A stretch of DNA of 59,138 nt, the filler included, from Nitrospinae bacterium RIFCSPLOWO2_12_FULL_45_22 (GTDB lineage Bacteria; 2-12-FULL-45-22), in assembly GCA_001803565.1 (NCBI GenBank). It is 6 parts of 6 records of this genome, joined end to end, with 100 filler letters (N's around TTAATTAATTAA, not from the genome) between each part and the next. Parts side by side here need not be neighbours in the genome. Positions count along the whole stretch, not along the records: positions 37,162 to 53,718 come from MHDQ01000258.1; 5 more parts are not named here. The stretch is one strand, 5' to 3'. Position 1 is the stretch's first letter. Every line of letters starts with the position of its first letter. The notes beneath the pieces are model-generated. The model was given only the letters and a program-made list of their open reading frames with translations. It was not told the origin of the DNA and searched no databases. The position numbers and the translations under genes are program-made. Of the stretch, positions 1 to 59,138 are shown one piece after another.

Positions 1-2
1 CA

Positions 3-665
3 TCATACGATAAAGCAAATCGGACATCTGTCAATTCGTATCGGGGACCCGGCGTTAAGGAAGGTATAAAGATTTTAGCTGATATAAAAAAACGGTTGGG
101 CTTACTGATGCTTTCCGATGTCCATCGAGAAGAGGATATACCGATCGTATTGGAAACACTCGATATTATCCAGATACCCGCTTTTCTCTGTCGTCAAACT
201 GATTTAATTCTGGCTGCTGCAAAGACGGGCAAACCAATTAATATCAAAAAAGGGCAATTTTTGGCGCCCTGGGATATGAAGGCAGTTGTCGGAAAAATGC
301 GAAGTACGGGGAATGAACAGATTCTATTAACCGAACGAGGTACATGCTTTGGTTATAATAATCTGGTCAGCGATATGCGGTCGTTAGTCATAATGCGTGA
401 ATTAGGCTATCCTGTAATTTATGATGCTACACATAGTGTTCAGTTACCAGGTGGTCAGGGAAACGCCTCTGGAGGTGAAAGAAACATGGTTATACCGCTC
501 GCCAGAGCTGCAGTTGCAACAGGATGCGATGGTTTGTTCCTGGAAGTGCACGAAAACCCCGGAAAAGCGCTTTCTGATGCCGCAACAATGCTTTCAATAG
601 AAGCCCTGCCGAACTTGATAGACCAGGTATTGGAGATACACAGAGTGGTTACAACAGATACTTAA
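3..665 (+). CDS. kdsA: KDO8P synthase, 5'-truncated at window start
   Basis: Frame from nt 3 reads SYDKANRTS; also QIPAFLCRQTDL, KKGQF, ERG..FGYNNLV, DATHSVQ motifs. Confidence 0.95.
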   Translation, partial: SYDKANRTSVNSYRGPGVKEGIKILADIKKRLGLLMLSDVHREEDIPIVLETLDIIQIPAFLCRQTDLILAAAKTGKPINIKKGQFLAPWDMKAVVGKMRSTGNEQILLTERGTCFGYNNLVSDMRSLVIMRELGYPVIYDATHSVQLPGGQGNASGGERNMVIPLARAAVATGCDGLFLEVHENPGKALSDAATMLSIEALPNLIDQVLEIHRVVTTDT

Positions 666-675
666 AAATATATCA

Positions 676-748
676 CCCTCCCACAATCCCTCCAGTCAAG
701 GGAGGGAAAGTTCCCTCGCCCCTTGTGGGAGAGGGTCTGGGTGAGGGG
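676..748. repeat. GC-rich double-hairpin palindromic element after kdsA
   Basis: CACCCTCCCACAA-TCCCTCC...GGGAGGGA...TTGTGGGAGAGGGT; similar fragment at about 45709-45732. Confidence 0.5.
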
Positions 749-769
749 TATTTTTGTGTAAATTAATTA

Positions 770-797
770 TTGTAAATACATAAAATTTTAGTATAAT
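770..797 (+). promoter_or_regulatory. Putative sigma70 promoter of tRNA-Thr
   Basis: TTGTAA-N16-TATAAT, about 30 nt upstream of the tRNA. Confidence 0.5.
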
Positions 798-827
798 TTT
801 ACCGTTTTAAAGGAATATTGAATAAAT

Positions 828-900
828 GCCCGCGTAGCTCAATTGGCGGAGCACGTCATTCGTAATGATGAGGTTGTCGGTTCGACTCCGATCGCGGGCT
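828..900 (+). tRNA. tRNA-Thr(CGT), copy 1
   Basis: GCCCGCG/CGCGGGC acceptor stem, anticodon loop TTCGTAA, T-arm GGTTCGACTCC; CCA not encoded. Confidence 0.93.
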
Positions 901-959
901 TTTACTANNNNNNNNNNNNNNNNNNNNNNNNNNNNNNNNTACTGGAATGTGTAATAAAT

Positions 960-1032
960 GCCCGCGTAGCTCAATTGGCGGAGCACGTCATTCGTAATGA
1001 TGAGGTTGTCGGTTCGACTCCGATCGCGGGCT
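960..1032 (+). tRNA. tRNA-Thr(CGT), copy 2, identical and across an N gap
   Basis: Identical to 828-900; may be an assembly duplication. Confidence 0.75.
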
Positions 1033-1158
1033 TTTACTAGTAAGGCATAGTCAAAGGTAGACCCCTCCTGATTCTTTAGAACATATCAAAACAGCATATA
1101 TTTTCAGGAAAATTATTCTCTTCAATTCGGATTTGTAGCCCTCATTTGTAAAATAATT

Positions 1159-2547
1159 ATGGTCATTAACAAAAAAAAGGTATTCGTATTGGGACTGGAC
1201 TCGATACCACCAGAACTCCTATTTGATAGATGGTTAGACCAGCTACCCAATATAAAACGCCTTATTTCCAATAGTATCTATGGTGAAATGAAGAGTACCA
1301 TCCCGGCTATCACCTGTCCGGCATGGGTGTCTATGATGACTAGCGCCAATCCAGGCAGGTTGGGATTGTACGGGTTTAGAAATCGATCGGACTATGATTA
1401 TGAGGGATTATCATTTGCAAATTCAAACACCATTCATCAGGATACCGTTTGGGATATTTTATCAAAAATAGGGAAGAAGGTTGTGGTTATTGGCGTACCC
1501 ATGACGTACCCGCCAAAACCTGTCAATGGGTGCATGGTAACATGCTTTATGACGCCCGATACGAGTTGTGATTATACGTATCCACACGAGTTGAAAACTG
1601 AGGTAGAAGCCGTTTCAAATGGCTATATCCTCGATGTCGGGGAGTTCCGGAGTGATAATAAAGAGCCTATTTTAAAAACCATCTATGATATGACGGAGAA
1701 ACGATTCCGGCTAACCAGACATTTTATTCGTTCCAAAGACTGGGATTTCTTTATGGTTGTAGAAATGGGTACCGACAGGATTCATCACGCATTCTGGAAA
1801 TATTTTGACGAGGAACATCCTAAGTATATCTCGGGTTCTCAATATCGGGATGCCATTCTGAATTATTACAAATACCTTGATGATGAAATTGGTGAGACAT
1901 TGAAACTATTATCTGATGACACCTTGATTTTTATTGTATCCGATCATGGCGCTAAAAAGATGGTAGGCGGTATCTGCATCAATGAATGGCTAATCCAGAA
2001 TGGCTACCTGAAGCTGGTACAATATCCGTCAGAGACAACGCAATTCAATAAACTCATTGTCGACTGGGAAAATACGATGGTCTGGGGTGAGGGCGGATAT
2101 TACGGCCGAATTTTTATGAATGTGAAAGGCCGTGAACCCAGTGGAGTCATTGCACCGCAGCACTATGGGCATTTTCGGAATGAATTGATAAGGAAGTTGG
2201 AAGATTTACGGGATGAGCATGGCAGGAATATTAATACAAAAGTCTTCAAACCCGAAGATATTTACACGGAATGCAATGGCATACCTCCTGATTTGATTGT
2301 GTACTACGGCGATCTCTCTTGGCGGTCTATTGGCAGTGTGGGGAACAGGACTATATGGGCAAGTGAGAACGACACCGGTACTGATGATGCAAACCATTCC
2401 CAGTACGGTATCTTTATTATGCGAAATGGCAGGAGTCAATATGGAGTAAGACGTGAAGGTGTGACTCTATACGATATTGCACCGACGATACTGAACTATA
2501 TGGGTGTTAAAGTACCAGAAGATATGGAAGGGAAGGCGCTTTTGTAG
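1159..2547 (+). CDS. Alkaline phosphatase-superfamily type I phosphodiesterase/nucleotide pyrophosphatase
   Basis: VLGLD, STIPAITCPAW, DRIHH, SDHG and C-terminal DIAPTIL motifs. Confidence 0.85.
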   Translation: MVINKKKVFVLGLDSIPPELLFDRWLDQLPNIKRLISNSIYGEMKSTIPAITCPAWVSMMTSANPGRLGLYGFRNRSDYDYEGLSFANSNTIHQDTVWDILSKIGKKVVVIGVPMTYPPKPVNGCMVTCFMTPDTSCDYTYPHELKTEVEAVSNGYILDVGEFRSDNKEPILKTIYDMTEKRFRLTRHFIRSKDWDFFMVVEMGTDRIHHAFWKYFDEEHPKYISGSQYRDAILNYYKYLDDEIGETLKLLSDDTLIFIVSDHGAKKMVGGICINEWLIQNGYLKLVQYPSETTQFNKLIVDWENTMVWGEGGYYGRIFMNVKGREPSGVIAPQHYGHFRNELIRKLEDLRDEHGRNINTKVFKPEDIYTECNGIPPDLIVYYGDLSWRSIGSVGNRTIWASENDTGTDDANHSQYGIFIMRNGRSQYGVRREGVTLYDIAPTILNYMGVKVPEDMEGKALL

Positions 2548-2629
2548 TTATTTTACAAAAAATGTTCTTGCCTTTTTAGCAAAAATATTTTTAACAACGT
2601 CAGATGAATTTTCGCTCATTAAAATTATA

Positions 2630-2658
2630 TTGACATTGTTTTGCCAACTACTTAATAT
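2630..2658 (+). promoter_or_regulatory. Putative Pc-like sigma70 promoter for the cassette array
   Basis: TTGACA-N17-TAATAT about 120 nt upstream of the first GTTAGGC. Confidence 0.55.
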
Positions 2659-2765
2659 ACCGGCAAGTTGTATACAAAGTTTATTATATGCCCAGATGGA
2701 CATATAATATTCCACTGTAAGAGTATTATATGTACTAATAGCCGTAAAGCAAGACGGCTTTTATT

Positions 2766-2785
2766 ACGCCTAATTCATGTTAGGC
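2766..2785 (+). mobile_element. Putative attI-like entry site of the cassette array
   Basis: GCCTAATTCAT-GTTAGGC; the core pairs with GCATAAC at the end of cassette 1; no full attC hairpin upstream. Confidence 0.5.
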
Positions 2786-2812
2786 CACTAAGACAATCTA
2801 TTGGAGCCACGC

Positions 2813-3385
2813 ATGGTTTCAGACTTGAAATGGCGCACTGGATTTGGATGGTCATCTCTACTGCTTTTCCTAGCCTCCTTGGCTGGCGCCATCCTGCTTC
2901 AGGGCTTTGTTCGTGGAGCGTTCGCAGTCTTGGTGGCTCTTTTCGGAACTTGGCTCGCGTATCGATTTCACACGTGGAATGGGTTACCTTGGCGAAAGGT
3001 CCATTTCAGGGCGATGCTTCTCTATTCAGTGTCTGCTGGGAAAGAAACGCAGGCAGCTCAAGACCAGAAAAGGCCCTTTAGTGTACCGAACGCCTGCAAA
3101 GAAATGGCGATGCTCATGTGCGGGTCCCATAAGGGCATTTTCGTCGATGCTATGATGTCCGAGCTATTGACCGAGAAAGGCGCGTATTTTCGGGATCTTT
3201 TGCGCTCCCATGGCCCTGCTCTGCGGCCGAACTTGTCGGCACGAACACTGTCAGACATATCATCTACAGCCGAGGCGATGGACTTCTGCCCTCAACTCGT
3301 AATCGGAAATATCATTGAAAACACCTACGGACCTGAAGAAGCCGCCCGCTATGTTCTGGCTGTACTTGCTCGTCAAGCATATTGA
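2813..3385 (+). CDS. Integron cassette 1: hypothetical membrane protein
   Basis: GGAG RBS at 2803, ATG at 2813, two N-terminal hydrophobic helices, bounded by GTTAGGC and attC. Confidence 0.75.
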   Translation: MVSDLKWRTGFGWSSLLLFLASLAGAILLQGFVRGAFAVLVALFGTWLAYRFHTWNGLPWRKVHFRAMLLYSVSAGKETQAAQDQKRPFSVPNACKEMAMLMCGSHKGIFVDAMMSELLTEKGAYFRDLLRSHGPALRPNLSARTLSDISSTAEAMDFCPQLVIGNIIENTYGPEEAARYVLAVLARQAY

Positions 3386-3397
3386 AGTTCACGATGG

Positions 3398-3521
3398 GCA
3401 TAACAAGGGCGTCAACACCGACCGATGCCACATTGGTTTTACAAGGTCTGGTTCCCAGATTCAACCGTTTCCCTCTCGTCGGCGTCCTCTCGGCGCCGGC
3501 GGGTTACGCCCGGCGTTAGGT
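3398..3521 (+). mobile_element. attC site 1 (124 bp)
   Basis: R'' GCATAAC ... GTCAAC/GGTTAC inner boxes ... R' GTTAGGT, imperfect palindrome. Confidence 0.85.
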
Positions 3522-3550
3522 GTTTAACATCACATTACACTGCAACATAT

Positions 3551-4388
3551 ATGAACCTGTCAAACGAAGAAAGAAATCGTATTCTGAAAAAAAAGCATCA
3601 ACAATTGTATGGTGACTGGAAACGAAAGAATGGTCCCTGCATTATCTGTGGTGAAGGAGAGGGAAACGAAAAAGACCATTTACCGCCGAAGGTTCTGTTC
3701 CCCAGAAGCTTAAGGAGTGACATAACAGAATTCTTCACTTTTCCAGTTTGCTCGAACTGCAACCGAGGTTCATCAGACGAGGACTTCTTGTTTAGTGTCT
3801 TATTGTCATTTGGTCTCAATCAAATATCCATTTTGAATAATCAAAAGCCTACTGACCCTGATTTGCTTGCATTGTATGACCAGGCACAGGGTCACTTCCA
3901 AAATCCAACAGAAGCTAAACATCGTCAGGGCTTGCTGCAAAACTACATTGGGAAAGATCCCTATAGTGGCAGAGATGCGATCAACATCAAGAAGTTGCCC
4001 ATAAACCAAACCACAACCAAGATAGTAAAATCCATTTAGCTGGTTACATACTGGTGGTGACATTCTTCAGAGGTACAACCCTGGCTGGTGGATCCTTCCC
4101 TCTATTGATACATCGAAAACACACTTCATTGAAAAGCACCTGAAGATGACTCATGCTGAAATTCAATGGGGGGATAGGTTTATTTCGCATTTTTCAATCG
4201 GCCATCCGGAAAATGGTGTTGGTGGGCTCATTTCATGTTCCCTTCACTTCTATACTAAGAAGACAGTAGGTAAAGGGATGAGTTGGTATTTGAGAGCTTC
4301 GCCAGTCAAGACTACAATCAATGACGTAAGTCTGTATGAACTGTGCACCTCAGTATGGGGAGCAGCAACAATAAAACCGCGAAGATGA
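3551..4388 (+). pseudogene. Integron cassette 2: HNH-like nuclease, frameshifted at about 4039
   Basis: CIIC...KDHLPPK...CSNCN motif; removing one base in TAGC (4037-4040) gives TAC and joins the ORF to the open frame ending at 4388. Confidence 0.7.
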
Positions 4389-4397
4389 AGATTGCTC

Positions 4398-4521
4398 ACC
4401 TAACCAGGCGTTGTAGCTGACCTGTCACGTTTGCATTTCGCCCTAGCGTGACCGAGCGTAGGCCAAGGCGAAGGAGAAGACGGGCGGCAAGCGCGCCAGG
4501 CAGCTAAACGCAACGTTGGCC
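4398..4521 (+). mobile_element. attC site 2 (124 bp)
   Basis: R'' ACCTAAC is the exact complement of GTTAGGT at 3515; R' GTTGGCC; inner GTAGCTG/CAGCTAAAC. Confidence 0.9.
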
Positions 4522-4529
4522 AGAGATAA

Positions 4530-5156
4530 ATGATGATAACTGAACTACTAGAGAATCTAAATCATAGCGGCATTGCGTACGCCATAGTCTGTGCCCTTTC
4601 GGCATGGCTTGGCAAGGTTTGGGCGGCGCGCATTGGTCGCTCTGAAAACTCGAAACTTCAAGAACAAATCACGAAGCTCAAGGATGATCTTGGGCGTGCG
4701 CAAAAGATACTGTCCGGCGAAGTGCAGAAATCCGTACATGTGCACAAAGTGCAGTTCGAAAAGGAGTTCCTTGTATATCAAGACCTGATGAAGCAAGCGA
4801 ATCGTCTGCGTCGAGCCTTCTTCACTCTTCACCGCAACCTTCAACCCATTTTCGATAACAAGAAAGAGGCTGATACACACTTTAAGCCTCTGAGAAAGGA
4901 TTTTGCCGCCGCCTTCGAAGTCGCCAGAGACACGGTAGAGGAGAACAGACCTTTCTATGCAGAAGAGGTGTTCGCACAATGTGACCGTCTTATAGAAATG
5001 GCCGTGACGGAACTCGGCAGTTTGAGCGTAGCAGACGGCCTTGGCATCCTCACCTTCAATGAAATCGACAAAATGAAGAAGGAGTTGACCCAAGTTCACA
5101 AGGATCTCACCGATAGTATTCGTCATCGTCTAGATACACTCGTAATCATCGAGTAA
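4530..5156 (+). CDS. Integron cassette 3: hypothetical protein with an N-terminal TM helix and coiled coil
   Basis: ORF fills the space between attC2 and attC3. Confidence 0.8.
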   Translation: MMITELLENLNHSGIAYAIVCALSAWLGKVWAARIGRSENSKLQEQITKLKDDLGRAQKILSGEVQKSVHVHKVQFEKEFLVYQDLMKQANRLRRAFFTLHRNLQPIFDNKKEADTHFKPLRKDFAAAFEVARDTVEENRPFYAEEVFAQCDRLIEMAVTELGSLSVADGLGILTFNEIDKMKKELTQVHKDLTDSIRHRLDTLVIIE

Positions 5157-5161
5157 GATTT

Positions 5162-5231
5162 GGCCAACAAAGAGGTTGAGCTTATTCTGAACCCGTTGCG
5201 GGTTCAGAAACGCTCACCTCCAACGTTAAGT
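5162..5231 (+). mobile_element. attC site 3 (70 bp)
   Basis: R'' GGCCAAC complements GTTGGCC at 4515; hairpin TTCTGAACCCG/CGGGTTCAGAA; R' GTTAAGT. Confidence 0.9.
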
Positions 5232-5250
5232 CAACAAAGGATACCACTTC

Positions 5251-5796
5251 ATGTTTGGATTTCTGAAGAGCAAGCACGGCGACGAAGAACTCTCGCGAGA
5301 GTGTGTACGTCACGTCTTCGCGGTTGGACGTGAGACATGCCCATCGATCGTTGAGGCCGTCCAGATGTTTACGCAAGGCGATGTTTCCTTTCCCGTCAAC
5401 GATGCTGCGAGTCTTGATATCTCGCTGGCGATACTCGGCACATCGCTTGCCGTCCTGAAGGGGCATTCTCAAGTCATGACCGCAGACCGGGGAACTCACA
5501 TTGAGACATTCTGCAAACATTCAATCCAAAGGGACTATGACCTGCCTTCCGACTCCGCTGACAAGTTAAATGACACACTCGACGAGTATCAGGCCGCATT
5601 TGAGAAGTCGATGGCAGGCAAAAACAACCCCTTTGGAGAGACATCAGGAATGATGTTAGTTCGATGCCTTGGGCCTCGCGCAAAAGCTCTGTGCCTTCCG
5701 GGGACATCAGCCCTGAGATTTTTTGTGCACCAAGTCGTCGGCGATCTAATGACGATGACAGTAACGCAGGTATTGACGTTCTGGAAAGGAAAATGA
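5251..5796 (+). CDS. Integron cassette 4: hypothetical protein
   Basis: AAGGA RBS; ORF between attC3 and attC4. Confidence 0.75.
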   Translation: MFGFLKSKHGDEELSRECVRHVFAVGRETCPSIVEAVQMFTQGDVSFPVNDAASLDISLAILGTSLAVLKGHSQVMTADRGTHIETFCKHSIQRDYDLPSDSADKLNDTLDEYQAAFEKSMAGKNNPFGETSGMMLVRCLGPRAKALCLPGTSALRFFVHQVVGDLMTMTVTQVLTFWKGK

Positions 5797-5804
5797 AAGA
5801 GATG

Positions 5805-5884
5805 GCCGAACAATCGCATAGAGAGCGACGAGGAATAGCGAGCCGAAGCGCGCCATTCCTTGCGTCTCATGCGTGACGTTAGGC
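5805..5884 (+). mobile_element. attC site 4 (80 bp); next cassette cut by the contig end
   Basis: R'' GCCGAAC, CGCATAGAG/CTCATGCG pairing, R' GTTAGGC. Confidence 0.85.
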
Positions 5885-5939
5885 ATAGCGCGGAGGTCAT
5901 TAATAAGAGGAAGTTAATATGGGTTGAAGTAATCAGGAG

Positions 5940-6039
5940 NNNNNNNNNNNNNNNNNNNNNNNNNNNNNNNNNNNNNNNNNNNNTTAATTAATTAANNNNN
6001 NNNNNNNNNNNNNNNNNNNNNNNNNNNNNNNNNNNNNNN
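5940..6039. other. Artificial contig linker (also 12451-12550, 27735-27834, 37062-37161, 53719-53818)
   Basis: N-run, TTAATTAATTAA (stops in all frames), N-run. Confidence 0.97.
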
Positions 6040-6040
6040 T

Positions 6041-6775
6041 ACGGGCTGTACTTTTACCGCTGCTATAGCGGCAGAACTAGCTAAAGGTAAGGGCTTGATA
6101 GAGGCGGTGTCAATAGCTAAAGAATATATAAGCTCTTTGCTGCACCACGGCTTTGCCTGGAGAGGAGACAAATATCTAATGTTTCATTCTTTCCTTCTCC
6201 TTAGGGAAGCCCAAAGATATACCCTGGTTCAGGAAATACTCGCAGTCCTGGAACTCCTCAAAGAAGAAGAGATAGGCGATTTAATACCGGAGGTTCAATC
6301 TAACCTGGGACTCGCCCTACCCGATGCTTGTGGGGTAGAAGATGTCCTGGCTATCCCGGGCCGTATAATACGCTTAGGTAAAAGTATAACCTGGATTAAG
6401 CCCCCCGCCTTCGGTACCTCACAGCACATTGCCAGGATTATCCTTACTGTTCTCAGATACGATCCCCAGAAGAGGGCAGTGATGAATATCCGTTATTCTC
6501 CAGAGATTATTCGGGCTGGGGAGCAGCTTAGGCTGCGGATAGGTAGTTTCAGCCGAGACCAGGAGCCAGGAGAGATAAAGGATCAGGAAGGGAAGTCATT
6601 AGAATGGGGCGTAAGTAGAGCTATTGAGGAATTAGGTATGGTGCCAGACTTGATCTATGATACTGGTGGGTGGGGTAAAGAGGCTATGATCAGGGTTATT
6701 GGTAAAGATGCCAGGGATGTGGCCTCTAAGGTAATAGCCCTACATAAAGAATGGTTAAGGAGTGCAAAAAGATAA
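6041..6775 (+). CDS. thiDN: ThiD-ThiN fusion (HMP-P kinase tail plus ThiN-type thiamine-phosphate synthase domain), 5'-truncated
   Basis: TGCTFTAAIAAELAKG (ThiD motif) then LIPEVQSNL, PGRI, FGTSQHIAR, PDLIYDTGGWGKEAMIRV (ThiN). Confidence 0.8.
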   Translation, partial: TGCTFTAAIAAELAKGKGLIEAVSIAKEYISSLLHHGFAWRGDKYLMFHSFLLLREAQRYTLVQEILAVLELLKEEEIGDLIPEVQSNLGLALPDACGVEDVLAIPGRIIRLGKSITWIKPPAFGTSQHIARIILTVLRYDPQKRAVMNIRYSPEIIRAGEQLRLRIGSFSRDQEPGEIKDQEGKSLEWGVSRAIEELGMVPDLIYDTGGWGKEAMIRVIGKDARDVASKVIALHKEWLRSAKR

Positions 6776-6778
6776 GCC

Positions 6779-7915
6779 ATGGGCTCAAAGAAGATTTTTA
6801 TTATGGCGGGTGAAGCCTCGGCTGACCTCCACGGTGCTAATCTAGTAAAGAGCCTATTAGAGCTATCGCCCGATCTGGAGTTCTATGGTGTTGGCGGCCC
6901 CAAGATGCGAGGAGCCGGGGTAAAGACCTTTTATGATATAAAAGAGCTTAATACGGTTGGTTTGGTCGAGGTTTTTGGTAAGGCCCTATCTCTCTACCGT
7001 ATCTATCGCCATATCTTAAAGAGATTACGGGAAGGGGGGGTCTCTCTGGCTATCTTTATTGATTTTCCCGGGCTCAATATCCGGCTGGGCAGGAAGACAA
7101 AAGATATGGGAATCCCGCCGGTCTATTATATCGGGCCGCAGGTATGGGCTGGCAGGACCCCTTGGCGGGTAAGAAAGATAGCCAGGAGTTTTGCCCGCAT
7201 CTTAGTAATATTCCCTTTTGAAGTACCATATTACCAGAAAAAGAATGGTCAGGTAGAATTTATCGGCCATCCATTACTGGATGTGGTAAGACCCTCCATG
7301 TCTAAAGAAGAGGCCAGGGAGGTCTTTGGCCTGGATCCCCAAAATTATACTATTGGCCTCTTCCCGGGCAGCCGTCCCAGCGAGATCGAGCTATTGCTGC
7401 CACCTATCCTGCAGACTTGCCAGATCATCCTTAATACCTTACCGGAGACCCAATTTGTCCTGGCACTGGCAGATACCTTGACCAGCGATCAGGTAGAAGG
7501 CCCCCTGTCTTCAGCCAACCTACCCATAAAGATCATTGAAGGCCGACCTTATGATGTCATGCAGGTCTCGGATTTCCTCTTGCTCTCTTCTGGTACTGCT
7601 ACCCTGGAAGCGGCCCTTATGGAAAAGCCTATGATTATCCTTTATAAGTTACATTTTTTTAGCTGGCTCTTAAGTAAAATATTCCTGAAAGCCCCTTACC
7701 TGGGCTTGGTGAATGATATTGCTGGCCAGGAGATTGCGGCTGAGTTCCAACAATACCGGATCTCACCCCAGAAGATGGCCCGGGTAGCGATAGAGACCTT
7801 ACAAAATCCGGGGATTTATTCTGCTAAGGTGGAAACCCTCAAGGCTTTACGGCCCCAGTTAGGTATACCCGGTGCTGCCCGGCGTGCTGCCCAGAGCATC
7901 CTGGAGCTATTGTGA
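6779..7915 (+). CDS. lpxB: Lipid-A-disaccharide synthase
   Basis: AGEASADLHG, IDFPG, PQVWA, FPFE, GHPL, PGSR, SGTATLE. Confidence 0.95.
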   Translation: MGSKKIFIMAGEASADLHGANLVKSLLELSPDLEFYGVGGPKMRGAGVKTFYDIKELNTVGLVEVFGKALSLYRIYRHILKRLREGGVSLAIFIDFPGLNIRLGRKTKDMGIPPVYYIGPQVWAGRTPWRVRKIARSFARILVIFPFEVPYYQKKNGQVEFIGHPLLDVVRPSMSKEEAREVFGLDPQNYTIGLFPGSRPSEIELLLPPILQTCQIILNTLPETQFVLALADTLTSDQVEGPLSSANLPIKIIEGRPYDVMQVSDFLLLSSGTATLEAALMEKPMIILYKLHFFSWLLSKIFLKAPYLGLVNDIAGQEIAAEFQQYRISPQKMARVAIETLQNPGIYSAKVETLKALRPQLGIPGAARRAAQSILELL

Positions 7916-7957
7916 GTTTGTAGGCAAGCCCTCAGTCTTAAAGACCCCCTTCGTTGG

Positions 7958-7986
7958 TTGACATATCTTTCCCTCAAAGCTAAATT
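7958..7986 (+). promoter_or_regulatory. Putative sigma70 promoter of nadA
   Basis: TTGACA-N17-TAAATT. Confidence 0.5.
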
Positions 7987-8151
7987 TAAATTGTTATTTC
8001 AGGTTTTAGCCACGAATTTACACGAATGAGTACGAAACAAAGTTTCTTTTATTTATTCGAGAGAATTCCTGGCTAAACAATTGCTTAGGGAAATATGGGG
8101 TCTGGAGCCGGTGCCCGGTATGGAGCCGAAGAAAAAGGAAGAGAGAAGTCT

Positions 8152-9084
8152 ATGAATAATCATTATGACGAGGAGAGATTAAAGCAGAGTATCCGGGAGC
8201 TCCTTAAAAAGCGGAAGGCCATCCTCCTGGCCCATAATTATCAGAGGGACGAGATTCAGGAGATTGCCGATATCACCGGTGACTCCTTGGGGCTGAGTCA
8301 GGCGGCTGCCCAGACCGATGCCGAAGTCATTGTCTTCTGTGGGGTACATTTTATGGCCGAGAGCGCCACTATCCTATCGCCCGATAAGACCGTCTTGCTG
8401 CCCAGGATAGAGGCCGGGTGCCCCATGGCGGATATGGTTACGGTAAAGGCATTGGAAAAGAAAAAGGAGGAACATCCGGATGCTGTAGTGGTATGTTATG
8501 TTAATAGCTCTGCGGCGATAAAAGCCCATAGTGATATATGCTGTACCTCGGCTAATTCGGTAAAAGTAGTCAATTCTATTCCTAATGGTCGCCCGATCCT
8601 CTTAATACCAGATACGAACCTGGGGCGGTATGTAGCCAGCCAGACCAGGAAAGAGATCATCTTGTGGCCAGGATTCTGTCCCACCCATCACCGCCTGAAA
8701 GTAGAGATGGTGCAAAGGGCAAAGGCTGAGCATCCCCAGGCCGAGTTTGTTGCTCACCCGGAATGTACCCCAGAGGTCTTAAAGCTAGCAGACTATATCT
8801 GTAGCACTTCTGGCATGTATAAATATGCCCGTGCGAGTGAAGCCAGGGAGATTATTGTGGGGACAGAATTAGGCATCCTTTATCGGCTAAGGAAAGAGAA
8901 CCCGGACAAACAGTTCTATGAACCCTGGGAAGATATGATCTGTCCTAATATGAAACTGACGACTTTGGAGGATGTGGTATATGCCTTAGAGAGTATGGTG
9001 CATATCATTACTGTACCAGAGGATATTCGGCTCAAGGCAAGAAAGGCCCTGGACAGAATGCTCGAAATCCCAAGGGATTATTAA
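8152..9084 (+). CDS. nadA: Quinolinate synthase A
   Basis: [39 protein letters not shown]. Confidence 0.96.
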
Positions 9085-9201
9085 TTTAATCGTATAGGAA
9101 TTTTCATTAGAAGCGTTCAGCTATCAGCCATCAGCTTTCAGCAAAAACAGGTAAATACAAGAAAACAACTCCCCATTTCTTAGATCACGGTGAACAGTTA
9201 T

Positions 9202-11007
9202 ATGATCCGTAAAGGCTTTACCCTTATAATTTTTCTTTTGCTCATCCCTTCCTTTGTCTGGGCTCAGGCTACCACGCACCAGGAGTTCCAGAGCTATACC
9301 TTTGCGCGAAAGGCCTTCGAGGACAAGCTATATGATATCACCATCCGTGAGGGCCAGGATTATATTGCGAAGTTTCCTCAGGGCCGGTTAAAAGATCGGG
9401 TTTTATACCTTGTCGGTCTGGCTTTTTACCACCAGGGGAAATTATCTGATGCCCTCTTGCCCATGCAGCAACTAAAGAAAGATTATCCTAAAAGTCCTAT
9501 CTATCCTGCCGCCCTTTATCGTTTAGGGCAGATATATTTTGAGCTTCGGCAATATCCCGCAGCTATCCAGGAATTTGAGATACTATGGCAAAAGGGAGAA
9601 CCTTCCTGGAGAGAGCCGACCCTGTTTCTCCTGGCCCGGGCTTATCAACAAGCCGGTAATTACCAGCCGGCGGCCGAAAGATTTCAACAACTCCTGAAGA
9701 TAGCCCCGCAGAGCCCTAAGTCTTATGAATATCACCTCCGATATGGCGAGGTCTTATTTTTATTAAAGGATTATGCCGGGGCAGCCAGGGAATTAAGGGT
9801 CTCACTAGATACTTTTCCGGCTACTGATCCAGCGAAGCTTAAAGGAGATGTCGCTTATAAATTGGGTCAGGCCCTCTTCCTGTCTGGCAGCTATACTGAA
9901 GGCGCTGGTGTGCTAAAGTCATTTATCGAGCAATATCCCCATCATAAAGCATTGACTGATGCCTTATTTCTGCTGGCTGAGGCCCAGGAAAAATTAAAGG
10001 ATTATACTGGGGCTATACTGGCTTATTCCCGGATCATTGATCGGTTCCCACAGAGTCGGTGGTACTATACGGCCTTAGCAAAACGGGGCTGGTTCCAGTT
10101 TAATAAAGGGGATTATTCAGCCTCGATCCAGGATTATACCCGGCTGGCCCAGGAGGCCCAAAAACCACCCTGGCCAATTCTGGCAGTTTATATGGTGGGG
10201 GAGAATTATTGGGCAAAAAATGACTATGCCTCGGCCATAAAATATTATTCTCAAGTAATAGCAGCTAAAGACAACAAAAAATACCTGCTCCCGGCTTATT
10301 TCAAGCAGGCCCTCTGTTATTACCTGATGGGTAACTATACCGGGAGCCTGGCGGAGCTGGAGGCCCTGGCCAAACTAAACCCTGGTGATGATATCAAGAC
10401 AGAATCTTTGTACCTCAAAGGCCAATCCCTTTTTCAGATGGGGAAGTATACCGAGGCCATTGAGAATTACCAACAATTCCTGACCATACGACCCCAGGAC
10501 CAACGCATATCAGGAGTCTTGTTTAATTTGGGGTTGGCCAGAAAAAGGCAAGGTGATATAGTAGGGGCAAGAGAGGCATGGGAAAAGGTCGTTGCCCAAG
10601 AGAAAGATAGCGCCCAAACCTATTGGGCCAGCCTCCAATTAGGCTTTATCTATTATCAGGATCCTGGCAAAGAAAAGGCTATTGCGGCTTTAACCAGGGC
10701 AGCCCAGGGGCCTGAACCACTATTAGCCTGTGAGGCCCGCTATTGGTTAGCAGAGCTATATTTCCAGGCAGAAGATTATACCAGAGGATTGCAAGAGGTG
10801 GAGCAGATGTTTAAGACCAAAATTGAAGGCATCTCTAATCCCTGGTTAGGGATGGCCTATTCCAAAGCCGGGGCTATTTATGAGAAGCTAGGGGATAAAG
10901 AAAAGGCCCGGACAGCTTACCAGAAAGTGCTCCAGGTATCACAGGATAAGGATCTGCTTACCGTGGCCTCGAAGAGGATCAAGGTCCTTGAAGCCAAAAC
11001 CCCTTAA
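9202..11007 (+). CDS. Exported tetratricopeptide-repeat protein (BamD/CpoB-like repeats)
   Basis: Signal peptide ending VWA-Q; many TPR units. Confidence 0.85.
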   Translation: MIRKGFTLIIFLLLIPSFVWAQATTHQEFQSYTFARKAFEDKLYDITIREGQDYIAKFPQGRLKDRVLYLVGLAFYHQGKLSDALLPMQQLKKDYPKSPIYPAALYRLGQIYFELRQYPAAIQEFEILWQKGEPSWREPTLFLLARAYQQAGNYQPAAERFQQLLKIAPQSPKSYEYHLRYGEVLFLLKDYAGAARELRVSLDTFPATDPAKLKGDVAYKLGQALFLSGSYTEGAGVLKSFIEQYPHHKALTDALFLLAEAQEKLKDYTGAILAYSRIIDRFPQSRWYYTALAKRGWFQFNKGDYSASIQDYTRLAQEAQKPPWPILAVYMVGENYWAKNDYASAIKYYSQVIAAKDNKKYLLPAYFKQALCYYLMGNYTGSLAELEALAKLNPGDDIKTESLYLKGQSLFQMGKYTEAIENYQQFLTIRPQDQRISGVLFNLGLARKRQGDIVGAREAWEKVVAQEKDSAQTYWASLQLGFIYYQDPGKEKAIAALTRAAQGPEPLLACEARYWLAELYFQAEDYTRGLQEVEQMFKTKIEGISNPWLGMAYSKAGAIYEKLGDKEKARTAYQKVLQVSQDKDLLTVASKRIKVLEAKTP

Positions 11008-11085
11008 GGACAATATTTTGTAAGAGTTTCGGAGGAGGTAGGGGAAAAATTTTGCTTTTTTTAGGGAGATGAAGGAGAACAAAAT

Positions 11086-11271
11086 ATGCCGACGATCAAG
11101 ATAGAGGCAGGTTGTGATGGGTGTGGGACGTGTGTTGAGCAATGTCCTATGGAGGTATTAGCTCTAAACAATGGTAAGGCGGTAGTGGTTAAATTGGACG
11201 ATTGTATGGCTTGCAAGCTATGCGAGACCGTATGCCCATGTAGTTTAATAAGAGTGGAGGAAGGAGCTTAA
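11086..11271 (+). CDS. 2x[4Fe-4S] ferredoxin
   Basis: CDGCGTCVEQCP and CMACKLCETVCP; AAGGAG RBS. Confidence 0.92.
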   Translation: MPTIKIEAGCDGCGTCVEQCPMEVLALNNGKAVVVKLDDCMACKLCETVCPCSLIRVEEGA

Positions 11272-11948
11272 TGAGAACTAACCCCGGAAACCACTCAACG
11301 GGTCTGATAAAGTTATTATTGCTCTGCCTTATGGCCTTTCTGGGCCTGGGTCTTATTGCTGCCCGGACCAATCCCCTGAAAGGGTTAGGGAATTTTTTAA
11401 TCAAAGAAGACCCTTTAGGGAAGGCCGATCTGATAGTGGTATTATCAGGCGAGCTATGGTCAAGGGCCCGCGAAGGTGCAGAATTGTATAAGAAAGGGCT
11501 TGCCCAGAGGGTCCTATTGATGAAGGATTTGAAGCCCAAAGGTGCCGAAGAATTAGCCAAAATGGGGATTGTATATCCTGAGCAGTACCTGCTCAATAAA
11601 CAGGTGCTGATAAGAGGAGGGGTGACAGAAAAGGCTATAGCCATTTCTAACATAGAAGTCAATAGCAGCTTCCAGGAGGCCGCTTATATAAATGAATATA
11701 TAAAGACCCATCATTGGCAATCAGTTATCGTGGTTACTTCTAAGTTCCATTCCCGCAGGGCCTGTGGAACTTTAAGGGCTGTCAGTAATGGAGAAATAAA
11801 GGTCATTTGCCGCCCTTCCCGGTACGATCCGGATAGCCCCGCCATATGGTGGACAGAAAGGAGGCAAGCTAAGGAATTATTCTTCGAGTATCAGAAACTG
11901 GCCCTTTATTCCCTCTATCTCCTGATACATAGGATAATACCTTTTTAA
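11271..11948 (+). CDS. YdcF/DUF218 family protein
   Basis: ADLIVVLSG, VVTSKFHSRRA, N-terminal TM. Confidence 0.85.
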   Translation: MRTNPGNHSTGLIKLLLLCLMAFLGLGLIAARTNPLKGLGNFLIKEDPLGKADLIVVLSGELWSRAREGAELYKKGLAQRVLLMKDLKPKGAEELAKMGIVYPEQYLLNKQVLIRGGVTEKAIAISNIEVNSSFQEAAYINEYIKTHHWQSVIVVTSKFHSRRACGTLRAVSNGEIKVICRPSRYDPDSPAIWWTERRQAKELFFEYQKLALYSLYLLIHRIIPF

Positions 11949-11967
11949 AGGCAGGGTAAATAATGGA

Positions 11968-11994
11968 TGTAGTGGCAGAGCTTGCTCTGCCTAC
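11968..11994 (+). repeat. GTAG-type REP-like palindrome
   Basis: TGTAGTGGCAGAGCTTGCTCTGC, identical at 28360-28382; variant on minus strand at 28094-28117. Confidence 0.75.
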
Positions 11995-12044
11995 CTGCAA
12001 AACGGTATGCGGCTTGAATCCTTTTAATGGTAGGCTAGGTGCTT

Positions 12045-12314
12045 ATGAAGATAAAACAATATAACGCTCTGACAGATAATCTGTTTCGGCAGTTGGCTAA
12101 AGGCAATTCTGTTATTTATAATGGCTTGTTACTCAAAGTTGAGGAAGATAAGCTGGTAGTCAAAGGGAAGCTGCAAAATAAAGATATGGAGCTTCACTAC
12201 CGGCTCAAAGAAGGTGACCACTATGGCTTCTCTAAGGAACAGTTTAAGAATATCGTGGCCGCCCGCGAGAAGCCTATGTTTAGTGTGACCCTATCTGGCC
12301 GGTTTAATAAATAA
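12045..12314 (+). CDS. Small hypothetical protein
   Basis: 89-aa ORF with a plausible RBS; no recognisable motif. Confidence 0.55.
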   Translation: MKIKQYNALTDNLFRQLAKGNSVIYNGLLLKVEEDKLVVKGKLQNKDMELHYRLKEGDHYGFSKEQFKNIVAAREKPMFSVTLSGRFNK

Positions 12315-12613
12315 ACCCTGGACACCCTCTCAATCAGAGCACTAAGGAAAATGGTAACCGTTCACCCCGGTAACCTTTATCTGCCACTAAGACACCACTA
12401 CAAATTCATTACAAAATTAGCACTGCAAAATTAGCAATTAACAAGAAGGANNNNNNNNNNNNNNNNNNNNNNNNNNNNNNNNNNNNNNNNNNNNTTAATT
12501 AATTAANNNNNNNNNNNNNNNNNNNNNNNNNNNNNNNNNNNNNNNNNNNNTCATTCGGGTAAATTAGGGGTTAATAAATGTGACCCTTTTAAGACAAAAA
12601 GGAGGCGGGGAGG

Positions 12614-12886
12614 ATGGGTCGGTATATTCAGTATATAAGAAGCTTAACCCTGGTGGTTGTCATTATTTTTCTAATAGCTTCTGCTAGTTGGGCAGATGAG
12701 TATGACCTCCGACAAGCCGGACAACCCTGGAGAATCATAGCCAATGCCCTTAATCCGTTAGGTGTAACCCTGGACTATCTTGTTGCCCGGCCCCTGCACT
12801 GGTTCTTACACCTTAAGCCCGTGGATAAGCTAACCGGTCATAGCCAGTTTACAGAAAAGAAAGAATACATAGAAACCATGTATTAG
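12614..12886 (+). CDS. Small exported/membrane hypothetical protein
   Basis: Signal peptide (ASWA-D), GGAGG RBS. Confidence 0.7.
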   Translation: MGRYIQYIRSLTLVVVIIFLIASASWADEYDLRQAGQPWRIIANALNPLGVTLDYLVARPLHWFLHLKPVDKLTGHSQFTEKKEYIETMY

Positions 12887-13848
12887 CGGCCCGCCAGTTT
12901 TTCCCGCCAATAGTTCAAGAGATCTTCCATGGTCTTTTTGAAGGGGATGGTGGGTTCCCACCCGGTCTGTTGCCGGAATTTGGTATAATCACCGATTAAT
13001 ACTGGTACATCAGAGGGCCGTAACCGGGTTTCATCTACTCTTACTTCCACCTTTTTATCGCTCATAGATAAGAGTATCTCTAAAATCTCGCGGATTTTGT
13101 AACCTTTGCCAGAACATATGTTATATACTTCTCCAGGCATACCTTTCTCCAATGCCAACCAATATCCTCTAACCATGTCCCGTACATCGGTAAAGTCCCT
13201 TATGGCCTCTAAATTCCCTACATAAATGACAGGTTCTCTTTTTCCCATTTCGATCTCAACAATCTGCTTGGCAAAATCAGATGATACAAATACCTCTCCC
13301 CGCCGTGGACCAGTATGGTTAAAACCCCTGGTTCGTACAACATTCAATTTATAACTCATGTAGTATTGGTAACTTAGGAAGTCCTGCCCTACTTTGCTCA
13401 CTGCATAAGGGCTTAAAGGCCGTAAGGGATTGGTCTCTTTGATAGGTAGTTCGTCAGGGTAAACCATGCCGTATTCTTCACTGGAACAGGCCACCTGGGT
13501 CCAGGGATTGATATTCAGATGCCTCACTGCTTCGAAGATATTAAGATTACCAATGATGTTAGTAGTTAAAGACTCACCCGGGGCATGCCAGGAGGTAGGG
13601 ACAAAGCTTTGAGCTGCCAAATGGAATATCTTATCGGGTTTAATCTCTCTTATTATATTGGTTACAGAGGTCTGATCCCGCAAATCACATTCCAGGGTCT
13701 TGATATTGTTCGATATATGATCAATAAATTCCGTCCGGCTACGCCAGCGCCTAATGCCATATAACTCTATATCCGGCATAGTCAATAAATATTCCGCCAA
13801 ATGACTCCCAGCAAAACCCGTTATTCCGGTAATTAAGACCCGCTGCAT
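12883..13848 (-). CDS. GDP-mannose 4,6-dehydratase/Rmd-like SDR enzyme
   Basis: GITGFAGSHL, HLAAQSFV, SSEEYG, YAVSK, FNHTGPRRG, LRPSD. Confidence 0.9.
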   Translation of the reverse strand: MQRVLITGITGFAGSHLAEYLLTMPDIELYGIRRWRSRTEFIDHISNNIKTLECDLRDQTSVTNIIREIKPDKIFHLAAQSFVPTSWHAPGESLTTNIIGNLNIFEAVRHLNINPWTQVACSSEEYGMVYPDELPIKETNPLRPLSPYAVSKVGQDFLSYQYYMSYKLNVVRTRGFNHTGPRRGEVFVSSDFAKQIVEIEMGKREPVIYVGNLEAIRDFTDVRDMVRGYWLALEKGMPGEVYNICSGKGYKIREILEILLSMSDKKVEVRVDETRLRPSDVPVLIGDYTKFRQQTGWEPTIPFKKTMEDLLNYWREKLAGR

Positions 13849-14198
13849 TAAATCCCTCCCTCCCCAAGAGTTGTTTTGAGATGTTTAGCTTATTTCCCGT
13901 TGTGCCGTACAAAGGTATAAATATTTCTCTTTAGGTTATGTTAAAGATTAACAAAAGCTCTCTATAGTGTCAAATGAATTTTGATAATTACGGGGACATA
14001 TAATGACCCCATCCCATCCCTTTCCTATTCAAGGATTACATAGCTTGCATGGACTGATCCCTTTATCTACTAATAGCTCATCACGGCTTTTAAATTTGTT
14101 GGCTGGAATAAAGCAATTTGCTTTGGTTGTTGAAGTGCTGATGGCTGATAGCTTAACGATTACATTTAGGCATATCCTTTACGGATCAAGCCCCTTAA

Positions 14199-14228
14199 CT
14201 TGACAATAACAGACTAAAATATTATATT
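14199..14228 (+). promoter_or_regulatory. dnaK sigma70 promoter overlapped by a HAIR-like (HspR) operator
   Basis: TTGACA(14200)-N17-TATATT; CTTGACA-N7-ACTAAAA resembles CTTGAGT-N7-ACTCAAG. Confidence 0.55.
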
Positions 14229-14334
14229 TACACCGATTTAAGTCTGGCTAGAAAAGGCTTTTTATAGCCCTTTTTATCCCTTTAAATGGTAGAGTAAGCG
14301 CTATCTCATAGCTTTCAGCAAGGAGGTCAAATAT

Positions 14335-16251
14335 ATGGGCAAGGTTATTGGTATTGATCTAGGAACCACCAATTCTGTGGTAGCAGTGATGGAGGGTGGT
14401 GACGTAACGGTTATCACAAATCCAGAAGGTAGCAGGCTTACCCCGTCGGTAGTAGCCTTTGCCAAGGATGGTGACCGGTTAGTGGGCCAGGTAGCTAAAA
14501 GGCAGGCTATTACCAACCCGGAAAATACTGTCTACTCAATTAAACGGTTTATGGGCAGGCGCTATGAAGAAGTTAATGAAGAGATGAAGATGGTTCCTTA
14601 TAAAGTAATCCGGGCCGGCAATGGTGATGCCCGGGTATCAATAAGGAACAAAGAATATCCCCCCCCAGAGATCTCTGCTATGGTCCTACAAAAGCTGAAA
14701 CAAGCCGCCGAAGACTATTTAGGGCAAAAGGTTACTGATGCGGTCGTCACTACACCAGCATATTTCAATGATAGCCAGAGGCAAGCCACTAAGGATGCTA
14801 GTAAGATTGCTGGTTTGAATGTGCTGCGGATAATTAACGAACCTACTGCCGCGGCCTTGGCTTATGGTTTGGATAAGAAGAAGGACGAGACTATTGCAGT
14901 ATTCGATTTTGGTGGAGGTACTTTTGACATATCGGTACTGGAAGTAGGGGATAATATAGTCGAGGTAAAGGCTACTAATGGTGATACCCATCTGGGAGGT
15001 GACAACCTGGACCAGAGGATTATTGATTGGTTGGTTGCTGAATTCAAAAAGGATCAGGGGATTGACCTGAGCCGGGACCCCATGGCTACGCAGCGGCTGA
15101 AAGAAGCAGCCGAGAAGGCCAAGATGGAGCTCTCTACTACTATGGAGACCGATATTAACCTGCCATTTATAACAGCCGATGCCTCTGGCCCTAAACACCT
15201 AAATATGAAGTTGAGCCGGGCCAAGTTTGAGCAGTTAGTGGACGATCTCCTAGAAAAGACCCTGGGTCCTTGTGAAGCAGCACTGAGAGATGCAGGATTA
15301 AGCCTTAAGGATATTGACGAGGTAGTCCTGGTGGGTGGTTCGACTAGAATACCCAAGGTACAGGAACTGGTGAAGAAATTCTTTGAGAAAGACCCCCATA
15401 AGGGGGTAAACCCTGATGAGGTAGTAGCGATAGGAGCGGCTGTACAAGGGGCAGTCCTGGCTGGTGAGGTAAAAGATGTGTTGCTATTAGATGTTACCCC
15501 TCTGTCTTTGGGTATCGAGACCCTGGGGGGGGTAATGACCCGTTTAATCGAGCGGAATACTACTATCCCTTGCCGTAAAAGTGAGACCTTCTCTACCGCT
15601 GCAGATAACCAGACCAGTGTAGAGATCCATGTATTACAGGGTGAGCGGGATATGGCCCGGGACAATAGGACCCTAGGCCGCTTCCATCTGGTAGGCATTC
15701 CAGCAGCACCCCGCGGCATGCCGCAGATAGAAGTAACTTTTGATATAGACGCCAATGGCATCCTTAATGTCTCGGCGATAGATAAAGGTACTGGTAAGCA
15801 GCAGGCTATTACTATTACCTCTTCCAGTGGTATTACAGAGGAAGAAATCAAGAAGATGGTGAAAGAAGCAGAACTCCATGTCGAGGAAGACAAAAATAGA
15901 CGGCAAGAGGTAGAGATAAGAAATCAGGCCGATTCTTTGGTCTATACCACGGAAAAGACCCTTAATGAACATCGGGATAAATTGTCAACCGGCGATATAA
16001 AGCCGATTGAAGAGGCAATAGAGGATACCAAGAAGGCTTTGGAAAGTGGAGACAGTGAGCGGATAAAGAGTAGTATGGACCGTTTGACTAAGACTTCTCA
16101 TAAATTGGCTGAGGCAATGTATCAGCAGCATGCCTATGCCGGTACTGGCAGCTCCTCCGGGGCCGGTGAGGATGGCGAAAAAGAAAGGGGATCCCAGCGG
16201 CCTCCTAAAGGTGATGGAGAGGTAGTGGATGCCGAATTCGAGGAGAGCTAA
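14335..16251 (+). CDS. dnaK: Chaperone DnaK
   Basis: [26 protein letters not shown]-terminal DAEFEE. Confidence 0.99.
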
Positions 16252-16296
16252 GGGGATATTCTTCCTGGGTATAAATGCCTCCCGCGAGGTGATAAC

Positions 16297-17418
16297 ATGA
16301 CCAAAAAAGACTATTATGAAGCCTTAGGGGTAAAGAGGGGGGCAAGTGCCACCGAAATCAAAAAGGCTTATAGAAAATTAGCACGAAAATACCATCCAGA
16401 CCTTAATCCTGGTGATAAGGCTGCGGAGGCCAAGTTTAAAGAGATTTCTGAAGCCTATGAGGTATTAAGCGACAAAGAGAAGCGGAAAAAATATGATCAA
16501 TTTGGCCATGCAGCCTTTCAAAGCGGTTTTGATCCTTCCCAGGCATATACTTATACCACTAGAGACTTTGACTTCGATTTAAATTCGGTCTTTGGTGAAA
16601 AAGGCGCCCCTTTCAGTAATATCTTCGAACAGTTTTTCGGAAACCGGCGTAAAAGTCCCTATTACCATAAAACAGCAAAAGGTAAAGATATTACCTATTC
16701 TTTAGAGCTAAGCTTAGAAGACGCTTTCAAAGGAATTTCAACCAGGATAAGTTTCAGTAGAAATGATCACTGTTATGGCTGTACCGGCAATGGTATGCAG
16801 CGAGGGAGCCAGGGACGCACTTGCCCGAATTGTAAGGGTTCAGGCCAGCAAGGAACAGGGAAGGGCCTTTTTCTGATGGAGGAGCCATGCCCCCGTTGCA
16901 GGGGAACGGGAGAGATACCCATGATTGCCTGTCAGACATGTGCTGGTACGGGCATGATCCCAAAGGTAGAAAATATAACGATCAAGATACCACCAGGGGT
17001 AAATACGGGTTCAAAGATAAGGGTAGCCGGCAAAGGAGAGCCCGGGACAAATGGGGGACCACCGGGCGATCTATATATCATTACCAAAATACAGCCTCAT
17101 CCGCTTTTTGAGCGGAAAGGAGATGATATTTATTGCGAGGTTCCCATTACTGTTACCGAGGCGGTTTTAGGCGAGAAAATAGAGGTGCCAACCATAGATG
17201 GTAAGGCTACCATGACTATCCCTGAGGGTACCCAAAGTGGCCAGAAGTTTCGCCTGAAGGGCAAAGGTGTCCCCCACCTTAAGGGTAGTGGCCGGGGTGA
17301 TCACTATGTTACCATTAAGATAGTGATCCCCAGAGAAATAGACCAGGCTTCTAAAGAGTTGCTGAAGCGGTTTGGCGACCGGAATCCCTATAATCCCCGG
17401 ATAGACTTAAGGTACTAA
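16297..17418 (+). CDS. dnaJ: DnaJ-class chaperone with zinc fingers
   Basis: J-domain HPD, four CxxCxGxG repeats. Confidence 0.93.
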
Positions 17419-17420
17419 CT

Positions 17421-17810
17421 ATGGCATCAGTTAAGGACGAACTATTTACCATCAGCGTGGTTTCCAGGATGTTTGGTATTCATCCCCAAACCCTCAGGTT
17501 ATATGAAAGAGAAGGGCTGATTAGGCCCCGTCGTTCCCAGGGTAATACCAGACTTTATTCTCGCGAGGACGTAGATAGGATATCCAAGATACTGAATCTC
17601 ACCAGAGACTTGGGAGTAAACCTGGCTGGTATTGAGGTTATCTTTAGTATTCAGCAAAAAATGGACGAGATGCGCAAATTTGTCTGGGAGATGTTAGAAT
17701 ATATTGACCAGGAAGTAAGGAATCATTTTGAACAGCGTTTCCAAACCCATAATTATAGCTTAATGAAAGCACCCCCTAATAAGATCGTTAAGATTGAGGT
17801 TGGTAAATAA
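17421..17810 (+). CDS. hspR: HspR, MerR-family heat-shock repressor
   Basis: ISVVSRMFGIHPQTLRLYEREGL..RSQGNTRLYS, LGVNLAGI. Confidence 0.9.
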   Translation: MASVKDELFTISVVSRMFGIHPQTLRLYEREGLIRPRRSQGNTRLYSREDVDRISKILNLTRDLGVNLAGIEVIFSIQQKMDEMRKFVWEMLEYIDQEVRNHFEQRFQTHNYSLMKAPPNKIVKIEVGK

Positions 17811-17985
17811 AAGATTCATTATTTTCTAGAATCAGTCAGGATTAAAGGTTATAATAAATAAAAAGAAGATCAGCTCAAACTTCATCTAGTTGACCCAGGA
17901 GTCTTGTCTTCAGGACTTATGGCGCCATAGCAATAAGCAGGATTTTATAAATCCCGCTAAAGAGGCTTTTCAGGAGAAGAGAAAT

Positions 17986-18369
17986 ATGGGCAAGGAAGAT
18001 CAGGAAAAAGGGTTTACGGTTACTGATAAAAGATACTCTGTTCGCCCAAAGGAAGAAGGAGAGAAAGAGGAAGGGCAGAAAAGAACCCTGGAAGACAAAA
18101 AACCATCTACTCCTTTACCAGCGATGGATTTTCCTACCTTTCTCTTCTCTATTAGCAGTACCGCCCTATTACATTTTGGTGATATCCCTGATCCAATAAC
18201 CAACAAGAAGGAAAAAAATCTCCCTATGGTTAGGCAGACTATTGATATAATAGATATGTTGAAGGAAAAGACTAAGGGAAACTTAACCCCGGAAGAGGAA
18301 AATCTAATAGATAATATATTGTACGACTTACGGATGAGGTATATTCGGGAAGTAAACCAAGCCTCTTAA
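17986..18369 (+). CDS. DUF1844 family protein
   Basis: DFPTFLFSI..ALLHFG.IPDP, TIDIIDMLKEKTKGNL..EE; GGAG RBS. Confidence 0.85.
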   Translation: MGKEDQEKGFTVTDKRYSVRPKEEGEKEEGQKRTLEDKKPSTPLPAMDFPTFLFSISSTALLHFGDIPDPITNKKEKNLPMVRQTIDIIDMLKEKTKGNLTPEEENLIDNILYDLRMRYIREVNQAS

Positions 18370-18394
18370 GAAAGGAAGGAGAGAGAAAGAACCT

Positions 18395-19030
18395 ATGGCA
18401 GGCAACGATAGATATCGGAACGGAGAAAACCATGGTGAGGGAGAAAAATCTCCTCGGTTTACTGTTAGCGATAGGCGGTTCTGGAGAGGAAGGGATGAGT
18501 TGCAAGTAGAAGGAGGGCCAGGGCCCCAAGAGAGTAGGAGGCTACCTACTTATCTGGAAGAATTGCAGCAAAAATTGGAAGAGAAAGATAATAAACTAAG
18601 AGAATACATAGCTGAAATAAAGAAAGAGAATGAAGAATTTCGTAGCCGCCTTACCCGGGATATGGAGAGGAGAGTGGAGACGGAGAAACTTAATCTTATT
18701 AAGGGATTCCTTGCAATACTGGATAATCTGGATAGGGCCCTGGATTCCGGCAGAAGACTTCAAAACCCGGAGGCCTTTAGGGTAGGGGTCCAGATGATCC
18801 GGGACCAATTCATGAACCAACTGAGTATCAATGGGGTGCAAAGATTGAATAGAAGGGGAGAAGTATTTAACCCAGAGACAGACGAAGCCGTTGAAGTAGT
18901 AGCGGCTACTAAGAAAGAAGAAGATAACATGATTCTGGAAGAGATAGAACCAGGGTATGTTCGGGACGATTACCTTATTCGTCCCGCAAAGGTCAGGGTG
19001 GGGAAATATATAGCCGAAAATTCCCATTAA
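18395..19030 (+). CDS. grpE: Nucleotide exchange factor GrpE
   Basis: ILDNLDRAL, GEVFNP..EAV, GY....LIRPAKVRV. Confidence 0.92.
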   Translation: MAGNDRYRNGENHGEGEKSPRFTVSDRRFWRGRDELQVEGGPGPQESRRLPTYLEELQQKLEEKDNKLREYIAEIKKENEEFRSRLTRDMERRVETEKLNLIKGFLAILDNLDRALDSGRRLQNPEAFRVGVQMIRDQFMNQLSINGVQRLNRRGEVFNPETDEAVEVVAATKKEEDNMILEEIEPGYVRDDYLIRPAKVRVGKYIAENSH

Positions 19031-19063
19031 ATTACAGGAAGGGGAAAGATTTCTTAGGTAGTC

Positions 19064-20161
19064 ATGGTAAAGAGGGATTATTATGAGATTCTAGGTGTTT
19101 CACGCAATGCCTCTGAAGAAGAGATAAAAAAGTCATATCGGAAATTGGCCCTCAAATATCATCCTGACCGAAACCCGGGCAACAAAGAGGCCGAAGAGAA
19201 GTTTAAGGAGGCAGCCGAGGCTTATGAAGTGCTTAGGGACCCGGAAAAAAGGTCATTATATGACCGGTTTGGTCATGAAGGCTTAAGAGGGACTGGCTTT
19301 AGTGGTTTTACTGGCTTTGATGATATCTTTTCTAGCTTCAGTGATATATTCAGCGATTTTTTTGGTTTTGGCACCAGCACCAGGAGCAGGAGTAGAACCA
19401 GCGCCCAGGCCGGAGCGGATTTGCGGTATGACCTGTCTATATCGTTTCTGGATGCAGCCTTTGGTAAAGATACTGAAATTGAGATAAATAAATTAGAGAG
19501 GTGCACTACCTGCCGTGCTACTGGCCTTAAGCCCGGTACCAGCCCGGCTATTTGCCCCTATTGCCAGGGAAGGGGAGAAAGTACGCGGTCGCAAGGCTTC
19601 TTCACCATGAGTAGTACCTGCTCATATTGTAGGGGTGAAGGCCAGATAATTAATGATCCTTGCCCTGATTGCCGGGGGAAGGGTCGAGTCAGAAGAAAAA
19701 AACGGCTCTCAGTAAAAATCCCACCCGGGGTAGAAAGTGGCTCTCGCCTGCGCCTGCGGGCTGAAGGCGAAGAGGGAGTAAACGGGGGCCCACGCGGGGA
19801 TCTTTATATCTTTATCTACGTTGAACCGCACGAATTTTTCCAGAGGCAGGGGAATGATATTATATGCCAGATCCCTATATCTTTCCCTCAAGCTGCACTG
19901 GGAGCCGAGATAGAGGTTCCAACCTTGAATGGAAACAAAAAAGTGACCATACCCAAAGGCATCCAGTCTGGTGAGGTTGTATATTTAAAAGGCGAAGGGA
20001 TACCTTATTTAAGGGGTGGTGGTCGAGGAGATCAAATCATCCAGGTCATGGTGAAGACCCCTACTAAAATGACTAAAAGGCAAGAGGAATTACTCCGTGA
20101 ATTTGCCCAGGAAGAAGAGCACTCTTCTAAAGAGAAGGGCTGGAGCTTGTGGCGGCATTAA
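19064..20161 (+). CDS. dnaJ: Chaperone DnaJ, second copy
   Basis: HPD, G/F region, four CxxCxxxG motifs. Confidence 0.95.
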
Positions 20162-22377
20162 TGGCACAGACCAAAGAGCGCATAAGCAGTTTTACTAAAA
20201 CCGTCCGGGATGACACCCAGTATAGGTACCAAGAAAAGCTAGGCGAGATACTGTGCAGAGAGGGCCAGATTACCAAGGGCCAGTTGGATCAAGCCTTACA
20301 GTACCAGAAGAGGAACGGCGGTAGGATCGGCAGCATCCTGGTAAAACTTGGTTACATAGACGCTGGAACAATAGTTAATCTCCTGAGTAGAAAATACAAT
20401 TTTCCTGCCATAACCCTTTCTGGACGCCATATTGATGAAGCCCTCCCTAAACTTTTACCCTATAAAGTAGTCAAAGAATATCTGGCCTTCCCCATCAATC
20501 TTAATAACAATGTCCTCCTAGTTACTATGGTAGACCCCACTAACCCCAAGGCAATTGAAGCCCTCCAGCATTTTACCAAGCTATCTATTAAGACCGGAGT
20601 GTCTCTAGAATCGGAGATTGTAGATGCTTATAGGAAATACTACCAGATAAGCGAAGAAGAATACCGAGGGCTGATAGCCCGGGAAGAGGAGGAAGAGAAG
20701 GTAACCCTGGCCGAGGTAGAGGATTTTGGCTCTATAATAGCCGAAGCCACCGAAACCTTTACCCTGGAAGGTGAGGAAGTTGTCCAGGAGACTACCGATC
20801 AATATTCGGCCAGCGACGCCCCCATCATAAAACTGGTTAATGGGATCTTGATTAAGGGCATAAAAGAGGGAGTGAGCGATATTCATCTGGAGCCCTTTGA
20901 GAAGTCCCTATATGTCCGTTACCGGCTGGATGGTTCGCTCTATAAATCCTTAAACCTCCCTATTCAGATCAAGAGTGCCATTGTCTCCCGCCTAAAAATT
21001 ATGGCCAAACTCAATATCTCAGAACGAAGGATACCACAGGATGGCCGCATAAAGCTAAAACTGGGTAAGACTAAAGCGGTAGATTTTCGCGTCTCCGTGC
21101 TCCCTACCCTGTTTGGAGAGTCTATCGTCTTACGACTCCTGGATAAGTCTTCCCTTAACGTAGACCTGACCAGGCTGGGGTTTACTAAAGAGGGGCTGGA
21201 TAAGCTCTATCGGGCCATAAAGCGACCCTATGGTATGATCCTGGTAACTGGCCCTACTGGCAGTGGCAAGACTACTACCCTCTATTCTGCCCTCAACGTG
21301 ATCAATACGGTTGACCGAAAGATCCTTACCGCCGAAGACCCCGTGGAATATAATTTCCCTGGTATCTGCCAGGTGCATATTAGGGAAGAGATCGGGATGA
21401 CCTTTGCTAATGCCCTCCGGTCCTTTTTACGGCAAGACCCAGACGTCATCATGGTGGGCGAGATCCGCGATTTAGAGACGGCAGAAATAGCTATCAAGGC
21501 CGCCTTGACGGGTCACTTAGTCTTCAGCACCCTCCACACCAATGACTGCCCTTCCACTATCAGTCGGCTAATAGATATTGGCATCCCTAACTACATGATT
21601 GCCTCTGCGGTCTCTTTGATACTGGCCCAGAGGCTCCTCAGGAGAATCTGCGAAAAATGCAAAACACCCCTGGAGAAAGTCAGCTCGCGATTATTGGAAG
21701 AAGCAGGTTTTGACCGATCAGAATATTTGACCCTGAAGCTCTTTTATGGTAAAGGTTGTCCGGCTTGCGCTGGCACTGGTTATAAAGGAAGGGTAGCAGT
21801 TTATGAGATGATGGAGATGACTGAGGAGCTTAATCAAGCTATCCTGGCCAATGTCTCAGAATCACAATTGCGCAAGATTGCTATAAAGGAGGGTATGAAG
21901 ACCTTACGGCAAGAGGCATTACAAAAGACCCGGGAGGGGCTAACGACCCTGGATGAGATCTTGAAGAAGACCGTTAAGGAAAAGGAGATATTGCCCGGTT
22001 ATCTGATCAACCCAGATGAGAAGATATTTGAAGATGGGGACTTAATTATCAAGGAGGGCAACACCGATACCAACTTTTATAGGTTGATCCAGGGCAGGCT
22101 TATAATTACCAAGAATGATCGGCAGATAGGGGAAATTACTCAACCGGATGAGTATTTTGGTGAGATGAGTGCCCTACAAAATAAGCCCAGGACTTTCAGT
22201 GTCTTTTCCCGAGGAAAGAGCATCGTAAAGGCTTTCCCTGGTGACCAGCTTAGGAATACTATTACAGACTATCCAGAGATTGCAGCCAAGATTATTAATT
22301 CTCTCCTGGTACGCCTTGATGAGCTGCAGGATAAGATTGCTGACATAACCCATGAAAAACCTGCTTTGGAGCTATGA
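20161..22377 (+). CDS. pilB: Type IV pilus ATPase PilB with N-terminal MshEN and C-terminal cNMP-binding domain
   Basis: GPTGSGKTTT, AEDPVE, LRQDPDVIMVGEIRD, STLHTND; C-terminal FGEMSAL..KPRT. Confidence 0.92.
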   Translation: MAQTKERISSFTKTVRDDTQYRYQEKLGEILCREGQITKGQLDQALQYQKRNGGRIGSILVKLGYIDAGTIVNLLSRKYNFPAITLSGRHIDEALPKLLPYKVVKEYLAFPINLNNNVLLVTMVDPTNPKAIEALQHFTKLSIKTGVSLESEIVDAYRKYYQISEEEYRGLIAREEEEEKVTLAEVEDFGSIIAEATETFTLEGEEVVQETTDQYSASDAPIIKLVNGILIKGIKEGVSDIHLEPFEKSLYVRYRLDGSLYKSLNLPIQIKSAIVSRLKIMAKLNISERRIPQDGRIKLKLGKTKAVDFRVSVLPTLFGESIVLRLLDKSSLNVDLTRLGFTKEGLDKLYRAIKRPYGMILVTGPTGSGKTTTLYSALNVINTVDRKILTAEDPVEYNFPGICQVHIREEIGMTFANALRSFLRQDPDVIMVGEIRDLETAEIAIKAALTGHLVFSTLHTNDCPSTISRLIDIGIPNYMIASAVSLILAQRLLRRICEKCKTPLEKVSSRLLEEAGFDRSEYLTLKLFYGKGCPACAGTGYKGRVAVYEMMEMTEELNQAILANVSESQLRKIAIKEGMKTLRQEALQKTREGLTTLDEILKKTVKEKEILPGYLINPDEKIFEDGDLIIKEGNTDTNFYRLIQGRLIITKNDRQIGEITQPDEYFGEMSALQNKPRTFSVFSRGKSIVKAFPGDQLRNTITDYPEIAAKIINSLLVRLDELQDKIADITHEKPALEL

Positions 22378-23453
22378 AGAAGATGAGCTATTTGTTAAAA
22401 TTATTTAAGGATAGACCTATTATAGCCCTGGATATTGGTACTTACTCGATCAAGTTGGTCCAACTCCAGCGGCTAAAGCGGGAGTATAAGCTATTGAATT
22501 TTGGCATGATCCCATTACCCCCGGGGGTTATCACTGAGGAAAAAATTAATGAACCCGATACGGTAGTTGAGGCGATTAAGAATCTGGCTGCTAGTGAGAA
22601 GATAAAGACTAAGCATGTAGCCCTGGCAGTCTCTGGATCATCAGTAGTAATAAAGAAGATATCGGTGCCTGTCATGTCTGAAGCGGAACTAGCAGAAGCT
22701 ATCCAGGCCGAAGCAGAACAATATATCCCTTATGATATAGCGGATGTAAATCTAGATTTTTATATCTTGCCCCAGGAAGACCAAGAAACCAACCAGATGC
22801 CGGTGATATTTGTGGCTGTTAAGAGTGAAAAGATCCAGGAATATTCTGATATTATCCAGAGAGCAGGTCTTAATCCGGCCATTATAGATGTAGACGTATT
22901 TGCCATAGAAAATTCCTACGAACACAACTATGGTACCTACCCAGGAGTAATAGGATTAATTGATATTGGAGCCAATATTACCAACATTAACATCTTAGAA
23001 GATGGTATTACTTCCTTTACCAGAGATATCCCCTTTGGTGGTAATCGGTATAATCACGCTATAGCGGATCAATTAAAGGTTTCAGATGAGGATGCAGAAC
23101 GGCTAAAACTGGGGATAATGGTAAAGGGTATTTCTAGCAGCGAGGTTGTCCCTATTATGGTCTCGGTAACTCAGGATTTAGCCCTTATGATCAATGAATC
23201 GCTGGATTTTTTCCATTCCTCTGGCCCAGAAAAGGATATAAGCAAACTGGCCTTAAGTGGGGGGTGTACCAGGATTGATGGTATTGAGCAGTTATTAGCA
23301 GAGATTTTACATTGTCCGCTAGAGATCAGTAATCCGTTTAAAAATATTAAAGTGGATGAACGAGAATTTGATCCGGAATATATCAGGGATATGTCACCAT
23401 TGGCTGCGGTAAGCGTGGGTTTAGCCCTGCGTAGTCCCGTTGATAAACTTTGA
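22374..23453 (+). CDS. pilM: Type IV pilus assembly protein PilM
   Basis: ALDIGTYSIK, EAEQYIPYD, LIDIGA, LSGG, VGLALR. Confidence 0.92.
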   Translation: MKKMSYLLKLFKDRPIIALDIGTYSIKLVQLQRLKREYKLLNFGMIPLPPGVITEEKINEPDTVVEAIKNLAASEKIKTKHVALAVSGSSVVIKKISVPVMSEAELAEAIQAEAEQYIPYDIADVNLDFYILPQEDQETNQMPVIFVAVKSEKIQEYSDIIQRAGLNPAIIDVDVFAIENSYEHNYGTYPGVIGLIDIGANITNINILEDGITSFTRDIPFGGNRYNHAIADQLKVSDEDAERLKLGIMVKGISSSEVVPIMVSVTQDLALMINESLDFFHSSGPEKDISKLALSGGCTRIDGIEQLLAEILHCPLEISNPFKNIKVDEREFDPEYIRDMSPLAAVSVGLALRSPVDKL

Positions 23454-23464
23454 GGAGGAAAGGT

Positions 23465-24655
23465 ATGGAAAGAAAGGAAGCAGTTATTATCAGTGCAGCA
23501 CGGACCCCATTTGGCTCTTATGGTGGTAGCCTAAAAGATATCCATGTCACTGATTTAGGAAGTATAGTTATTAAAGAGACAGTAAGACGAGCAGGCATTT
23601 CTGGAGACTTGGTTGATTACGCCATTATGGGTATAGTGGTTCAGGCCGGAGGGGGCCAAGTAGCGGCCCGGACTGCAACTATCAAAGCCGGTTTACCGGT
23701 ATCGGTTGGTTCTGATACTCTGAATAAGGCCTGTGCCTCTGGCCTGAGGGCAGTAACCCTGGCGGAGCAGATGATCCGCTGTGGTGATGTAGATACCGTT
23801 ATTGCCGGGGGTATGGAAAACATGAGTCAGACACCTTATCTGGTTCGGGGGGCCAAATGGGGCTTGCGCATGGGCCATGGCCAGATAGAAGATTCCATGC
23901 TGGCAGATGGGCTCTTGTGCCCCCATGAGAATGTCCATATGATCATCCTGGGATCAAGGCTCGCCCAGCGAAATGGTATTAGTCGGGAAGATCAAGACCG
24001 CTGGGCCTTGAGGAGTCAGCAGCACACCAGCCAGGCCATTAAGGAGGGTAAGTTTAAAGAAGAGATCACACCCGTGCCAATACCCCAAAAGAAAGGTGAA
24101 CCCAAGCTATTTGAGGTAGATGAATTCCCGAGGTCCGATACTACTTTAGAAAAGCTGGCCCAATTACCACCCGCCTTTTCCAAGGATGGCAGTGTGACTG
24201 CCGGTAATGCCCCCGGCGTAAATGATGGGGCTGGGGCATTGCTTATAATGGCCAGAAACAAGGCCAAAGAATTGGGCCTTAAACCATTAGCTACCATAGT
24301 CTCCCATGCATGGGCCGCAGCCCCTACACCCGAATTAGATAGTGGTGTTTCTATTGCGATAAAAAAGCTCTTAGAAAAAAACAGACTCTCTCCTAATGAT
24401 ATCGCTTTATATGAGATCAATGAAGCCTTTGCGGCAGTGGCGTTGGCTGTTATCAAGAGAATAGGGCTAGAGGCTGACCGGGTAAATGTGAATGGTGGGG
24501 CTATTGCCCTGGGTCACCCCGTGGCGGCAACGGGCGCCCGCATCCTAATGACCCTGATATATGAGCTAAGGAGGCGAAAGAAAGAATTGGGATTAGCTGG
24601 AATTTGTAGCGGTCAATCCCAGGGTGACGCAGTTTTACTAAGGATCGAGGAATAA
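23465..24655 (+). CDS. Acetyl-CoA acetyltransferase (thiolase)
   Basis: NKACASG, GGMENMS, NEAFAA, NGGAIALGHP. Confidence 0.95.
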   Translation: MERKEAVIISAARTPFGSYGGSLKDIHVTDLGSIVIKETVRRAGISGDLVDYAIMGIVVQAGGGQVAARTATIKAGLPVSVGSDTLNKACASGLRAVTLAEQMIRCGDVDTVIAGGMENMSQTPYLVRGAKWGLRMGHGQIEDSMLADGLLCPHENVHMIILGSRLAQRNGISREDQDRWALRSQQHTSQAIKEGKFKEEITPVPIPQKKGEPKLFEVDEFPRSDTTLEKLAQLPPAFSKDGSVTAGNAPGVNDGAGALLIMARNKAKELGLKPLATIVSHAWAAAPTPELDSGVSIAIKKLLEKNRLSPNDIALYEINEAFAAVALAVIKRIGLEADRVNVNGGAIALGHPVAATGARILMTLIYELRRRKKELGLAGICSGQSQGDAVLLRIEE

Positions 24656-24915
24656 CCAGTATCAGTTAATTTGCCATTGTCAAATTGGATAAATCCTAAA
24701 AAGTATTTGTGCAATTCGTCCATTCGTGCCATTTGTGTTTAAGTCTTTAATCTTATGCTCCGTTTTAGATTTTGCTTACCACAACTTGGAAGGTTTGACC
24801 TGTCTGCTACAGGCAGGGAGGAAATTAATTTTCTCTCTACGTCAAAGGTGCGGAATATAGGTTTTAGGATTTGGATATTGTTTAGGATTTAGTGCTTAGT
24901 ATTTGTTCAATCTTC

Positions 24916-25278
24916 CTATTGCCCGGTTTGAGTGGTGGACTGGCGACGGGAAGTTGGCCCCACAAACTCTAACTTCTCTTGCCCGGTTAAGATAGCGGGG
25001 GTAATAATATAAGTACCACGGCAGGCGGGCTCTATTATACCCAGGGCTATCTCACTATTCCCCATGGTAACAGCATAAGCTAGACCCCCGATAGTAGCGC
25101 CAAAAGCGGAGTATACAATCTTTGCCGGAGAGTAAAATATAGAGAGGGCAAAGCTGCCTATTCCTAACCCCACCTCAGTAGCTACTCCTCGGTCTCTGGC
25201 TGGCGCAGCAAAAGCAATTCCAGAATGAACCAATAATAAAATTATGACCAATACTAAAGATACAATCCTACTCCTCAT
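24916..25278 (-). CDS. Exported/membrane hypothetical protein
   Basis: Signal peptide (AFA-A), GGAGG RBS. Confidence 0.7.
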   Translation of the reverse strand: MRSRIVSLVLVIILLLVHSGIAFAAPARDRGVATEVGLGIGSFALSIFYSPAKIVYSAFGATIGGLAYAVTMGNSEIALGIIEPACRGTYIITPAILTGQEKLEFVGPTSRRQSTTQTGQ

Positions 25279-25327
25279 CGCTCCACCTCCTCTAATTTTA
25301 TAACTGGTTAGTCAAAATTAGGTTTTT

Positions 25328-25461
25328 AGCCACGGATAGACACTGCAAAATTAGCAATTAGCATTTCAAAATTAATTCCTCCTTGTTAATTGCTAATTTT
25401 ACCTTGTTAATTTTGCAATGAAGGCAAGAATCAGTGTTTATCCGTGTTCACCCGTGGCTAA
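25328..25461. repeat. Nested palindromic element: AGCCACGG/CCGTGGCT outer arms, heptamer-rich inner inverted repeat
   Basis: Inner CACTGCAAAATTAGCAATTA also at 12421-12440; related outer elements at about 8008-8075 and 33192-33338. Confidence 0.7.
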
Positions 25462-25474
25462 ATCCCCATCACGG

Positions 25475-26848
25475 CTAAACATACTTTTTTATTAGGGTCT
25501 GGACTTTTTCTTTTATATGCTCAGGGACAGCAATCTTCTCATACCGATCTAATTCATTCAGTGGTTTAGTGGCATCAATGCCCATTTTAGCAGTATGGGT
25601 TATTAGTAGCGCTAAATCATCCGTCCGCTCTCCCCCACTAGTAGAAGGATCAATCATTACCCCGGGCATATCTTCCATAATGGTAATGTCGCAATTAGGT
25701 CGGCAGCGGGTAGCTACAGCCCAGGCTATCTCCCGAGGGTCATATATATCTACATCGGCATCAACCACTATGGCCAGCTTGACAAAAGGATTGACCGGAA
25801 AGAGATAGTGGAATATTTTCCTGGCATCCTCTTCTGAGTCCTTAGCTATTTGAATAAGCATGATCTCTCCCAATGCCTGCAAATGCATCCGCATAACATT
25901 GGGAAAAGCCGTTTGGATAACTTTTAAATTGTCCAACTCCCAGGAAAGGTCGAGTAATACCGTTTCTTCGCTGGAGAAAGGCATAAGGGCATGGTAGATA
26001 GGATCTTTTCGGTGGCTTATAAGCTTTATCTTGCCTACTGGGTTATCAAAACTGAAGTAATAACCGGTAGACTCTCCAAAAGGACCTTCCTTATCCCGTT
26101 TGTGGGGAATTATATATCCTTCTAAAACAAACTCAGCCCTGGCGGGTACTTCCAGGTCCACAGATTCTGCCTTTACCAATTCAATGGGACTCCCTTTTAA
26201 TCCCCCGGCAATATCAAACTTATCAATCCCTTGTGGCGCCCATATAACCGAGGCGAAGAAAGTTATAGGGTCCATACCTACTGCAACAGCTATCTCTAAC
26301 GGCCGGCCTTGCTCCTCTGCCCTTTTAAGAAAATGGGATAAAGGAGGTGTGGCCAAAAATATCCCTATAGTATCATCATCCTTAACTTGTATACGGTGTA
26401 ACCCCATACCCCGTATCCCGGTCTCAGGGTCTTTAGCCATAGTGACGGCCGAGGTAAAGTAAGGCCCGGCGTCTCTTTGGTGATGGGTTAATACCGGGAT
26501 AGTCTTTGATATGCTTATATCCTTATTTATAATCACCTCCTTTACCGGAGCATCAGCTACAAGCGTGGGTTTAGTAAGATTTTGTCTCCGCCGGAAATAC
26601 TCCTCTATCAATCCTTCTTCCTCAACCCCCAGGGCTAAGGCTAAGCGCTTTTTCTGGCCCAAGAGATTAGCTACTATGGGTATCGTATGGCCTTTAGGCC
26701 GAGAAAAATAAGCCGCCTTTCCCACTCTCTTATCTATTTCTCTAATCGCAGCGGGAATTTCAAAAGTAATCCCTAGTTCTTCCTCGATCTCTAACAGTTC
26801 CCCGGCCGCCTTTAGTTGACCCAAAAAACTCCTTAAGTCTTTAGCCAT
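25475..26848 (-). CDS. UbiD-family prFMN-dependent decarboxylase
   Basis: DLRSFL, DAGPY, EGPFGE, IVVDADVD, KMGIDATKP. Confidence 0.92.
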   Translation of the reverse strand: MAKDLRSFLGQLKAAGELLEIEEELGITFEIPAAIREIDKRVGKAAYFSRPKGHTIPIVANLLGQKKRLALALGVEEEGLIEEYFRRRQNLTKPTLVADAPVKEVIINKDISISKTIPVLTHHQRDAGPYFTSAVTMAKDPETGIRGMGLHRIQVKDDDTIGIFLATPPLSHFLKRAEEQGRPLEIAVAVGMDPITFFASVIWAPQGIDKFDIAGGLKGSPIELVKAESVDLEVPARAEFVLEGYIIPHKRDKEGPFGESTGYYFSFDNPVGKIKLISHRKDPIYHALMPFSSEETVLLDLSWELDNLKVIQTAFPNVMRMHLQALGEIMLIQIAKDSEEDARKIFHYLFPVNPFVKLAIVVDADVDIYDPREIAWAVATRCRPNCDITIMEDMPGVMIDPSTSGGERTDDLALLITHTAKMGIDATKPLNELDRYEKIAVPEHIKEKVQTLIKKYV

Positions 26849-26929
26849 GGTTTTCTTCCCCCTCTAGTGATCCTGTCCATTAATTGCCAAGATTATCTTG
26901 CAAATACATGCTGAACGATTACCGGTCTT

Positions 26930-27733
26930 TTACAGGAGCTCATGCTCCCTCATCTCCTGCAGCTTTCTCCGCAGGATATCTACCTTGTCTTTATAATCCT
27001 TAGTAACTTTTTCTGCCTCTTCCAGGGTTCGCACCACATGGGGTGTGATGAGGGCAATAAGTTCGGTTTGCTTCATGGAGCGGTTGGTACTACTGAAAAG
27101 GTTCCCCAGCAGTGGCAACCGGCCGAAGAAAGGTACTTCTTCCCGGCTCCGGCGCCTGGTATCTTCCATTAAGCCACCAATAAGAAGTGTCTGACCATCC
27201 TGTACCACCAACGAGGTAAGGGCTTTCCGCTGAAAGATGCTTATATCGCTCTGACCCTCTACTGTTCGTGGCTGGGCCTCACTCACTTCTATGTTTAACT
27301 CTAAGGTGACCAAGCCGGTAGAGTTAATATGGGGGGTAACTTTGAGGATCACCCCAGTATTACGGCGTTCGATAGTAGTCTGGACCGCCCCAGCCACGGT
27401 AACATCCCGGAACTCAGTCGTTACCAGGGGTACCTCGGCACCAATATCAATCGAAGCTTCTTTATTGTCTGAGGCAATGATCTTGGGGGTGGAAAGGATA
27501 TGTACTTTATTCTCGCTGGCCAGGGCATTTAAGGTAGCTATCACATCTCCTCGAACAACATTATAGGTAAGCCCTCCGGCTGGGATAGCCCTTTTCGCAA
27601 TATCTGCCGCTATTCCTCCAAATTCGGTTCCTACCGTGGTACTCTTCGTGGTAAAGAGGGCTTCTATACCAAACTGGGTAGACCTATCCAGCGACACTTC
27701 GGCTATTAGGGCCTCAATAACCACCTGACGGGG
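26930..27733 (-). CDS. gspD: Type II secretion secretin GspD, C-terminal part, truncated
   Basis: PRQVVIEALIAEV, LSTPKI, GVILKVTPHI, GQTLLIGGL, VPFFGRLPLLG. Confidence 0.85.
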   Translation of the reverse strand, partial: PRQVVIEALIAEVSLDRSTQFGIEALFTTKSTTVGTEFGGIAADIAKRAIPAGGLTYNVVRGDVIATLNALASENKVHILSTPKIIASDNKEASIDIGAEVPLVTTEFRDVTVAGAVQTTIERRNTGVILKVTPHINSTGLVTLELNIEVSEAQPRTVEGQSDISIFQRKALTSLVVQDGQTLLIGGLMEDTRRRSREEVPFFGRLPLLGNLFSSTNRSMKQTELIALITPHVVRTLEEAEKVTKDYKDKVDILRRKLQEMREHELL

Positions 27734-27835
27734 CNNNNNNNNNNNNNNNNNNNNNNNNNNNNNNNNNNNNNNNNNNNNTTAATTAATTAANNNNNNNNNN
27801 NNNNNNNNNNNNNNNNNNNNNNNNNNNNNNNNNNT

Positions 27836-28063
27836 ATATGCCTGATCAGGCAGGTAAAATTCTGGCAATTCTTATATCACTGGCCGAAGCTCTTTACTGG
27901 CACGATAGATAAGGTCGCCCTTCTAGAGACCTGCCGTACCCCTACCCTGGAAATCTCCCTGCCACCAAACACCCCCTACCAGCTCGATGGCGAAAGTTTT
28001 TCTGACACAAGTATCCTCTCTGTCTCTGTTTTACCCCGGGCCTTGAAGCTCTATGCCCCATAA
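27836..28063 (+). CDS. C-terminus of a YegS/diacylglycerol kinase-family lipid kinase, truncated and absent from the ORF track
   Basis: Manual translation ...LFTGTID...TPYQLDGE...VSVLPRALKLYAP*. Confidence 0.75.
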   Translation: MCLIRQVKFWQFLYHWPKLFTGTIDKVALLETCRTPTLEISLPPNTPYQLDGESFSDTSILSVSVLPRALKLYAP

Positions 28064-28138
28064 TTTGGTAACAGTTCCCACTGAAAAATGGGATGTCGAG
28101 CAAGCTCGACCACTACACCATTTCGTTATTAGGTTATT

Positions 28139-28294
28139 TGCATATGCACTTGTCTCCGGCAAATATCTTACAAAAACAACGTAACTTAGTAAAAATACTG
28201 CATTTACGAGAGGTAAACTGCAAATAACCATGTATGGAAAATTATCAATTATATCAATAAGATACAAATCCAACCGGAGTCAAGTGCATATGCA
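28139..28294. mobile_element. MITE, 156 bp
   Basis: Terminal IR TGCATATGCACTTGTCTCCGG / CCGGAGTCAAGTGCATATGCA, flanked by direct TATTAGGTTATT. Confidence 0.8.
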
Positions 28295-28414
28295 TATTAG
28301 GTTATTAGGTCATTCCGTAATTAATAACCTAATGACCTAATAACGAATCTTCTGTAAGATGTAGTGGCAGAGCTTGCTCTGCAAGGTTTTTTCAGTGGCA
28401 ACTAATTAATATTT

Positions 28415-29743
28415 TTATCCTTGCGAGAAGCGATAGAGGACCAAGCCGGTGAGGAGTTTGGGGTAGAAGAAGGTAGATTTTTGAGGCATCTTATGTCCAG
28501 CGAGGCAGACATTTTTTATATCCTGGAGCCTGGTGGGATTCAAAAAGAAGGCCCAGTGATATACTCCCTGGTCAACTAATGCGATGGCTTCCTGCATGTT
28601 ATGGGTAAAGCCAATATATTCCTGCTCTTTAAGGGTTTTTATGGACATCTGCAGGGTCATTTCCAGTAATATGGTTTGGAATATGGTTACATCAAGGGTC
28701 TTCCAGACCGCAGGTAAAGGTTCTTTTATTACCTTTTCAGGATCAATGGTATCTTTTAGCTGCAGTAGGTAATACTTCCCTTTGCCGATGTACATACCAA
28801 AGCCTGCCCGTCCCTTATCCAGACCCTCCAGCAAAGATAGTATCTCATCAGGATTTTTTTCGTTAAGCTCGATGGGCTGGATGGAGAAGTATTGCCGGGC
28901 CCGTTCTTCAAAGCCTGCCCAATCAAACCACCCATTTGGGCTCCTTAGCGCCCGGTGGATAGGTAAAACAGCGAGCCCTTGATCATCTAAATTAGAGAAG
29001 TACATCATGATATAGCCAGAAGGATCATCCTTGCCCGGGGATGTCCTGATCAATTGGGTCTCCCGGTGGTATTCTAAGGCAGATTCATAGCGATGGTGTC
29101 CATCGGCAATGATCAGTTGTTTTTCTGCCATTTCGTTAGAAATGATATTAATTAGCTCTGGTTCAGAGATAGCCCATAACGAATGCCCTATCTCGTTATG
29201 GTTAATTAATTGAATTACGGGATTCTCTCTTGCTCCATACTCTTCCAGTAAGGCATTGATTTTTTTGCCTGGATCGGAATATAAACCAAATATCGGACAG
29301 AGATTAGCCTTACAAGCCCTTAGCAGATTCAGTCGGTCTAGCTTTGGGGAAGCAAGGGTATTCTCGTGGGGGAGGATGATCCCTTTACCAAAGTCTTCTA
29401 ACCTGGTTAACCCAATAAACCCCCACCGGGTTTCCCGTTTTCCTTTCCAGGGATAAGTCTGTTTATAGGCATAGAAGGAGGGCAGAAGGTCGGGTGCCAA
29501 TATCACTTTCTGGAGCCAATCCTCAAAGTCCCTGGCAGCCCTCGTATAGCGGTTATCACTGGCAGTGTCAGTAGGATAAATCTTTCCTAAGATTAAACGT
29601 ATTATATTATATTCGTCTTTTTGATAATAACCCTCTTGTTCTTCAGGGGTGATTACGTCATAAGGGGGAGTCACCACCGGGTTGGGGGCTGGGACTTTCT
29701 CCTGATTATACTGGATTCCACGGAAAGGTCTTATAATAGCCAC
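28415..29743 (-). CDS. DUF1015 family protein
   Basis: PPYDVI, PHENT, IADGHHRY, MPQKSTFFYPK. Confidence 0.92.
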   Translation of the reverse strand: MAIIRPFRGIQYNQEKVPAPNPVVTPPYDVITPEEQEGYYQKDEYNIIRLILGKIYPTDTASDNRYTRAARDFEDWLQKVILAPDLLPSFYAYKQTYPWKGKRETRWGFIGLTRLEDFGKGIILPHENTLASPKLDRLNLLRACKANLCPIFGLYSDPGKKINALLEEYGARENPVIQLINHNEIGHSLWAISEPELINIISNEMAEKQLIIADGHHRYESALEYHRETQLIRTSPGKDDPSGYIMMYFSNLDDQGLAVLPIHRALRSPNGWFDWAGFEERARQYFSIQPIELNEKNPDEILSLLEGLDKGRAGFGMYIGKGKYYLLQLKDTIDPEKVIKEPLPAVWKTLDVTIFQTILLEMTLQMSIKTLKEQEYIGFTHNMQEAIALVDQGVYHWAFFLNPTRLQDIKNVCLAGHKMPQKSTFFYPKLLTGLVLYRFSQG

Positions 29744-29846
29744 GATACCACGCTACGTTAATATGTTATTGGGTTATTTTGTCATTAGGTTACTACGTAA
29801 TTACCTAATGACCCAAGGTCGCAATTACGTAATCTCTACCTAAAGG

Positions 29847-30737
29847 CTATTCAACAATTATATCCCCGACGGCTATCTCAGTGCTGGAATGGCTAATAAC
29901 AGCCGTAGAGGTCTTTTCTTGCACGGCTATTATCCTTAACATACCGATCTGGCTTTCTGTCGCAGAATTTAACCGGTCAGGATGCTGGATATTAAAAGTA
30001 TCACCTACTGCTATCGCGTTCGCTTTACCCTGGTCTATATAGACAATATCTCCCTGAGTGGCAAACCGCTTTTCATCCTTTATAGCCACAATATAGCCGG
30101 TCACTCCTTCTCCCTCTTTTCTTCCTGAAGTAGTTTCTTCCTGTCCAGCGCCTCCCTGGGTAAGGGGTATAACCCGGTCGCCTTTAAAGATGGCGTTGTC
30201 ATACATATCTGTTATAATGGCAGTAGAAGTTTTATCGCTGGCTTCAGTAATGCGGAGCTTCCCTATTACTTTTATTAAATTGCCCAGTTTTTCTTTAGTT
30301 ACCGGGTGGATAATTAATTTTACTACCCGAAATACCCGTAATTGATCGCCAGGCTTAATTCCCTGTCCGCTCCCGCTATCCAAAAACACTATATCCCCTT
30401 CTCCCAGGATTTCGCTATCTCCCTTGGAGCCATAGATACTATAGTAGGGCAGTGCGGCGCTGGTGATATGTCCCCCTTGTTCGGCTAGAACCGCTAACTT
30501 CTTTGGCTCGAGAAAGCTGCCCTGGGCATAAAGGTTCATGGCCTCTATGGCGCTTAGTAGCGCCAGGAACAAGACCCAATAAATAATCCGAAAGGGGGTA
30601 TTCACTTGACTCCAGTAAGAAGGTTTATCATACAACATCTTGTGTAACAAAGAGAGATAGCATGCCATATTTTGTAGCAACTTGAGTCAAGTGAATACCC
30701 CCTTAATCCGATATCCAGGATCAATACGTTTCATCAT
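29847..30737 (-). CDS. Exported protein with two FlgT-C-like beta domains; 5' end interrupted by a MITE
   Basis: Two GDIV(F/Y)(L/I)DxG...GxLRI...KTSTA repeats; ancestral start MMKRIDPGYRIIYW is rebuilt by removing 30594-30702 plus one TSD. Confidence 0.7.
30594..30702. mobile_element. MITE, 109 bp
   Basis: IR GGGGGTATTCACTTGACTC / GAGTCAAGTGAATACCCCC; flanks ATAATCCGAAA and TTAATCCGATA. Confidence 0.85.
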
Positions 30738-30745
30738 TTGTATAT

Positions 30746-30904
30746 TTAGGACGCAGATTTCCGCAGATTCACGCAGATAATTAGAATACAGGAGTCAGGA
30801 GTTAGAATCCAGAAGAGGAGTAGATTGTTCCGCTCATTCTGACTTCTGCCTGCCTGTGCCGAAGGCAGACAGGAATTCTGACTACTGACTCCTGTATTCC
30901 CTAA
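30746..30904 (+). repeat. Composite intergenic repeat with an inverted copy at 34424-34565
   Basis: GAATACAGGAGTCAG arms around CCTGCCTGTGCCGAAGGCAGACAGG. Confidence 0.85.
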
Positions 30905-31096
30905 GAATCTGTCACAAAATAACTTGATCAATTGTATTGTATAGGAGTTTCCTTTTTTAGTGTAAGAAGAGGAGATATGGGGATGGTAGGGATAGGGAGA
31001 TTTATATATAATTCTTTTTATCTCCAACATCTCCTTTATCCTCTTATCTCCTTGTCTTACACATTTAACTTGATCAAGTTATTGCGTAGCAATGCC
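30905..31096. mobile_element. MITE with TAA target duplication, long form
   Basis: Ends GAATCTGTCACAAAATAACTTGATCAA / TTGATCAAGTTATTGCGTAGCAATGCC; copies at 34343-34423 and 36917-37061. Confidence 0.85.
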
Positions 31097-31124
31097 TAAG
31101 CAGTATATTTTATATTATTTAAGT

Positions 31125-31544
31125 TTAGAGGTCTAGTTTTTTTAGAAATTCTTTCAGCCCTTCAGTTAAATTACACTTATCTAACTTATCTAGAGGGAAC
31201 CAACCTGCCTCGGTTACATCAGACCCTGCCCTTAATGCACCCTTCAGGTAACGGGCAGTATAATCAATAATTATGTAATGATATTTTATCTTTCCCTCAT
31301 CATCTCTTATTACCCGCTCTACTATGCCAGCCAGGTATTGGATTTCTACTTTGATCCCACATTCTTCAAAGACCTCCCTACGAACCGCATCCTCTAAGGA
31401 CTCTCCTAACTCTACTATACCACCAGGCAGGGTCCACTGTCCTGCCCCGGGTTCATTCCCCCGCTTTATCAGAAGGATTTCCCCTCCTTCTATTATTACT
31501 GCCCCTACACCGATAATAGGTAGTTGTGGATATTTTCTAGACAT
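31125..31544 (-). CDS. Nudix hydrolase
   Basis: PGGIVELGESLEDAVRREVFEECG Nudix box. Confidence 0.93.
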   Translation of the reverse strand: MSRKYPQLPIIGVGAVIIEGGEILLIKRGNEPGAGQWTLPGGIVELGESLEDAVRREVFEECGIKVEIQYLAGIVERVIRDDEGKIKYHYIIIDYTARYLKGALRAGSDVTEAGWFPLDKLDKCNLTEGLKEFLKKLDL

Positions 31545-33081
31545 AAGCCTGAGGTGTTGTAGTTGTTATGAAGGATAGGAATTCACAGCCCTCACAGCTC
31601 CCACCCCGTTCTGTACAATAGTCATAGAAGAGATGGAGTAGGGCTTGCTGTCGCCGGGCAGAATGGATCAAAGCCCGTCTCTCTTTATTCCCACCAAATA
31701 TCCTGTTAGTCATAAACCGAAGGATAGAGTTATCAGGCGCTTTAGGGGCGGTTTCATATATATTGTGAAGAACCTTTTCTAATTCTACTTCCCGGTTACG
31801 CCGGGCATGAATGAGGGCTAAAGGGATAATCACATTGATTATAATTTGGTGGATCTTTTCTGGGCCAATAAGTTTTATGGGCTTAGCTAAGGGCCTCCCG
31901 CCCAGGGTAAAGCGATAGAGCCAATAATCAGCATAATTGGCGCCCCATAGTTGTTGATAGGCCGGGAAAATGGCCGAATAATGACTGGCCCCGGGAGTAA
32001 GAGGAGTTTTACGCAAGGTTTCTATAGGGTAAAGGAGTTGGGCAAATATACCTTTCGGAAGATTTTCTGTCAGGAAATAAGCCAGGCCAGCTAATCTTCT
32101 GGGGGGATAATTAGCTGGCCTGGTTCCTACTAGCCTCCAACTCACATCTTCTGGCTTTACCTGAGGGACAAAACCATTTACCTCTTGCCATACCCGCTCT
32201 ATTTTATGAAGATATTTTGAGGTAGCTGGCTCCGGCGACCTCATGACTACCCGGTTGCCCGCCAGTATAATCCAACCGCCAGCAATCAAAAAGATGCCCT
32301 GGAGTCTCAAGGCATCTTCAGCTACAGAAGAGCCTTTAAGCACCTTCTTCAATATATCTAACCGTAAATCTTTAGCCAGTTTCAAGAAGGGTTTCTGGTT
32401 AGCTTTATAGCCCAGGGCCATCATGATTCCTTGATAAGCCAGTTGATCAAAACCCTCTTTTATCAATTCTTTTTCGTACCTGAGGGCCTTTAAGACTATC
32501 CTCTCATCCCCTACTAAATCCAGTACCTGGCTGATCTTTTGCGGGTCCTCTTGCTGGATCATGGAACTACAATGGCCCTGCCCACCACGGCAATAATAGG
32601 GATAAAGCTCCGGCTCTATGCTTTCTAAGAGCTGAGAAATATTGCTGCCTAAAACCCGGTTCAATTCCAACTCTACTATCTCCTGCCCGACAGAATTAAA
32701 AATTTTTCGGCCCTTAAGGCCCTTTTGCCAGACGACATGCAAGACAACCCCATTAAAAGCTGGGTCCTGGTGATGTCCGTGTCCTTTCCAATCGTTAGAA
32801 TGGAGGTCTATCTCTATATCTCCTTTAAGGATGATATTATCATCCAGACATATCACGGCCTTAGAAAAATCCGGCCCCTTTTCAAGATTCCACCAGCCCG
32901 GTGTGATCACCTTTATCCTATGACCATCCACGGTCTCCAGGGGGATATTTTCCAGGTATTGGTCCTGCCATAGGCAGCGTAAGAAGCGTTCAGTAACTTT
33001 ATCCTGGCCAAAATGCTCTCCCTGTTCTCTTAAACACCATTCCCAGGGCCACCGTTGCTTTCTCTTCAACATTTTATACAT
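31537..33081 (-). CDS. DUF2851 family protein
   Basis: PGWWN..GPDF, GDIEID..DW..HGH..DP, VVLHVV, RPANYPPRRLA. Confidence 0.85.
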   Translation of the reverse strand: MYKMLKRKQRWPWEWCLREQGEHFGQDKVTERFLRCLWQDQYLENIPLETVDGHRIKVITPGWWNLEKGPDFSKAVICLDDNIILKGDIEIDLHSNDWKGHGHHQDPAFNGVVLHVVWQKGLKGRKIFNSVGQEIVELELNRVLGSNISQLLESIEPELYPYYCRGGQGHCSSMIQQEDPQKISQVLDLVGDERIVLKALRYEKELIKEGFDQLAYQGIMMALGYKANQKPFLKLAKDLRLDILKKVLKGSSVAEDALRLQGIFLIAGGWIILAGNRVVMRSPEPATSKYLHKIERVWQEVNGFVPQVKPEDVSWRLVGTRPANYPPRRLAGLAYFLTENLPKGIFAQLLYPIETLRKTPLTPGASHYSAIFPAYQQLWGANYADYWLYRFTLGGRPLAKPIKLIGPEKIHQIIINVIIPLALIHARRNREVELEKVLHNIYETAPKAPDNSILRFMTNRIFGGNKERRALIHSARRQQALLHLFYDYCTERGGSCEGCEFLSFITTTTPQAYV

Positions 33082-33191
33082 TTACCATTTACCCTTTTGC
33101 TGCTTGCTTCTATCACGGGCTTTTATTATACTAGAAACGTAACAGTTTAGCCAAATTAAGATTGCAGTTAACATTCAGTAGGAGAAATATT

Positions 33192-33338
33192 TGCCACAGA
33201 GACACAGAGGCACTGAGATAAACGAAATGACACACAAAGGGAAGCTAAAAGTGTAAAGCTAAGGAATATTTCCTTAGTTTTGCACTTTTTGCTTTAAGCT
33301 TTACATTTAGTCTCTGTGGCTCTGTGCCTCTGTGGCTA
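33192..33338. repeat. Nested palindromic element with nonamer-repeat arms
   Basis: GCCACAGAGACACAGAGGCACTGAG ... CTCTGTGGCTCTGTGCCTCTGTGGC around an inner GCTAAAAGTGTAAAGC/GCTTTACATTTAG repeat. Confidence 0.7.
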
Positions 33339-33357
33339 AAGAGTTAAAGGGTTAGAG

Positions 33358-34290
33358 ATGTTAGGCATATCAACGGCCTGGAAGTCTAAAGAAGTTGCGA
33401 CAGGAGATGAATTGCTGAAGGCCCTGGATGAGATAGGGATAAACCAGACCGAACTAGATTTCCGAATAACATCTCCCATCTTCCAGCAGCTCCTGCCCTC
33501 TATAAAACAAGGCCGGCTCAAAGTCCTTAGTGTCCATAATTATTTTCCTTTACCGGATATTATCCCTTTGGACAAGGCTAATGCCGACACCTTCCCTCTT
33601 TCCTCTCTGGATGAAGCTGAACGACGGCAAGGGATCCATTATACTATGAAGACAGTTCAGGTAGCCCATGAAATAGGGGCCAGGGCGGTAGTAGTCCATC
33701 TAGGCAGAGTAGATATGGGCTTCCAGAAAAAATACTATCACCAACTCTATGATAGCGATAAACTCAGGGGAGAGAAAGGCCAATTATTCCTGAAAGACCA
33801 GAAAAAAGTCCGGGAAATATATAAACCGAGACATTTAGATGAATTATTTGATAGCCTGGAAAAGGTCCTTAAAGAGGCCGAGAAACTCCGGATTCCTATT
33901 GGGATAGAGAACCGGCTCCATCTTAATGAGATACCGAATTTTGATGAGATAGGGCTGTTGCTAAAAAAATTTTCCGGTAGCCCCCTCTATTATTGGCATG
34001 ATACCGGGCATGCCGCAGTTCAAGAGAACTTAACCATCGTTGAGCAAAAGGCATTACTGGAGGCTTATTCGTCTTCTCTATTAGGGGTTCATTTGCACGA
34101 TACCAGGGACTATGAGGACCACCTGGCACCGGGCAGAGGAACGATAAACTTTTCCTCCCTCCTGCCCTTTATAAAAGATGGCGCCCAGCGGGTACCCGGA
34201 CCCATCATTAAAATAGTGGAGGCACATCCCAAAGTATCCCGGGAAGAACTGCTAACGGGTATAGATTATTTAACCAGCTTAGGGCTATAA
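33358..34290 (+). CDS. Xylose isomerase-like/AP endonuclease 2 TIM-barrel protein
   Basis: SVHN, VVHLG, IENR, HDTGH, HLHD, DHLAPG. Confidence 0.85.
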   Translation: MLGISTAWKSKEVATGDELLKALDEIGINQTELDFRITSPIFQQLLPSIKQGRLKVLSVHNYFPLPDIIPLDKANADTFPLSSLDEAERRQGIHYTMKTVQVAHEIGARAVVVHLGRVDMGFQKKYYHQLYDSDKLRGEKGQLFLKDQKKVREIYKPRHLDELFDSLEKVLKEAEKLRIPIGIENRLHLNEIPNFDEIGLLLKKFSGSPLYYWHDTGHAAVQENLTIVEQKALLEAYSSSLLGVHLHDTRDYEDHLAPGRGTINFSSLLPFIKDGAQRVPGPIIKIVEAHPKVSREELLTGIDYLTSLGL

Positions 34291-34342
34291 TTAACTTGAG
34301 CACATTAGGAATTATCTTTTCGGACGCAGCTTATACTGCTTA

Positions 34343-34423
34343 GAATCTGTCACAAAATAACTTGATCAATTGTATTGTATAGGAGTCTCCTTTAACTTGA
34401 TCAAGTTATTGCGTAGCAATGCC
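34343..34423. mobile_element. MITE, short 81-bp form, TTA-flanked
   Basis: Same termini as 30905-31096. Confidence 0.85.
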
Positions 34424-34592
34424 TTAGGGAATACAGGAGTCAGAATTCCTGTCTGCCTTCGGCACAGGCAGGCAGAAGTCAGTAGGAACGGAACAATCTA
34501 CTCCTCTTCTGGATTCTGACTCCTGACTCCTGTATTCTAGTTATCTGCGTTAATCTGCGTCCTAATTAAATAAGATTATAAAGGGGCCATTA

Positions 34593-35519
34593 ATGGAACA
34601 AGACCTGGCATTAGAGAGTGTACGGGTGACCGAGGCAGCGGCATTGGCCTGTGCGCGATTAATGGGACAGGGTGATGAGCACTTAGCGTATTATAGCGCG
34701 GTAGAGGCCATGAGCAAAGCCTTGAAAAATTTGCCTATAAAAGGAACTATTGCTATCGGTGCCGGTGAACCAGAGGATAGCCCACAGTTATATGGGGGCG
34801 AACAGATTGGTAGCGGTGACTTTCCCGAGGTAGAGATCGCATTAAATCCCCTGGAAGGGACTACTATCTGTGCTACTGGGGGGCCTAATTCTATCTCCGT
34901 GGTAGCCATAGGTAAGAAAGGCTCCTTCTTCCCCTGCCCAGATGTCTATATGGAGAAGATAGCAGTAGGGCCTAAAGCCCGGGGTGTTATAGATTTGAAC
35001 CTCTCCCCAGCCGAAAATCTCAAAAACATTGCTGATGCCCTGGGTTGTTATATTGAGGATTTGACTGTAGTGATCTTGAACCGCCCCCGACACCAGGAGC
35101 TCATTCAACAAGTACGGGGAGCCGGCGCCCGGATAAAGCTGATTGGTGATGGTGATGTATCGGCCGCAATAGCTACTGCCTTGAAAGGTTCCGGGGTGGA
35201 TATCCTGATGGGTATTGGTGGGGCTAAACAAGGGGTATTAGCTGCTGCTGCCCTAAAATGCCTGAAAGGGGACATTCAGGGAAGGCTCTGCCCCCAGCCA
35301 GGGAGCGATATTCCTGGCCCTTACCTGGATAAAGTGCTGACTATAGATGATCTGGTAAAAGGAGAAAATATAAGTTTTGCTGCTACTGGTATTACTGACG
35401 GCGACATGCTTAAAGGGGTGAGGTTTTTTAGTGGGGGTGCCCACACTTATTCCCTGGTTATGTCCTCCCAATACCGCACCATCCGCTTCATAGAAACCGA
35501 CCATTACCTCCCTTATTAG
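34593..35519 (+). CDS. glpX: GlpX (class II FBPase) homologue with degenerate metal ligands
   Basis: RVTEAAA, PLEGT, YMEKI, RPRH, DGDV, AATGITDG. Confidence 0.88.
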   Translation: MEQDLALESVRVTEAAALACARLMGQGDEHLAYYSAVEAMSKALKNLPIKGTIAIGAGEPEDSPQLYGGEQIGSGDFPEVEIALNPLEGTTICATGGPNSISVVAIGKKGSFFPCPDVYMEKIAVGPKARGVIDLNLSPAENLKNIADALGCYIEDLTVVILNRPRHQELIQQVRGAGARIKLIGDGDVSAAIATALKGSGVDILMGIGGAKQGVLAAAALKCLKGDIQGRLCPQPGSDIPGPYLDKVLTIDDLVKGENISFAATGITDGDMLKGVRFFSGGAHTYSLVMSSQYRTIRFIETDHYLPY

Positions 35520-35523
35520 CCTT

Positions 35524-35663
35524 GTAAGCGTTCAGTCGTCAGCTATCAGCGGTCAGCAAGACAAGGAAAAACAACAACTTATGTATAAACACCTGTCTTG
35601 GGAAGAGCGGGTTATTTCTTGTATTCTTTTGTTTTAACTGAAGGCTGATAGCTGAACGCTTAC
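35524..35663. mobile_element. MITE with perfect 8-bp TSD
   Basis: IR GTAAGCGTTCAG / CTGAACGCTTAC; TTAGCCTT on both sides; related ends at about 9111 and 51624. Confidence 0.88.
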
Positions 35664-35670
35664 TTAGCCT

Positions 35671-36792
35671 TTAGCCCTCAAGGCTTTCCAGGAATGCCTG
35701 TACCCGCGTCTTCATCTGCCCCATACCAGCCATAGAATATTCCCGGTCTAGCCCTAAAATAGGCAACCCTAACTCGGCTAGATAGGCCTTAGCCATGGGG
35801 TAATAGACCCCATAAATATCACAGAATTTTATGGTTTCATAGATAGCCCCGGCTACCCGGAAGCGCTCTACCATCTCTTTCAAATGCCTTTTCCTGTTAG
35901 TATCAGGCCTGATCCGGGGACATGGGGCATTGGTCAGGTAACGTCTGGCTAATGCCCGGATAGGGTCTTGCTCCGGTACTACCGGGTTCCAGAAATACCG
36001 GGAGCCTACACAAAGATCATCGGCTACAATCAAGGCCCCTGACTCTTCTACTAGCTTCAGATAATCAGGATTATCCAGCTCACTACCCAGTACCATTAGC
36101 CTTATCCGATGGTCTGTATCTGCTTTTGGGGGAGAAATTTCTTTTAAAAATCCTTCCAGCAAGGCATTAAACTCTTCTTTAGGCATAATCATTGCCGCTT
36201 TTACTATTTCTAAAGTCTCGGCACCAGTGATGGGGGGAGTATCGGCTGTCCGCAGTTCATAGAGCTGGCGTAAGAGCTTTCGGGTCTGGTTATGCACTTC
36301 TATTGATTTATTTAGGGCCTCATCAGTGATGGTTTGTCCAGTAAAGCCCTCTACTTTTTCTTTGAAGCTCTTTAATTGCTGGGTATAGAAATCTAAGGTA
36401 GGATCGTCCACTTTATGGGGTAGACTGATTATATGGGTAAAAGGAGGTTTTATATACTGGCGCCAGACATCGAATAGCCTCCGGATATGGTCGCAGGTAT
36501 TGGCCACTACAAAACCATCAAGAAACGCATAATTGTTAGTTAGGGCCTCTTCCAGACAGCTCCGGACAAATGAACAGGCATTGGTATATAGATGAGCATC
36601 AGCCAACGGCGTCCGCTCGGCCCCACCCATAACCCGCACCGGCAGGATACCGGCAGAAGCCAGTATCTCTTCCGGTACATAGAGACACATCCAGCCTATA
36701 ATTTTCTGCCCCTGCCCCTGCCTCCCCTTTAAATTCCGGTATCTATTTACATAAGCTTCCCTAAATCTCTCCATCATCGCCCATCCTCCCAA
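35671..36792 (-). CDS. 2-hydroxyacyl-CoA dehydratase/benzoyl-CoA reductase-type subunit
   Basis: YVPEEI, CSFVRS, TCD..RR, DDLCVG.R, KFCD, TRVQAFLE; start uncertain. Confidence 0.88.
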   Translation of the reverse strand: MGGWAMMERFREAYVNRYRNLKGRQGQGQKIIGWMCLYVPEEILASAGILPVRVMGGAERTPLADAHLYTNACSFVRSCLEEALTNNYAFLDGFVVANTCDHIRRLFDVWRQYIKPPFTHIISLPHKVDDPTLDFYTQQLKSFKEKVEGFTGQTITDEALNKSIEVHNQTRKLLRQLYELRTADTPPITGAETLEIVKAAMIMPKEEFNALLEGFLKEISPPKADTDHRIRLMVLGSELDNPDYLKLVEESGALIVADDLCVGSRYFWNPVVPEQDPIRALARRYLTNAPCPRIRPDTNRKRHLKEMVERFRVAGAIYETIKFCDIYGVYYPMAKAYLAELGLPILGLDREYSMAGMGQMKTRVQAFLESLEG

Positions 36793-36916
36793 AGCTTGAT
36801 CCTAAAAATCTCTGTTAATGACAATATTTTAATATCTTTTTCCCCTTAAAATAGCTTTTCCTAATCTTACTGTCAATAAGAAATAATCTGGGGTTTCCCC
36901 AAAATTTTATTACTAA

Positions 36917-37061
36917 GAATCTGTCACAAAATAACTTGATCAATTGTATTGTATAGGAGTTTCCTTTTTTAGTGTAAGAAGAGGAGATATGGGGATGGTG
37001 GGGATAGGGAGATTTATATATAATTCTTTTTATCTCCAACATCTCCTTTATTCTCTTATCT
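36917..37061. mobile_element. MITE long form, truncated by contig end
   Basis: Near-identical to 30905-31049. Confidence 0.8.
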
Positions 37062-37162
37062 NNNNNNNNNNNNNNNNNNNNNNNNNNNNNNNNNNNNNNN
37101 NNNNNTTAATTAATTAANNNNNNNNNNNNNNNNNNNNNNNNNNNNNNNNNNNNNNNNNNNNC

Positions 37163-37348
37163 TTGCCTATAACCTATTCTTTAGAGGGTATGAGGTTAGC
37201 GCTACTTAAGGGTCATTCCCTAAATGCTTTATTGCCGAATCTGCTTGCTCTATCTATATTCACATTGGTGCTGCTACCCTTAAGTATCATGTCCTTCCAG
37301 TGGGCGGTAAGGAAAGCCAAGCTCCAGGGCACCCTTACGCATTATTAA
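37163..37348 (+). CDS. ABC-2 type permease C-terminus, truncated
   Basis: LPITYSLEGMRLALL, TM helix, AVRKAKLQGTLTHY. Confidence 0.75.
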   Translation: MPITYSLEGMRLALLKGHSLNALLPNLLALSIFTLVLLPLSIMSFQWAVRKAKLQGTLTHY

Positions 37349-37351
37349 TTT

Positions 37352-37457
37352 GGGTGTGGCTATTTTCTGTCACAAAAACCCGTAACTCAACCCTGGTTGA
37401 CCAATTAGGGCTAAAGCCCTGAGTTACACCTACTTATGACAAAGAATAGCCACACCC
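37352..37457. mobile_element. MITE with 9-bp TSD containing a REP-like palindrome (37382-37427)
   Basis: IR GGGTGTGGCTATT / AATAGCCACACCC; flanks TATTAATTT and TATTGATTT. Confidence 0.8.
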
Positions 37458-37582
37458 TATTGATTTCATTGAGGTTTGGCCATGTTGTTCAGTACCTTCC
37501 GTGGTAAAAATTAAGAAAAATGGGTAAAGGGGGGAAAGGAATGACCTTAAATACCAGGGATAAATGAAAAAAGGAGGGGATA

Positions 37583-37744
37583 ATGAATAAAAAATCAGAT
37601 AATAGCAAAAAAGATAGGAAGCACTATCATAAGCCTCAGCTAACCAGGATTAGATTGGTTATCGAGGAGGCAAGATGGGAAACCTGTAAACCTGCTCCTG
37701 ATTGTGTAAGTCACGGACCAATAACGCGTAATCCTGGGTCTTAG
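37583..37744 (+). CDS. Putative RiPP precursor, 53 aa: MNKKSDNSKKDRKHYHKPQLTRIRLVIEEARWETCKPAPDCVSHGPITRNPGS
   Basis: AAGGAGG RBS; YxKPxL RRE-type leader motif; stop 6 nt before the first enzyme gene; below the ORF-track cutoff. Confidence 0.85.
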   Translation: MNKKSDNSKKDRKHYHKPQLTRIRLVIEEARWETCKPAPDCVSHGPITRNPGS

Positions 37745-37750
37745 CTAATA

Positions 37751-38659
37751 TTGAAGGAATTAAAGCTAGAAATCGGTGGTATTACCATCCGGGTTGCCTC
37801 GGCTAAGAATCTGTATTTAAAGGTTGACCCGGCCCATGAGCTTTTCCTTGTTCAAGATACTCAATGCGATTTTATCTTGCAGGTAAATTCCCCCCCTGCC
37901 CCTAATTGGCAATCAAAAGAAGTAATCTATCTTTCTAAAGGACTGTGGAGCCTCTATCGTATTGAAGGGAAATTCTTAATTATCCTTTGCTCTCCAGCGC
38001 CGGGTTCTTTTCCTTACCAGGCCGTTATATTCGATGAAGGCCTTAAAGACGGTGAATTATACATCCAACCAACAAATAATTATTCTGTCTTCGATTTACC
38101 ACCCCCAACACTTACGACAACTCCCATATTGATTAACCCTTTTACCTATCCCCTGGAAGAGCTACTGATGGTTATGCTCCTCTCTAGGCGATCAGGATTA
38201 ATCATCCATGCCTGCGGAATTAACTATAATGGCCGGGGAATACTGTTTGCCGGTACCTCCGGGGCAGGAAAGAGTACTCTGGCTAATATCTGTGGGGGAA
38301 AAGATATGTCATTACTCAGTGATGACCGGATCATCGTGCGCTCGATTGGGGATCGTTTCTGGATGTATGGCACTCCCTGGCACGGAGATGCCAGGGCTTG
38401 TTCACCCGAGAGGGTACCCCTGGAGAAGATATATTTGCTAAGGCATGACTATGAGAACCAGATAGTCCCTTTGCCGATAATGGATGCAGCATCCAGGTTA
38501 CTTGTATGTTCTTTCCCTCCATTTTATGAAAAGAGGGGCATGGAAGATACCTTAGACCTTTTGGAGCGCCTGGTCAAACATGTAGCCGTTTTTGAATTAA
38601 GATTTGTCCCGGATGATAGTGTTCTAGCATCAATTAAGGATCATTTAAAAAATGAATGA
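37751..38659 (+). CDS. HPr-kinase-like P-loop protein, putative peptide kinase
   Basis: IHACG, GTSGAGKST Walker A, LSDDR, YGTPWHG. Confidence 0.8.
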   Translation: MKELKLEIGGITIRVASAKNLYLKVDPAHELFLVQDTQCDFILQVNSPPAPNWQSKEVIYLSKGLWSLYRIEGKFLIILCSPAPGSFPYQAVIFDEGLKDGELYIQPTNNYSVFDLPPPTLTTTPILINPFTYPLEELLMVMLLSRRSGLIIHACGINYNGRGILFAGTSGAGKSTLANICGGKDMSLLSDDRIIVRSIGDRFWMYGTPWHGDARACSPERVPLEKIYLLRHDYENQIVPLPIMDAASRLLVCSFPPFYEKRGMEDTLDLLERLVKHVAVFELRFVPDDSVLASIKDHLKNE

Positions 38660-39125
38660 ATTAGTTAGACCTGGTCAGGATGGGGCTATTATGGAGTTGG
38701 TGAAAGAGCTTCTATTAAATGGAAAAATGATCCGTGCCCGCACCGAAGGGAAAAGTATGTATCCCTGCATACGGGAAGGGGATTATGTTACTGTCAAACC
38801 TGTAAGGTATGAAGAAGCCAGGATAGGGGATATCCTGGCTTATGAGCGAGATCCGGGTATTCTCACGGCACACCGTCTACTCAGGAAAAATTCCTATCTC
38901 ATCACCAAAGGTGATGCTAATATAAGCCCCTTTTATGATCCGCCTATATCTCCGGAAGCCCTCCTGGGTAAGATAATAAAGATTGAACGTGCTGGAAGGG
39001 TAATCCAGATGGAAAAGCCGATCTACCGGATAAAGGGATATATCATTGCTTATCTCCTTATCTGCAGGGCAAAATATCTATATTATAAGGGATTAGGCAT
39101 GTGGTTTAACAATCTGGTATTATAG
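38652..39125 (+). CDS. S24/S26-family peptidase
   Basis: GKSMYPCIREGD, AHRL, ITKGDAN. Confidence 0.85.
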   Translation: MNELVRPGQDGAIMELVKELLLNGKMIRARTEGKSMYPCIREGDYVTVKPVRYEEARIGDILAYERDPGILTAHRLLRKNSYLITKGDANISPFYDPPISPEALLGKIIKIERAGRVIQMEKPIYRIKGYIIAYLLICRAKYLYYKGLGMWFNNLVL

Positions 39126-39134
39126 AGGGAATAT

Positions 39135-39428
39135 ATGTGCTATTTGGAAAAATGTTACCAGAAGGATCCAAATATTGTCTTTCGTAGGATAGCGGATGAG
39201 GTTATACTGGTACCCATCCGGCAGGATGTGGCCGACATGGAATCTATCTATACCTTGAATGAAGTAGGCTCTTTTATCTGGGAAATCATCGAAAGTCAAA
39301 GGACTGTCGCACAGATAAAGGAATTGATCATAGCGGAATTTGAAGTGGACCCGGAAACAGCTGAGTTTGACCTAATAGAGTTTCTGGTGCAATTGGAAGC
39401 GGCAGGGGTGCTTGAGGAGCTTAAGTAA
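39135..39428 (+). CDS. PqqD-family RiPP recognition element
   Basis: IVFRRIADEVILVP, YTLNEVGSFIWE, EFEVDPETAEFDLIEFL. Confidence 0.92.
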   Translation: MCYLEKCYQKDPNIVFRRIADEVILVPIRQDVADMESIYTLNEVGSFIWEIIESQRTVAQIKELIIAEFEVDPETAEFDLIEFLVQLEAAGVLEELK

Positions 39429-39454
39429 AGGGTATTCACAGGAAAATTTGTCAT

Positions 39455-40534
39455 ATGGGGTGTTCTCATCTTCCCGAAATAAAATATGCTGAGTTTAGCA
39501 GGCACCTGCATAAAAAGTCCATAGCGGAACGGATACCCCTTCATGGGACGATAGAGCTGACCTTTCGCTGCAATCTAAATTGTGTGCACTGTTATTGTCC
39601 CACACTTGGGCCACAAGATATAGAGAGAGAGCTCAATTATCAAGAGATTTGTCGGATCATAGATGATATGCTGGCCGAGGGTTGTCTCTGGTGGACAATC
39701 TCTGGTGGAGAGCCCCTGATCCGCGAAGATTTCCAGGACATTTATATTTATGCCAAGAAGAAGGGCTTATTAATAACACTGTTTACCAATGGGACCTTGA
39801 TTACTACCCAGGTGGCCGATTTTCTGGATGAGTGGCCCCCATTTCTGGTGGAGATTACCCTATATGGGATAACAAAAGAGGTCTATGAGTCTATTACTGG
39901 TATCCCGGGATCTTTTACGCAGTGCATGGAAGGGATCGAGCGTCTGCTGGCACGGAATATCCGCCTGAGATTGAAGACTGTGGTGCTGACCTTGAACCAA
40001 CACCAGCTCTATGATATCAAAAGATATGTGGAAAGTTTGGGAGTAGGGTTCCGGTACGACCCAATGATTAACCCAGGCCTGGATGGATCCAGTAGACCCA
40101 AAAATTATAGGCTAACACCGGAAGAAGTAGTGAACCTGGATCTGGCTGATGAAAAACGTCTCCAAAACTGGAAAGAGGTAATGGAGAAGTATAGGGATAG
40201 TCCTAAAGATAATCATCTTTACACCTGCGTAGCGGGATTAGATTCTTTTCATATAAACCCCTATGGGGATATGCAGTTATGCATAATGGTCCAGAGGCCT
40301 GTTTACAGTCTTCGCCAGGGTTCTTTTAAAGAGGGTTGGCATAAATTCTTACCCAGGCTCCGGGCACAAAGGCCCAAAGGTGACTATAAATGCCCTGGTT
40401 GTGAGAGAAGCTCCCTCTGTCATCAATGTCCTGCCTGGGCCCAACTGGAGAACCATGACCCAGAAACACCAGTGGAGTACCTCTGTCAGATTGCCCACCT
40501 CAGGGCTGAGGTCTTTGGTAAAGATTCACGGTAA
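39455..40534 (+). CDS. Radical SAM/SPASM peptide maturase
   Basis: CNLNCVHC, SGGEP, TNG; SPASM CVAG..INPYGDMQLC..CPGC...CHQC..C. Confidence 0.92.
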   Translation: MGCSHLPEIKYAEFSRHLHKKSIAERIPLHGTIELTFRCNLNCVHCYCPTLGPQDIERELNYQEICRIIDDMLAEGCLWWTISGGEPLIREDFQDIYIYAKKKGLLITLFTNGTLITTQVADFLDEWPPFLVEITLYGITKEVYESITGIPGSFTQCMEGIERLLARNIRLRLKTVVLTLNQHQLYDIKRYVESLGVGFRYDPMINPGLDGSSRPKNYRLTPEEVVNLDLADEKRLQNWKEVMEKYRDSPKDNHLYTCVAGLDSFHINPYGDMQLCIMVQRPVYSLRQGSFKEGWHKFLPRLRAQRPKGDYKCPGCERSSLCHQCPAWAQLENHDPETPVEYLCQIAHLRAEVFGKDSR

Positions 40535-40643
40535 CGTCAAAGTGATCCTGAGCAGCCCCTGTAACTCAACCCTTCAGGGTTGATCTGTCAAGGCTAAAGC
40601 CTTGAGTTACTCAATCGCTTTCTAAGATGACTTTGACGTGGCC
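40530..40643. mobile_element. MITE at the 3' end of the rSAM gene containing a REP-like palindrome (40561-40610)
   Basis: IR GGTAACGTCAAAGT / ACTTTGACGTGGCC; direct repeat TTTGGTAAAGATT at 40514 and 40644. Confidence 0.75.
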
Positions 40644-40783
40644 TTTGGTAAAGATTAATTTAGCTAAATAATATTCACCCGGCCATCACAGAAGGTGACT
40701 TTCGATGATAATTATCCTGGTATCCGGGGGAGGAATCATTTCGGTTCATGAGATGGCCCATGTTATAATCAGATGATCTTTTT

Positions 40784-42319
40784 ATGAAATTTGGCCTCAT
40801 CGGCAAAGCCGATAAGCTACTCGCCGATGAATCGGTGATTCGCAAGGAGGTGATAAAAAATGGGGTAAACGGAGCTTTTACGTCACTGTTAGTAATAGAT
40901 AATCCTCCCCTGGCTGAATTTGTCATAGATTTGATGGAGAATATGGGTTTTACAGTCAAACTCATATCCCCTTCTAAAGAGGGTACAGAAAGAATCAAGA
41001 ACACGGGGTTTGATCTGGTATTATTCGATAGCAATTGTATTAAAAATCGATATAGTTTGCTGAACTTATGCAAGGCTTCTGGAGAATCTCAAAAGGCTCC
41101 TGTAAGTATCCTTATGGCCGAGAGTCATGAATCGGGTCTGATCACGGAGATAATAAAGGCAGGGATATCTGGTATCATCATTAAGCCGATAAACCCAGAA
41201 GAGTTAGTAAGGGTATTGAATAACACCTGGGGAAGGGAGATATTCAGATTGAAGAGGGGGTTTTACGAAGATGAGCCGGAGGGCCGATGGGATTCAGGAC
41301 CAGTCCTCATTGGGAAAGCCCCCAGTTTTTTAGAGATAAAAGAGGTGGCCAGGAGGGTAAGCAACTCTGATCTCCCGATTCTCATATGCGGAGAGAGCGG
41401 TACCGGTAAGGAATTGTTGGCCAGATATACCCATGAGCATTCCGGGAGAAAAGGGAGGGGATTTTTACGGGTGAACTGTGCGGCTATCCCCCAAGACCTA
41501 CTGGAGAGTGAGCTCTTCGGTCATGAAAAAGGTGCCTATACAGGGGCTCACTCCTTCAAACCGGGTAAATTCGAGTTTGCTAATGGTGGGACCATGCTCC
41601 TGGACGAAGTAGGAGAGATACCCTTTAGCCTTCAGGCCAAGCTATTGCACGTACTTCAAGACGGGACTTTTGAGAGGCTCGGGTCTAATAAGCCCGCAAA
41701 GACTGATGTAAGGATTATGGCAGCAACCAATACAGACCTAAAGGTTGCTATTGAGGAGAATAGGTTCCGAAAGGATCTATTTTACAGGCTGAATACGGTA
41801 ACCTTTATCCTGCCCCCTTTAAGGGAGAGGATAGAAGATATACCCTTACTCCTCAATTATTTTATGGATCTCTATAGTAAAAGATACAAGCAGACCAAGG
41901 TGGACATCCCGGATGAAACGCTGGAGGTTTTTATGAATTACACCTGGCCGGGAAATGTGAGAGAGTTAGGGAATATAATCCGACAGATAGTGGTCATGCA
42001 GGGTGTGGAAATACCCCTGGCAAATATCAATAAATCTTTTGACAAAAGGCATATTCATAGGTTACAACTGATGGATTCCCTGTCCAGGGATGGGCCATTA
42101 GAGTCACACAATAATGGTATGGAGTGGCCCTCCCTGGCGGAGGCCACCCAGAAAGGCCGCCAAGAGACTGAAAAGGCCCTGATATTGAAGGCTCTCCAGC
42201 ATACCTGTTGGCATAAAAAATCAGCCGCAAAACTCCTCCGGATATCCTATAGGGCATTACTTTATAAGGTTAAGCAGTATGGGTTGGATAGTGGGGCAAG
42301 TTCCCGGCATAAACCATAA
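40784..42319 (+). CDS. Sigma54-dependent (NtrC/AtoC-like) regulator with a divergent receiver domain
   Basis: GESGTGKE, ESELFGHEKGAYTGA, LDEVGE, FRKDLFYRLN, WPGNVREL, Fis-type HTH; start uncertain. Confidence 0.92.
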   Translation: MKFGLIGKADKLLADESVIRKEVIKNGVNGAFTSLLVIDNPPLAEFVIDLMENMGFTVKLISPSKEGTERIKNTGFDLVLFDSNCIKNRYSLLNLCKASGESQKAPVSILMAESHESGLITEIIKAGISGIIIKPINPEELVRVLNNTWGREIFRLKRGFYEDEPEGRWDSGPVLIGKAPSFLEIKEVARRVSNSDLPILICGESGTGKELLARYTHEHSGRKGRGFLRVNCAAIPQDLLESELFGHEKGAYTGAHSFKPGKFEFANGGTMLLDEVGEIPFSLQAKLLHVLQDGTFERLGSNKPAKTDVRIMAATNTDLKVAIEENRFRKDLFYRLNTVTFILPPLRERIEDIPLLLNYFMDLYSKRYKQTKVDIPDETLEVFMNYTWPGNVRELGNIIRQIVVMQGVEIPLANINKSFDKRHIHRLQLMDSLSRDGPLESHNNGMEWPSLAEATQKGRQETEKALILKALQHTCWHKKSAAKLLRISYRALLYKVKQYGLDSGASSRHKP

Positions 42320-42345
42320 ACATTAACCGCGGAGAATAGAAGGGG

Positions 42346-42813
42346 TTGTGCAAAATGCTTGATAGAGAGACTAATACGCTAGAGAAGGAATATTTTAACT
42401 ACTGGCTGAATATAGAGATGAAGAGGGCCAAAAGGTATCAGTACTGTGTTAGCTTGCTTATGCTGGAAATCAACGGGAACTCGGAAGGGAAAGATTTGAG
42501 TGATATAATAGCTGCCCTGGATCTGGTTAGAAGTGAGATAAGGGAATTTGATATCATCGGGAGGCAGGATGTATCCAGATTCTCCCTACTTATTTCATAC
42601 ACAGATGAGAGAAGTACCTTTCTCGTGGGGGAGAGGATAAGGGGTCAGTTGCAAGCCCTTTTCCTTCCGCCCGGGCAGACAAGTGAGAAGGCCTTTTATT
42701 TAGGAGGCTGCTGCTACCCTACCCATGTGACCAGTTTCTCAGATATAATGGGAAAGGCCGGGCAGATGCTGGATGAGGCAAAAAAAACCGGTAAGAGACT
42801 TGTCCTTCCTTAA
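42346..42813 (+). CDS. Degenerate GGDEF-fold protein
   Basis: EMKRAKRY, SLLMLEI, IREFDIIGR then QDVSRF in place of GGDEF. Confidence 0.7.
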   Translation: MCKMLDRETNTLEKEYFNYWLNIEMKRAKRYQYCVSLLMLEINGNSEGKDLSDIIAALDLVRSEIREFDIIGRQDVSRFSLLISYTDERSTFLVGERIRGQLQALFLPPGQTSEKAFYLGGCCYPTHVTSFSDIMGKAGQMLDEAKKTGKRLVLP

Positions 42814-43212
42814 AATTCCATCCGCGGAATCCCTTATTAATCTGGCTTGTCTCTAAACCATATTAATATCAGAGGCCTGTATCCTTAATATGCCCCTGGA
42901 TCAGAACGCTCCAGGGTCCCTGCTTCAATGGGACATAGTTAATACCGTTAGAGCTTTCTTCAAACTATCCCCTTTCTTTTCCCGAAAATCTATAACTCCC
43001 TGTATCACAGTCCTGATGAGCACACCATTTTGTAATTGACCTTCCTTACCTTCCCTTTTGATAAATACCAGCCTTTGTAGAGATACCAAAATTACTATCC
43101 ATCTCCGGTTGCAGGTTCTCTCTATTGGCGGTAATCTGATTTGCCTGTCCATCTTTTACCAGCCACACCTGTATCCTGGGGTCCGGGGATGTTTTGGGGG
43201 CAGCAGGAACAT

Positions 43213-43425
43213 CGCAGCGGATTTGGCGGCTCTATTTTAAGGATTACCTGTCCACGCTGTGGTCATCAAAAATGCTGGAATATGCGCAGTGGACTCTACC
43301 GATGCAGCCGATCTAAGTATCATCTTTCTGTTACCGCTGGCACGATATTTCAAGATAGTCGAATCCCTCTGCGATTGTGGTTTCGGGCTATATGGCAAGT
43401 GGTCAGCCAGAAGCTTATCAAAAAT
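43213..43425 (+). pseudogene. IS1595-family transposase N-terminal remnant
   Basis: CPRCG..YRC...SVTAGTIFQDSRIPLRLWFRAIW zinc-ribbon; no DDE domain. Confidence 0.75.
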
Positions 43426-43702
43426 GTAAGCATCCCTAGGCTTACCACATTTACCCTTCCTGACGTGAATACGGCTCTGCCCATACTTTATATAAATATC
43501 TGCAATCCTTAGATCGGACTAGGAGCTACCCCTAATGTGATTTTATAGAAGAATTTGAAATAGAGTGACTTAATAAAGTATTTTTATGGTCAGAAAGTGG
43601 TTGCACATAGGTTGCATTTTTGCTATTATTTTGTTGGTAATTGATAAGATTTAGTATTTGTTAACCCTTGAAAATACTGATATACCAGCTTTCGGGAACA
43701 GA

Positions 43703-43744
43703 CTTACAAGCCGGGGGTCACAGGTTCAAGCCCTGTTCCGCCTA
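43703..43744 (+). pseudogene. 3' half of tRNA-Val(TAC), probable att site of an integrated element
   Basis: CTTACAA loop, GCCGG, GGTCACAGGTTCAAGCCCTGT T-arm, TCCGCCTA; no D-arm or 5' acceptor strand upstream. Confidence 0.75.
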
Positions 43745-43761
43745 TTCTTGGTATATATGGT

Positions 43762-43838
<77 letters not shown>

Positions 43839-44059
43839 ATACTATCAAGGCTTTACGGTTTTTGTCTCCTCCCTATTTTCCCCTTAGGATTCAAATATTG
43901 ACTATCCGAGAGATAATTTACTCCCTGTTGGCAGGGGAAGGCCCTGCGGCTACGTTTTAATACATCTAGGATGACGTTAGAGCTGACAGCTCCAGGGAGA
44001 CATTTTTGCACAAAAGTTATTGAGCGAAGTCTGAACTGGTGATAGAAGGGGGTAGTTGC

Positions 44060-45691
44060 ATGTTCAATGGGATCTTTCATATTCGGAAGCCGGATAACGA
44101 ACCTGGACTCGACTATATGCCAGGCAGCAAGGAACGTCATGAACTAAAAGCTAAATTGAAAGAGATGCTTGAAAATCCTGTTGAAGTTCCCTGCATCATC
44201 GGTGGCCGGGAAGTTACTACGGGTGACCTTGTTGAAATGAGGGCACCTCATGACACCAAGAAAATTCTTGGGCACTATCATCGTGCTGGTCCCAGGGAGG
44301 CCGAGAAGGCAATTGCCGCTGCTAACCGGGCGAAGGTCTCATGGAGCGAGATGCAATGGTCCTCCAGGGCGACAGTATTGCTCAAAGCGGCAGAACTGTT
44401 GGCCGGCAAGTACCGCCAGACACTTAACGCCGCAACCATGGTGTGCATGAGCAAAACATGTCATCAAGCAGAAATCGACTCAGCCTGCGAATTGATTGAT
44501 TTTTGGCGTTTTAATCCATATTTTATGACAGAGGTATACGACGACCAGCCGATTTCTACAAAAACCGTCCTTAATTACATGGAACATCGCCCTCTGGAGG
44601 GTTTTGTGTTCGCAGTATCTCCCTTTAATTTTACCTCGATTGCAGGGAACTTGCCTACTGCCCCGGCACTAATGGGCAATGCCGTTGTTTGGAAACCAGC
44701 CTCGGCGTCGGTCCTACCAGCGCACTATATCATGCAAGTATTAAAAGAGGCGGGGATGCCTGAGGGTGTAATCAATATGATCCCTGGACCGGGACCCGTA
44801 ATTGGTCCCCCGGTGCTGAACCACCTGGACCTTGGTGGTGTGCATTTCACGGGGTCAACCTACGTATTCTCCACCATATGGTTGACCATTGGATCTGATA
44901 TACGTAAATACTACTCATACCCCCGAATAGTCGGCGAGACAGGGGGTAAGGACTTTATTTTCGCACACAGCTCTGCTGACGTGGAGGCATTTGTCACGGC
45001 CATCGTGCGTGGGGCCTTTGAATATCAGGGCCAGAAATGCTCCGCAGCAAGCCGCATCTACGTTCCCGACAACATCTGGCCCCGGGTCAAAGAGCAAATG
45101 TGCGATGAGGTCGCAACAATTAAGGTTGGAGATGTCTGTGATTTCAGCAACTTTATGAATGCTGTAATCGACAAGAACGCCTTTGAAACGATCATCAAGT
45201 ATATAAAATTTGCAAAAGAAGATCCCAATCTGGAAATACTTTGTGGTGGAACGTACAATAACTCTGAGGGTTACTTTATCCAACCGACCGTCGTCGAAAC
45301 CAAAGATCCGCAGTCCAAGCTGATGTGCGAGGAGATTTTCGGGCCGGTCGTAACTGTTTATGTATATCCGGAGAAGGAATACGGAGAAACGCTGCGGTTG
45401 TGCAATAATACCAGCGCCTATGCGCTGACCGGTGGCATTTTTGCGCAGGACCGGTTTGCCATCGTAACAGCAGTCAAGGCCTTGCGCAATGCGGCGGGCA
45501 ACTTTTATATTAATGATAAGCCAACAGGAGCTGTGGTGGGCCAGCAACCTTTCGGTGGATCGCGTGCCTCAGGCACCAACGACAAAGCTGGCAGTTGGCT
45601 GAATTTGGAACGCTGGGTTTCGCCGCGTGCCATAAAAGAAACCTTTTTGCCACCGACCGACTATCGCTATCCATTCATGACGGATAAGTAA
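44060..45691 (+). CDS. pruA: Delta-1-pyrroline-5-carboxylate dehydrogenase
   Basis: SPFNFTSI, FTGST, GETGGKDF, FEYQGQKCSA, EEIFGP, QQPFGGSRASGTNDKAG. Confidence 0.95.
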   Translation: MFNGIFHIRKPDNEPGLDYMPGSKERHELKAKLKEMLENPVEVPCIIGGREVTTGDLVEMRAPHDTKKILGHYHRAGPREAEKAIAAANRAKVSWSEMQWSSRATVLLKAAELLAGKYRQTLNAATMVCMSKTCHQAEIDSACELIDFWRFNPYFMTEVYDDQPISTKTVLNYMEHRPLEGFVFAVSPFNFTSIAGNLPTAPALMGNAVVWKPASASVLPAHYIMQVLKEAGMPEGVINMIPGPGPVIGPPVLNHLDLGGVHFTGSTYVFSTIWLTIGSDIRKYYSYPRIVGETGGKDFIFAHSSADVEAFVTAIVRGAFEYQGQKCSAASRIYVPDNIWPRVKEQMCDEVATIKVGDVCDFSNFMNAVIDKNAFETIIKYIKFAKEDPNLEILCGGTYNNSEGYFIQPTVVETKDPQSKLMCEEIFGPVVTVYVYPEKEYGETLRLCNNTSAYALTGGIFAQDRFAIVTAVKALRNAAGNFYINDKPTGAVVGQQPFGGSRASGTNDKAGSWLNLERWVSPRAIKETFLPPTDYRYPFMTDK

Positions 45692-45869
45692 TGTTTGTCT
45701 AGAAGATACCCCCCACCCTAATCCTCCCCCTTGCATGAAATATTTGCCGAAGCAAGCTTAAAGGCTTGCCCTACATGAGTTCGAAAAAAAGAATTGCATT
45801 TTTCGGGTTAATGTATCTTAGTTAAGTGAGTGGGTGAGAGATATAATCAAAGGAAAGGAGATAAAGAAA

Positions 45870-47039
45870 ATGAAAAAGCTTCGGGGGTTATCAAACAAAG
45901 AGAATATTCATCATGAAGAGACCAAGCATGTATCCAGAAGGGATTTTATTAAAACGGTTGCTACCGGCGCTGCGGTTATAACAACCGGTAAGAGTCTTGA
46001 CGCATCTTTTGTTTCTATGGTAGAGGCCAGTCAATACTCCACTGCAGTTAAAAAGTCCGCCCATCTCTTTTCTGCGGTGGGAAGGGTAGTGGAGGTACAG
46101 GATGAACTGGTGGCAGCCAAATCCTATGACCCGGATGCCTCTATCGTGCAGAAAATGATGGATAGAGGTATGAGAGAACTCACAGGAAAAAGCTCATTAG
46201 TGGAGGCCTGGCGAAGTTTTGTCTCCCCCGAGGATGTGGTAGGTATTAAGGTGAACGTTACCGGGGGTAAAGTGGTCATGTCTAACTATGCTGTGATAAA
46301 TTCTATCATAGATGGGCTGAAGAGCGCCGGGATTAAAGAGAACAACATCATTGTCTGGGAAAGGCATTCCGGCCGATTGGAAACGGTCGGTTTTAAGCTT
46401 AACAAAAGTTCGCAGGGAGTGAGGATTTATGCTACCGGAGATGGGGTAGGCTACGATCCGGAGGTCTACTATGATACCAACATACCGGGTGAGCTGCGCG
46501 AGTCTGATCTTGAGTATGGAAAAAAGGAGATAAGCACCAGATCATACTTCAGTAAGATAGTAACCCAGCAAATAACCAAGCTGATCACGGTTCCTGTGAT
46601 CAAAGACGCCAGTCAAGCGGGCATTGCTATAACATTAAAGAATCTATCCTTCGGAACAGTAGACAATACCCCCAGGTTTCATCCGCCTGATATACTTTGT
46701 GATCCGGCTATCCCTGAGATTTGCGCCAATCCTGTTCTGCGAGATAAAGCTGTACTACATATCCTCGATGCCGTTCATGCACAATATAATGGGGGCCCTC
46801 AGGGCAATCCCCAATGGGTATGGAATTACAACAGTATTCTCTTCAGCACTGATCCGGTAGCTTTAGACTATTTGGGAGCCCAGATTATCAACGAAAAGCG
46901 GAAGAAAGAAGGAATGCCTGAATTGGCGAAAGCAGGAAAAGACCCAAGACATATCAACACAGCGGCTAGAAAGGGGTTAGGCACGAATGACCCAGGCAAG
47001 ATCGACCATCTCAAGATCGACCTCACGGAGGTAAGTTAA
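45870..47039 (+). CDS. Tat-exported DUF362 family protein
   Basis: SRRDFIK twin-arginine; VGIKVN, PVIKD, LKNL, STDPVALD. Confidence 0.85.
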   Translation: MKKLRGLSNKENIHHEETKHVSRRDFIKTVATGAAVITTGKSLDASFVSMVEASQYSTAVKKSAHLFSAVGRVVEVQDELVAAKSYDPDASIVQKMMDRGMRELTGKSSLVEAWRSFVSPEDVVGIKVNVTGGKVVMSNYAVINSIIDGLKSAGIKENNIIVWERHSGRLETVGFKLNKSSQGVRIYATGDGVGYDPEVYYDTNIPGELRESDLEYGKKEISTRSYFSKIVTQQITKLITVPVIKDASQAGIAITLKNLSFGTVDNTPRFHPPDILCDPAIPEICANPVLRDKAVLHILDAVHAQYNGGPQGNPQWVWNYNSILFSTDPVALDYLGAQIINEKRKKEGMPELAKAGKDPRHINTAARKGLGTNDPGKIDHLKIDLTEVS

Positions 47040-48115
47040 TGATTGGGCAAAAAAATCAATGGCGCTGCCCTCATGGCATTAGTAAAGCAAGACGAATGTG
47101 GATTTTTTCCATCATACTCTGGTGCCTGACTAATGGATTATCCAGAGGTGAAGGATATAATGCGGCGTCTCTAAACCCGACTGACTTATTGCCAGGTAAA
47201 AAAGAGCTGATGGAATGGAGTTCTGTAAGCCCTCCCGAGGTATACCTAAAAGAAGGGCTTTTTGACTACATGGATGGAGGCGCCGAATTATACCTGGAAT
47301 TTAATTTCAAGCGGGTTGCTATTCAGGAGTATACCAATAAACAGGGTTCCTCTTTCATGATAGAAGTTTACCAGATGGACAGTCCGAACAATGCTTATGG
47401 GATTTATTCGTTTGATACCCGCGGGGAACACCCTGTTATCGGGCAGGGGGCGACTTATAGTTCAGGATTACTCAAATTTTGGAAAGACCGTTTCTTCTGC
47501 CGTATCCTTTCTCTCGACCAAGGGGAAAATTTGAAAAGCATTATCTTTGCAATAGGAGAAAAAATAGCGGCAAGAATCCTAACTGAAGGGGCTAGACCGC
47601 ACATACTAACTTATGTCCCCAGGGAGAATATAACCCCTGAAAGTATCCATTATTTTCATCAGAGAGTTACACTCAATAATTTCTATTACCTATCAGATAA
47701 AAACGTTCTGAATCTTAATGAAAAGACTGAAGGGGTATTTTTTGAGTATAAACCCGGAGGAAAAATCGCCAAGGTAATTCTTATAAGATATCCTCGGACG
47801 GAAGATTCCTTAGCCGCTTTCAAGAAGTTCCTTAACTTATACCTTCAGGATAAAGATTTTAACAATGTCGGATCAAACGAAGAGAAAGAAATTATAAGGT
47901 CAGTGCGGGATGGGGAGTATATGGGAATTAAATTGGATCGAGATTACTTGGTACTCGTCTTTGAAACCAGAAACAAGCAAATTTGCCAAGATATCTTAAG
48001 GGGCATGAGTAGAAGATTGAGGGTCAGAAAGTCCGAATGTATGGTATCATCATTCTGCTGTCTGGTTCGTAGAACGCTGGCCCATGGCCAGAACCATGAT
48101 CCTTCGCATCGATGA
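47039..48115 (+). CDS. Exported hypothetical protein, DUF6599-like
   Basis: LFDYMDGGAELY, EVYQM...AYGIYS; coupled to the DUF362 gene (TAATG). Confidence 0.7.
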   Translation: MIGQKNQWRCPHGISKARRMWIFSIILWCLTNGLSRGEGYNAASLNPTDLLPGKKELMEWSSVSPPEVYLKEGLFDYMDGGAELYLEFNFKRVAIQEYTNKQGSSFMIEVYQMDSPNNAYGIYSFDTRGEHPVIGQGATYSSGLLKFWKDRFFCRILSLDQGENLKSIIFAIGEKIAARILTEGARPHILTYVPRENITPESIHYFHQRVTLNNFYYLSDKNVLNLNEKTEGVFFEYKPGGKIAKVILIRYPRTEDSLAAFKKFLNLYLQDKDFNNVGSNEEKEIIRSVRDGEYMGIKLDRDYLVLVFETRNKQICQDILRGMSRRLRVRKSECMVSSFCCLVRRTLAHGQNHDPSHR

Positions 48116-48386
48116 TATGCTTTATGGAAAAAAACCATCTTAATAAGGTTAAGTGTTTTTGCTGGTAGCTATTTTACTTAGGTATCTTTCGGGAAAGGCT
48201 CTACTGATCCCATATCCTTGGCTTTACCTGTGAGGCTCTTTATGCTAAATTATAGATTGGTTATACTTTTGCAGTAAGGCGGCAATAGGGACAAGCAGCT
48301 ATGGGCACTATTGGGGCGCAATAGGGTGCTGTGCCTACGGCAGATTAGAAGGGATTTTATCGGGGTCTGACCCCAACTGAGGAAAG

Positions 48387-50648
48387 ATGACAGGGTATAC
48401 AGAAGCTCAAGATTTGAGTCCTTCGTCTAGATCCACAGCTAAGGCTATTCTGCGGCTAGCAGGTTTGTCATGCGCCTCTTGTGTTAATCGAGTAGAGAAG
48501 TCATTGAGTCATACCCCCGGAATAATCAGGGCCACCGTTAATCTGGCTTCCCAGGAGGCAGTGGTTGAGTATCTGGCAGACCTTACTAACCCTGAAGGGC
48601 TTAAAAAAGTCATCGAGGCATTAGGCTATCAGGTTCTGAGCACGGGCACCGAAAAAGGCCTAGAAGCGCCAAACGAGGAGCTCCGGGAAAAGGGGTATTA
48701 TCGGCTTAGAAAGAAATTTGTTATCAGCGCCATCCTGGGTGGCCTTGTTATGCTTATCAGTATGTCAATCCATTCTCCTTCACCAGCATTATTTTTTACC
48801 TTATTCTTATTAACTACACCGGTGTTTGTCTGGGGTGGGGCGCAATTCTTTGTGGGCGCCTGGAAGGCCCTGAGACAAAAGACGGCTGATATGAATACCT
48901 TGATAGTTATTGGTACCTCGGCCGCATACCTATACAGTACTGCGGTCACCTTCTCACCATCATTATTTGCGAGTACGGGACAAAAACCCCTGGTCTATTT
49001 TGATACTACCGCTATGATTATTGTCCTTATTTTGCTGGGTAGAATGCTGGAGGAGCGGGCTAAGGGCAGGACTACTCAGGCCATAGTGAGGCTTATGGGC
49101 TTAAGACCTAAGACAGCATGGGTATTGAGAGGAGTACAGGAGATAGAAATACCAGTAGAAGAGATCAGGGTAGGGGACCTGATCATGGTAAAGCCCGGGG
49201 AAAAAATCCCGGTAGACGGTATTGTAACCGAAGGGCAATCCCTGGTAGACGAGTCTATGTTAACAGGAGAGAGTCTACCAGTAGAAAAAAGAGTAGGGGA
49301 TGAAGTAATAGGTGCTACCATGAATAAATACGGGGGTTTTAAATTCCTGGCTACTAAGGTAGGGAAGGATACAGCCCTGGCCCAGATAATCCGGCTGGTA
49401 CAGGAAGCACAGGGCTCTAAAGCCCCTATTCAGCGTATGGCGGATCTGGTAGCGGCCTATTTTGTCCCTTCTGTACTGGGGATAGCGGTACTTACTTTCT
49501 TTATCTGGCATTTCCTGGGGCCATCAGCATCCTTTACTTTTGCCTTGCTTAATTTTATTGCGGTACTTATTATTGCCTGCCCTTGTGCGATGGGCCTGGC
49601 TACCCCTACGGCTATAATGGTCGGTACCGGCAAAGGGGCTGAGTATGGCGTCCTGATCAAAGGCGGTGAAAGTCTGGAAACCTTGCACAAAATAGATACT
49701 ATTGTTTTTGATAAGACCGGTACCCTTACTAAGGGGGAGCCGCGGGTAACGGATATCTATCCCTTGCCTGGTTATGATCTTAATGAGGTGCTAAGATGGG
49801 CCGCTTCAGCCGAAAAGGGTTCTGAGCACCCTTTAGCCAGGGCTGTTGTTGAAATAGCAAGAGAAAAGGGAATTGCAATAGAAGATCATGAAGGATTAGA
49901 GGCTATACCCGGTTATGGTGTTAAGGCCCAAATAAATGGTAAGATGGTCCTACTGGGTAATCAAAAATATATGGAGCAGCAAGGGGTTGAATTAAATGGA
50001 CTGGAAAAGCAAGCCGGCATATTTTCTGCGCAGGGTAAGACTCCTATCTTTGTCGCCCTGGGGCTAAAGAGTTTAGGGTTATTGGCAGTAGCAGATACCT
50101 TGAAAGAAAGCTCAGCAGAAGCCCTGGGGAAGCTAAAAGCCCGTAGCTTACACCTGGTTATGATAACAGGGGATAATGAACGAACTGCCGGGGCTATTGC
50201 CCATATGCTAGGTATCCAACAGGTTATGGCGGACGTATTACCACAAGAAAAGGCGCTAGAAATAAAAAAACTGCAAGCCCAGGGTAAGACTGTGGCTATG
50301 GTAGGAGACGGGATCAATGATGCACCGGCACTGGCCCAAGCCCATGTAGGTATAGCCCTCGGTACCGGGACGGATGTGGCGATGGAGAGTGCAGACATTA
50401 CCTTGATGCAAGATAATTTGTTAGGTATAGTGAGGGCTATAGCCCTTAGCAATAGAACCATGCGGACCATAAAACAAAATCTTTTCTGGGCCTTTTTCTA
50501 TAATGTAGTGGCTATACCGGTTGCCGCTGGCGCCTTATACCCCCGGTGGGGGATATTGTTGGATCCTATGATTGCAGCCGGGGCTATGGCCTTCAGCTCG
50601 GTATCGGTAGTGACCAATTCCTTAAGGTTGAGGCAGCTTAGGCTGTAG
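48387..50648 (+). CDS. copA: Cu(I)-translocating P1B ATPase
   Basis: CASC HMA domain, TGE, CPC, DKTGT, SEHP, GDGIND, YN and MAFSS. Confidence 0.95.
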
Positions 50649-50658
50649 GGAGGTAATC

Positions 50659-51615
50659 ATGCCAGAGTTGAGAAGAGAAGCGATATTGCGGCGATGGGTA
50701 GCTATATCTGACCCGCCGGCGATAGAGACCGCAGAAGGTTGCCCCTTTTGTCCGGGGAACGAGGCCAGGACCCCACCCGAGACCTATGCCTTAAGAGAAC
50801 CACCTGGGCCACCTAATAGCACCGGCTGGCAAGTCAGGGTTGTCTCTAATAAATACCCATTTTTCCGGTTAGAGGGTGGGATGGCTAAGAGGGCTGAAGG
50901 GATGTATGATCTGATGAATAATCTAGGGGCTCATGAAATCGTCATAGAGACCCCTGACCACGAAGAAACCTGGCCCCAGATGGAATTAAGGCAGTTGGAG
51001 AATATCATAAAGGCCTATCGCCAACGGTATATGGAACTTAGGGGGGACCCCCGTTTTAAACAGATCTTTGTTGCTCGCCACAACCGAAGGTCCGCCCATG
51101 ATTACCATAACTCTCTGTCCCACATTGTAACTATGGCTGTAATACCACGAAGGATAGATGAGGAGATCAATGGGACGCTGGATTATTTGCGGAGAAAAGA
51201 CCGCTGTATTTTTTGCGATATAATATACCAGGAACAAAGGGACCAGACCCGCGTGATTATTGATACCGAGAGCTTCCTTACCTTCGCACCATATGCCTCC
51301 AGGTATCGCTATGAGACCTGGGTAATGCCCAAGGGTCACCTGCCCGATTTTGCCCGGATTACCGACCCTCAGATTAGCGACCTGGCTTATAATCTAAAGA
51401 CAATTTATACCAAATTTCAAAAGGCCCTGGATGACCCCGTTGTTAGTTTTATCCTCCATACTACCCCATTGCAAGAGGCTTACCGGGAAGAGTATCATTG
51501 GCATATTGAACTTAGGCCGAGGCTGGAAAGACAGCCTGGGTTTGAATGGGGAACCGGCTTCTTTATAAATTTTGTCGCACCGGAGAGGGCCGCTGCTGCC
51601 TTAAGAGAAGCATAA
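50659..51615 (+). CDS. GalT-like (HIT superfamily) nucleotidylyltransferase homologue lacking HxHxQ
   Basis: CPFCPGNE..TPPE, VRVVSNKYP, GAHEIVIE, YHWHIE, GFEWGTG. Confidence 0.85.
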   Translation: MPELRREAILRRWVAISDPPAIETAEGCPFCPGNEARTPPETYALREPPGPPNSTGWQVRVVSNKYPFFRLEGGMAKRAEGMYDLMNNLGAHEIVIETPDHEETWPQMELRQLENIIKAYRQRYMELRGDPRFKQIFVARHNRRSAHDYHNSLSHIVTMAVIPRRIDEEINGTLDYLRRKDRCIFCDIIYQEQRDQTRVIIDTESFLTFAPYASRYRYETWVMPKGHLPDFARITDPQISDLAYNLKTIYTKFQKALDDPVVSFILHTTPLQEAYREEYHWHIELRPRLERQPGFEWGTGFFINFVAPERAAAALREA

Positions 51616-51665
51616 TAGAAATATAAGCGTTCAGCTTTCAGCCGTCAGCTTTCAACTAAATCAAT

Positions 51666-51758
51666 CGTGAGGCGTAAGGAATAAGAGGGTAAGGGGTAAA
51701 GCGTGAGAGCGTGAGGCGTAAGGAGATACTCCTCACGCCTTACGCCTTACGCCTTACG
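51666..51758. repeat. Heptamer-repeat palindrome
   Basis: CGTGAGG/CGTAAGG units followed by inverted CCTCACG/CCTTACG units. Confidence 0.7.
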
Positions 51759-51826
51759 ATAAGTTTTGTGGCCGATGAATGCTCAAAGTTCTTAGATAAA
51801 CAACATAGAGAACCTTGGGGGAGAAA

Positions 51827-52984
51827 ATGTTTCATACTGCTACCTGGCAGGATATAGTAGCGGGAAAGATTACTGATGTATACTTTCTCAGGGCCCTGGA
51901 GGTTCTTAAGGCTAAAGGGATAGATAAGCGGGTAACCGCGGAATTTATTGCCAAGTCTTTTCCGCATGACCGGGAATGGGCCGTTTTAGCTGGGATAGAG
52001 GAATGTGCCAAGTTGTTCCAGCATCTAAAGGTAAATGTGAGGGCTATGGAGGAAGGGACTGTATTCCGGCCATATGAGCCGGTATTGGAGATTGAGGGGT
52101 TATATAGCCAATTTTGTACCTTTGAGACCGCTCTCCTGGGATTCTTATGCCAGGCATCTGGTATTGCTACTAAGGCGGCCCGCTGTAAGAAACTAGCGGA
52201 CGGGCGGCGGGTGATAAGCTTTGGTGCCCGGCGTATGCATCCATCCCTGGCCCCTATGATCGAGCGAAATGCCTTCATCGGTGGCTGTGATGGTGTGGCA
52301 GTGGTAGCCAGTGCGGAGCTTATTGCCCAGGACCCTATCGGCACTATGCCCCATGCCCTGATCTTAATCTTAGGAGATACCGTCGAAGCACTAAGGGCCT
52401 TCCATGAGGTAATGCCGCCCGGGATAAGCCGGGTAGCCCTGATTGATACTTTTAATGATGAGAAGATCGAGGCGCTACGAGTAGCCGAGGCCCTGGGTAA
52501 AGACCTGGATGCTATAAGACTGGATACACCCTGGTCTCGTCGGGGAGATTTTTATCGTATCCTGGAGGAGGTGCGCTGGGAACTAGATATCCGCGGTTAT
52601 AACCAGGTAAAACTATATGTCAGTGGCGGTATTGACGAAGATGATATTCGGGAATTAAATCCTTTAGTAGATGCCTATGGTGTAGGAACAGCTATAAGTA
52701 ATGCACCGGTTATAGACTTTGCTATGGATATTGTAGAGATTGAAGGAAAGCCCAGGGCCAAGCGGGGTAAATGGTCTGGGGCCAAGCGGGTCATGCGCTG
52801 CCAGCAATGCTTTCAGGATAAGATCGTCCCTAAAACCCAAATGCTTGATGCTTGCTCTTGTGGGGGCCGTTTAGAAGACCTATTGATCCCTATGATTCAC
52901 GAAGGGCAACTGGTTAGCCCTTTACCTCCCTCCCAGAAGATCAGGGAAAGAGTATTAGCCCAATTACAAAATATAGTTATATAA
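51827..52984 (+). CDS. pncB: Nicotinate phosphoribosyltransferase
   Basis: TDVYF, SFGARRMHP, GTMPHAL, LIDTF, IRLDTP, VSGGI, YGVGT. Confidence 0.92.
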   Translation: MFHTATWQDIVAGKITDVYFLRALEVLKAKGIDKRVTAEFIAKSFPHDREWAVLAGIEECAKLFQHLKVNVRAMEEGTVFRPYEPVLEIEGLYSQFCTFETALLGFLCQASGIATKAARCKKLADGRRVISFGARRMHPSLAPMIERNAFIGGCDGVAVVASAELIAQDPIGTMPHALILILGDTVEALRAFHEVMPPGISRVALIDTFNDEKIEALRVAEALGKDLDAIRLDTPWSRRGDFYRILEEVRWELDIRGYNQVKLYVSGGIDEDDIRELNPLVDAYGVGTAISNAPVIDFAMDIVEIEGKPRAKRGKWSGAKRVMRCQQCFQDKIVPKTQMLDACSCGGRLEDLLIPMIHEGQLVSPLPPSQKIRERVLAQLQNIVI

Positions 52985-53006
52985 TTTCAAATTATACACC
53001 ACTTCA

Positions 53007-53234
53007 TTATCGAGAAGTCTCATCTACTTCATAAAATATCCGATATTTGCCAGAGCGTAGTTCCCAAGAAGCAATCGGGCTGTCTCGAAGTTTTTTTCGG
53101 TTCTTTGTTTCAATCAAAGGTTGGTGCGTAAGCTGAACCCGGATTTTCTCAGTGATGAGTTTTCGCTCGAAGACAGTATAATAATATAAGTCAGCTTTCG
53201 CCTCCTCCGTTACTTCGATTTGGTATTCAAGCAT
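53007..53234 (-). CDS. RelE/ParE-family toxin cassette, possibly C-terminally truncated
   Basis: YQIEVTEEAKADL...WELRSGKYRIFYEVD; starts about 30 nt after an attC core. Confidence 0.75.
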   Translation of the reverse strand: MLEYQIEVTEEAKADLYYYTVFERKLITEKIRVQLTHQPLIETKNRKKLRDSPIASWELRSGKYRIFYEVDETSR

Positions 53235-53265
53235 TTAAAAGAGACCCGGGTGAAACAGCAGTTAA

Positions 53266-53362
53266 AGGCAACGACAAGCTCACTTGCGCATCTGGCGTGC
53301 GGCTTGCGGCACTTTGCAAGGCGCATGACAGTAAAGCGTTGATGTGGAGCGGATTGTTAGGC
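53266..53362 (-). mobile_element. attC site on the minus strand (97 bp)
   Basis: Minus strand GCCTAAC-AATCC-GCTCCAC ... GTGAGC-TTGTC-GTTGCCT, just after the antitoxin stop. Confidence 0.8.
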
Positions 53363-53369
53363 AGGGTTA

Positions 53370-53669
53370 TTACTTTGCCTTAGCAACTGTCCTGAGTTTT
53401 CCTGGTATAAGTTGGATCAAGGAGCGTAACGCCTTATTGACAGCATCGGAGTCAGGAAAATACTTCCGCACATCTGATTCCAGCATTACCGCACCCTCTT
53501 CAAGCTTAAAATACTGGACAGCGGTCGTACCATCGGCTTTGTGAATTTTAACCTCGTGACCTTTACGATAGGCTTTGTAATACTTGCCTCGCACGCCGCC
53601 GCTAAAATCATATTCAGAGAGCATGTCGTCTTTCTCCGAACTCTCTCTTTTAGAGCTTATCTTCTTCAT
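53370..53669 (-). CDS. BrnA-like antitoxin
   Basis: DDMLSEYDFSGGVRGKY...LESDVRKYFPDSDAVNKALR; overlaps the toxin end. Confidence 0.8.
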   Translation of the reverse strand: MKKISSKRESSEKDDMLSEYDFSGGVRGKYYKAYRKGHEVKIHKADGTTAVQYFKLEEGAVMLESDVRKYFPDSDAVNKALRSLIQLIPGKLRTVAKAK

Positions 53670-53718
53670 ATGCCTTCCTTTCCATTTTTGTAGCCCTGCG
53701 ACAACTTATGATGCGTAT
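53650..53718 (-). CDS. BrnT-family toxin C-terminus, truncated by contig end
   Basis: Manual translation IRIISCRRATKMERKAYEEDKL*. Confidence 0.8.
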   Translation of the reverse strand: MRIISCRRATKMERKAYEEDKL

Positions 53719-53821
53719 NNNNNNNNNNNNNNNNNNNNNNNNNNNNNNNNNNNNNNNNNNNNTTAATTAATTAANNNNNNNNNNNNNNNNNNNNNNNNNN
53801 NNNNNNNNNNNNNNNNNNGGT

Positions 53822-54148
53822 TTGCCTGATGATAGTCTCTATTTCTTTGACCCTGCATTAAACCTCAATCCTGCCGATTCTGCAGATCCCCGGAGTTTCA
53901 TCCCTTTGGCCCAAGGAGTTACTCTTTTTCCCGGGTTCGTATTTCCCGGCCCCGGTGAAATGAATGCTGACAGCGATGGTAATGGCAAGCTGGACAGCTA
54001 CCGCCTTTTCTCCGTAACCCTGCCTCCGAACTTACCCGCAGGGGTATATTATGCCTTTGCCGCCTTAGCTGAACCCGGCACAGTTCGGAGCGGTAACGCC
54101 AAACTAATCGGGCAGGTCAGCATTGCTCCTTTTACGATTAACCGTTAG
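53822..54148 (+). CDS. C-terminal domain of a paralogous surface protein, truncated
   Basis: Strongly similar to the last ~108 aa of 54191-58429. Confidence 0.85.
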   Translation: MPDDSLYFFDPALNLNPADSADPRSFIPLAQGVTLFPGFVFPGPGEMNADSDGNGKLDSYRLFSVTLPPNLPAGVYYAFAALAEPGTVRSGNAKLIGQVSIAPFTINR

Positions 54149-54190
54149 CAGATTAATTGATTGACTGTGGGTTTAATAATTGGTTTTCCT

Positions 54191-57100
54191 ATGCTACGAG
54201 TACCGGCTAGAAATGTTAAGCTTTTCTTTTTGCTACTATTAATGGTAGGGCTGATTTTCTTGTCCACCAGTCCGGGTTGGGCAGCAAGGATTAAAGCTAT
54301 AAATGTCATACCAGATCCCACGAAATATCGCGATTGGGCCAGAATGCCATCGCTAAATGATAAAGGGCAGATAGCCTTTATAGCTGGTATCTTTCAGGAT
54401 GCTTTTCCGGATAGAACCGATGTCTTATTCTATGATGGTAACACCTTTACTAACATTACCGCGGATATGGATATTAGTCCGCACGCGGCTAATAATTGGC
54501 CCAACAACCCTATCCTCAATAATTATGGCCAGATAGCCTTTCATAAGGGAGGCGATATCTATTTTTATGATGGTATCAGTATCAAGAATATTACCGGCAA
54601 ACTCGAGATAGAACCTTATGATCTTTATCTTTATAGCTATGTGCTTAATGATTCAGGTCAGATCGCTTTCCCAGCCACTTCTTCCGCTGGGTATGATGTC
54701 TATTTTTATGATGGGACCTCGATCATCAATATCACGGCTGATTTGGATATGGATGCTGGTGCCCCCAGTCTCAATGATAATGGCCAGATTGCCTTCCATG
54801 TCTATGGTGCCGCGGCTAATCATTGGGATATCTATTATTATGATGGCGTGACCCTTACCAATATTACCGCCAGTTTGGATATCTCTGCCTATTCACCCAT
54901 TATTAATAATAAAGGACAAATAGCCTTCCGGGGCCAGACCGGCGAGTCAGGGCATCATGATATCTACCTTTATGATAGCACGGGCATTATTAATATCACT
55001 GCCCAGGCAGGTATTTATCTTGATGCCGATTTTTACCATGCCCTTTGGTTAAATAATAATGGTCAATTGGTCTTTAACGGTACTGATAGGTTCTCGGACA
55101 AATGGCTCACGGATAAAACAGGGATCTATCTTTACGAGGGAACTGCCCTCACACACATCTCCTCTTACTCCAGTCGGCTTAGCCTGAATGACCGGGGTCA
55201 AATAGCCTTTTTCTCGTCGCAAGGACCGTTTCCCACTAATGTCTATTTTTATGATGGGAAGAGCATAGTTTATAGAGGTCCAGGAGGATGTTCAGAAGGC
55301 ATTATACACCTCAATAACAAAGCCCAGATAGTCTATGAGACACCGGCATGTACCTTTGGCCAATCGATCTATTTTTTTGATGGGACTTATAGCAGTAATA
55401 TCGTAGAATTGCCCAGATCAGCTAATCTCAGGATCAGCAAGGTAGTAGCCAATGAAAATAGTTTCTCAGCCGAGGACCCTGCCCTCAATGATCAGGGACA
55501 GATAGCCTTTGTGGGACAGGATCGTGGGGACTATTATAAAGATGTCTATCTCTATGAGGGAGATAAAATAACCAATATTACCGCGGATTTAAAGGTTCAT
55601 GCCCAGGCCCCGGCCATTAATAATAGCGGCCAGATAGCCTTTTTGGCTAGTGATTTTAACGCTCAGAAGCCTGATATTTATTTTTATAATGGTCAAAACC
55701 TTGAAAATATTACAGCCGATCTAAATATCTCAGTTAGCGGCCCCAGCCTCAATGATCTCGGTCAAATAGCCTTTCTAGGCTCTTACTCATACGGCAGCCC
55801 TGATCAGGGTTATAAACAGATTCATCATATATATTTTTATGATGGGTCCGAAGTGACCAATATGACGGCCAATTTAAATATTTCAGTGATATATAATTAT
55901 AGCATTGGCCTTAATAATAAAGGTCAGATTGCATTCTGGGCTCAGGATAGCTCTTCCGGCCGTAAGGATATTTATATTATGGATGGTACCAAACTCATCA
56001 ATATCACTTCCCGACTAAATGACGTAGAATTCAGCTACATGCCTGATGTTGATCTAAATGATCATGGCCAATTGACCTTTTCTGCTCATATACCGGCTTC
56101 TGGGAGGTATGGAGTTTATTTTTATGATGGGATTGCATTTAAATATACCCCTGCCCTTTCAGATCTTCCCATTGGCCGCCCAAATATCAACAACCAAGGT
56201 CAAGTTGCCTTCATTAGCTGGGATCAGCAGAATCCGCATGTTTATCTCTATGATAGGGATATATTGATTGATATTACTGCTAACTTAGAGGTTAAGTCCT
56301 TTAGGCTAAGTGGCTTGAGCTTAAACAATAAGGGTCAGGTAGCTATTGGTTATACACCTTACCCTTATGGGTATAATAAAAGTCAACAGGATATCGCCTT
56401 CTATGATGGGCAAAAGTTTATCAATATTACCCATAATGAAACTAAATATTGCCCTTGCTCTTCCCTTGACATTAATGATAAAGGTCAAACTGTATTTTCA
56501 GGAAGAGACTCTGCCGACAGAATAGCCCTCTATTTCTATGATGGGAGAGACTTTACCAATATTATTTCTGATAGCAATATTAGCCATTACTCTGCAACTC
56601 AGCTTTACCCCAGTTTGAATAATAAAGGTCAGGTTGCCTTTTCCACCCCACAATTTTATTTGCATGGCCCTTCTCCTAATGATATTTATTTCTACGATGG
56701 GAACATCCTTAAGCATATTACCGCCAATATGAGGCTATCAGTATCTCCTCCCAGCTTGAATAATAATGGCTGGATAGCCTTCTCGGGCGCTACCTGGGAT
56801 GAACATTGGAAGCAAATATCCAATATTTACCTTTATGATGGTAATACCCTTAAGAATCTTACCGCGGATTTAAGAATCTTGGCTAATCCACCCACCTGGG
56901 CTATTTCGCCCAGCCTCAATGATCGGGGTCAGATAGGATTTACAGTATATAAAAAGGATTACACCCGTTCAGATATCTACCTTTATGATGGGGAGAAGTT
57001 TAGCAATATTACCAGCCATTTGACCGTTTCTTCCTCAAATCCAAGCCTTAATAATAATGGACAGATAGCCTTTGAAGGTTTTGACGACGCCACTGGCCGC

Positions 57101-58429
57101 CGGGACATCTATCTTTATGATGGAAAGCAGATCACCAATATCACTGCCAAGCTAGCTTTTTCTACCTCATCGCCTGTACTGAATGATTATGGTCAGATAG
57201 CCTTTAAAAAATGGATTCGTGAAGCCACTGCCGTAGGGTCCCCTGCATATATAGTATTGCCGGCGGAAGAGGTCTATTTTTATAATGGCAGCAAGATCAT
57301 CGAGGTCATCCACCAGATAAAGGTAGACTATCTTGACCTTTCTTTGAATAATCAAGGCCAGATAGCCTTTAGTGATAAATATAATATCTATCTTGCTCAG
57401 CCTAATAAGTCACCTATAGCAGAGGCAAGTAATAATCAGAAGGTTGTCCCTGGCTCTACAGTAAAGCTGGATGGCTCAGGCAGTAGCGATCCGGAAGACG
57501 ATCCCCTCTCCTACTCGTGGTTCTTGGTGGCAAAGCCAGCGGGTAGTAATGCCTATCTAGCTGATCAGAATAAGTCAAGTCCTAGCTTATTAACCGATCT
57601 GGCAGGTATCTATGAAGTACAATTGGTAGTCGGTGACGGTATAGATGAGAGTGCTCCGGATAAAGTAATTATTACTGCGGTTGGTCCCAAACAAGGCCCC
57701 GTGGCTTATGGCGGCCCTGATCAGGTGGTATCTACTGGCTCTACCGTTATTCTTAATGGGGCTAATAGTTATAGCCCCAATGACGATGATCTAGTCTACA
57801 ACTGGTCCATTATCTCCAAACCGGATGATAGTAGGACCCCTCTGGCGAATGCGTATGGTGAAAAATGGGCCCTTATAGCGGATGCAGATGGTATCTATGA
57901 AGTACAGCTGATAGTCAGTAATGATCAATCAGTAAGTGAACCTGATACCGTGACCATCATTGCCCTGGGAAAAGGCGCAAAGATCAGAGTAGCCTCCAAT
58001 AAATCTCAATATATGCCGGGTGATACCCTCCAGCTATATATCTGGACCGGTAATGCCACCATAACGCCAGAAGTTAAAGCCGATGTCTTTATGGGAATCG
58101 GCTTCCCTAATGGCAGGCTCTATTTCTTTGACCCGGCCTTGAACCTGAAACCAGCTAACCCTACTGATCCAGGGAGCTTCATACCCTTTGCCCAGGGAGC
58201 TATCCTGACCTCCGGTTTCGTATTTCCCACCTCGGCCGAGATGAATGCCGACAGCGATGGCAACGGCAAGTTGGATACCTTTCGCCTCTTCTCGGTAACC
58301 CTGCCACCTAATTTACCCCTGGGTTCCTATTTTGCCTTCGCGGCTCTAGCCGAGCCGGGCACGGCCCAGACAGGTGCCCCCAAACTCATCGGGCAGGTCA
58401 GTATCGCCTCTTTTATTATTAGCCCTTAG
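54191..58429 (+). CDS. Large exported beta-propeller repeat protein with two PKD-like domains and a conserved C-terminal domain
   Basis: Signal peptide; 22 repeats of LN(D/N)xGQIAF...IYxYDG...NITA; V.LDGSGSSDP...YSW PKD-like units. Confidence 0.88.
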   Translation: MLRVPARNVKLFFLLLLMVGLIFLSTSPGWAARIKAINVIPDPTKYRDWARMPSLNDKGQIAFIAGIFQDAFPDRTDVLFYDGNTFTNITADMDISPHAANNWPNNPILNNYGQIAFHKGGDIYFYDGISIKNITGKLEIEPYDLYLYSYVLNDSGQIAFPATSSAGYDVYFYDGTSIINITADLDMDAGAPSLNDNGQIAFHVYGAAANHWDIYYYDGVTLTNITASLDISAYSPIINNKGQIAFRGQTGESGHHDIYLYDSTGIINITAQAGIYLDADFYHALWLNNNGQLVFNGTDRFSDKWLTDKTGIYLYEGTALTHISSYSSRLSLNDRGQIAFFSSQGPFPTNVYFYDGKSIVYRGPGGCSEGIIHLNNKAQIVYETPACTFGQSIYFFDGTYSSNIVELPRSANLRISKVVANENSFSAEDPALNDQGQIAFVGQDRGDYYKDVYLYEGDKITNITADLKVHAQAPAINNSGQIAFLASDFNAQKPDIYFYNGQNLENITADLNISVSGPSLNDLGQIAFLGSYSYGSPDQGYKQIHHIYFYDGSEVTNMTANLNISVIYNYSIGLNNKGQIAFWAQDSSSGRKDIYIMDGTKLINITSRLNDVEFSYMPDVDLNDHGQLTFSAHIPASGRYGVYFYDGIAFKYTPALSDLPIGRPNINNQGQVAFISWDQQNPHVYLYDRDILIDITANLEVKSFRLSGLSLNNKGQVAIGYTPYPYGYNKSQQDIAFYDGQKFINITHNETKYCPCSSLDINDKGQTVFSGRDSADRIALYFYDGRDFTNIISDSNISHYSATQLYPSLNNKGQVAFSTPQFYLHGPSPNDIYFYDGNILKHITANMRLSVSPPSLNNNGWIAFSGATWDEHWKQISNIYLYDGNTLKNLTADLRILANPPTWAISPSLNDRGQIGFTVYKKDYTRSDIYLYDGEKFSNITSHLTVSSSNPSLNNNGQIAFEGFDDATGRRDIYLYDGKQITNITAKLAFSTSSPVLNDYGQIAFKKWIREATAVGSPAYIVLPAEEVYFYNGSKIIEVIHQIKVDYLDLSLNNQGQIAFSDKYNIYLAQPNKSPIAEASNNQKVVPGSTVKLDGSGSSDPEDDPLSYSWFLVAKPAGSNAYLADQNKSSPSLLTDLAGIYEVQLVVGDGIDESAPDKVIITAVGPKQGPVAYGGPDQVVSTGSTVILNGANSYSPNDDDLVYNWSIISKPDDSRTPLANAYGEKWALIADADGIYEVQLIVSNDQSVSEPDTVTIIALGKGAKIRVASNKSQYMPGDTLQLYIWTGNATITPEVKADVFMGIGFPNGRLYFFDPALNLKPANPTDPGSFIPFAQGAILTSGFVFPTSAEMNADSDGNGKLDTFRLFSVTLPPNLPLGSYFAFAALAEPGTAQTGAPKLIGQVSIASFIISP

Positions 58430-58445
58430 CAACTTAAAAGAAGAA

Positions 58446-59117
58446 ATGAGCAATCTGAAGTCTAGCCAATTTATTTACGTCTGCTTAATTGCAACCCTGA
58501 TTCATCTAACTTGGTTTGGTTTAGCCTGGGCTAGTAGTTTTACTATTAGCCCTATATTCGATAACCTCAGTATCTTGGTCAGCTCCCCCTCGCTTAATAA
58601 CAGAGGGCAGATAGCTTATGTAGGTAGTAAAGAAAGTATGAGCAATCGAGGGGATATATATTTTTATGATGGCACTACCCTCACAAATATCACTACCAAG
58701 CTGGATCAATCGGCCTATTCCCCTATCCTTAACAATAAAGGCCAGATCGCCTTCAGGACCCTGGCCGGCGAAGGACGGTACGAGATCTATTTCTATAATG
58801 GTACCAGCCTTACCAAGATTAGCGATGCGGCAAAGATTTTTATCCATCCCGGTAACTATTATTACCTTACCTTTAATAATGCAGGACAGATAGCGTTTAT
58901 TGGCAGCAACCTGATTAATGATTCCTCAGACCTCTATTTTTATGATGGCTCCACCATCCACAATATTACCTCTGATTTAAATATCATCGTCTCTGCCCCA
59001 GATCTTAACGATAAAGGAGAGATAGCCTTTATAGGGGATAACAATGTCCTAGCTGCATACCCCTCTGACGAGAGTTCGAGCAATGACTTCTGTACAGAGA
59101 CGAATCCGCACAGGTAG
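58446..59117 (+). CDS. Third paralog of the beta-propeller protein, N-terminal part only
   Basis: Signal peptide (AWA-S) and 4 repeats; pattern breaks at about 59050. Confidence 0.75.
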   Translation: MSNLKSSQFIYVCLIATLIHLTWFGLAWASSFTISPIFDNLSILVSSPSLNNRGQIAYVGSKESMSNRGDIYFYDGTTLTNITTKLDQSAYSPILNNKGQIAFRTLAGEGRYEIYFYNGTSLTKISDAAKIFIHPGNYYYLTFNNAGQIAFIGSNLINDSSDLYFYDGSTIHNITSDLNIIVSAPDLNDKGEIAFIGDNNVLAAYPSDESSSNDFCTETNPHR

Positions 59118-59138
59118 GCTTCGGAGTTATTGCATCAC

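Follow-up and report, generated by a model that had tools for sequence, protein, structure and literature searches.

A probable LPP-like RiPP operon with a radical-SAM/SPASM maturase in Nitrospinae bacterium RIFCSPLOWO2_12_FULL_45_22

Five neighbouring genes in a 59,138-nt stretch of DNA from Nitrospinae bacterium RIFCSPLOWO2_12_FULL_45_22 (hereafter, the window) raise the question of which peptide pathway they encode. The original prediction was that of a RiPP outside the lasso class, modified by a radical-SAM enzyme, phosphorylated, and released by a protease of signal-peptidase type, and the tests agreed with this predicted pathway. The locus is probably an operon that uses the machinery of paeninodin-type systems and of the recently described linear polyphosphorylated peptide (LPP) family, known from Paenibacillus alginolyticus (genes lppA-K-B-S-D-N; Popov et al., Nat Commun 2026, PMC13381572), with an additional radical-SAM/SPASM maturase.

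Locus layout and the precursor family

The window is a pseudomolecule in which N44-TTAATTAATTAA-N44 linkers join the contigs; positions 37062-37161 are one such linker. The contig carrying the cassette begins at 37162, and the sequence left of this point is unlinked to the cassette because the artificial linker cuts there. In the ORF listing of the window, five co-oriented plus-strand ORFs formed a compact operon within 37583-40534, and their spacings, i.e., 6 nt, an 8-nt overlap, 9 nt and 26 nt, were identical to those first reported (Table 1).

Table 1. Features on the cassette contig, in window coordinates
Feature	Coordinates	Strand	Size or form	Basis or remark
ABC-2-type permease gene, 3' end	37163..37348	+	last 61 codons	cut by contig boundary/linker
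Imperfect inverted repeat (pair I1)	37352..37457	.	38-nt arms, 79% complementary	between permease stop and precursor gene
Precursor peptide gene	37583..37744	+	53 aa	ORF, Shine-Dalgarno, profile match 7.3e-15
HprK-like (ScmC-like) P-loop kinase	37751..38659	+	302 aa, TTG start	family models, alignment, structure
ER/archaeal-type (S26B, SipW/Sec11-like) signal-peptidase homologue	38652..39125	+	157 aa	family models
Discrete PqqD-family RRE, lasso-B1/LppB type	39135..39428	+	97 aa	PqqD 7.7e-17; lasso_PqqD_Bac 7.2e-10
Radical-SAM/SPASM peptide maturase	39455..40534	+	359 aa	Radical_SAM 5.4e-19
Sigma-54-dependent response regulator	40784..42319	+		Pfam/NCBIfam
Stand-alone GGDEF-domain protein	42346..42813	+		Pfam/NCBIfam; genomic context only

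An upstream ABC-2 permease had been proposed as part of an exporter. Permease similarity was recovered (YhgE/Pip C-terminal model, 3.3e-4; the ABC-2 permease adjoining the cassette in locus L005, 7e-12), but the gene is merely a fragment at the contig edge. No ATPase subunit was visible, and no NTP transferase gene was found anywhere in the window, where this contig is truncated at its start. Neither a lasso cyclase nor a B2 protease was found among the ORFs scanned on the contig, as the original prediction had it.

The region around the inverted repeat (37340-37470) folded at -50.7 kcal/mol (z = -9.0), and 0 of 200 shuffles folded as well. The repeat had no match in Rfam and could be a terminator, an attenuator or a mobile-repeat hairpin. 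The response regulator downstream might control the operon. ORFs of a homologous cluster lie near the cassette in eight further loci, two of which were confirmed by Pfam, and the sequence upstream of the precursor gene showed no sigma-54-type promoter. Besides the GGDEF gene here, c-di-GMP or EPS genes were seen close to the cassette in L002, L004, L006, L026 and L027.

A GGAGG Shine-Dalgarno sequence precedes the ATG of the 53-aa ORF by 5 nt, and no NCBIfam or Pfam family matched this ORF. In 46 other genomes from about 13 phyla, a profile search recovered a small ORF next to the same radical-SAM/HprK-like genes. By this recovery, the hidden ORF first proposed as a precursor is a genuine conserved precursor, more than chance would give. 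Its leader carries Y15-H-K-P18-Q-L20, i.e., the YxxPxL motif, Cys35-Lys36 opens the conserved core, a second Cys lies at position 41, and the C-terminus is Gly-Ser. The putative core is C35-S53.

The motif YxxPx[LIV] was common to the precursor family (47 sequences, window included), with Tyr as its first residue in 46. The Tyr-to-Cys distance was 20 residues in 45 members and 21 in the other two, and Lys directly followed the first core Cys in 41. Three core Cys were found in 44 precursors. Ser was the C-terminal residue in 40/47 and Thr in 4/47, and 34/47 ended in Gly-Ser. The residues just before the first Cys included Gly (18), His (8), Ala (7), Thr (4) and Phe (3), which is not a clean signal-peptidase -1 pattern.

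Conserved proteins of the cassette

The original calls of kinase, peptidase, RRE and radical-SAM domains hold, though most of them score below curated cut-offs. The RRE profile matched TbiB1 (8.3e-12), LppB (9x8z_B, 8.1e-9) and PbaB1 (9x90_B, 2.2e-8) ahead of PqqD (1.2e-5), so that its nearest structures are those of lasso B1 and LppB and not PqqD. Scores were 25.9 for the PqqD cofactor-family model (cut-off 46) and 35.1 for ScmD (cut-off 100). Residue D79 was kept in at least 90% of 31 sequences and appears to align with the Tyr-binding Asp of LppB.

The protease matched Peptidase_S24 above cut-off (1.3e-5) and sigpep_I_arch slightly below it (1.3e-12; 47.8 bits, cut-off 51.85), and its profile matched SEC11C (9.5e-12) and SEC11A (7.1e-11). 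G33, S35, M36, H74, R75, G87 and D88 were invariant in 22/22 sequences. In all 22 proteases, the 19-residue segments before the catalytic Ser never exceeded 1.21 on the Kyte-Doolittle scale, i.e., the N-terminal membrane anchor is absent. The S35/H74/D88 set parallels S29/H68/D93 of LppS, with a Ser-His spacing of 39 residues in both (PMC13381572), and the protein is a putative RRE-dependent leader peptidase.

The kinase was related at low scores to Hpr_kinase_C (6.4e-5; 23 bits, cut-off 33.3), HprK_rel_B (2.1e-11; 43.5 bits, cut-off 200), HprK_rel_A (27.4, cut-off 200) and ScmC (24.7, cut-off 125). Invariant in 31 sequences were H153, the G-x-S-G-x-G-K174-S/T P-loop, the acidic D191-D192 and G-T-P-W at 207-210, and the protein aligns to HPrK/P over the His, P-loop and DDR motifs. 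Its AF2 model (pLDDT 91.4) retrieved PEPCK (4.7e-7) and HPrK/P 1knx (7.6e-6) in Foldseek. H153, K174 and the acidic pair match the His-Lys-Asp-Asp motif that was shown to be essential in lasso kinases (PMC9266682).

The CxxxCxxC motif of the radical-SAM enzyme (C39/C43/C46) was invariant in 20/20 aligned homologues. The local Pfam copy gave no SPASM match, yet the SPASM call is borne out by seven Cys of this type (C258, C276, C313, C316, C322, C325 and C344), equally invariant in the 20 homologues. Among the matches listed, 119 homologues (the window's own excluded) showed 52-61% identity at query coverage of at least 97%, and their names, where given, were generic. No curated cut-off of the NCBIfam/TIGRFAM models was reached. 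The best scores were 114.8 for NirJ2 (cut-off 500) and 109.3 for MftC (cut-off 265); ScmE (77 against 400), ScmF (67.1 against 400) and PqqE (66.5 against 381) also stayed below. MftC was the best full-length NCBIfam likeness, over residues 28-324, and the nearest solved structures were SkfB (3.3e-13) and PqqE (4.1e-9). Judged by sequence comparison, the radical SAM enzyme belongs to a distinct unnamed family.

Fusions link this enzyme with the kinase. In nineteen proteins, 635-803 aa long, a radical-SAM half with 32-43% identity to the enzyme of the window is joined to a PF27840 (ScmC) domain, which is a precomputed annotation. The C-terminal halves of two checked fusions matched the HprK-like protein of the window at 3e-29 and 2e-29.

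A peptide, a PqqD-like chaperone, a radical-SAM/SPASM enzyme and a peptidase also match the architecture of PQQ and mycofactocin pathways. The cassette might then make a peptide-derived cofactor or small molecule, with the invariant Cys-Lys or C-terminal Gly-Ser modified by the radical-SAM enzyme and RRE, a small product excised by the peptidase and the remaining peptide discarded. The full-length MftC likeness is in line with this, as are the unusual conservation of the enzyme across phyla, the few invariant core positions with free variation between them, the single precursor per locus seen in the profile search, and the lack of an evident immunity gene in the cassette neighbourhoods. However, the MftC, PqqE and PqqD models all score far below their cut-offs, the RRE is nearest to lasso B1 and LppB, and no partner dehydrogenases recur near the cassettes. 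An exported, decorated peptide also accords better than an intracellular redox cofactor with the kinase, the NTP transferase, the ABC exporter and the polysaccharide context, and a cofactor product is considered unlikely.

Related loci and the proposed pathway

Cassette content was counted in 46 related loci, i.e., L002-L049 without L046 and L048. HprK-like genes were found in 45, PqqD genes in 42, precursors in 44 and S26 peptidases in 33; L049 also has a precursor-profile match beyond the 44 counted. No S26 peptidase was detected at 13/46 loci, some of which are truncated contigs. In L002, L004, L005, L006 and L008 a PF14907 nucleotidyltransferase adjoins the peptidase or is fused to it, and in L007 it lies nearby. 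At L005 and L008 the cassette is accompanied by ABC-2 permease/ATPase pairs, and an ABC-2 permease fragment ends L004.

The window copy departs from the usual gene order, PqqD-rSAM-precursor-HprK-S26. Its precursor is an outlier: it has two Cys where three are usual, as otherwise only in L008, and at 19 aa its core is the shortest of the family (mode 24-27). Together with the missing NTP transferase, these features would agree with a decaying or incomplete cassette that no longer makes the normal product of the family. Against this, the five ORFs are intact and tightly coupled, every invariant catalytic residue is kept, and a 98% identical precursor from another sample (P0144 of the protein collection) also ends in Ser. 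The missing genes may lie beyond the contig edge, and L008 likewise has a two-Cys core, yet a full cassette. Decay is thought very unlikely.

A giant Peptidase_C25 and/or DUF11-repeat protein adjoins the cassette at 26/46 loci, an association that the RiPP-pathway model leaves unexplained. C25 proteins of 738-2525 aa account for 19 loci. The seven more, all acidobacterial, have a DUF11-repeat ORF of >1300 aa, and six of these ORFs begin with an S26 peptidase domain. These labels cluster on the radical-SAM tree (for C25, 5 changes against a shuffled mean of 12.4). Polysaccharide-export genes lie near the cassette in L002, L004 and L027, and polysaccharide export, Wzz, PilZ or GGDEF genes taken together near L002, L004, L006, L026, L027 and in the window. 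These neighbours speak for a cassette that serves a cell-surface or biofilm system, in which a phosphopeptide would anchor, prime or regulate polysaccharide or the giant C25 (gingipain-like)/DUF11 proteins, and the SpI-like peptidase might process the latter as well. LPP clusters are embedded in capsule loci, with a biofilm role speculated by the authors (PMC13381572), and PsmN adds hexose to phospho-Ser (PMC9266682). However, the link to surface genes is by neighbourhood only, and neither the window nor its nearest relatives (L001-L011) have a C25/DUF11 protein within reach. A membrane-anchored enzyme is required for SipW-type processing, and the cassette peptidases have no N-terminal anchor; LppS is a demonstrated leader peptidase (PMC13381572). 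A surface accessory role is accordingly rated improbable.

The LPP-like RiPP pathway is preferred, and its steps were all drawn from homology and conservation. The RRE would bind the precursor via the YxxPxL leader, which would extend the RRE beta-sheet, with the conserved Asp of the RRE hydrogen-bonded to the leader Tyr. The RRE would present the core to the radical-SAM/SPASM enzyme for one or more intramolecular crosslinks, most likely at the conserved Cys. The fixed 20-residue Tyr-to-first-Cys distance fits a modification site whose position is set by a complex on the leader. If the pathway is a RiPP pathway, sacti- or ranthipeptide-type thioethers are the favoured crosslinks, with a little less than an even chance. 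Sequence alone does not tell which radical-SAM chemistry is involved, and the best full-length likeness is MftC, not a thioether synthase. MftC is a C-terminal decarboxylase/crosslinker.

The HprK-like kinase would phosphorylate a hydroxyl residue, possibly several times. By analogy, Ser53 is the likeliest site in the window precursor because it is the sole conserved hydroxyl and because the paeninodin-type kinases PadeK, ThcoK and SyanK phosphorylate the C-terminal Ser of their precursors (PMC9266682). Across the family the target residue is uncertain, since the three of 47 precursors that end in Pro or His still have a kinase gene at their loci, the LPP phosphosite is core Ser3 and not the C-terminus (PMC13381572), and Ser/Thr is absent from core positions 3 and 4 of the window precursor.

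The cytoplasmic SpI-like Ser/His peptidase would remove the leader in an RRE-dependent manner, within five residues before Cys35. One candidate site follows W-E-T, similar to the F-E-T cleavage site of LPP, and immediately precedes Cys35; the other follows E-E-A at Tyr+15, the ruler distance of LPP (PMC13381572). An ABC-2 transporter would export the product, and in the closest relatives the PF14907 nucleotidyltransferase would decorate the phosphate, by analogy with PsmN/LppN. Two features of the window count against the model, i.e., the outlying precursor, and an exporter reduced to a fragment in a window that has no NTP transferase.

Comparison with known systems

Sactipeptide and ranthipeptide maturases (AlbA, SkfB, SCIFF-type) and PqqE/MftC share with this cassette a radical SAM and SPASM enzyme and a small RRE-bound peptide. 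The core has Cys, as in the sacti- and ranthipeptides, and SkfB was the best solved-structure match. In contrast to those maturases, the RRE here is a separate protein and not an N-terminal domain, and no family model reaches its cut-off.

SynChlorMet (ScmC/D/E/F) and the HprK-related kinase A/B systems are NCBIfam/TIGRFAM families defined by bioinformatics, with no characterised product known to us. They also combine HprK-like, PqqD-like and radical-SAM/SPASM proteins. The proposed likeness to SynChlorMet and HPr-rel-A is real in that fused relatives of the window enzyme bear PF27840, but distant, with the equivalog models far below cut-off. Unlike SynChlorMet, one radical-SAM gene is present instead of two, and an S26 peptidase is added.

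Paeninodin-type systems (PadeK, ThcoK, SyanK, PsmK/PsmN) share the HprK-like kinase with its His-Lys-Asp-Asp motif, a leader-bearing precursor as substrate, a highly conserved C-terminal Ser, a B1-type RRE, a [Y/W]xxPxL leader and an accompanying nucleotidyltransferase homologue (PMC9266682). Unlike them, this cassette lacks the lasso cyclase (C) and the B2 cysteine protease, with a serine SpI-type peptidase instead, and the radical-SAM/SPASM enzyme replaces the class-defining cyclase.

The closest parallel is LPP. The original prediction knew of no characterised product for the gene combination. This no longer stands for the kinase/RRE/SpI-peptidase/exporter module, which has been characterised as the LPP family since May 2026, with LppS as the RRE-dependent leader peptidase and LppK as the kinase that polyphosphorylates the precursor (PMC13381572). 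A signal peptidase as leader peptidase is therefore no longer new. The two systems share a lasso-type RRE as a discrete protein, an HprK-like kinase, a signal-peptidase homologue of archaeal/ER type whose site is Ser/His/Asp, a YxxPx[V/L] leader, an ABC exporter and a polysaccharide-locus context, and the NTP transferase of LPP is found in the closest relatives of the window. The LPP leader motif continues as VLxHQxIxFETxxS, cleavage is at Tyr+15 against a proposed site up to Tyr+19 here, and the LPP exporter is MsbA-like whereas that of this cassette is ABC-2 (PMC13381572). LPP is described as confined to Bacillota, and this cassette was found in about 13 phyla outside it; Supplementary Data 1 of the same paper includes SpI homologues with co-localised RREs from Acidobacteriota and 'Deltaproteobacteria', which its main text does not discuss. 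As described there, LPP has neither a radical-SAM enzyme nor a conserved Cys core, and the main text never uses the term 'radical SAM' (PMC13381572). By its predicted proteins, the locus is an uncharacterised, widespread relative of LPP, in which the radical-SAM step and the Cys-containing core are new relative to the LPP paper.

Gene layout and surroundings of the locus

The five tightly packed, co-oriented genes of the original prediction were recovered in the ORF listing with the same spacing, i.e., 6 nt, an 8-nt overlap, 9 nt, and 26 nt. A GGAGG box was located 5 nt upstream of the precursor ATG. The locus is placed at the very beginning of its contig. The window is a pseudomolecule of at least six concatenated contigs, and the artificial linkers between them have the form N44-TTAATTAATTAA-N44, in which TTAATTAATTAA carries stops in all six frames. 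Because these linkers join separate contigs, gene neighbourhood across them is meaningless. The linker at 37062 therefore leaves the genes to the left of 37162, i.e., a 2-hydroxyglutaryl-CoA dehydratase subunit, FBPase, and others, unlinked to the locus. An ABC-2 permease had also been placed upstream; its gene end is present, but the contig edge leaves only the last 61 codons. A separate N run was also seen in the window.

On the 3' side, a sigma-54-dependent response regulator and a GGDEF protein were identified (Pfam/NCBIfam), followed by tRNA-Asp and unrelated metabolic genes. Homologues of this regulator were found near the cassette, i.e., near counterparts of the five-gene set, in eight related loci of other genomes (L004, L006, L007, L011, L015, L020, L026, and L029). 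Matches to the sigma-54 promoter pattern were no more frequent than by chance, with none upstream of the window precursor, and sigma-70 promoter and terminator scans gave no excess over shuffles.

Three further features were observed in the window. An imperfect hairpin (-50.7 kcal/mol, z = -9.0) separates the stop of the permease from the precursor gene. This hairpin had no Rfam match, tRNA-Asp being the sole Rfam find, and it could be a terminator, an attenuator, or a mobile repeat. In the contig before the locus, a 21-nt sequence occurs three times with 0-1 mismatch, outside ORFs of at least 120 aa. None was expected by chance (100 shuffles), and it looks like a dispersed intergenic repeat. 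On the next contig, unlinked to the locus, a protein with DUF7453 and PKD domains, without C25 or DUF11 domain, is probably a large surface protein.

Coordinates of features in the window and in related loci of other genomes
Feature	Sequence	Coordinates	Strand	Details
Precursor ORF	window	37583-37744	+	53 aa
HprK-like protein	window	37751-38659	+	302 aa, TTG start
S26 peptidase	window	38652-39125	+	157 aa
PqqD-type RRE	window	39135-39428	+	97 aa
Radical-SAM/SPASM enzyme	window	39455-40534	+	359 aa
Contig of the locus	window	37162-53718		16.5 kb
Imperfect hairpin	window	37352-37457		106 nt, 38-nt arms
Sigma-54-dependent regulator	window	40784-42319
21-nt repeat	window	30932-30952, 34370-34390, 36944-36964	+
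DUF7453/PKD protein	window	54161-58426		1422 aa
Artificial linkers	window	5940-6039, 12451-12550, 27735-27834, 37062-37161, 53719-53818
Separate N run	window	908-939		32 nt
PF14907-peptidase fusion	L002	10174-11781
PF14907-peptidase fusion	L005	3892-5970
PF14907-peptidase fusion	L008	5285-6871
IS200-like transposase ORF	L005	57-962		Y1_Tnp, HTH domains
Peptidase_C25 protein	L030	125-7693
Peptidase_C25 protein	L033	166-7500
Peptidase_C25 protein	L044	10588-13656
S26-DUF11 ORF	L013	10736-17071
S26-DUF11 ORF with C25 domain	L020	10150-16473

Conserved cassette and precursor family

One genome per species was scanned, which gave 577 relatives, and the best 80 loci were kept. The five proteins of the window were searched against all ORFs of these loci. 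Full-length radical-SAM relatives (35-59% identity) were found in L001-L049, and later loci held mostly other radical-SAM families. Among the 46 loci counted (L002-L049 minus L046 and L048), the HprK-like protein was found in 45, PqqD in 42, and the S26 peptidase in 33, and contig ends explain some of the misses. The usual order was PqqD, radical-SAM, small ORF, HprK-like, and S26 peptidase. In the window it is small ORF, HprK-like, S26, PqqD, and radical-SAM, with the small ORF again directly before the HprK-like gene. A quick ML tree built from 53 radical-SAM sequences grouped the window with L001, from a Syntrophaceae MAG (SH-aLRT 93), and the accessory labels clustered on this tree.

The short ORF proposed as a hidden precursor proved to be conserved. 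A profile built from 20 small ORFs matched one small ORF in each of 46 loci and one in the window (7.3e-15), confirming that such an ORF accompanies the homologous clusters. The leader motif [Y/F]xxPx[L/I/V] was present in 47/47 precursors (Tyr in 46, Phe in one), together with an acidic E-E-A-V-L-like stretch. The distance from this Tyr to the first core Cys was exactly 20 residues in 45 of the 47 and 21 in two. Lys directly follows this Cys in 41/47, and the core has three Cys in 44/47, with freely varying residues between them. The C-terminal residue was Ser in 40 and Thr in four, with a Gly-Ser end in 34, and three precursors had no C-terminal hydroxyl residue although the kinase gene was present. 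The window precursor retains the leader, the Cys-Lys pair, and the terminal Gly-Ser. It has the shortest core of the 47 (19 aa) and only two Cys, which is common to the window and L008 only. A 98% identical 53-aa protein in the protein collection likewise ends in Ser. The 53 profile matches in that collection were all unnamed or "hypothetical" and without Pfam domain. The window ORF matched no Pfam or NCBIfam family, and ten precursors searched against NCBIfam at E <= 10 hit 0 families.

Two predicted cleavage sites are compatible with these peptides. One would lie directly before the invariant Cys; the preceding residues, W-E-T in the window and F-E-T in L009, echo those of the linear polyphosphorylated peptide (LPP) of Paenibacillus alginolyticus. 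The other would lie after E-E-A at Tyr+15, the same ruler distance as in LPP; 39/47 precursors have Ala, Val, Ser, or Thr there.

A PF14907 nucleotidyltransferase was found in 11/46 loci, L002 and L004-L008 among them. Nucleotidyltransferase and peptidase form a single fused ORF in L002, L005, and L008, with a GNAT acetyltransferase domain between the S26 peptidase and PF14907 in L005. In L004 and L006 the two genes are immediate neighbours, and in L007 the nucleotidyltransferase gene is close by. No PF14907-like ORF was found anywhere in the window, and the contig edge at 37162 may hide this gene. ABC-2 permease and ATPase pairs adjoin the cassette in L005 and L008, with a permease fragment in L004, and the window permease fragment matched the L005 permease at 7e-12. 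The L005 locus, of an Omnitrophota MAG, also has an IS200-like transposase ORF about 300 nt upstream of the cassette.

Genes for polysaccharide-export, Wzz-type, PilZ, or GGDEF proteins were found in L002, L004, L006, L026, and L027. A large Peptidase_C25 (gingipain-like) protein of 738-2525 aa adjoins the cassette in 19/46 loci (L020, L022, L025, L028, L030, L031, L033-L042, L044, L045, and L049), often with Propeptide_C25, SdrD_B, DUF11, or CarboxypepD_reg repeats. A putative cell-surface role is suggested by this repeated proximity to giant C25 proteases and to polysaccharide loci. Clustering of 528 neighbouring ORFs, with a subset of clusters scanned against Pfam, gave no further cluster in more than 9 loci.

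Seven further acidobacterial loci have a DUF11-repeat ORF of >1300 aa, with an S26 domain at its start in six. In L012, L013, and L016-L019, the S26 domain forms the N-terminus of such a DUF11-rich ORF (>1300 aa, often >2000 aa), and in L020 the S26-DUF11 ORF additionally has a C25 domain. These acidobacterial ORFs appear to be the peptidase fused to a giant surface protein.

The four encoded proteins

The 359-aa protein matched Radical_SAM in Pfam (5.4e-19) and 68 NCBIfam families, without coming near the cut-off of any (NirJ2 114.8 vs 500, MftC 109.3 vs 265, AlbA 79.2 vs 850, ScmE 77 vs 400, and PqqE 66.5 vs 381.35). With every NCBIfam score below cut-off, it falls into no curated family, in line with the original prediction. 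Of 4702 candidates, the protein search matched 2900 at E <= 1e-3. The 119 matches listed, excluding the window protein, were 52-61% identical with at least 97% query coverage; they came from MAGs of many phyla, and their names, where given, were generic only. In a 20-sequence alignment, the CxxxCxxC motif (C39/C43/C46) and seven SPASM-type Cys (C258, C276, C313, C316, C322, C325, and C344) were invariant. The AF2 model from this alignment was poor (pLDDT 57.1).

The enzyme was also found fused to the kinase-like protein. Nineteen fusions of 635-803 aa pair a PF27840 "ScmC" domain with a radical-SAM half that shares 32-43% identity with the window enzyme at 79-93% coverage. The C-terminal halves of two checked fusions matched the window HprK-like protein at 3e-29 and 2e-29. 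Natural radical-SAM/SPASM-HprK-like fusions of this length are entries P0174-P0192 and P0235. The fused relatives carry PF27840.1, and an Atlas search gave the same lead, with PF27840 in 16-28% of the members of its nearest clusters. The radical-SAM/SPASM enzyme thus belongs to the cassette as an integral component.

The 302-aa protein matched Hpr_kinase_C (6.4e-5), HprK_rel_B (2.1e-11), HprK_rel_A, and ScmC, all far below cut-off. Its alignment with HPrK/P spans the His, the P-loop, and the DDR motif. Among 31 sequences, H153, G173-K174, R197, and G-T-P-W 207-210 were invariant, and the D191-D192 pair was always acidic. The AF2 model (pLDDT 91.4) matched PEP carboxykinases (4.7e-7) and HPrK/P 1knx (7.6e-6), also 1ko7 and 1kkl, so the modelled fold is that of a PEPCK-like kinase. 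The HprK-like profile hit 44738, 16126, and 3679 cluster representatives (clusters at 50% identity) at E <= 1e-3, 1e-10, and 1e-30, and the wider family is therefore large.

The 157-aa protein matched Peptidase_S24 (1.3e-5) and archaeal-type signal peptidase I (sigpep_I_arch, 1.3e-12, 47.8 bits vs 51.85). Residues G33, S35, M36, H74, R75, G87, and D88 were invariant in 22/22 sequences. A single-sequence PDB search gave nothing at E <= 1, whereas the profile search succeeded. Its best solved relatives were eukaryotic Sec11 subunits (9.5e-12 for SEC11C, and 7.1e-11), with bacterial SPase I (2.8e-6) and LexA (8.3e-4) ranking lower. By these profiles, the protein is predicted to be a Ser-His enzyme of the ER/archaeal type, as is SipW. 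No hydrophobic 19-mer precedes the catalytic Ser in any of the 22 peptidases (maximum 1.21), so the enzyme is probably unanchored, unlike a true signal peptidase.

The 97-aa protein matched PqqD (7.7e-17), and its best NCBIfam match was the lasso PqqD chaperone (lasso_PqqD_Bac, 7.2e-10, below the cut-off of 80). The best solved relatives of this RiPP recognition element (RRE) were TbiB1 (8.3e-12), 9x8z_B (8.1e-9), 9x90_B (2.2e-8), TfuB1 (2.8e-6), and PqqD (1.2e-5). The entries 9X8Z and 9X90 are described as LppB and PbaB1, each bound to its own leader (PMC13381572). D79 was nearly invariant (at least 90% conserved). From the D-x3-F-x3-M-x4-L spacing, it would align with LppB D70, the Asp that hydrogen-bonds the leader Tyr.

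Gene order, the conservation of cassette and precursor, the retained catalytic residues, and the fusion were observed directly.

Proposed role and comparison with known systems

No RiPP cluster combining an HprK-like kinase with a radical-SAM/SPASM enzyme was found in the literature searched. We infer that the leader is bound and the product exported, and likewise which chemistry the radical-SAM enzyme performs and where phosphorylation and cleavage take place. A tentative reading, which taken as a whole is rather doubtful, is that the cassette represents a new and very widespread RiPP class, spread over about 13 mostly uncultured anaerobic phyla and at least 46 species-level genomes. On this reading, a radical-SAM/SPASM enzyme would have been taken up by a leader-RRE-kinase-SpI module of the lasso/LPP type. 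The peptide made would be Cys-crosslinked, and its C-terminal Ser would bear (poly)phosphate, or else a sugar or nucleotide linked through phosphate. Such a peptide would act outside the cell with polysaccharide/biofilm systems or giant gingipain-like surface proteases; instead of being a classical antibiotic, it might, e.g., regulate a protease or serve as a phosphodiester-linked anchor.

If the RiPP reading of the locus is right, phosphorylating RiPP machinery, so far known from lasso peptides and Bacillota LPPs, would be joined to radical-SAM chemistry across many uncultured phyla, and signal-peptidase-type leader peptidases would reach beyond Bacillota. The precursor family, with its strict Tyr-to-Cys ruler, would be a handle on the function of an unnamed, highly conserved radical-SAM/SPASM family.

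Several known families were compared. SynChlorMet, HprK_rel_A, and HprK_rel_B membership was rejected, as the ScmC, ScmD, ScmE, ScmF, and HprK_rel models reached 12-35% of their cut-offs. Mycofactocin and PQQ membership was also rejected, as PqqD (25.9 vs 46), like MftC and PqqE, scored below cut-off. The locus resembles sactipeptide and ranthipeptide systems in its invariant SPASM Cys set and Cys-containing core.

Its likeness to lasso peptides lies in the B1-type RRE, with TbiB1 as best solved relative, and the YxxPxL leader. Neither an Asn-synthetase-like macrolactam cyclase nor a transglutaminase-like B2 protease was found among the 14 contig ORFs scanned (Pfam/NCBIfam), which agrees with the earlier claim of a non-lasso locus. 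With the models below cut-off as well, lasso peptide membership was rejected. PadeK, ThcoK, and SyanK are described as phosphorylating the highly conserved C-terminal Ser of lasso precursors, and PsmN, a nucleotidyltransferase homologue, as putting a hexose onto the phosphate (PMC9266682).

The LPP system (lppA-K-B-S-D-N) was the other comparison. Its core genes are reported to encode the SpI-like peptidase LppS, the discrete RRE LppB, the HprK-like kinase LppK, the NTP transferase LppN, and an MsbA-like exporter, within capsule loci (PMC13381572, Popov et al., Nat Commun 2026). According to this paper, the precursors have the motif YxxPxVLxHQxIxFETxxS, LppK adds up to four phosphates to core Ser3, LppS (S29/H68/D93) cuts after F-E-T and requires LppB, and the family is restricted to Bacillota. 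"Radical SAM" is absent from its main text. Some SpI homologues in its supplementary data come from Acidobacteriota and "Deltaproteobacteria" and have RREs encoded close to them; one of these RREs visibly resembles the window RRE. The domain matrix (Supplementary Data 2) has the labels "Radical_SAM" and "Peptidase_C25" once each (PMC13381572). From these non-Bacillota homologues and labels, members of the window-type cassette are probably in the LPP dataset, though unanalysed there.

The window locus shares with LPP an HprK-like kinase, an SpI-like peptidase with a Ser/His/Asp site, set beside LppS by the described residues, and a discrete RRE whose profile matches LppB and which is a predicted YxxP-leader binder. 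In contrast, an LppN-type NTP transferase is not in the window, the window-type precursors have only YxxPx[LIV] in common with LPP and their core begins Cys-Lys and has no conserved Ser3, and the cassette adds a radical-SAM/SPASM enzyme. LPP membership was rejected because of the missing Ser3 motif, the added enzyme, the other exporter type, and the other phyla. We infer that the window locus acts much like the tailoring modules of LPP or paeninodin: a B1-type RRE for the YxxP leader, an HprK-like kinase, and, for leader removal, an SpI-type peptidase. In it, the radical-SAM/SPASM maturase would replace the lasso cyclase and supply the class-defining step on the Cys-containing core.

Follow-up and report, generated by a model that had tools for sequence, protein, structure and literature searches.

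A putative precursor peptide in a five-gene cassette with an HPr-kinase homologue and a radical SAM/SPASM enzyme from a Nitrospinae bacterium

[quoted passage not shown] The kinase of the Bsf system needs a PqqD-like RRE and is inactive on the leaderless core, and lasso leaders carry a YxxPxL motif at positions -17 to -12 (both PMC10368454). An HprK-like protein and a PqqD homologue also occur with SPASM radical SAM (rSAM) proteins in the SynChlorMet (SCM) system. In sactipeptide and ranthipeptide systems, SPASM/twitch rSAM enzymes such as SkfB, AlbA and CteB act on leader-bearing, Cys-containing peptides, and in the mycofactocin and PQQ systems (MftA/B/C, PqqA/D/E) a short peptide is served by a discrete PqqD-family chaperone and a SPASM rSAM enzyme.

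In the literature searched, we found no paper in which an HPr-kinase homologue is connected to a peptide cassette with a radical SAM enzyme. A study of methanogen thioether crosslinks (PMC13692751) does not mention PqqD, HPr or peptidase, and in a 2023 review of RiPP leader proteases (PMC10885120) the terms 'signal peptidase', S24, S26, SipW and LexA have zero occurrences. No curated family describes the cassette or the precursor reported here, and no description of either was found in the literature, although supplementary tables and subscription journals, where a mention is possible, were largely outside the search.

The operon of the window and its enzymes

The window, that is, the whole 59,138-nt stretch of DNA analysed here, joins six parts of records from the genome of Nitrospinae bacterium RIFCSPLOWO2_12_FULL_45_22. 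It contains an operon in the order precursor, kinase-like protein, peptidase, PqqD and radical SAM/SPASM, with all genes on the same strand and with short or negative spacers. The features are as follows.

37573..37577, + strand: Shine-Dalgarno sequence GGAGG, 5 nt 5' of the precursor ATG (read directly)
37583..37744, + strand: precursor peptide gene, 53 aa and stop (translation; family of 149 foreign small ORFs)
37583..37684, + strand: putative leader, residues 1-34 (column conservation in the precursor family)
37685..37741, + strand: putative core, residues 35-53, CKPAPDCVSHGPITRNPGS (conservation)
37751..38659, + strand: HPr-kinase/PEPCK-fold P-loop protein, 302 aa, putative peptide kinase (Pfam, NCBIfam, fold)
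38652..39125, + strand: S24/S26-clan peptidase, 157 aa, putative leader peptidase (Peptidase_S24, E 1.3e-5)
39135..39428, + strand: PqqD-family peptide chaperone (RRE), 97 aa (PqqD, E 7.7e-17)
39455..40534, + strand: radical SAM/SPASM enzyme, 359 aa (Radical_SAM, E 5e-19)

Translation of 37583-37744(+) gives MNKKSDNSKKDRKHYHKPQLTRIRLVIEEARWETCKPAPDCVSHGPITRNPGS followed by a stop, confirming the ORF and the residue numbers W32, C35, C41 and S53 of the initial annotation. Both motifs named there, W-x-x-C (W32-E-T-C35) and C-x5-C (C35-KPAPD-C41), are present, and no longer ORF overlaps this one. The putative leader has a basic N-terminus followed by Y15-x-K17-P18-x-L20, L25 and E29-A30. The putative core has a near-invariant C35-K36, a lineage-specific C41 and a conserved terminal G52-S53; its two Cys are in C-x5-C spacing, with 12 residues after the second. 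The same ORF is unchanged in contigs from two further public runs, X3 and X12, of which X12 has the 3' part only. A low-depth strain-variant contig has five changes, all non-synonymous, which leave W32, C35, K36, C41, G52 and S53 untouched, and a further variant of the precursor (P0002) has G52R and keeps S53. No sigma-54 promoter pattern was found upstream of the precursor (the whole window has 16 matches, with 21.9 expected), Rfam gave no match at E <= 1 on 37160-37800, and scans of 36700-41000 for sigma-70 promoters and terminators did not exceed the chance level.

The kinase-like protein matches Hpr_kinase_C of Pfam weakly (E 6.4e-5) and HprK_rel_B of NCBIfam (E 2e-11), in the P-loop region only, and bears the precomputed label PF27840 ('ScmC', Pfam 38.1), as do all 120 relatives listed. 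The catalytic His, P-loop and Asp-Asp of L. casei HprK/P (1jb1) have aligned counterparts in its H153, G168-x-S-G-A-G-K174-S and S190-D-D, which are invariant or nearly so in 26 homologues. The similarity of its AlphaFold (AF2) model (pLDDT 89.9) to ATP-dependent PEPCK extends over both domains (Z 13.3, rmsd 4.9, 240 aligned residues), and Foldseek returned PEPCK at E 7e-7 and HprK/P at E 3e-5. From the motifs and the model, we read the protein as a putatively active phosphotransferase. A complex prediction of this protein with the precursor (ipSAE 0.02 and 0.01), made without controls, counts neither way.

The peptidase gene overlaps the end of the kinase-like gene by 8 nt. Its product scores just below the cut-off of archaeal-type signal peptidase I (TIGR02228; E 1.3e-12, 47.8 bits, cut-off 51.85), and G33, S35, M36, P38, H74, R75 and D88 are invariant in 104 sequences, which we take to be the Ser/His pattern of ER/archaeal-type signal peptidases (S-M-x-P, His-Arg and Gly-Asp boxes). 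Since inspection by eye found no hydrophobic or membrane segment N-terminal of the catalytic Ser, we infer that the protein is a cytoplasmic leader peptidase. The top NCBIfam match of the PqqD protein is the lasso-peptide PqqD chaperone NF033536 (E 7e-10, below its cut-off).

In the rSAM enzyme, C39-x3-C43-x2-C46 and the SPASM Cys 258, 276, 313, 316, 322, 325 and 344 are invariant in 28 sequences. The structural neighbours of its AF2 model (pLDDT 92.8) are SuiB (Z 24.7), anSME (23.5), SkfB (23.3), CteB (22.7), PqqE (21.3) and EpeE (17), with ChlB also among those tied at Z 21-25. Because SuiB, anSME, SkfB, ChlB, CteB and PqqE are about equally close, the fold points to a peptide-modifying SPASM enzyme with the bond type unspecified. 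By sequence, the nearest solved enzyme is the thioether-forming SkfB (E 3e-13). The best NCBIfam scores (NirJ2 115 bits, MftC 109, AlbA 79, PqqE 67) are all far below the cut-offs, and none of the five cassette products scores at or above the cut-off of any NCBIfam model. The catalytic motifs of the kinase-like, peptidase and rSAM proteins are intact. The window enzymes have long branches in the trees, their nearest relatives being 43-50% identical, and the ORF scan of the window found no transporter gene in the operon.

Comparison with described systems and distribution of the cassette

The cassette resembles the paeninodin and Bsf type in having an HPr-kinase homologue, a discrete PqqD-like RRE, a YxxPxL leader (Y15-H-K-P18-Q-L20 in the window) and a Ser-ended precursor. 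Because of this leader motif and because the PqqD protein is scored best by a lasso model, the recognition and tailoring half looks lasso-like. However, the window has a SPASM rSAM enzyme and an S26-type peptidase in place of the cyclase and the B2 transglutaminase-type protease; neither an asparagine-synthetase-like lasso cyclase nor a B2 protease was found among the 45 window ORFs scanned or the recurrent neighbours. The core is Cys-based, without the Gly1...Asp/Glu ring pattern of lasso peptides.

With SCM, the window shares the HprK-like protein, with its label PF27840, the PqqD homologue and the SPASM rSAM type, although it has one rSAM gene whereas SCM has two. The scores of the window proteins against ScmC, ScmD, ScmE and ScmF (TIGR04248-TIGR04251) are 24.7, 35.1, 77 and 67.1 bits, all far under the cut-offs of 125, 100, 400 and 400. 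One genome (G003) encodes a genuine ScmC (295 bits), which adjoins an S26 peptidase, and also a cassette of the present type (L056). At its genuine SCM locus (L167), the best match of the precursor profile was only E 1.3; we know of no identified SCM precursor. Another candidate, a leader-like small ORF beside a stand-alone ScmC-like gene of genome G001 (L166/L168), was rejected, with E 0.21 and no rSAM, PqqD or peptidase gene nearby.

The rSAM enzyme and the leader-bearing, Cys-containing peptide recall sactipeptide and ranthipeptide systems, but in the window the RRE is a separate protein and not an N-terminal fusion, the kinase-like enzyme and the S26 peptidase are obligatory partners in cassettes of this type, and the rSAM enzyme scores far under the respective cut-offs (AlbA 79/850, StsB 58/625, SkfB 55/300). 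The discrete chaperone, the rSAM enzyme and the short peptide are likewise in common with mycofactocin and PQQ, but the scores for MftC (109/265) and PqqE (67/381) are below the cut-offs, and the core of the window family is hypervariable, which favours a natural product over a cofactor. The ORF scan of the window found no downstream cofactor-pathway genes. The conserved aromatic crosslink residue of the streptide/triceptide type has no counterpart in the window family (W in 0/137). The cassette seems to combine a phosphorylated-lasso tailoring module with an rSAM maturase of the sactipeptide/ranthipeptide type, and it belongs to neither group.

The kinase-like protein has 3,977 relatives in the protein collection at E <= 1e-3. 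A profile of 26 of these was used to search genome and metagenome contigs, and relatives were encoded at no fewer than 529 loci in one-genome-per-species contigs and at 507 metagenome loci. We examined the best 80 of the 529 genome loci and the best 80 of the 507 metagenome loci; one of these 160 (L081) is the window's own copy, leaving 159 foreign loci. The closest foreign relatives share only 43-47% identity with the window. By record title, the lineages are Chloroflexota, Omnitrophota, Desulfobacterota and other 'delta' groups, Acidobacteriota, Nitrospirota, Aminicenantes, WOR-3, KSB1, Myxococcota, Planctomycetes and one Methanosarcina (L062). Nearly all of the genome records are MAGs ('MAG' opens 78 of the 80 titles, and that of L062 names a Methanosarcina strain instead), which would account for the cassette being little studied.

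The usual gene order, PqqD-rSAM-precursor-kinase-peptidase, is complete in 73 of the 159 foreign loci, and most of the others are cut-off versions consistent with it. The order in the window, found at none of these loci (0/159), is a circular permutation of the usual one. The kinase-like and peptidase genes are always adjacent and, in one protein (P0098; PF27840 + PF00717), fused.

With the window peptide as its seed, a jackhmmer search gave 150 matches among the 13,848 small ORFs (six frames) of the 160 loci, all on the strand of the kinase-like gene, in 142 loci including the window's own copy. Of the 159 foreign loci, 141 thus have a homologous small ORF shortly upstream of the kinase-like gene, and its match ends within 300 nt of the start of that gene in 138 of the 141 (median 87 nt), rearranged loci included; the window precursor also directly precedes the kinase-like gene. 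At 13 of the 18 loci without a precursor match, the slot is cut off, because the kinase match starts within 301 nt of the contig end. Several loci have two precursor genes.

When used alone, the window precursor matched a single entry of the protein collection, a 98% identical protein. A profile of 41 precursors matched 1,323 gene-called proteins of the collection at E <= 1e-3, all unnamed or called 'hypothetical protein' and none with a Pfam domain, and a scan of the 41 found no family match in Pfam or NCBIfam 20. The nearest named clusters, DUF5972 (0.80) and the lasso family Subterisin (0.79), were set aside as chance-level scores. The precursor family is visible only through its genomic context, and not from the precursor sequence alone. 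Judged by sequence, the window peptide is a divergent two-cysteine member of a large uncharacterised precursor family.

Conserved positions in the precursor family

An alignment of homologous precursors had been proposed beforehand as a check and was run here. Conservation was counted over 137 unique foreign precursors, with the junction Cys numbered +1. The window's own copy, seven duplicates and 5 of the 149 foreign small ORFs missed by the anchor pattern (L022, L144, L153 and two truncated extra copies in L024) were left out. The conserved positions are given below.

Position -20: Y 128/133; window Y15
Position -18: K 106/133; window K17
Position -17: P 128/133; window P18
Position -15: I/V/L 127/135; window L20
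Position -10: L 127/136; window L25
Position -6: E 125/137; window E29
Position -5: A 116/137; window A30
Position -4: V 108/137; window R31 (R in 0/137)
Position -3: L 124/137; window W32 (W in 0/137)
Position +1: C 136/137; window C35
Position +2: K 135/137; window K36

The motifs YxKP, EE(A) (its second E and the A) and CK, which the initial annotation had put forward for comparison, are all conserved in the family. Two of its proposals did not hold. Trp32 had been named as a possible rSAM substrate; the rule of Leu at this position makes a conserved Trp crosslink unlikely, and Trp32 is, on the alignment, not a family-wide modification site. Cys41 had been taken for the second Cys substrate, and it is not homologous to the usual second Cys of the family. 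Three Cys are present in 121 of the 137 cores, and the last Cys lies 5 residues from the end in 83 and 6 in 33 (116/137 together), the typical ending being C-x3-G-S; among the best 120 gene-called relatives it lies 5 from the end in 105. Of the 131 cores having at least three Cys, 92 have a spacing of 4-6 residues between the last two. Gly, Ser and Thr abound between the fixed Cys positions, where the sequence is hypervariable, as it is in natural-product precursors.

Only four relatives have two-Cys cores, and two of them (L026 and L073) resemble the window in being Pro-rich with C-K-x5-C. In distance from the window, these rank 62 and 143 of 149 in the kinase tree and 29 and 60 of 105 in the rSAM tree. 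As they are not its tree neighbours, the C-terminal Cys pair has been lost more than once. Every version keeps the leader, the Cys-Lys and the terminal Gly-Ser.

These observations bear on the chemistry of the rSAM enzyme. It might make no Cys thioethers, the Cys serving as disulfide or metal ligands or as recognition points, and act instead on, for example, Lys36 or the terminal Gly-Ser; action on C-terminal residues in the manner of MftC, epimerisation or C-C bond formation would be possible. MftC acts on C-terminal residues of MftA with a PqqD-like partner, and as the second-best NCBIfam match it covers nearly the whole of our enzyme (E 2e-31, residues 28-324). The structural neighbours SuiB, anSME, PqqE and EpeE, at equal Z, are non-thioether enzymes, of the fixed positions of the family the window peptide keeps only CK and the terminal GS, and the repeated origin of two-Cys cores suggests that the C-terminal Cys pair is dispensable. 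However, Cys at +1 is the most conserved residue of the core, the three-Cys pattern of fixed spacing is what crosslinked scaffolds typically show, among solved enzymes the one nearest in sequence makes thioethers, and the cores have no conserved aromatic/acidic acceptor pair for C-C chemistry. We give the non-thioether chemistry a real though minor chance.

The terminal Ser proposed as the kinase target is conserved as Ser or Thr in 135 of the 137 precursors (S 123, T 12), of which 98 end in GS and 12 in GT, and in all 120 of the best gene-called relatives (S 116, T 4). In background small ORFs (40-90 aa, n = 5,013), the last residue is Ser or Thr in 14.6% and the last two are GS in 0.46%. The precedent cited in the initial annotation, an HPr-kinase homologue acting on the C-terminal Ser of the precursor in paeninodin-type clusters, is in print (PMC8498205). 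The target could nevertheless lie elsewhere: the kinase-like protein may spare Ser53 and phosphorylate the internal S43 or T48, activate another group or be an ATP-driven partner or scaffold of the peptidase, with the terminal Gly-Ser conserved for recognition by the rSAM enzyme, the peptidase or an exporter. The constant adjacency of the two genes, their overlap in the window and the fusion in P0098 are compatible with a partnership of this kind, as is the S26 peptidase beside the genuine ScmC of G003; besides HprK/P, the fold of the whole protein matches PEPCK, which is a kinase of small molecules. A distant cassette (G006) has an HprK-like protein, PqqD and a leader-like peptide, matched by the precursor profile at E 0.0045, whose last residue is Cys and not Ser, so proteins of the kinase-like superfamily are not always tied to a terminal Ser; tblastn found no rSAM gene at this cassette. 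In contrast, the frequency of terminal Ser or Thr far from the background, the lack of conservation of internal Ser/Thr positions and the fact that the only characterised peptide-directed HPr-kinase homologues target exactly the C-terminal Ser (PMC8498205) make a spared Ser53 rather unlikely. On sequence and analogy, Ser53 as the putative kinase target and Cys35 as the putative rSAM site are well motivated.

The position of the last Cys leads to a further possibility, in which phosphorylation of the terminal Ser would be an activation step, followed by elimination to a C-terminal dehydroalanine and its capture by a Cys to give a lanthionine-like ring beside the rSAM modification. The capturing Cys would be the one five residues upstream in typical members (C-x3-G-S) and perhaps Cys41 in the window. 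Phosphorylation followed by elimination is an established route in class II-IV lanthipeptides. The recurrent distance of five or six residues from the end would suit such a ring, and a divergent paralogous cassette in L007 likewise ends in C-x3-G-S. However, no lyase or cyclase gene recurs near the cassettes, the window peptide has no Cys near its C-terminus, and the lasso kinases leave the phosphate in place (PMC8498205), so that we regard this route as very unlikely.

Counting against our proposal, the window core is atypical: it lacks the two C-terminal Cys of 121 of the 137 relatives, and R-W replaces V-L. Together with the long branches, these departures could mean that the reading frame exists by chance or has decayed, and that the cassette of the window no longer yields a product. 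We find this barely credible, since the ribosome-binding site is strong, the coupled operon is intact, as is every catalytic motif, the peptide keeps the leader positions and CK...GS, and the ORF is unchanged in X3 and X12 (3' part only in the latter), with a 98% identical variant on record.

The initial annotation had placed the cleavage near EEA. Conservation runs past EEA through A-V-L-x-x to C-K, so the junction may lie 1-5 residues downstream. Cleavage sites of signal peptidases follow the (-3,-1) rule, by which a candidate cut would fall just before Cys35. Most relatives fit the rule, with L at -3 and G/A at -1 (85/137), whereas W at -3 and T at -1 of the window fit poorly. An alternative candidate cut, after R31, is suggested by a lasso-like spacing from Tyr15.

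Proposed maturation of the peptide

We propose that, as in lasso peptides, the PqqD-like chaperone would hold the leader (about residues 1-31/34) by its Y15-x-x-P18-x-L20...L25 strand. The SPASM rSAM enzyme would then modify the core at or beside Cys35-Lys36, a site indicated by conservation alone. A Cys-derived thioether crosslink is the most likely chemistry, because Cys is the fixed element of the core and SkfB is the nearest solved sequence, and Cys41 may be a lineage-specific second site or a disulfide partner. By the lasso precedent, the kinase-like enzyme would phosphorylate Ser53 on the linear precursor. The leader would be removed by the Ser/His S26-type peptidase, most likely with a cut directly in front of Cys35 or a few residues further upstream; the gene of this peptidase always adjoins that of the kinase-like protein, and in P0098 the two are fused. 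That the ORF is the precursor gene of a ribosomally made and post-translationally modified peptide, matured by this mechanism, is somewhat better than an even bet in our estimate (probability about 0.55). It counts against the proposal that enzymes with widely differing chemistries all lie at about the same distance from the rSAM enzyme.

The cassette is a compact five-gene peptide-modification set that is common in uncultivated anaerobes, unnamed and uncharacterised. It adds two enzyme types that are unnamed in the 2023 review of RiPP leader proteases (PMC10885120), and the family alignment gives a concrete hypothesis on the key residues, namely Cys35-Lys36 and Gly52-Ser53, and not Trp32. In a more far-reaching reading, which we consider improbable, a lasso-type module of recognition and tailoring, with its YxxPxL leader, PqqD chaperone and HPr-kinase-like enzyme for the C-terminal Ser, would have been recombined with a SPASM rSAM crosslinker and a cytoplasmic signal-peptidase-like peptidase, and the C-terminal phospho-serine would be coupled to ring formation. 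The phosphate would there be a leaving group, or an anchor for the Cys five residues upstream. If this coupling were true, the cassettes would represent a new natural-product class across many uncultivated anaerobic phyla, and the two-Cys peptide of the window would be a minimal natural variant in which the chemistry at the Cys-Lys junction is set apart from the C-terminal ring.

DNA and genes around the precursor gene in the window

The features of the window that lie around the precursor gene, together with those near the window end, are as follows.

37062-37161: run of N (masked or unassembled), about 420 nt 5' of the precursor gene
37345-37465 (+): imperfect long hairpin, about 120 nt 5' of the precursor ATG
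40784-42813 (+): a 511-aa sigma-54-dependent response regulator and a short, 155-aa GGDEF protein, directly 3' of the radical SAM gene
54161-59117 (+): very large DUF7453 and PKD protein (1,422 aa), followed by a second DUF7453 ORF extending toward the window end

The arms of the hairpin (37352-37389 and 37420-37457) are 38 nt long and 79% complementary, and the predicted RNA fold has an energy of -49.7 kcal/mol, with a z-score of -8.9 against 200 shuffled sequences. The hairpin gave no match in Rfam, and no other copy of the arm sequence was found anywhere in the window, which contains 472 N in total. Possibly the hairpin serves the operon as a site of regulation or processing. A search for a sigma-54 promoter 5' of the precursor gene found no match.

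Variation among precursors and divergent cassettes

A 117-nt contig of low depth (3.9) from the public sequencing run X2, which covers window positions 37644-37760, differs from the window at five positions (37674, 37683, 37701, 37728 and 37730). By translation all five changes are non-synonymous (R31I, T34I, D40G, R49H and N50H, respectively), and W32, C35, K36, C41, G52 and S53 are all kept. A separate record, P0002, is a precursor variant with G52R. The contig and this record hint at diversifying change in the precursor peptide, although a single contig of low depth may be erroneous. At another cassette locus, L024 (4809-5652, +), three precursor-like ORFs with near-identical leaders stand in tandem; two of the three end early, shortly past the leader; in the third, the core has a single Cys and a C-terminal P-V-S. 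These ORFs may represent a precursor array in decay or diversification.

Two divergent paralogous cassettes adjoin typical cassettes or share a genome with them.

L177 8187-9731 (-), equal to L031 11013-12557 (+): a 362-aa HprK-like protein, PqqD and a peptide of 41 aa
L007 51-2542 (+): radical SAM, precursor, HprK, peptidase and PqqD, in this order

The 41-aa peptide of the former has a YxKP...PEAL leader and Cys as its last residue, and no radical SAM gene was detected in that cassette. The peptide of the latter keeps YxKP and the C-x3-G-S end, with C-S replacing C-K.

Kinase-peptidase association and genomic setting of the cassettes

In the protein P0098 (457 aa), the kinase-like domain (PF27840) is naturally fused to Peptidase_S24, which forms the C-terminal domain; this fusion supports joint action of the kinase-like protein and the peptidase. 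Genome G003, which also has a cassette of the window type (L056), carries a true SynChlorMet ScmC locus.

L167 (G003:C1:953000-971000) 6879-9846 (-): ScmC (295 bits; the gene contains a masked stretch), with adjacent genes for S26 peptidase and NTP_transf_5 nucleotidyltransferase

[quoted passage not shown]

None of the flank genes that recur elsewhere adjoins the window cassette. Among the 159 foreign loci of L001-L160 (the best 80 of 529 from genomes and the best 80 of 507 from metagenomes), these genes encode an ABC transporter ATPase (34/159), an ABC-2 permease (28/159), a Wzz/GNVR chain-length or tyrosine-kinase protein (14), Peptidase_C25 (14), Poly_export (10) and a GT4 glycosyltransferase (7), suggesting that the cassettes are often located beside export and exopolysaccharide loci.
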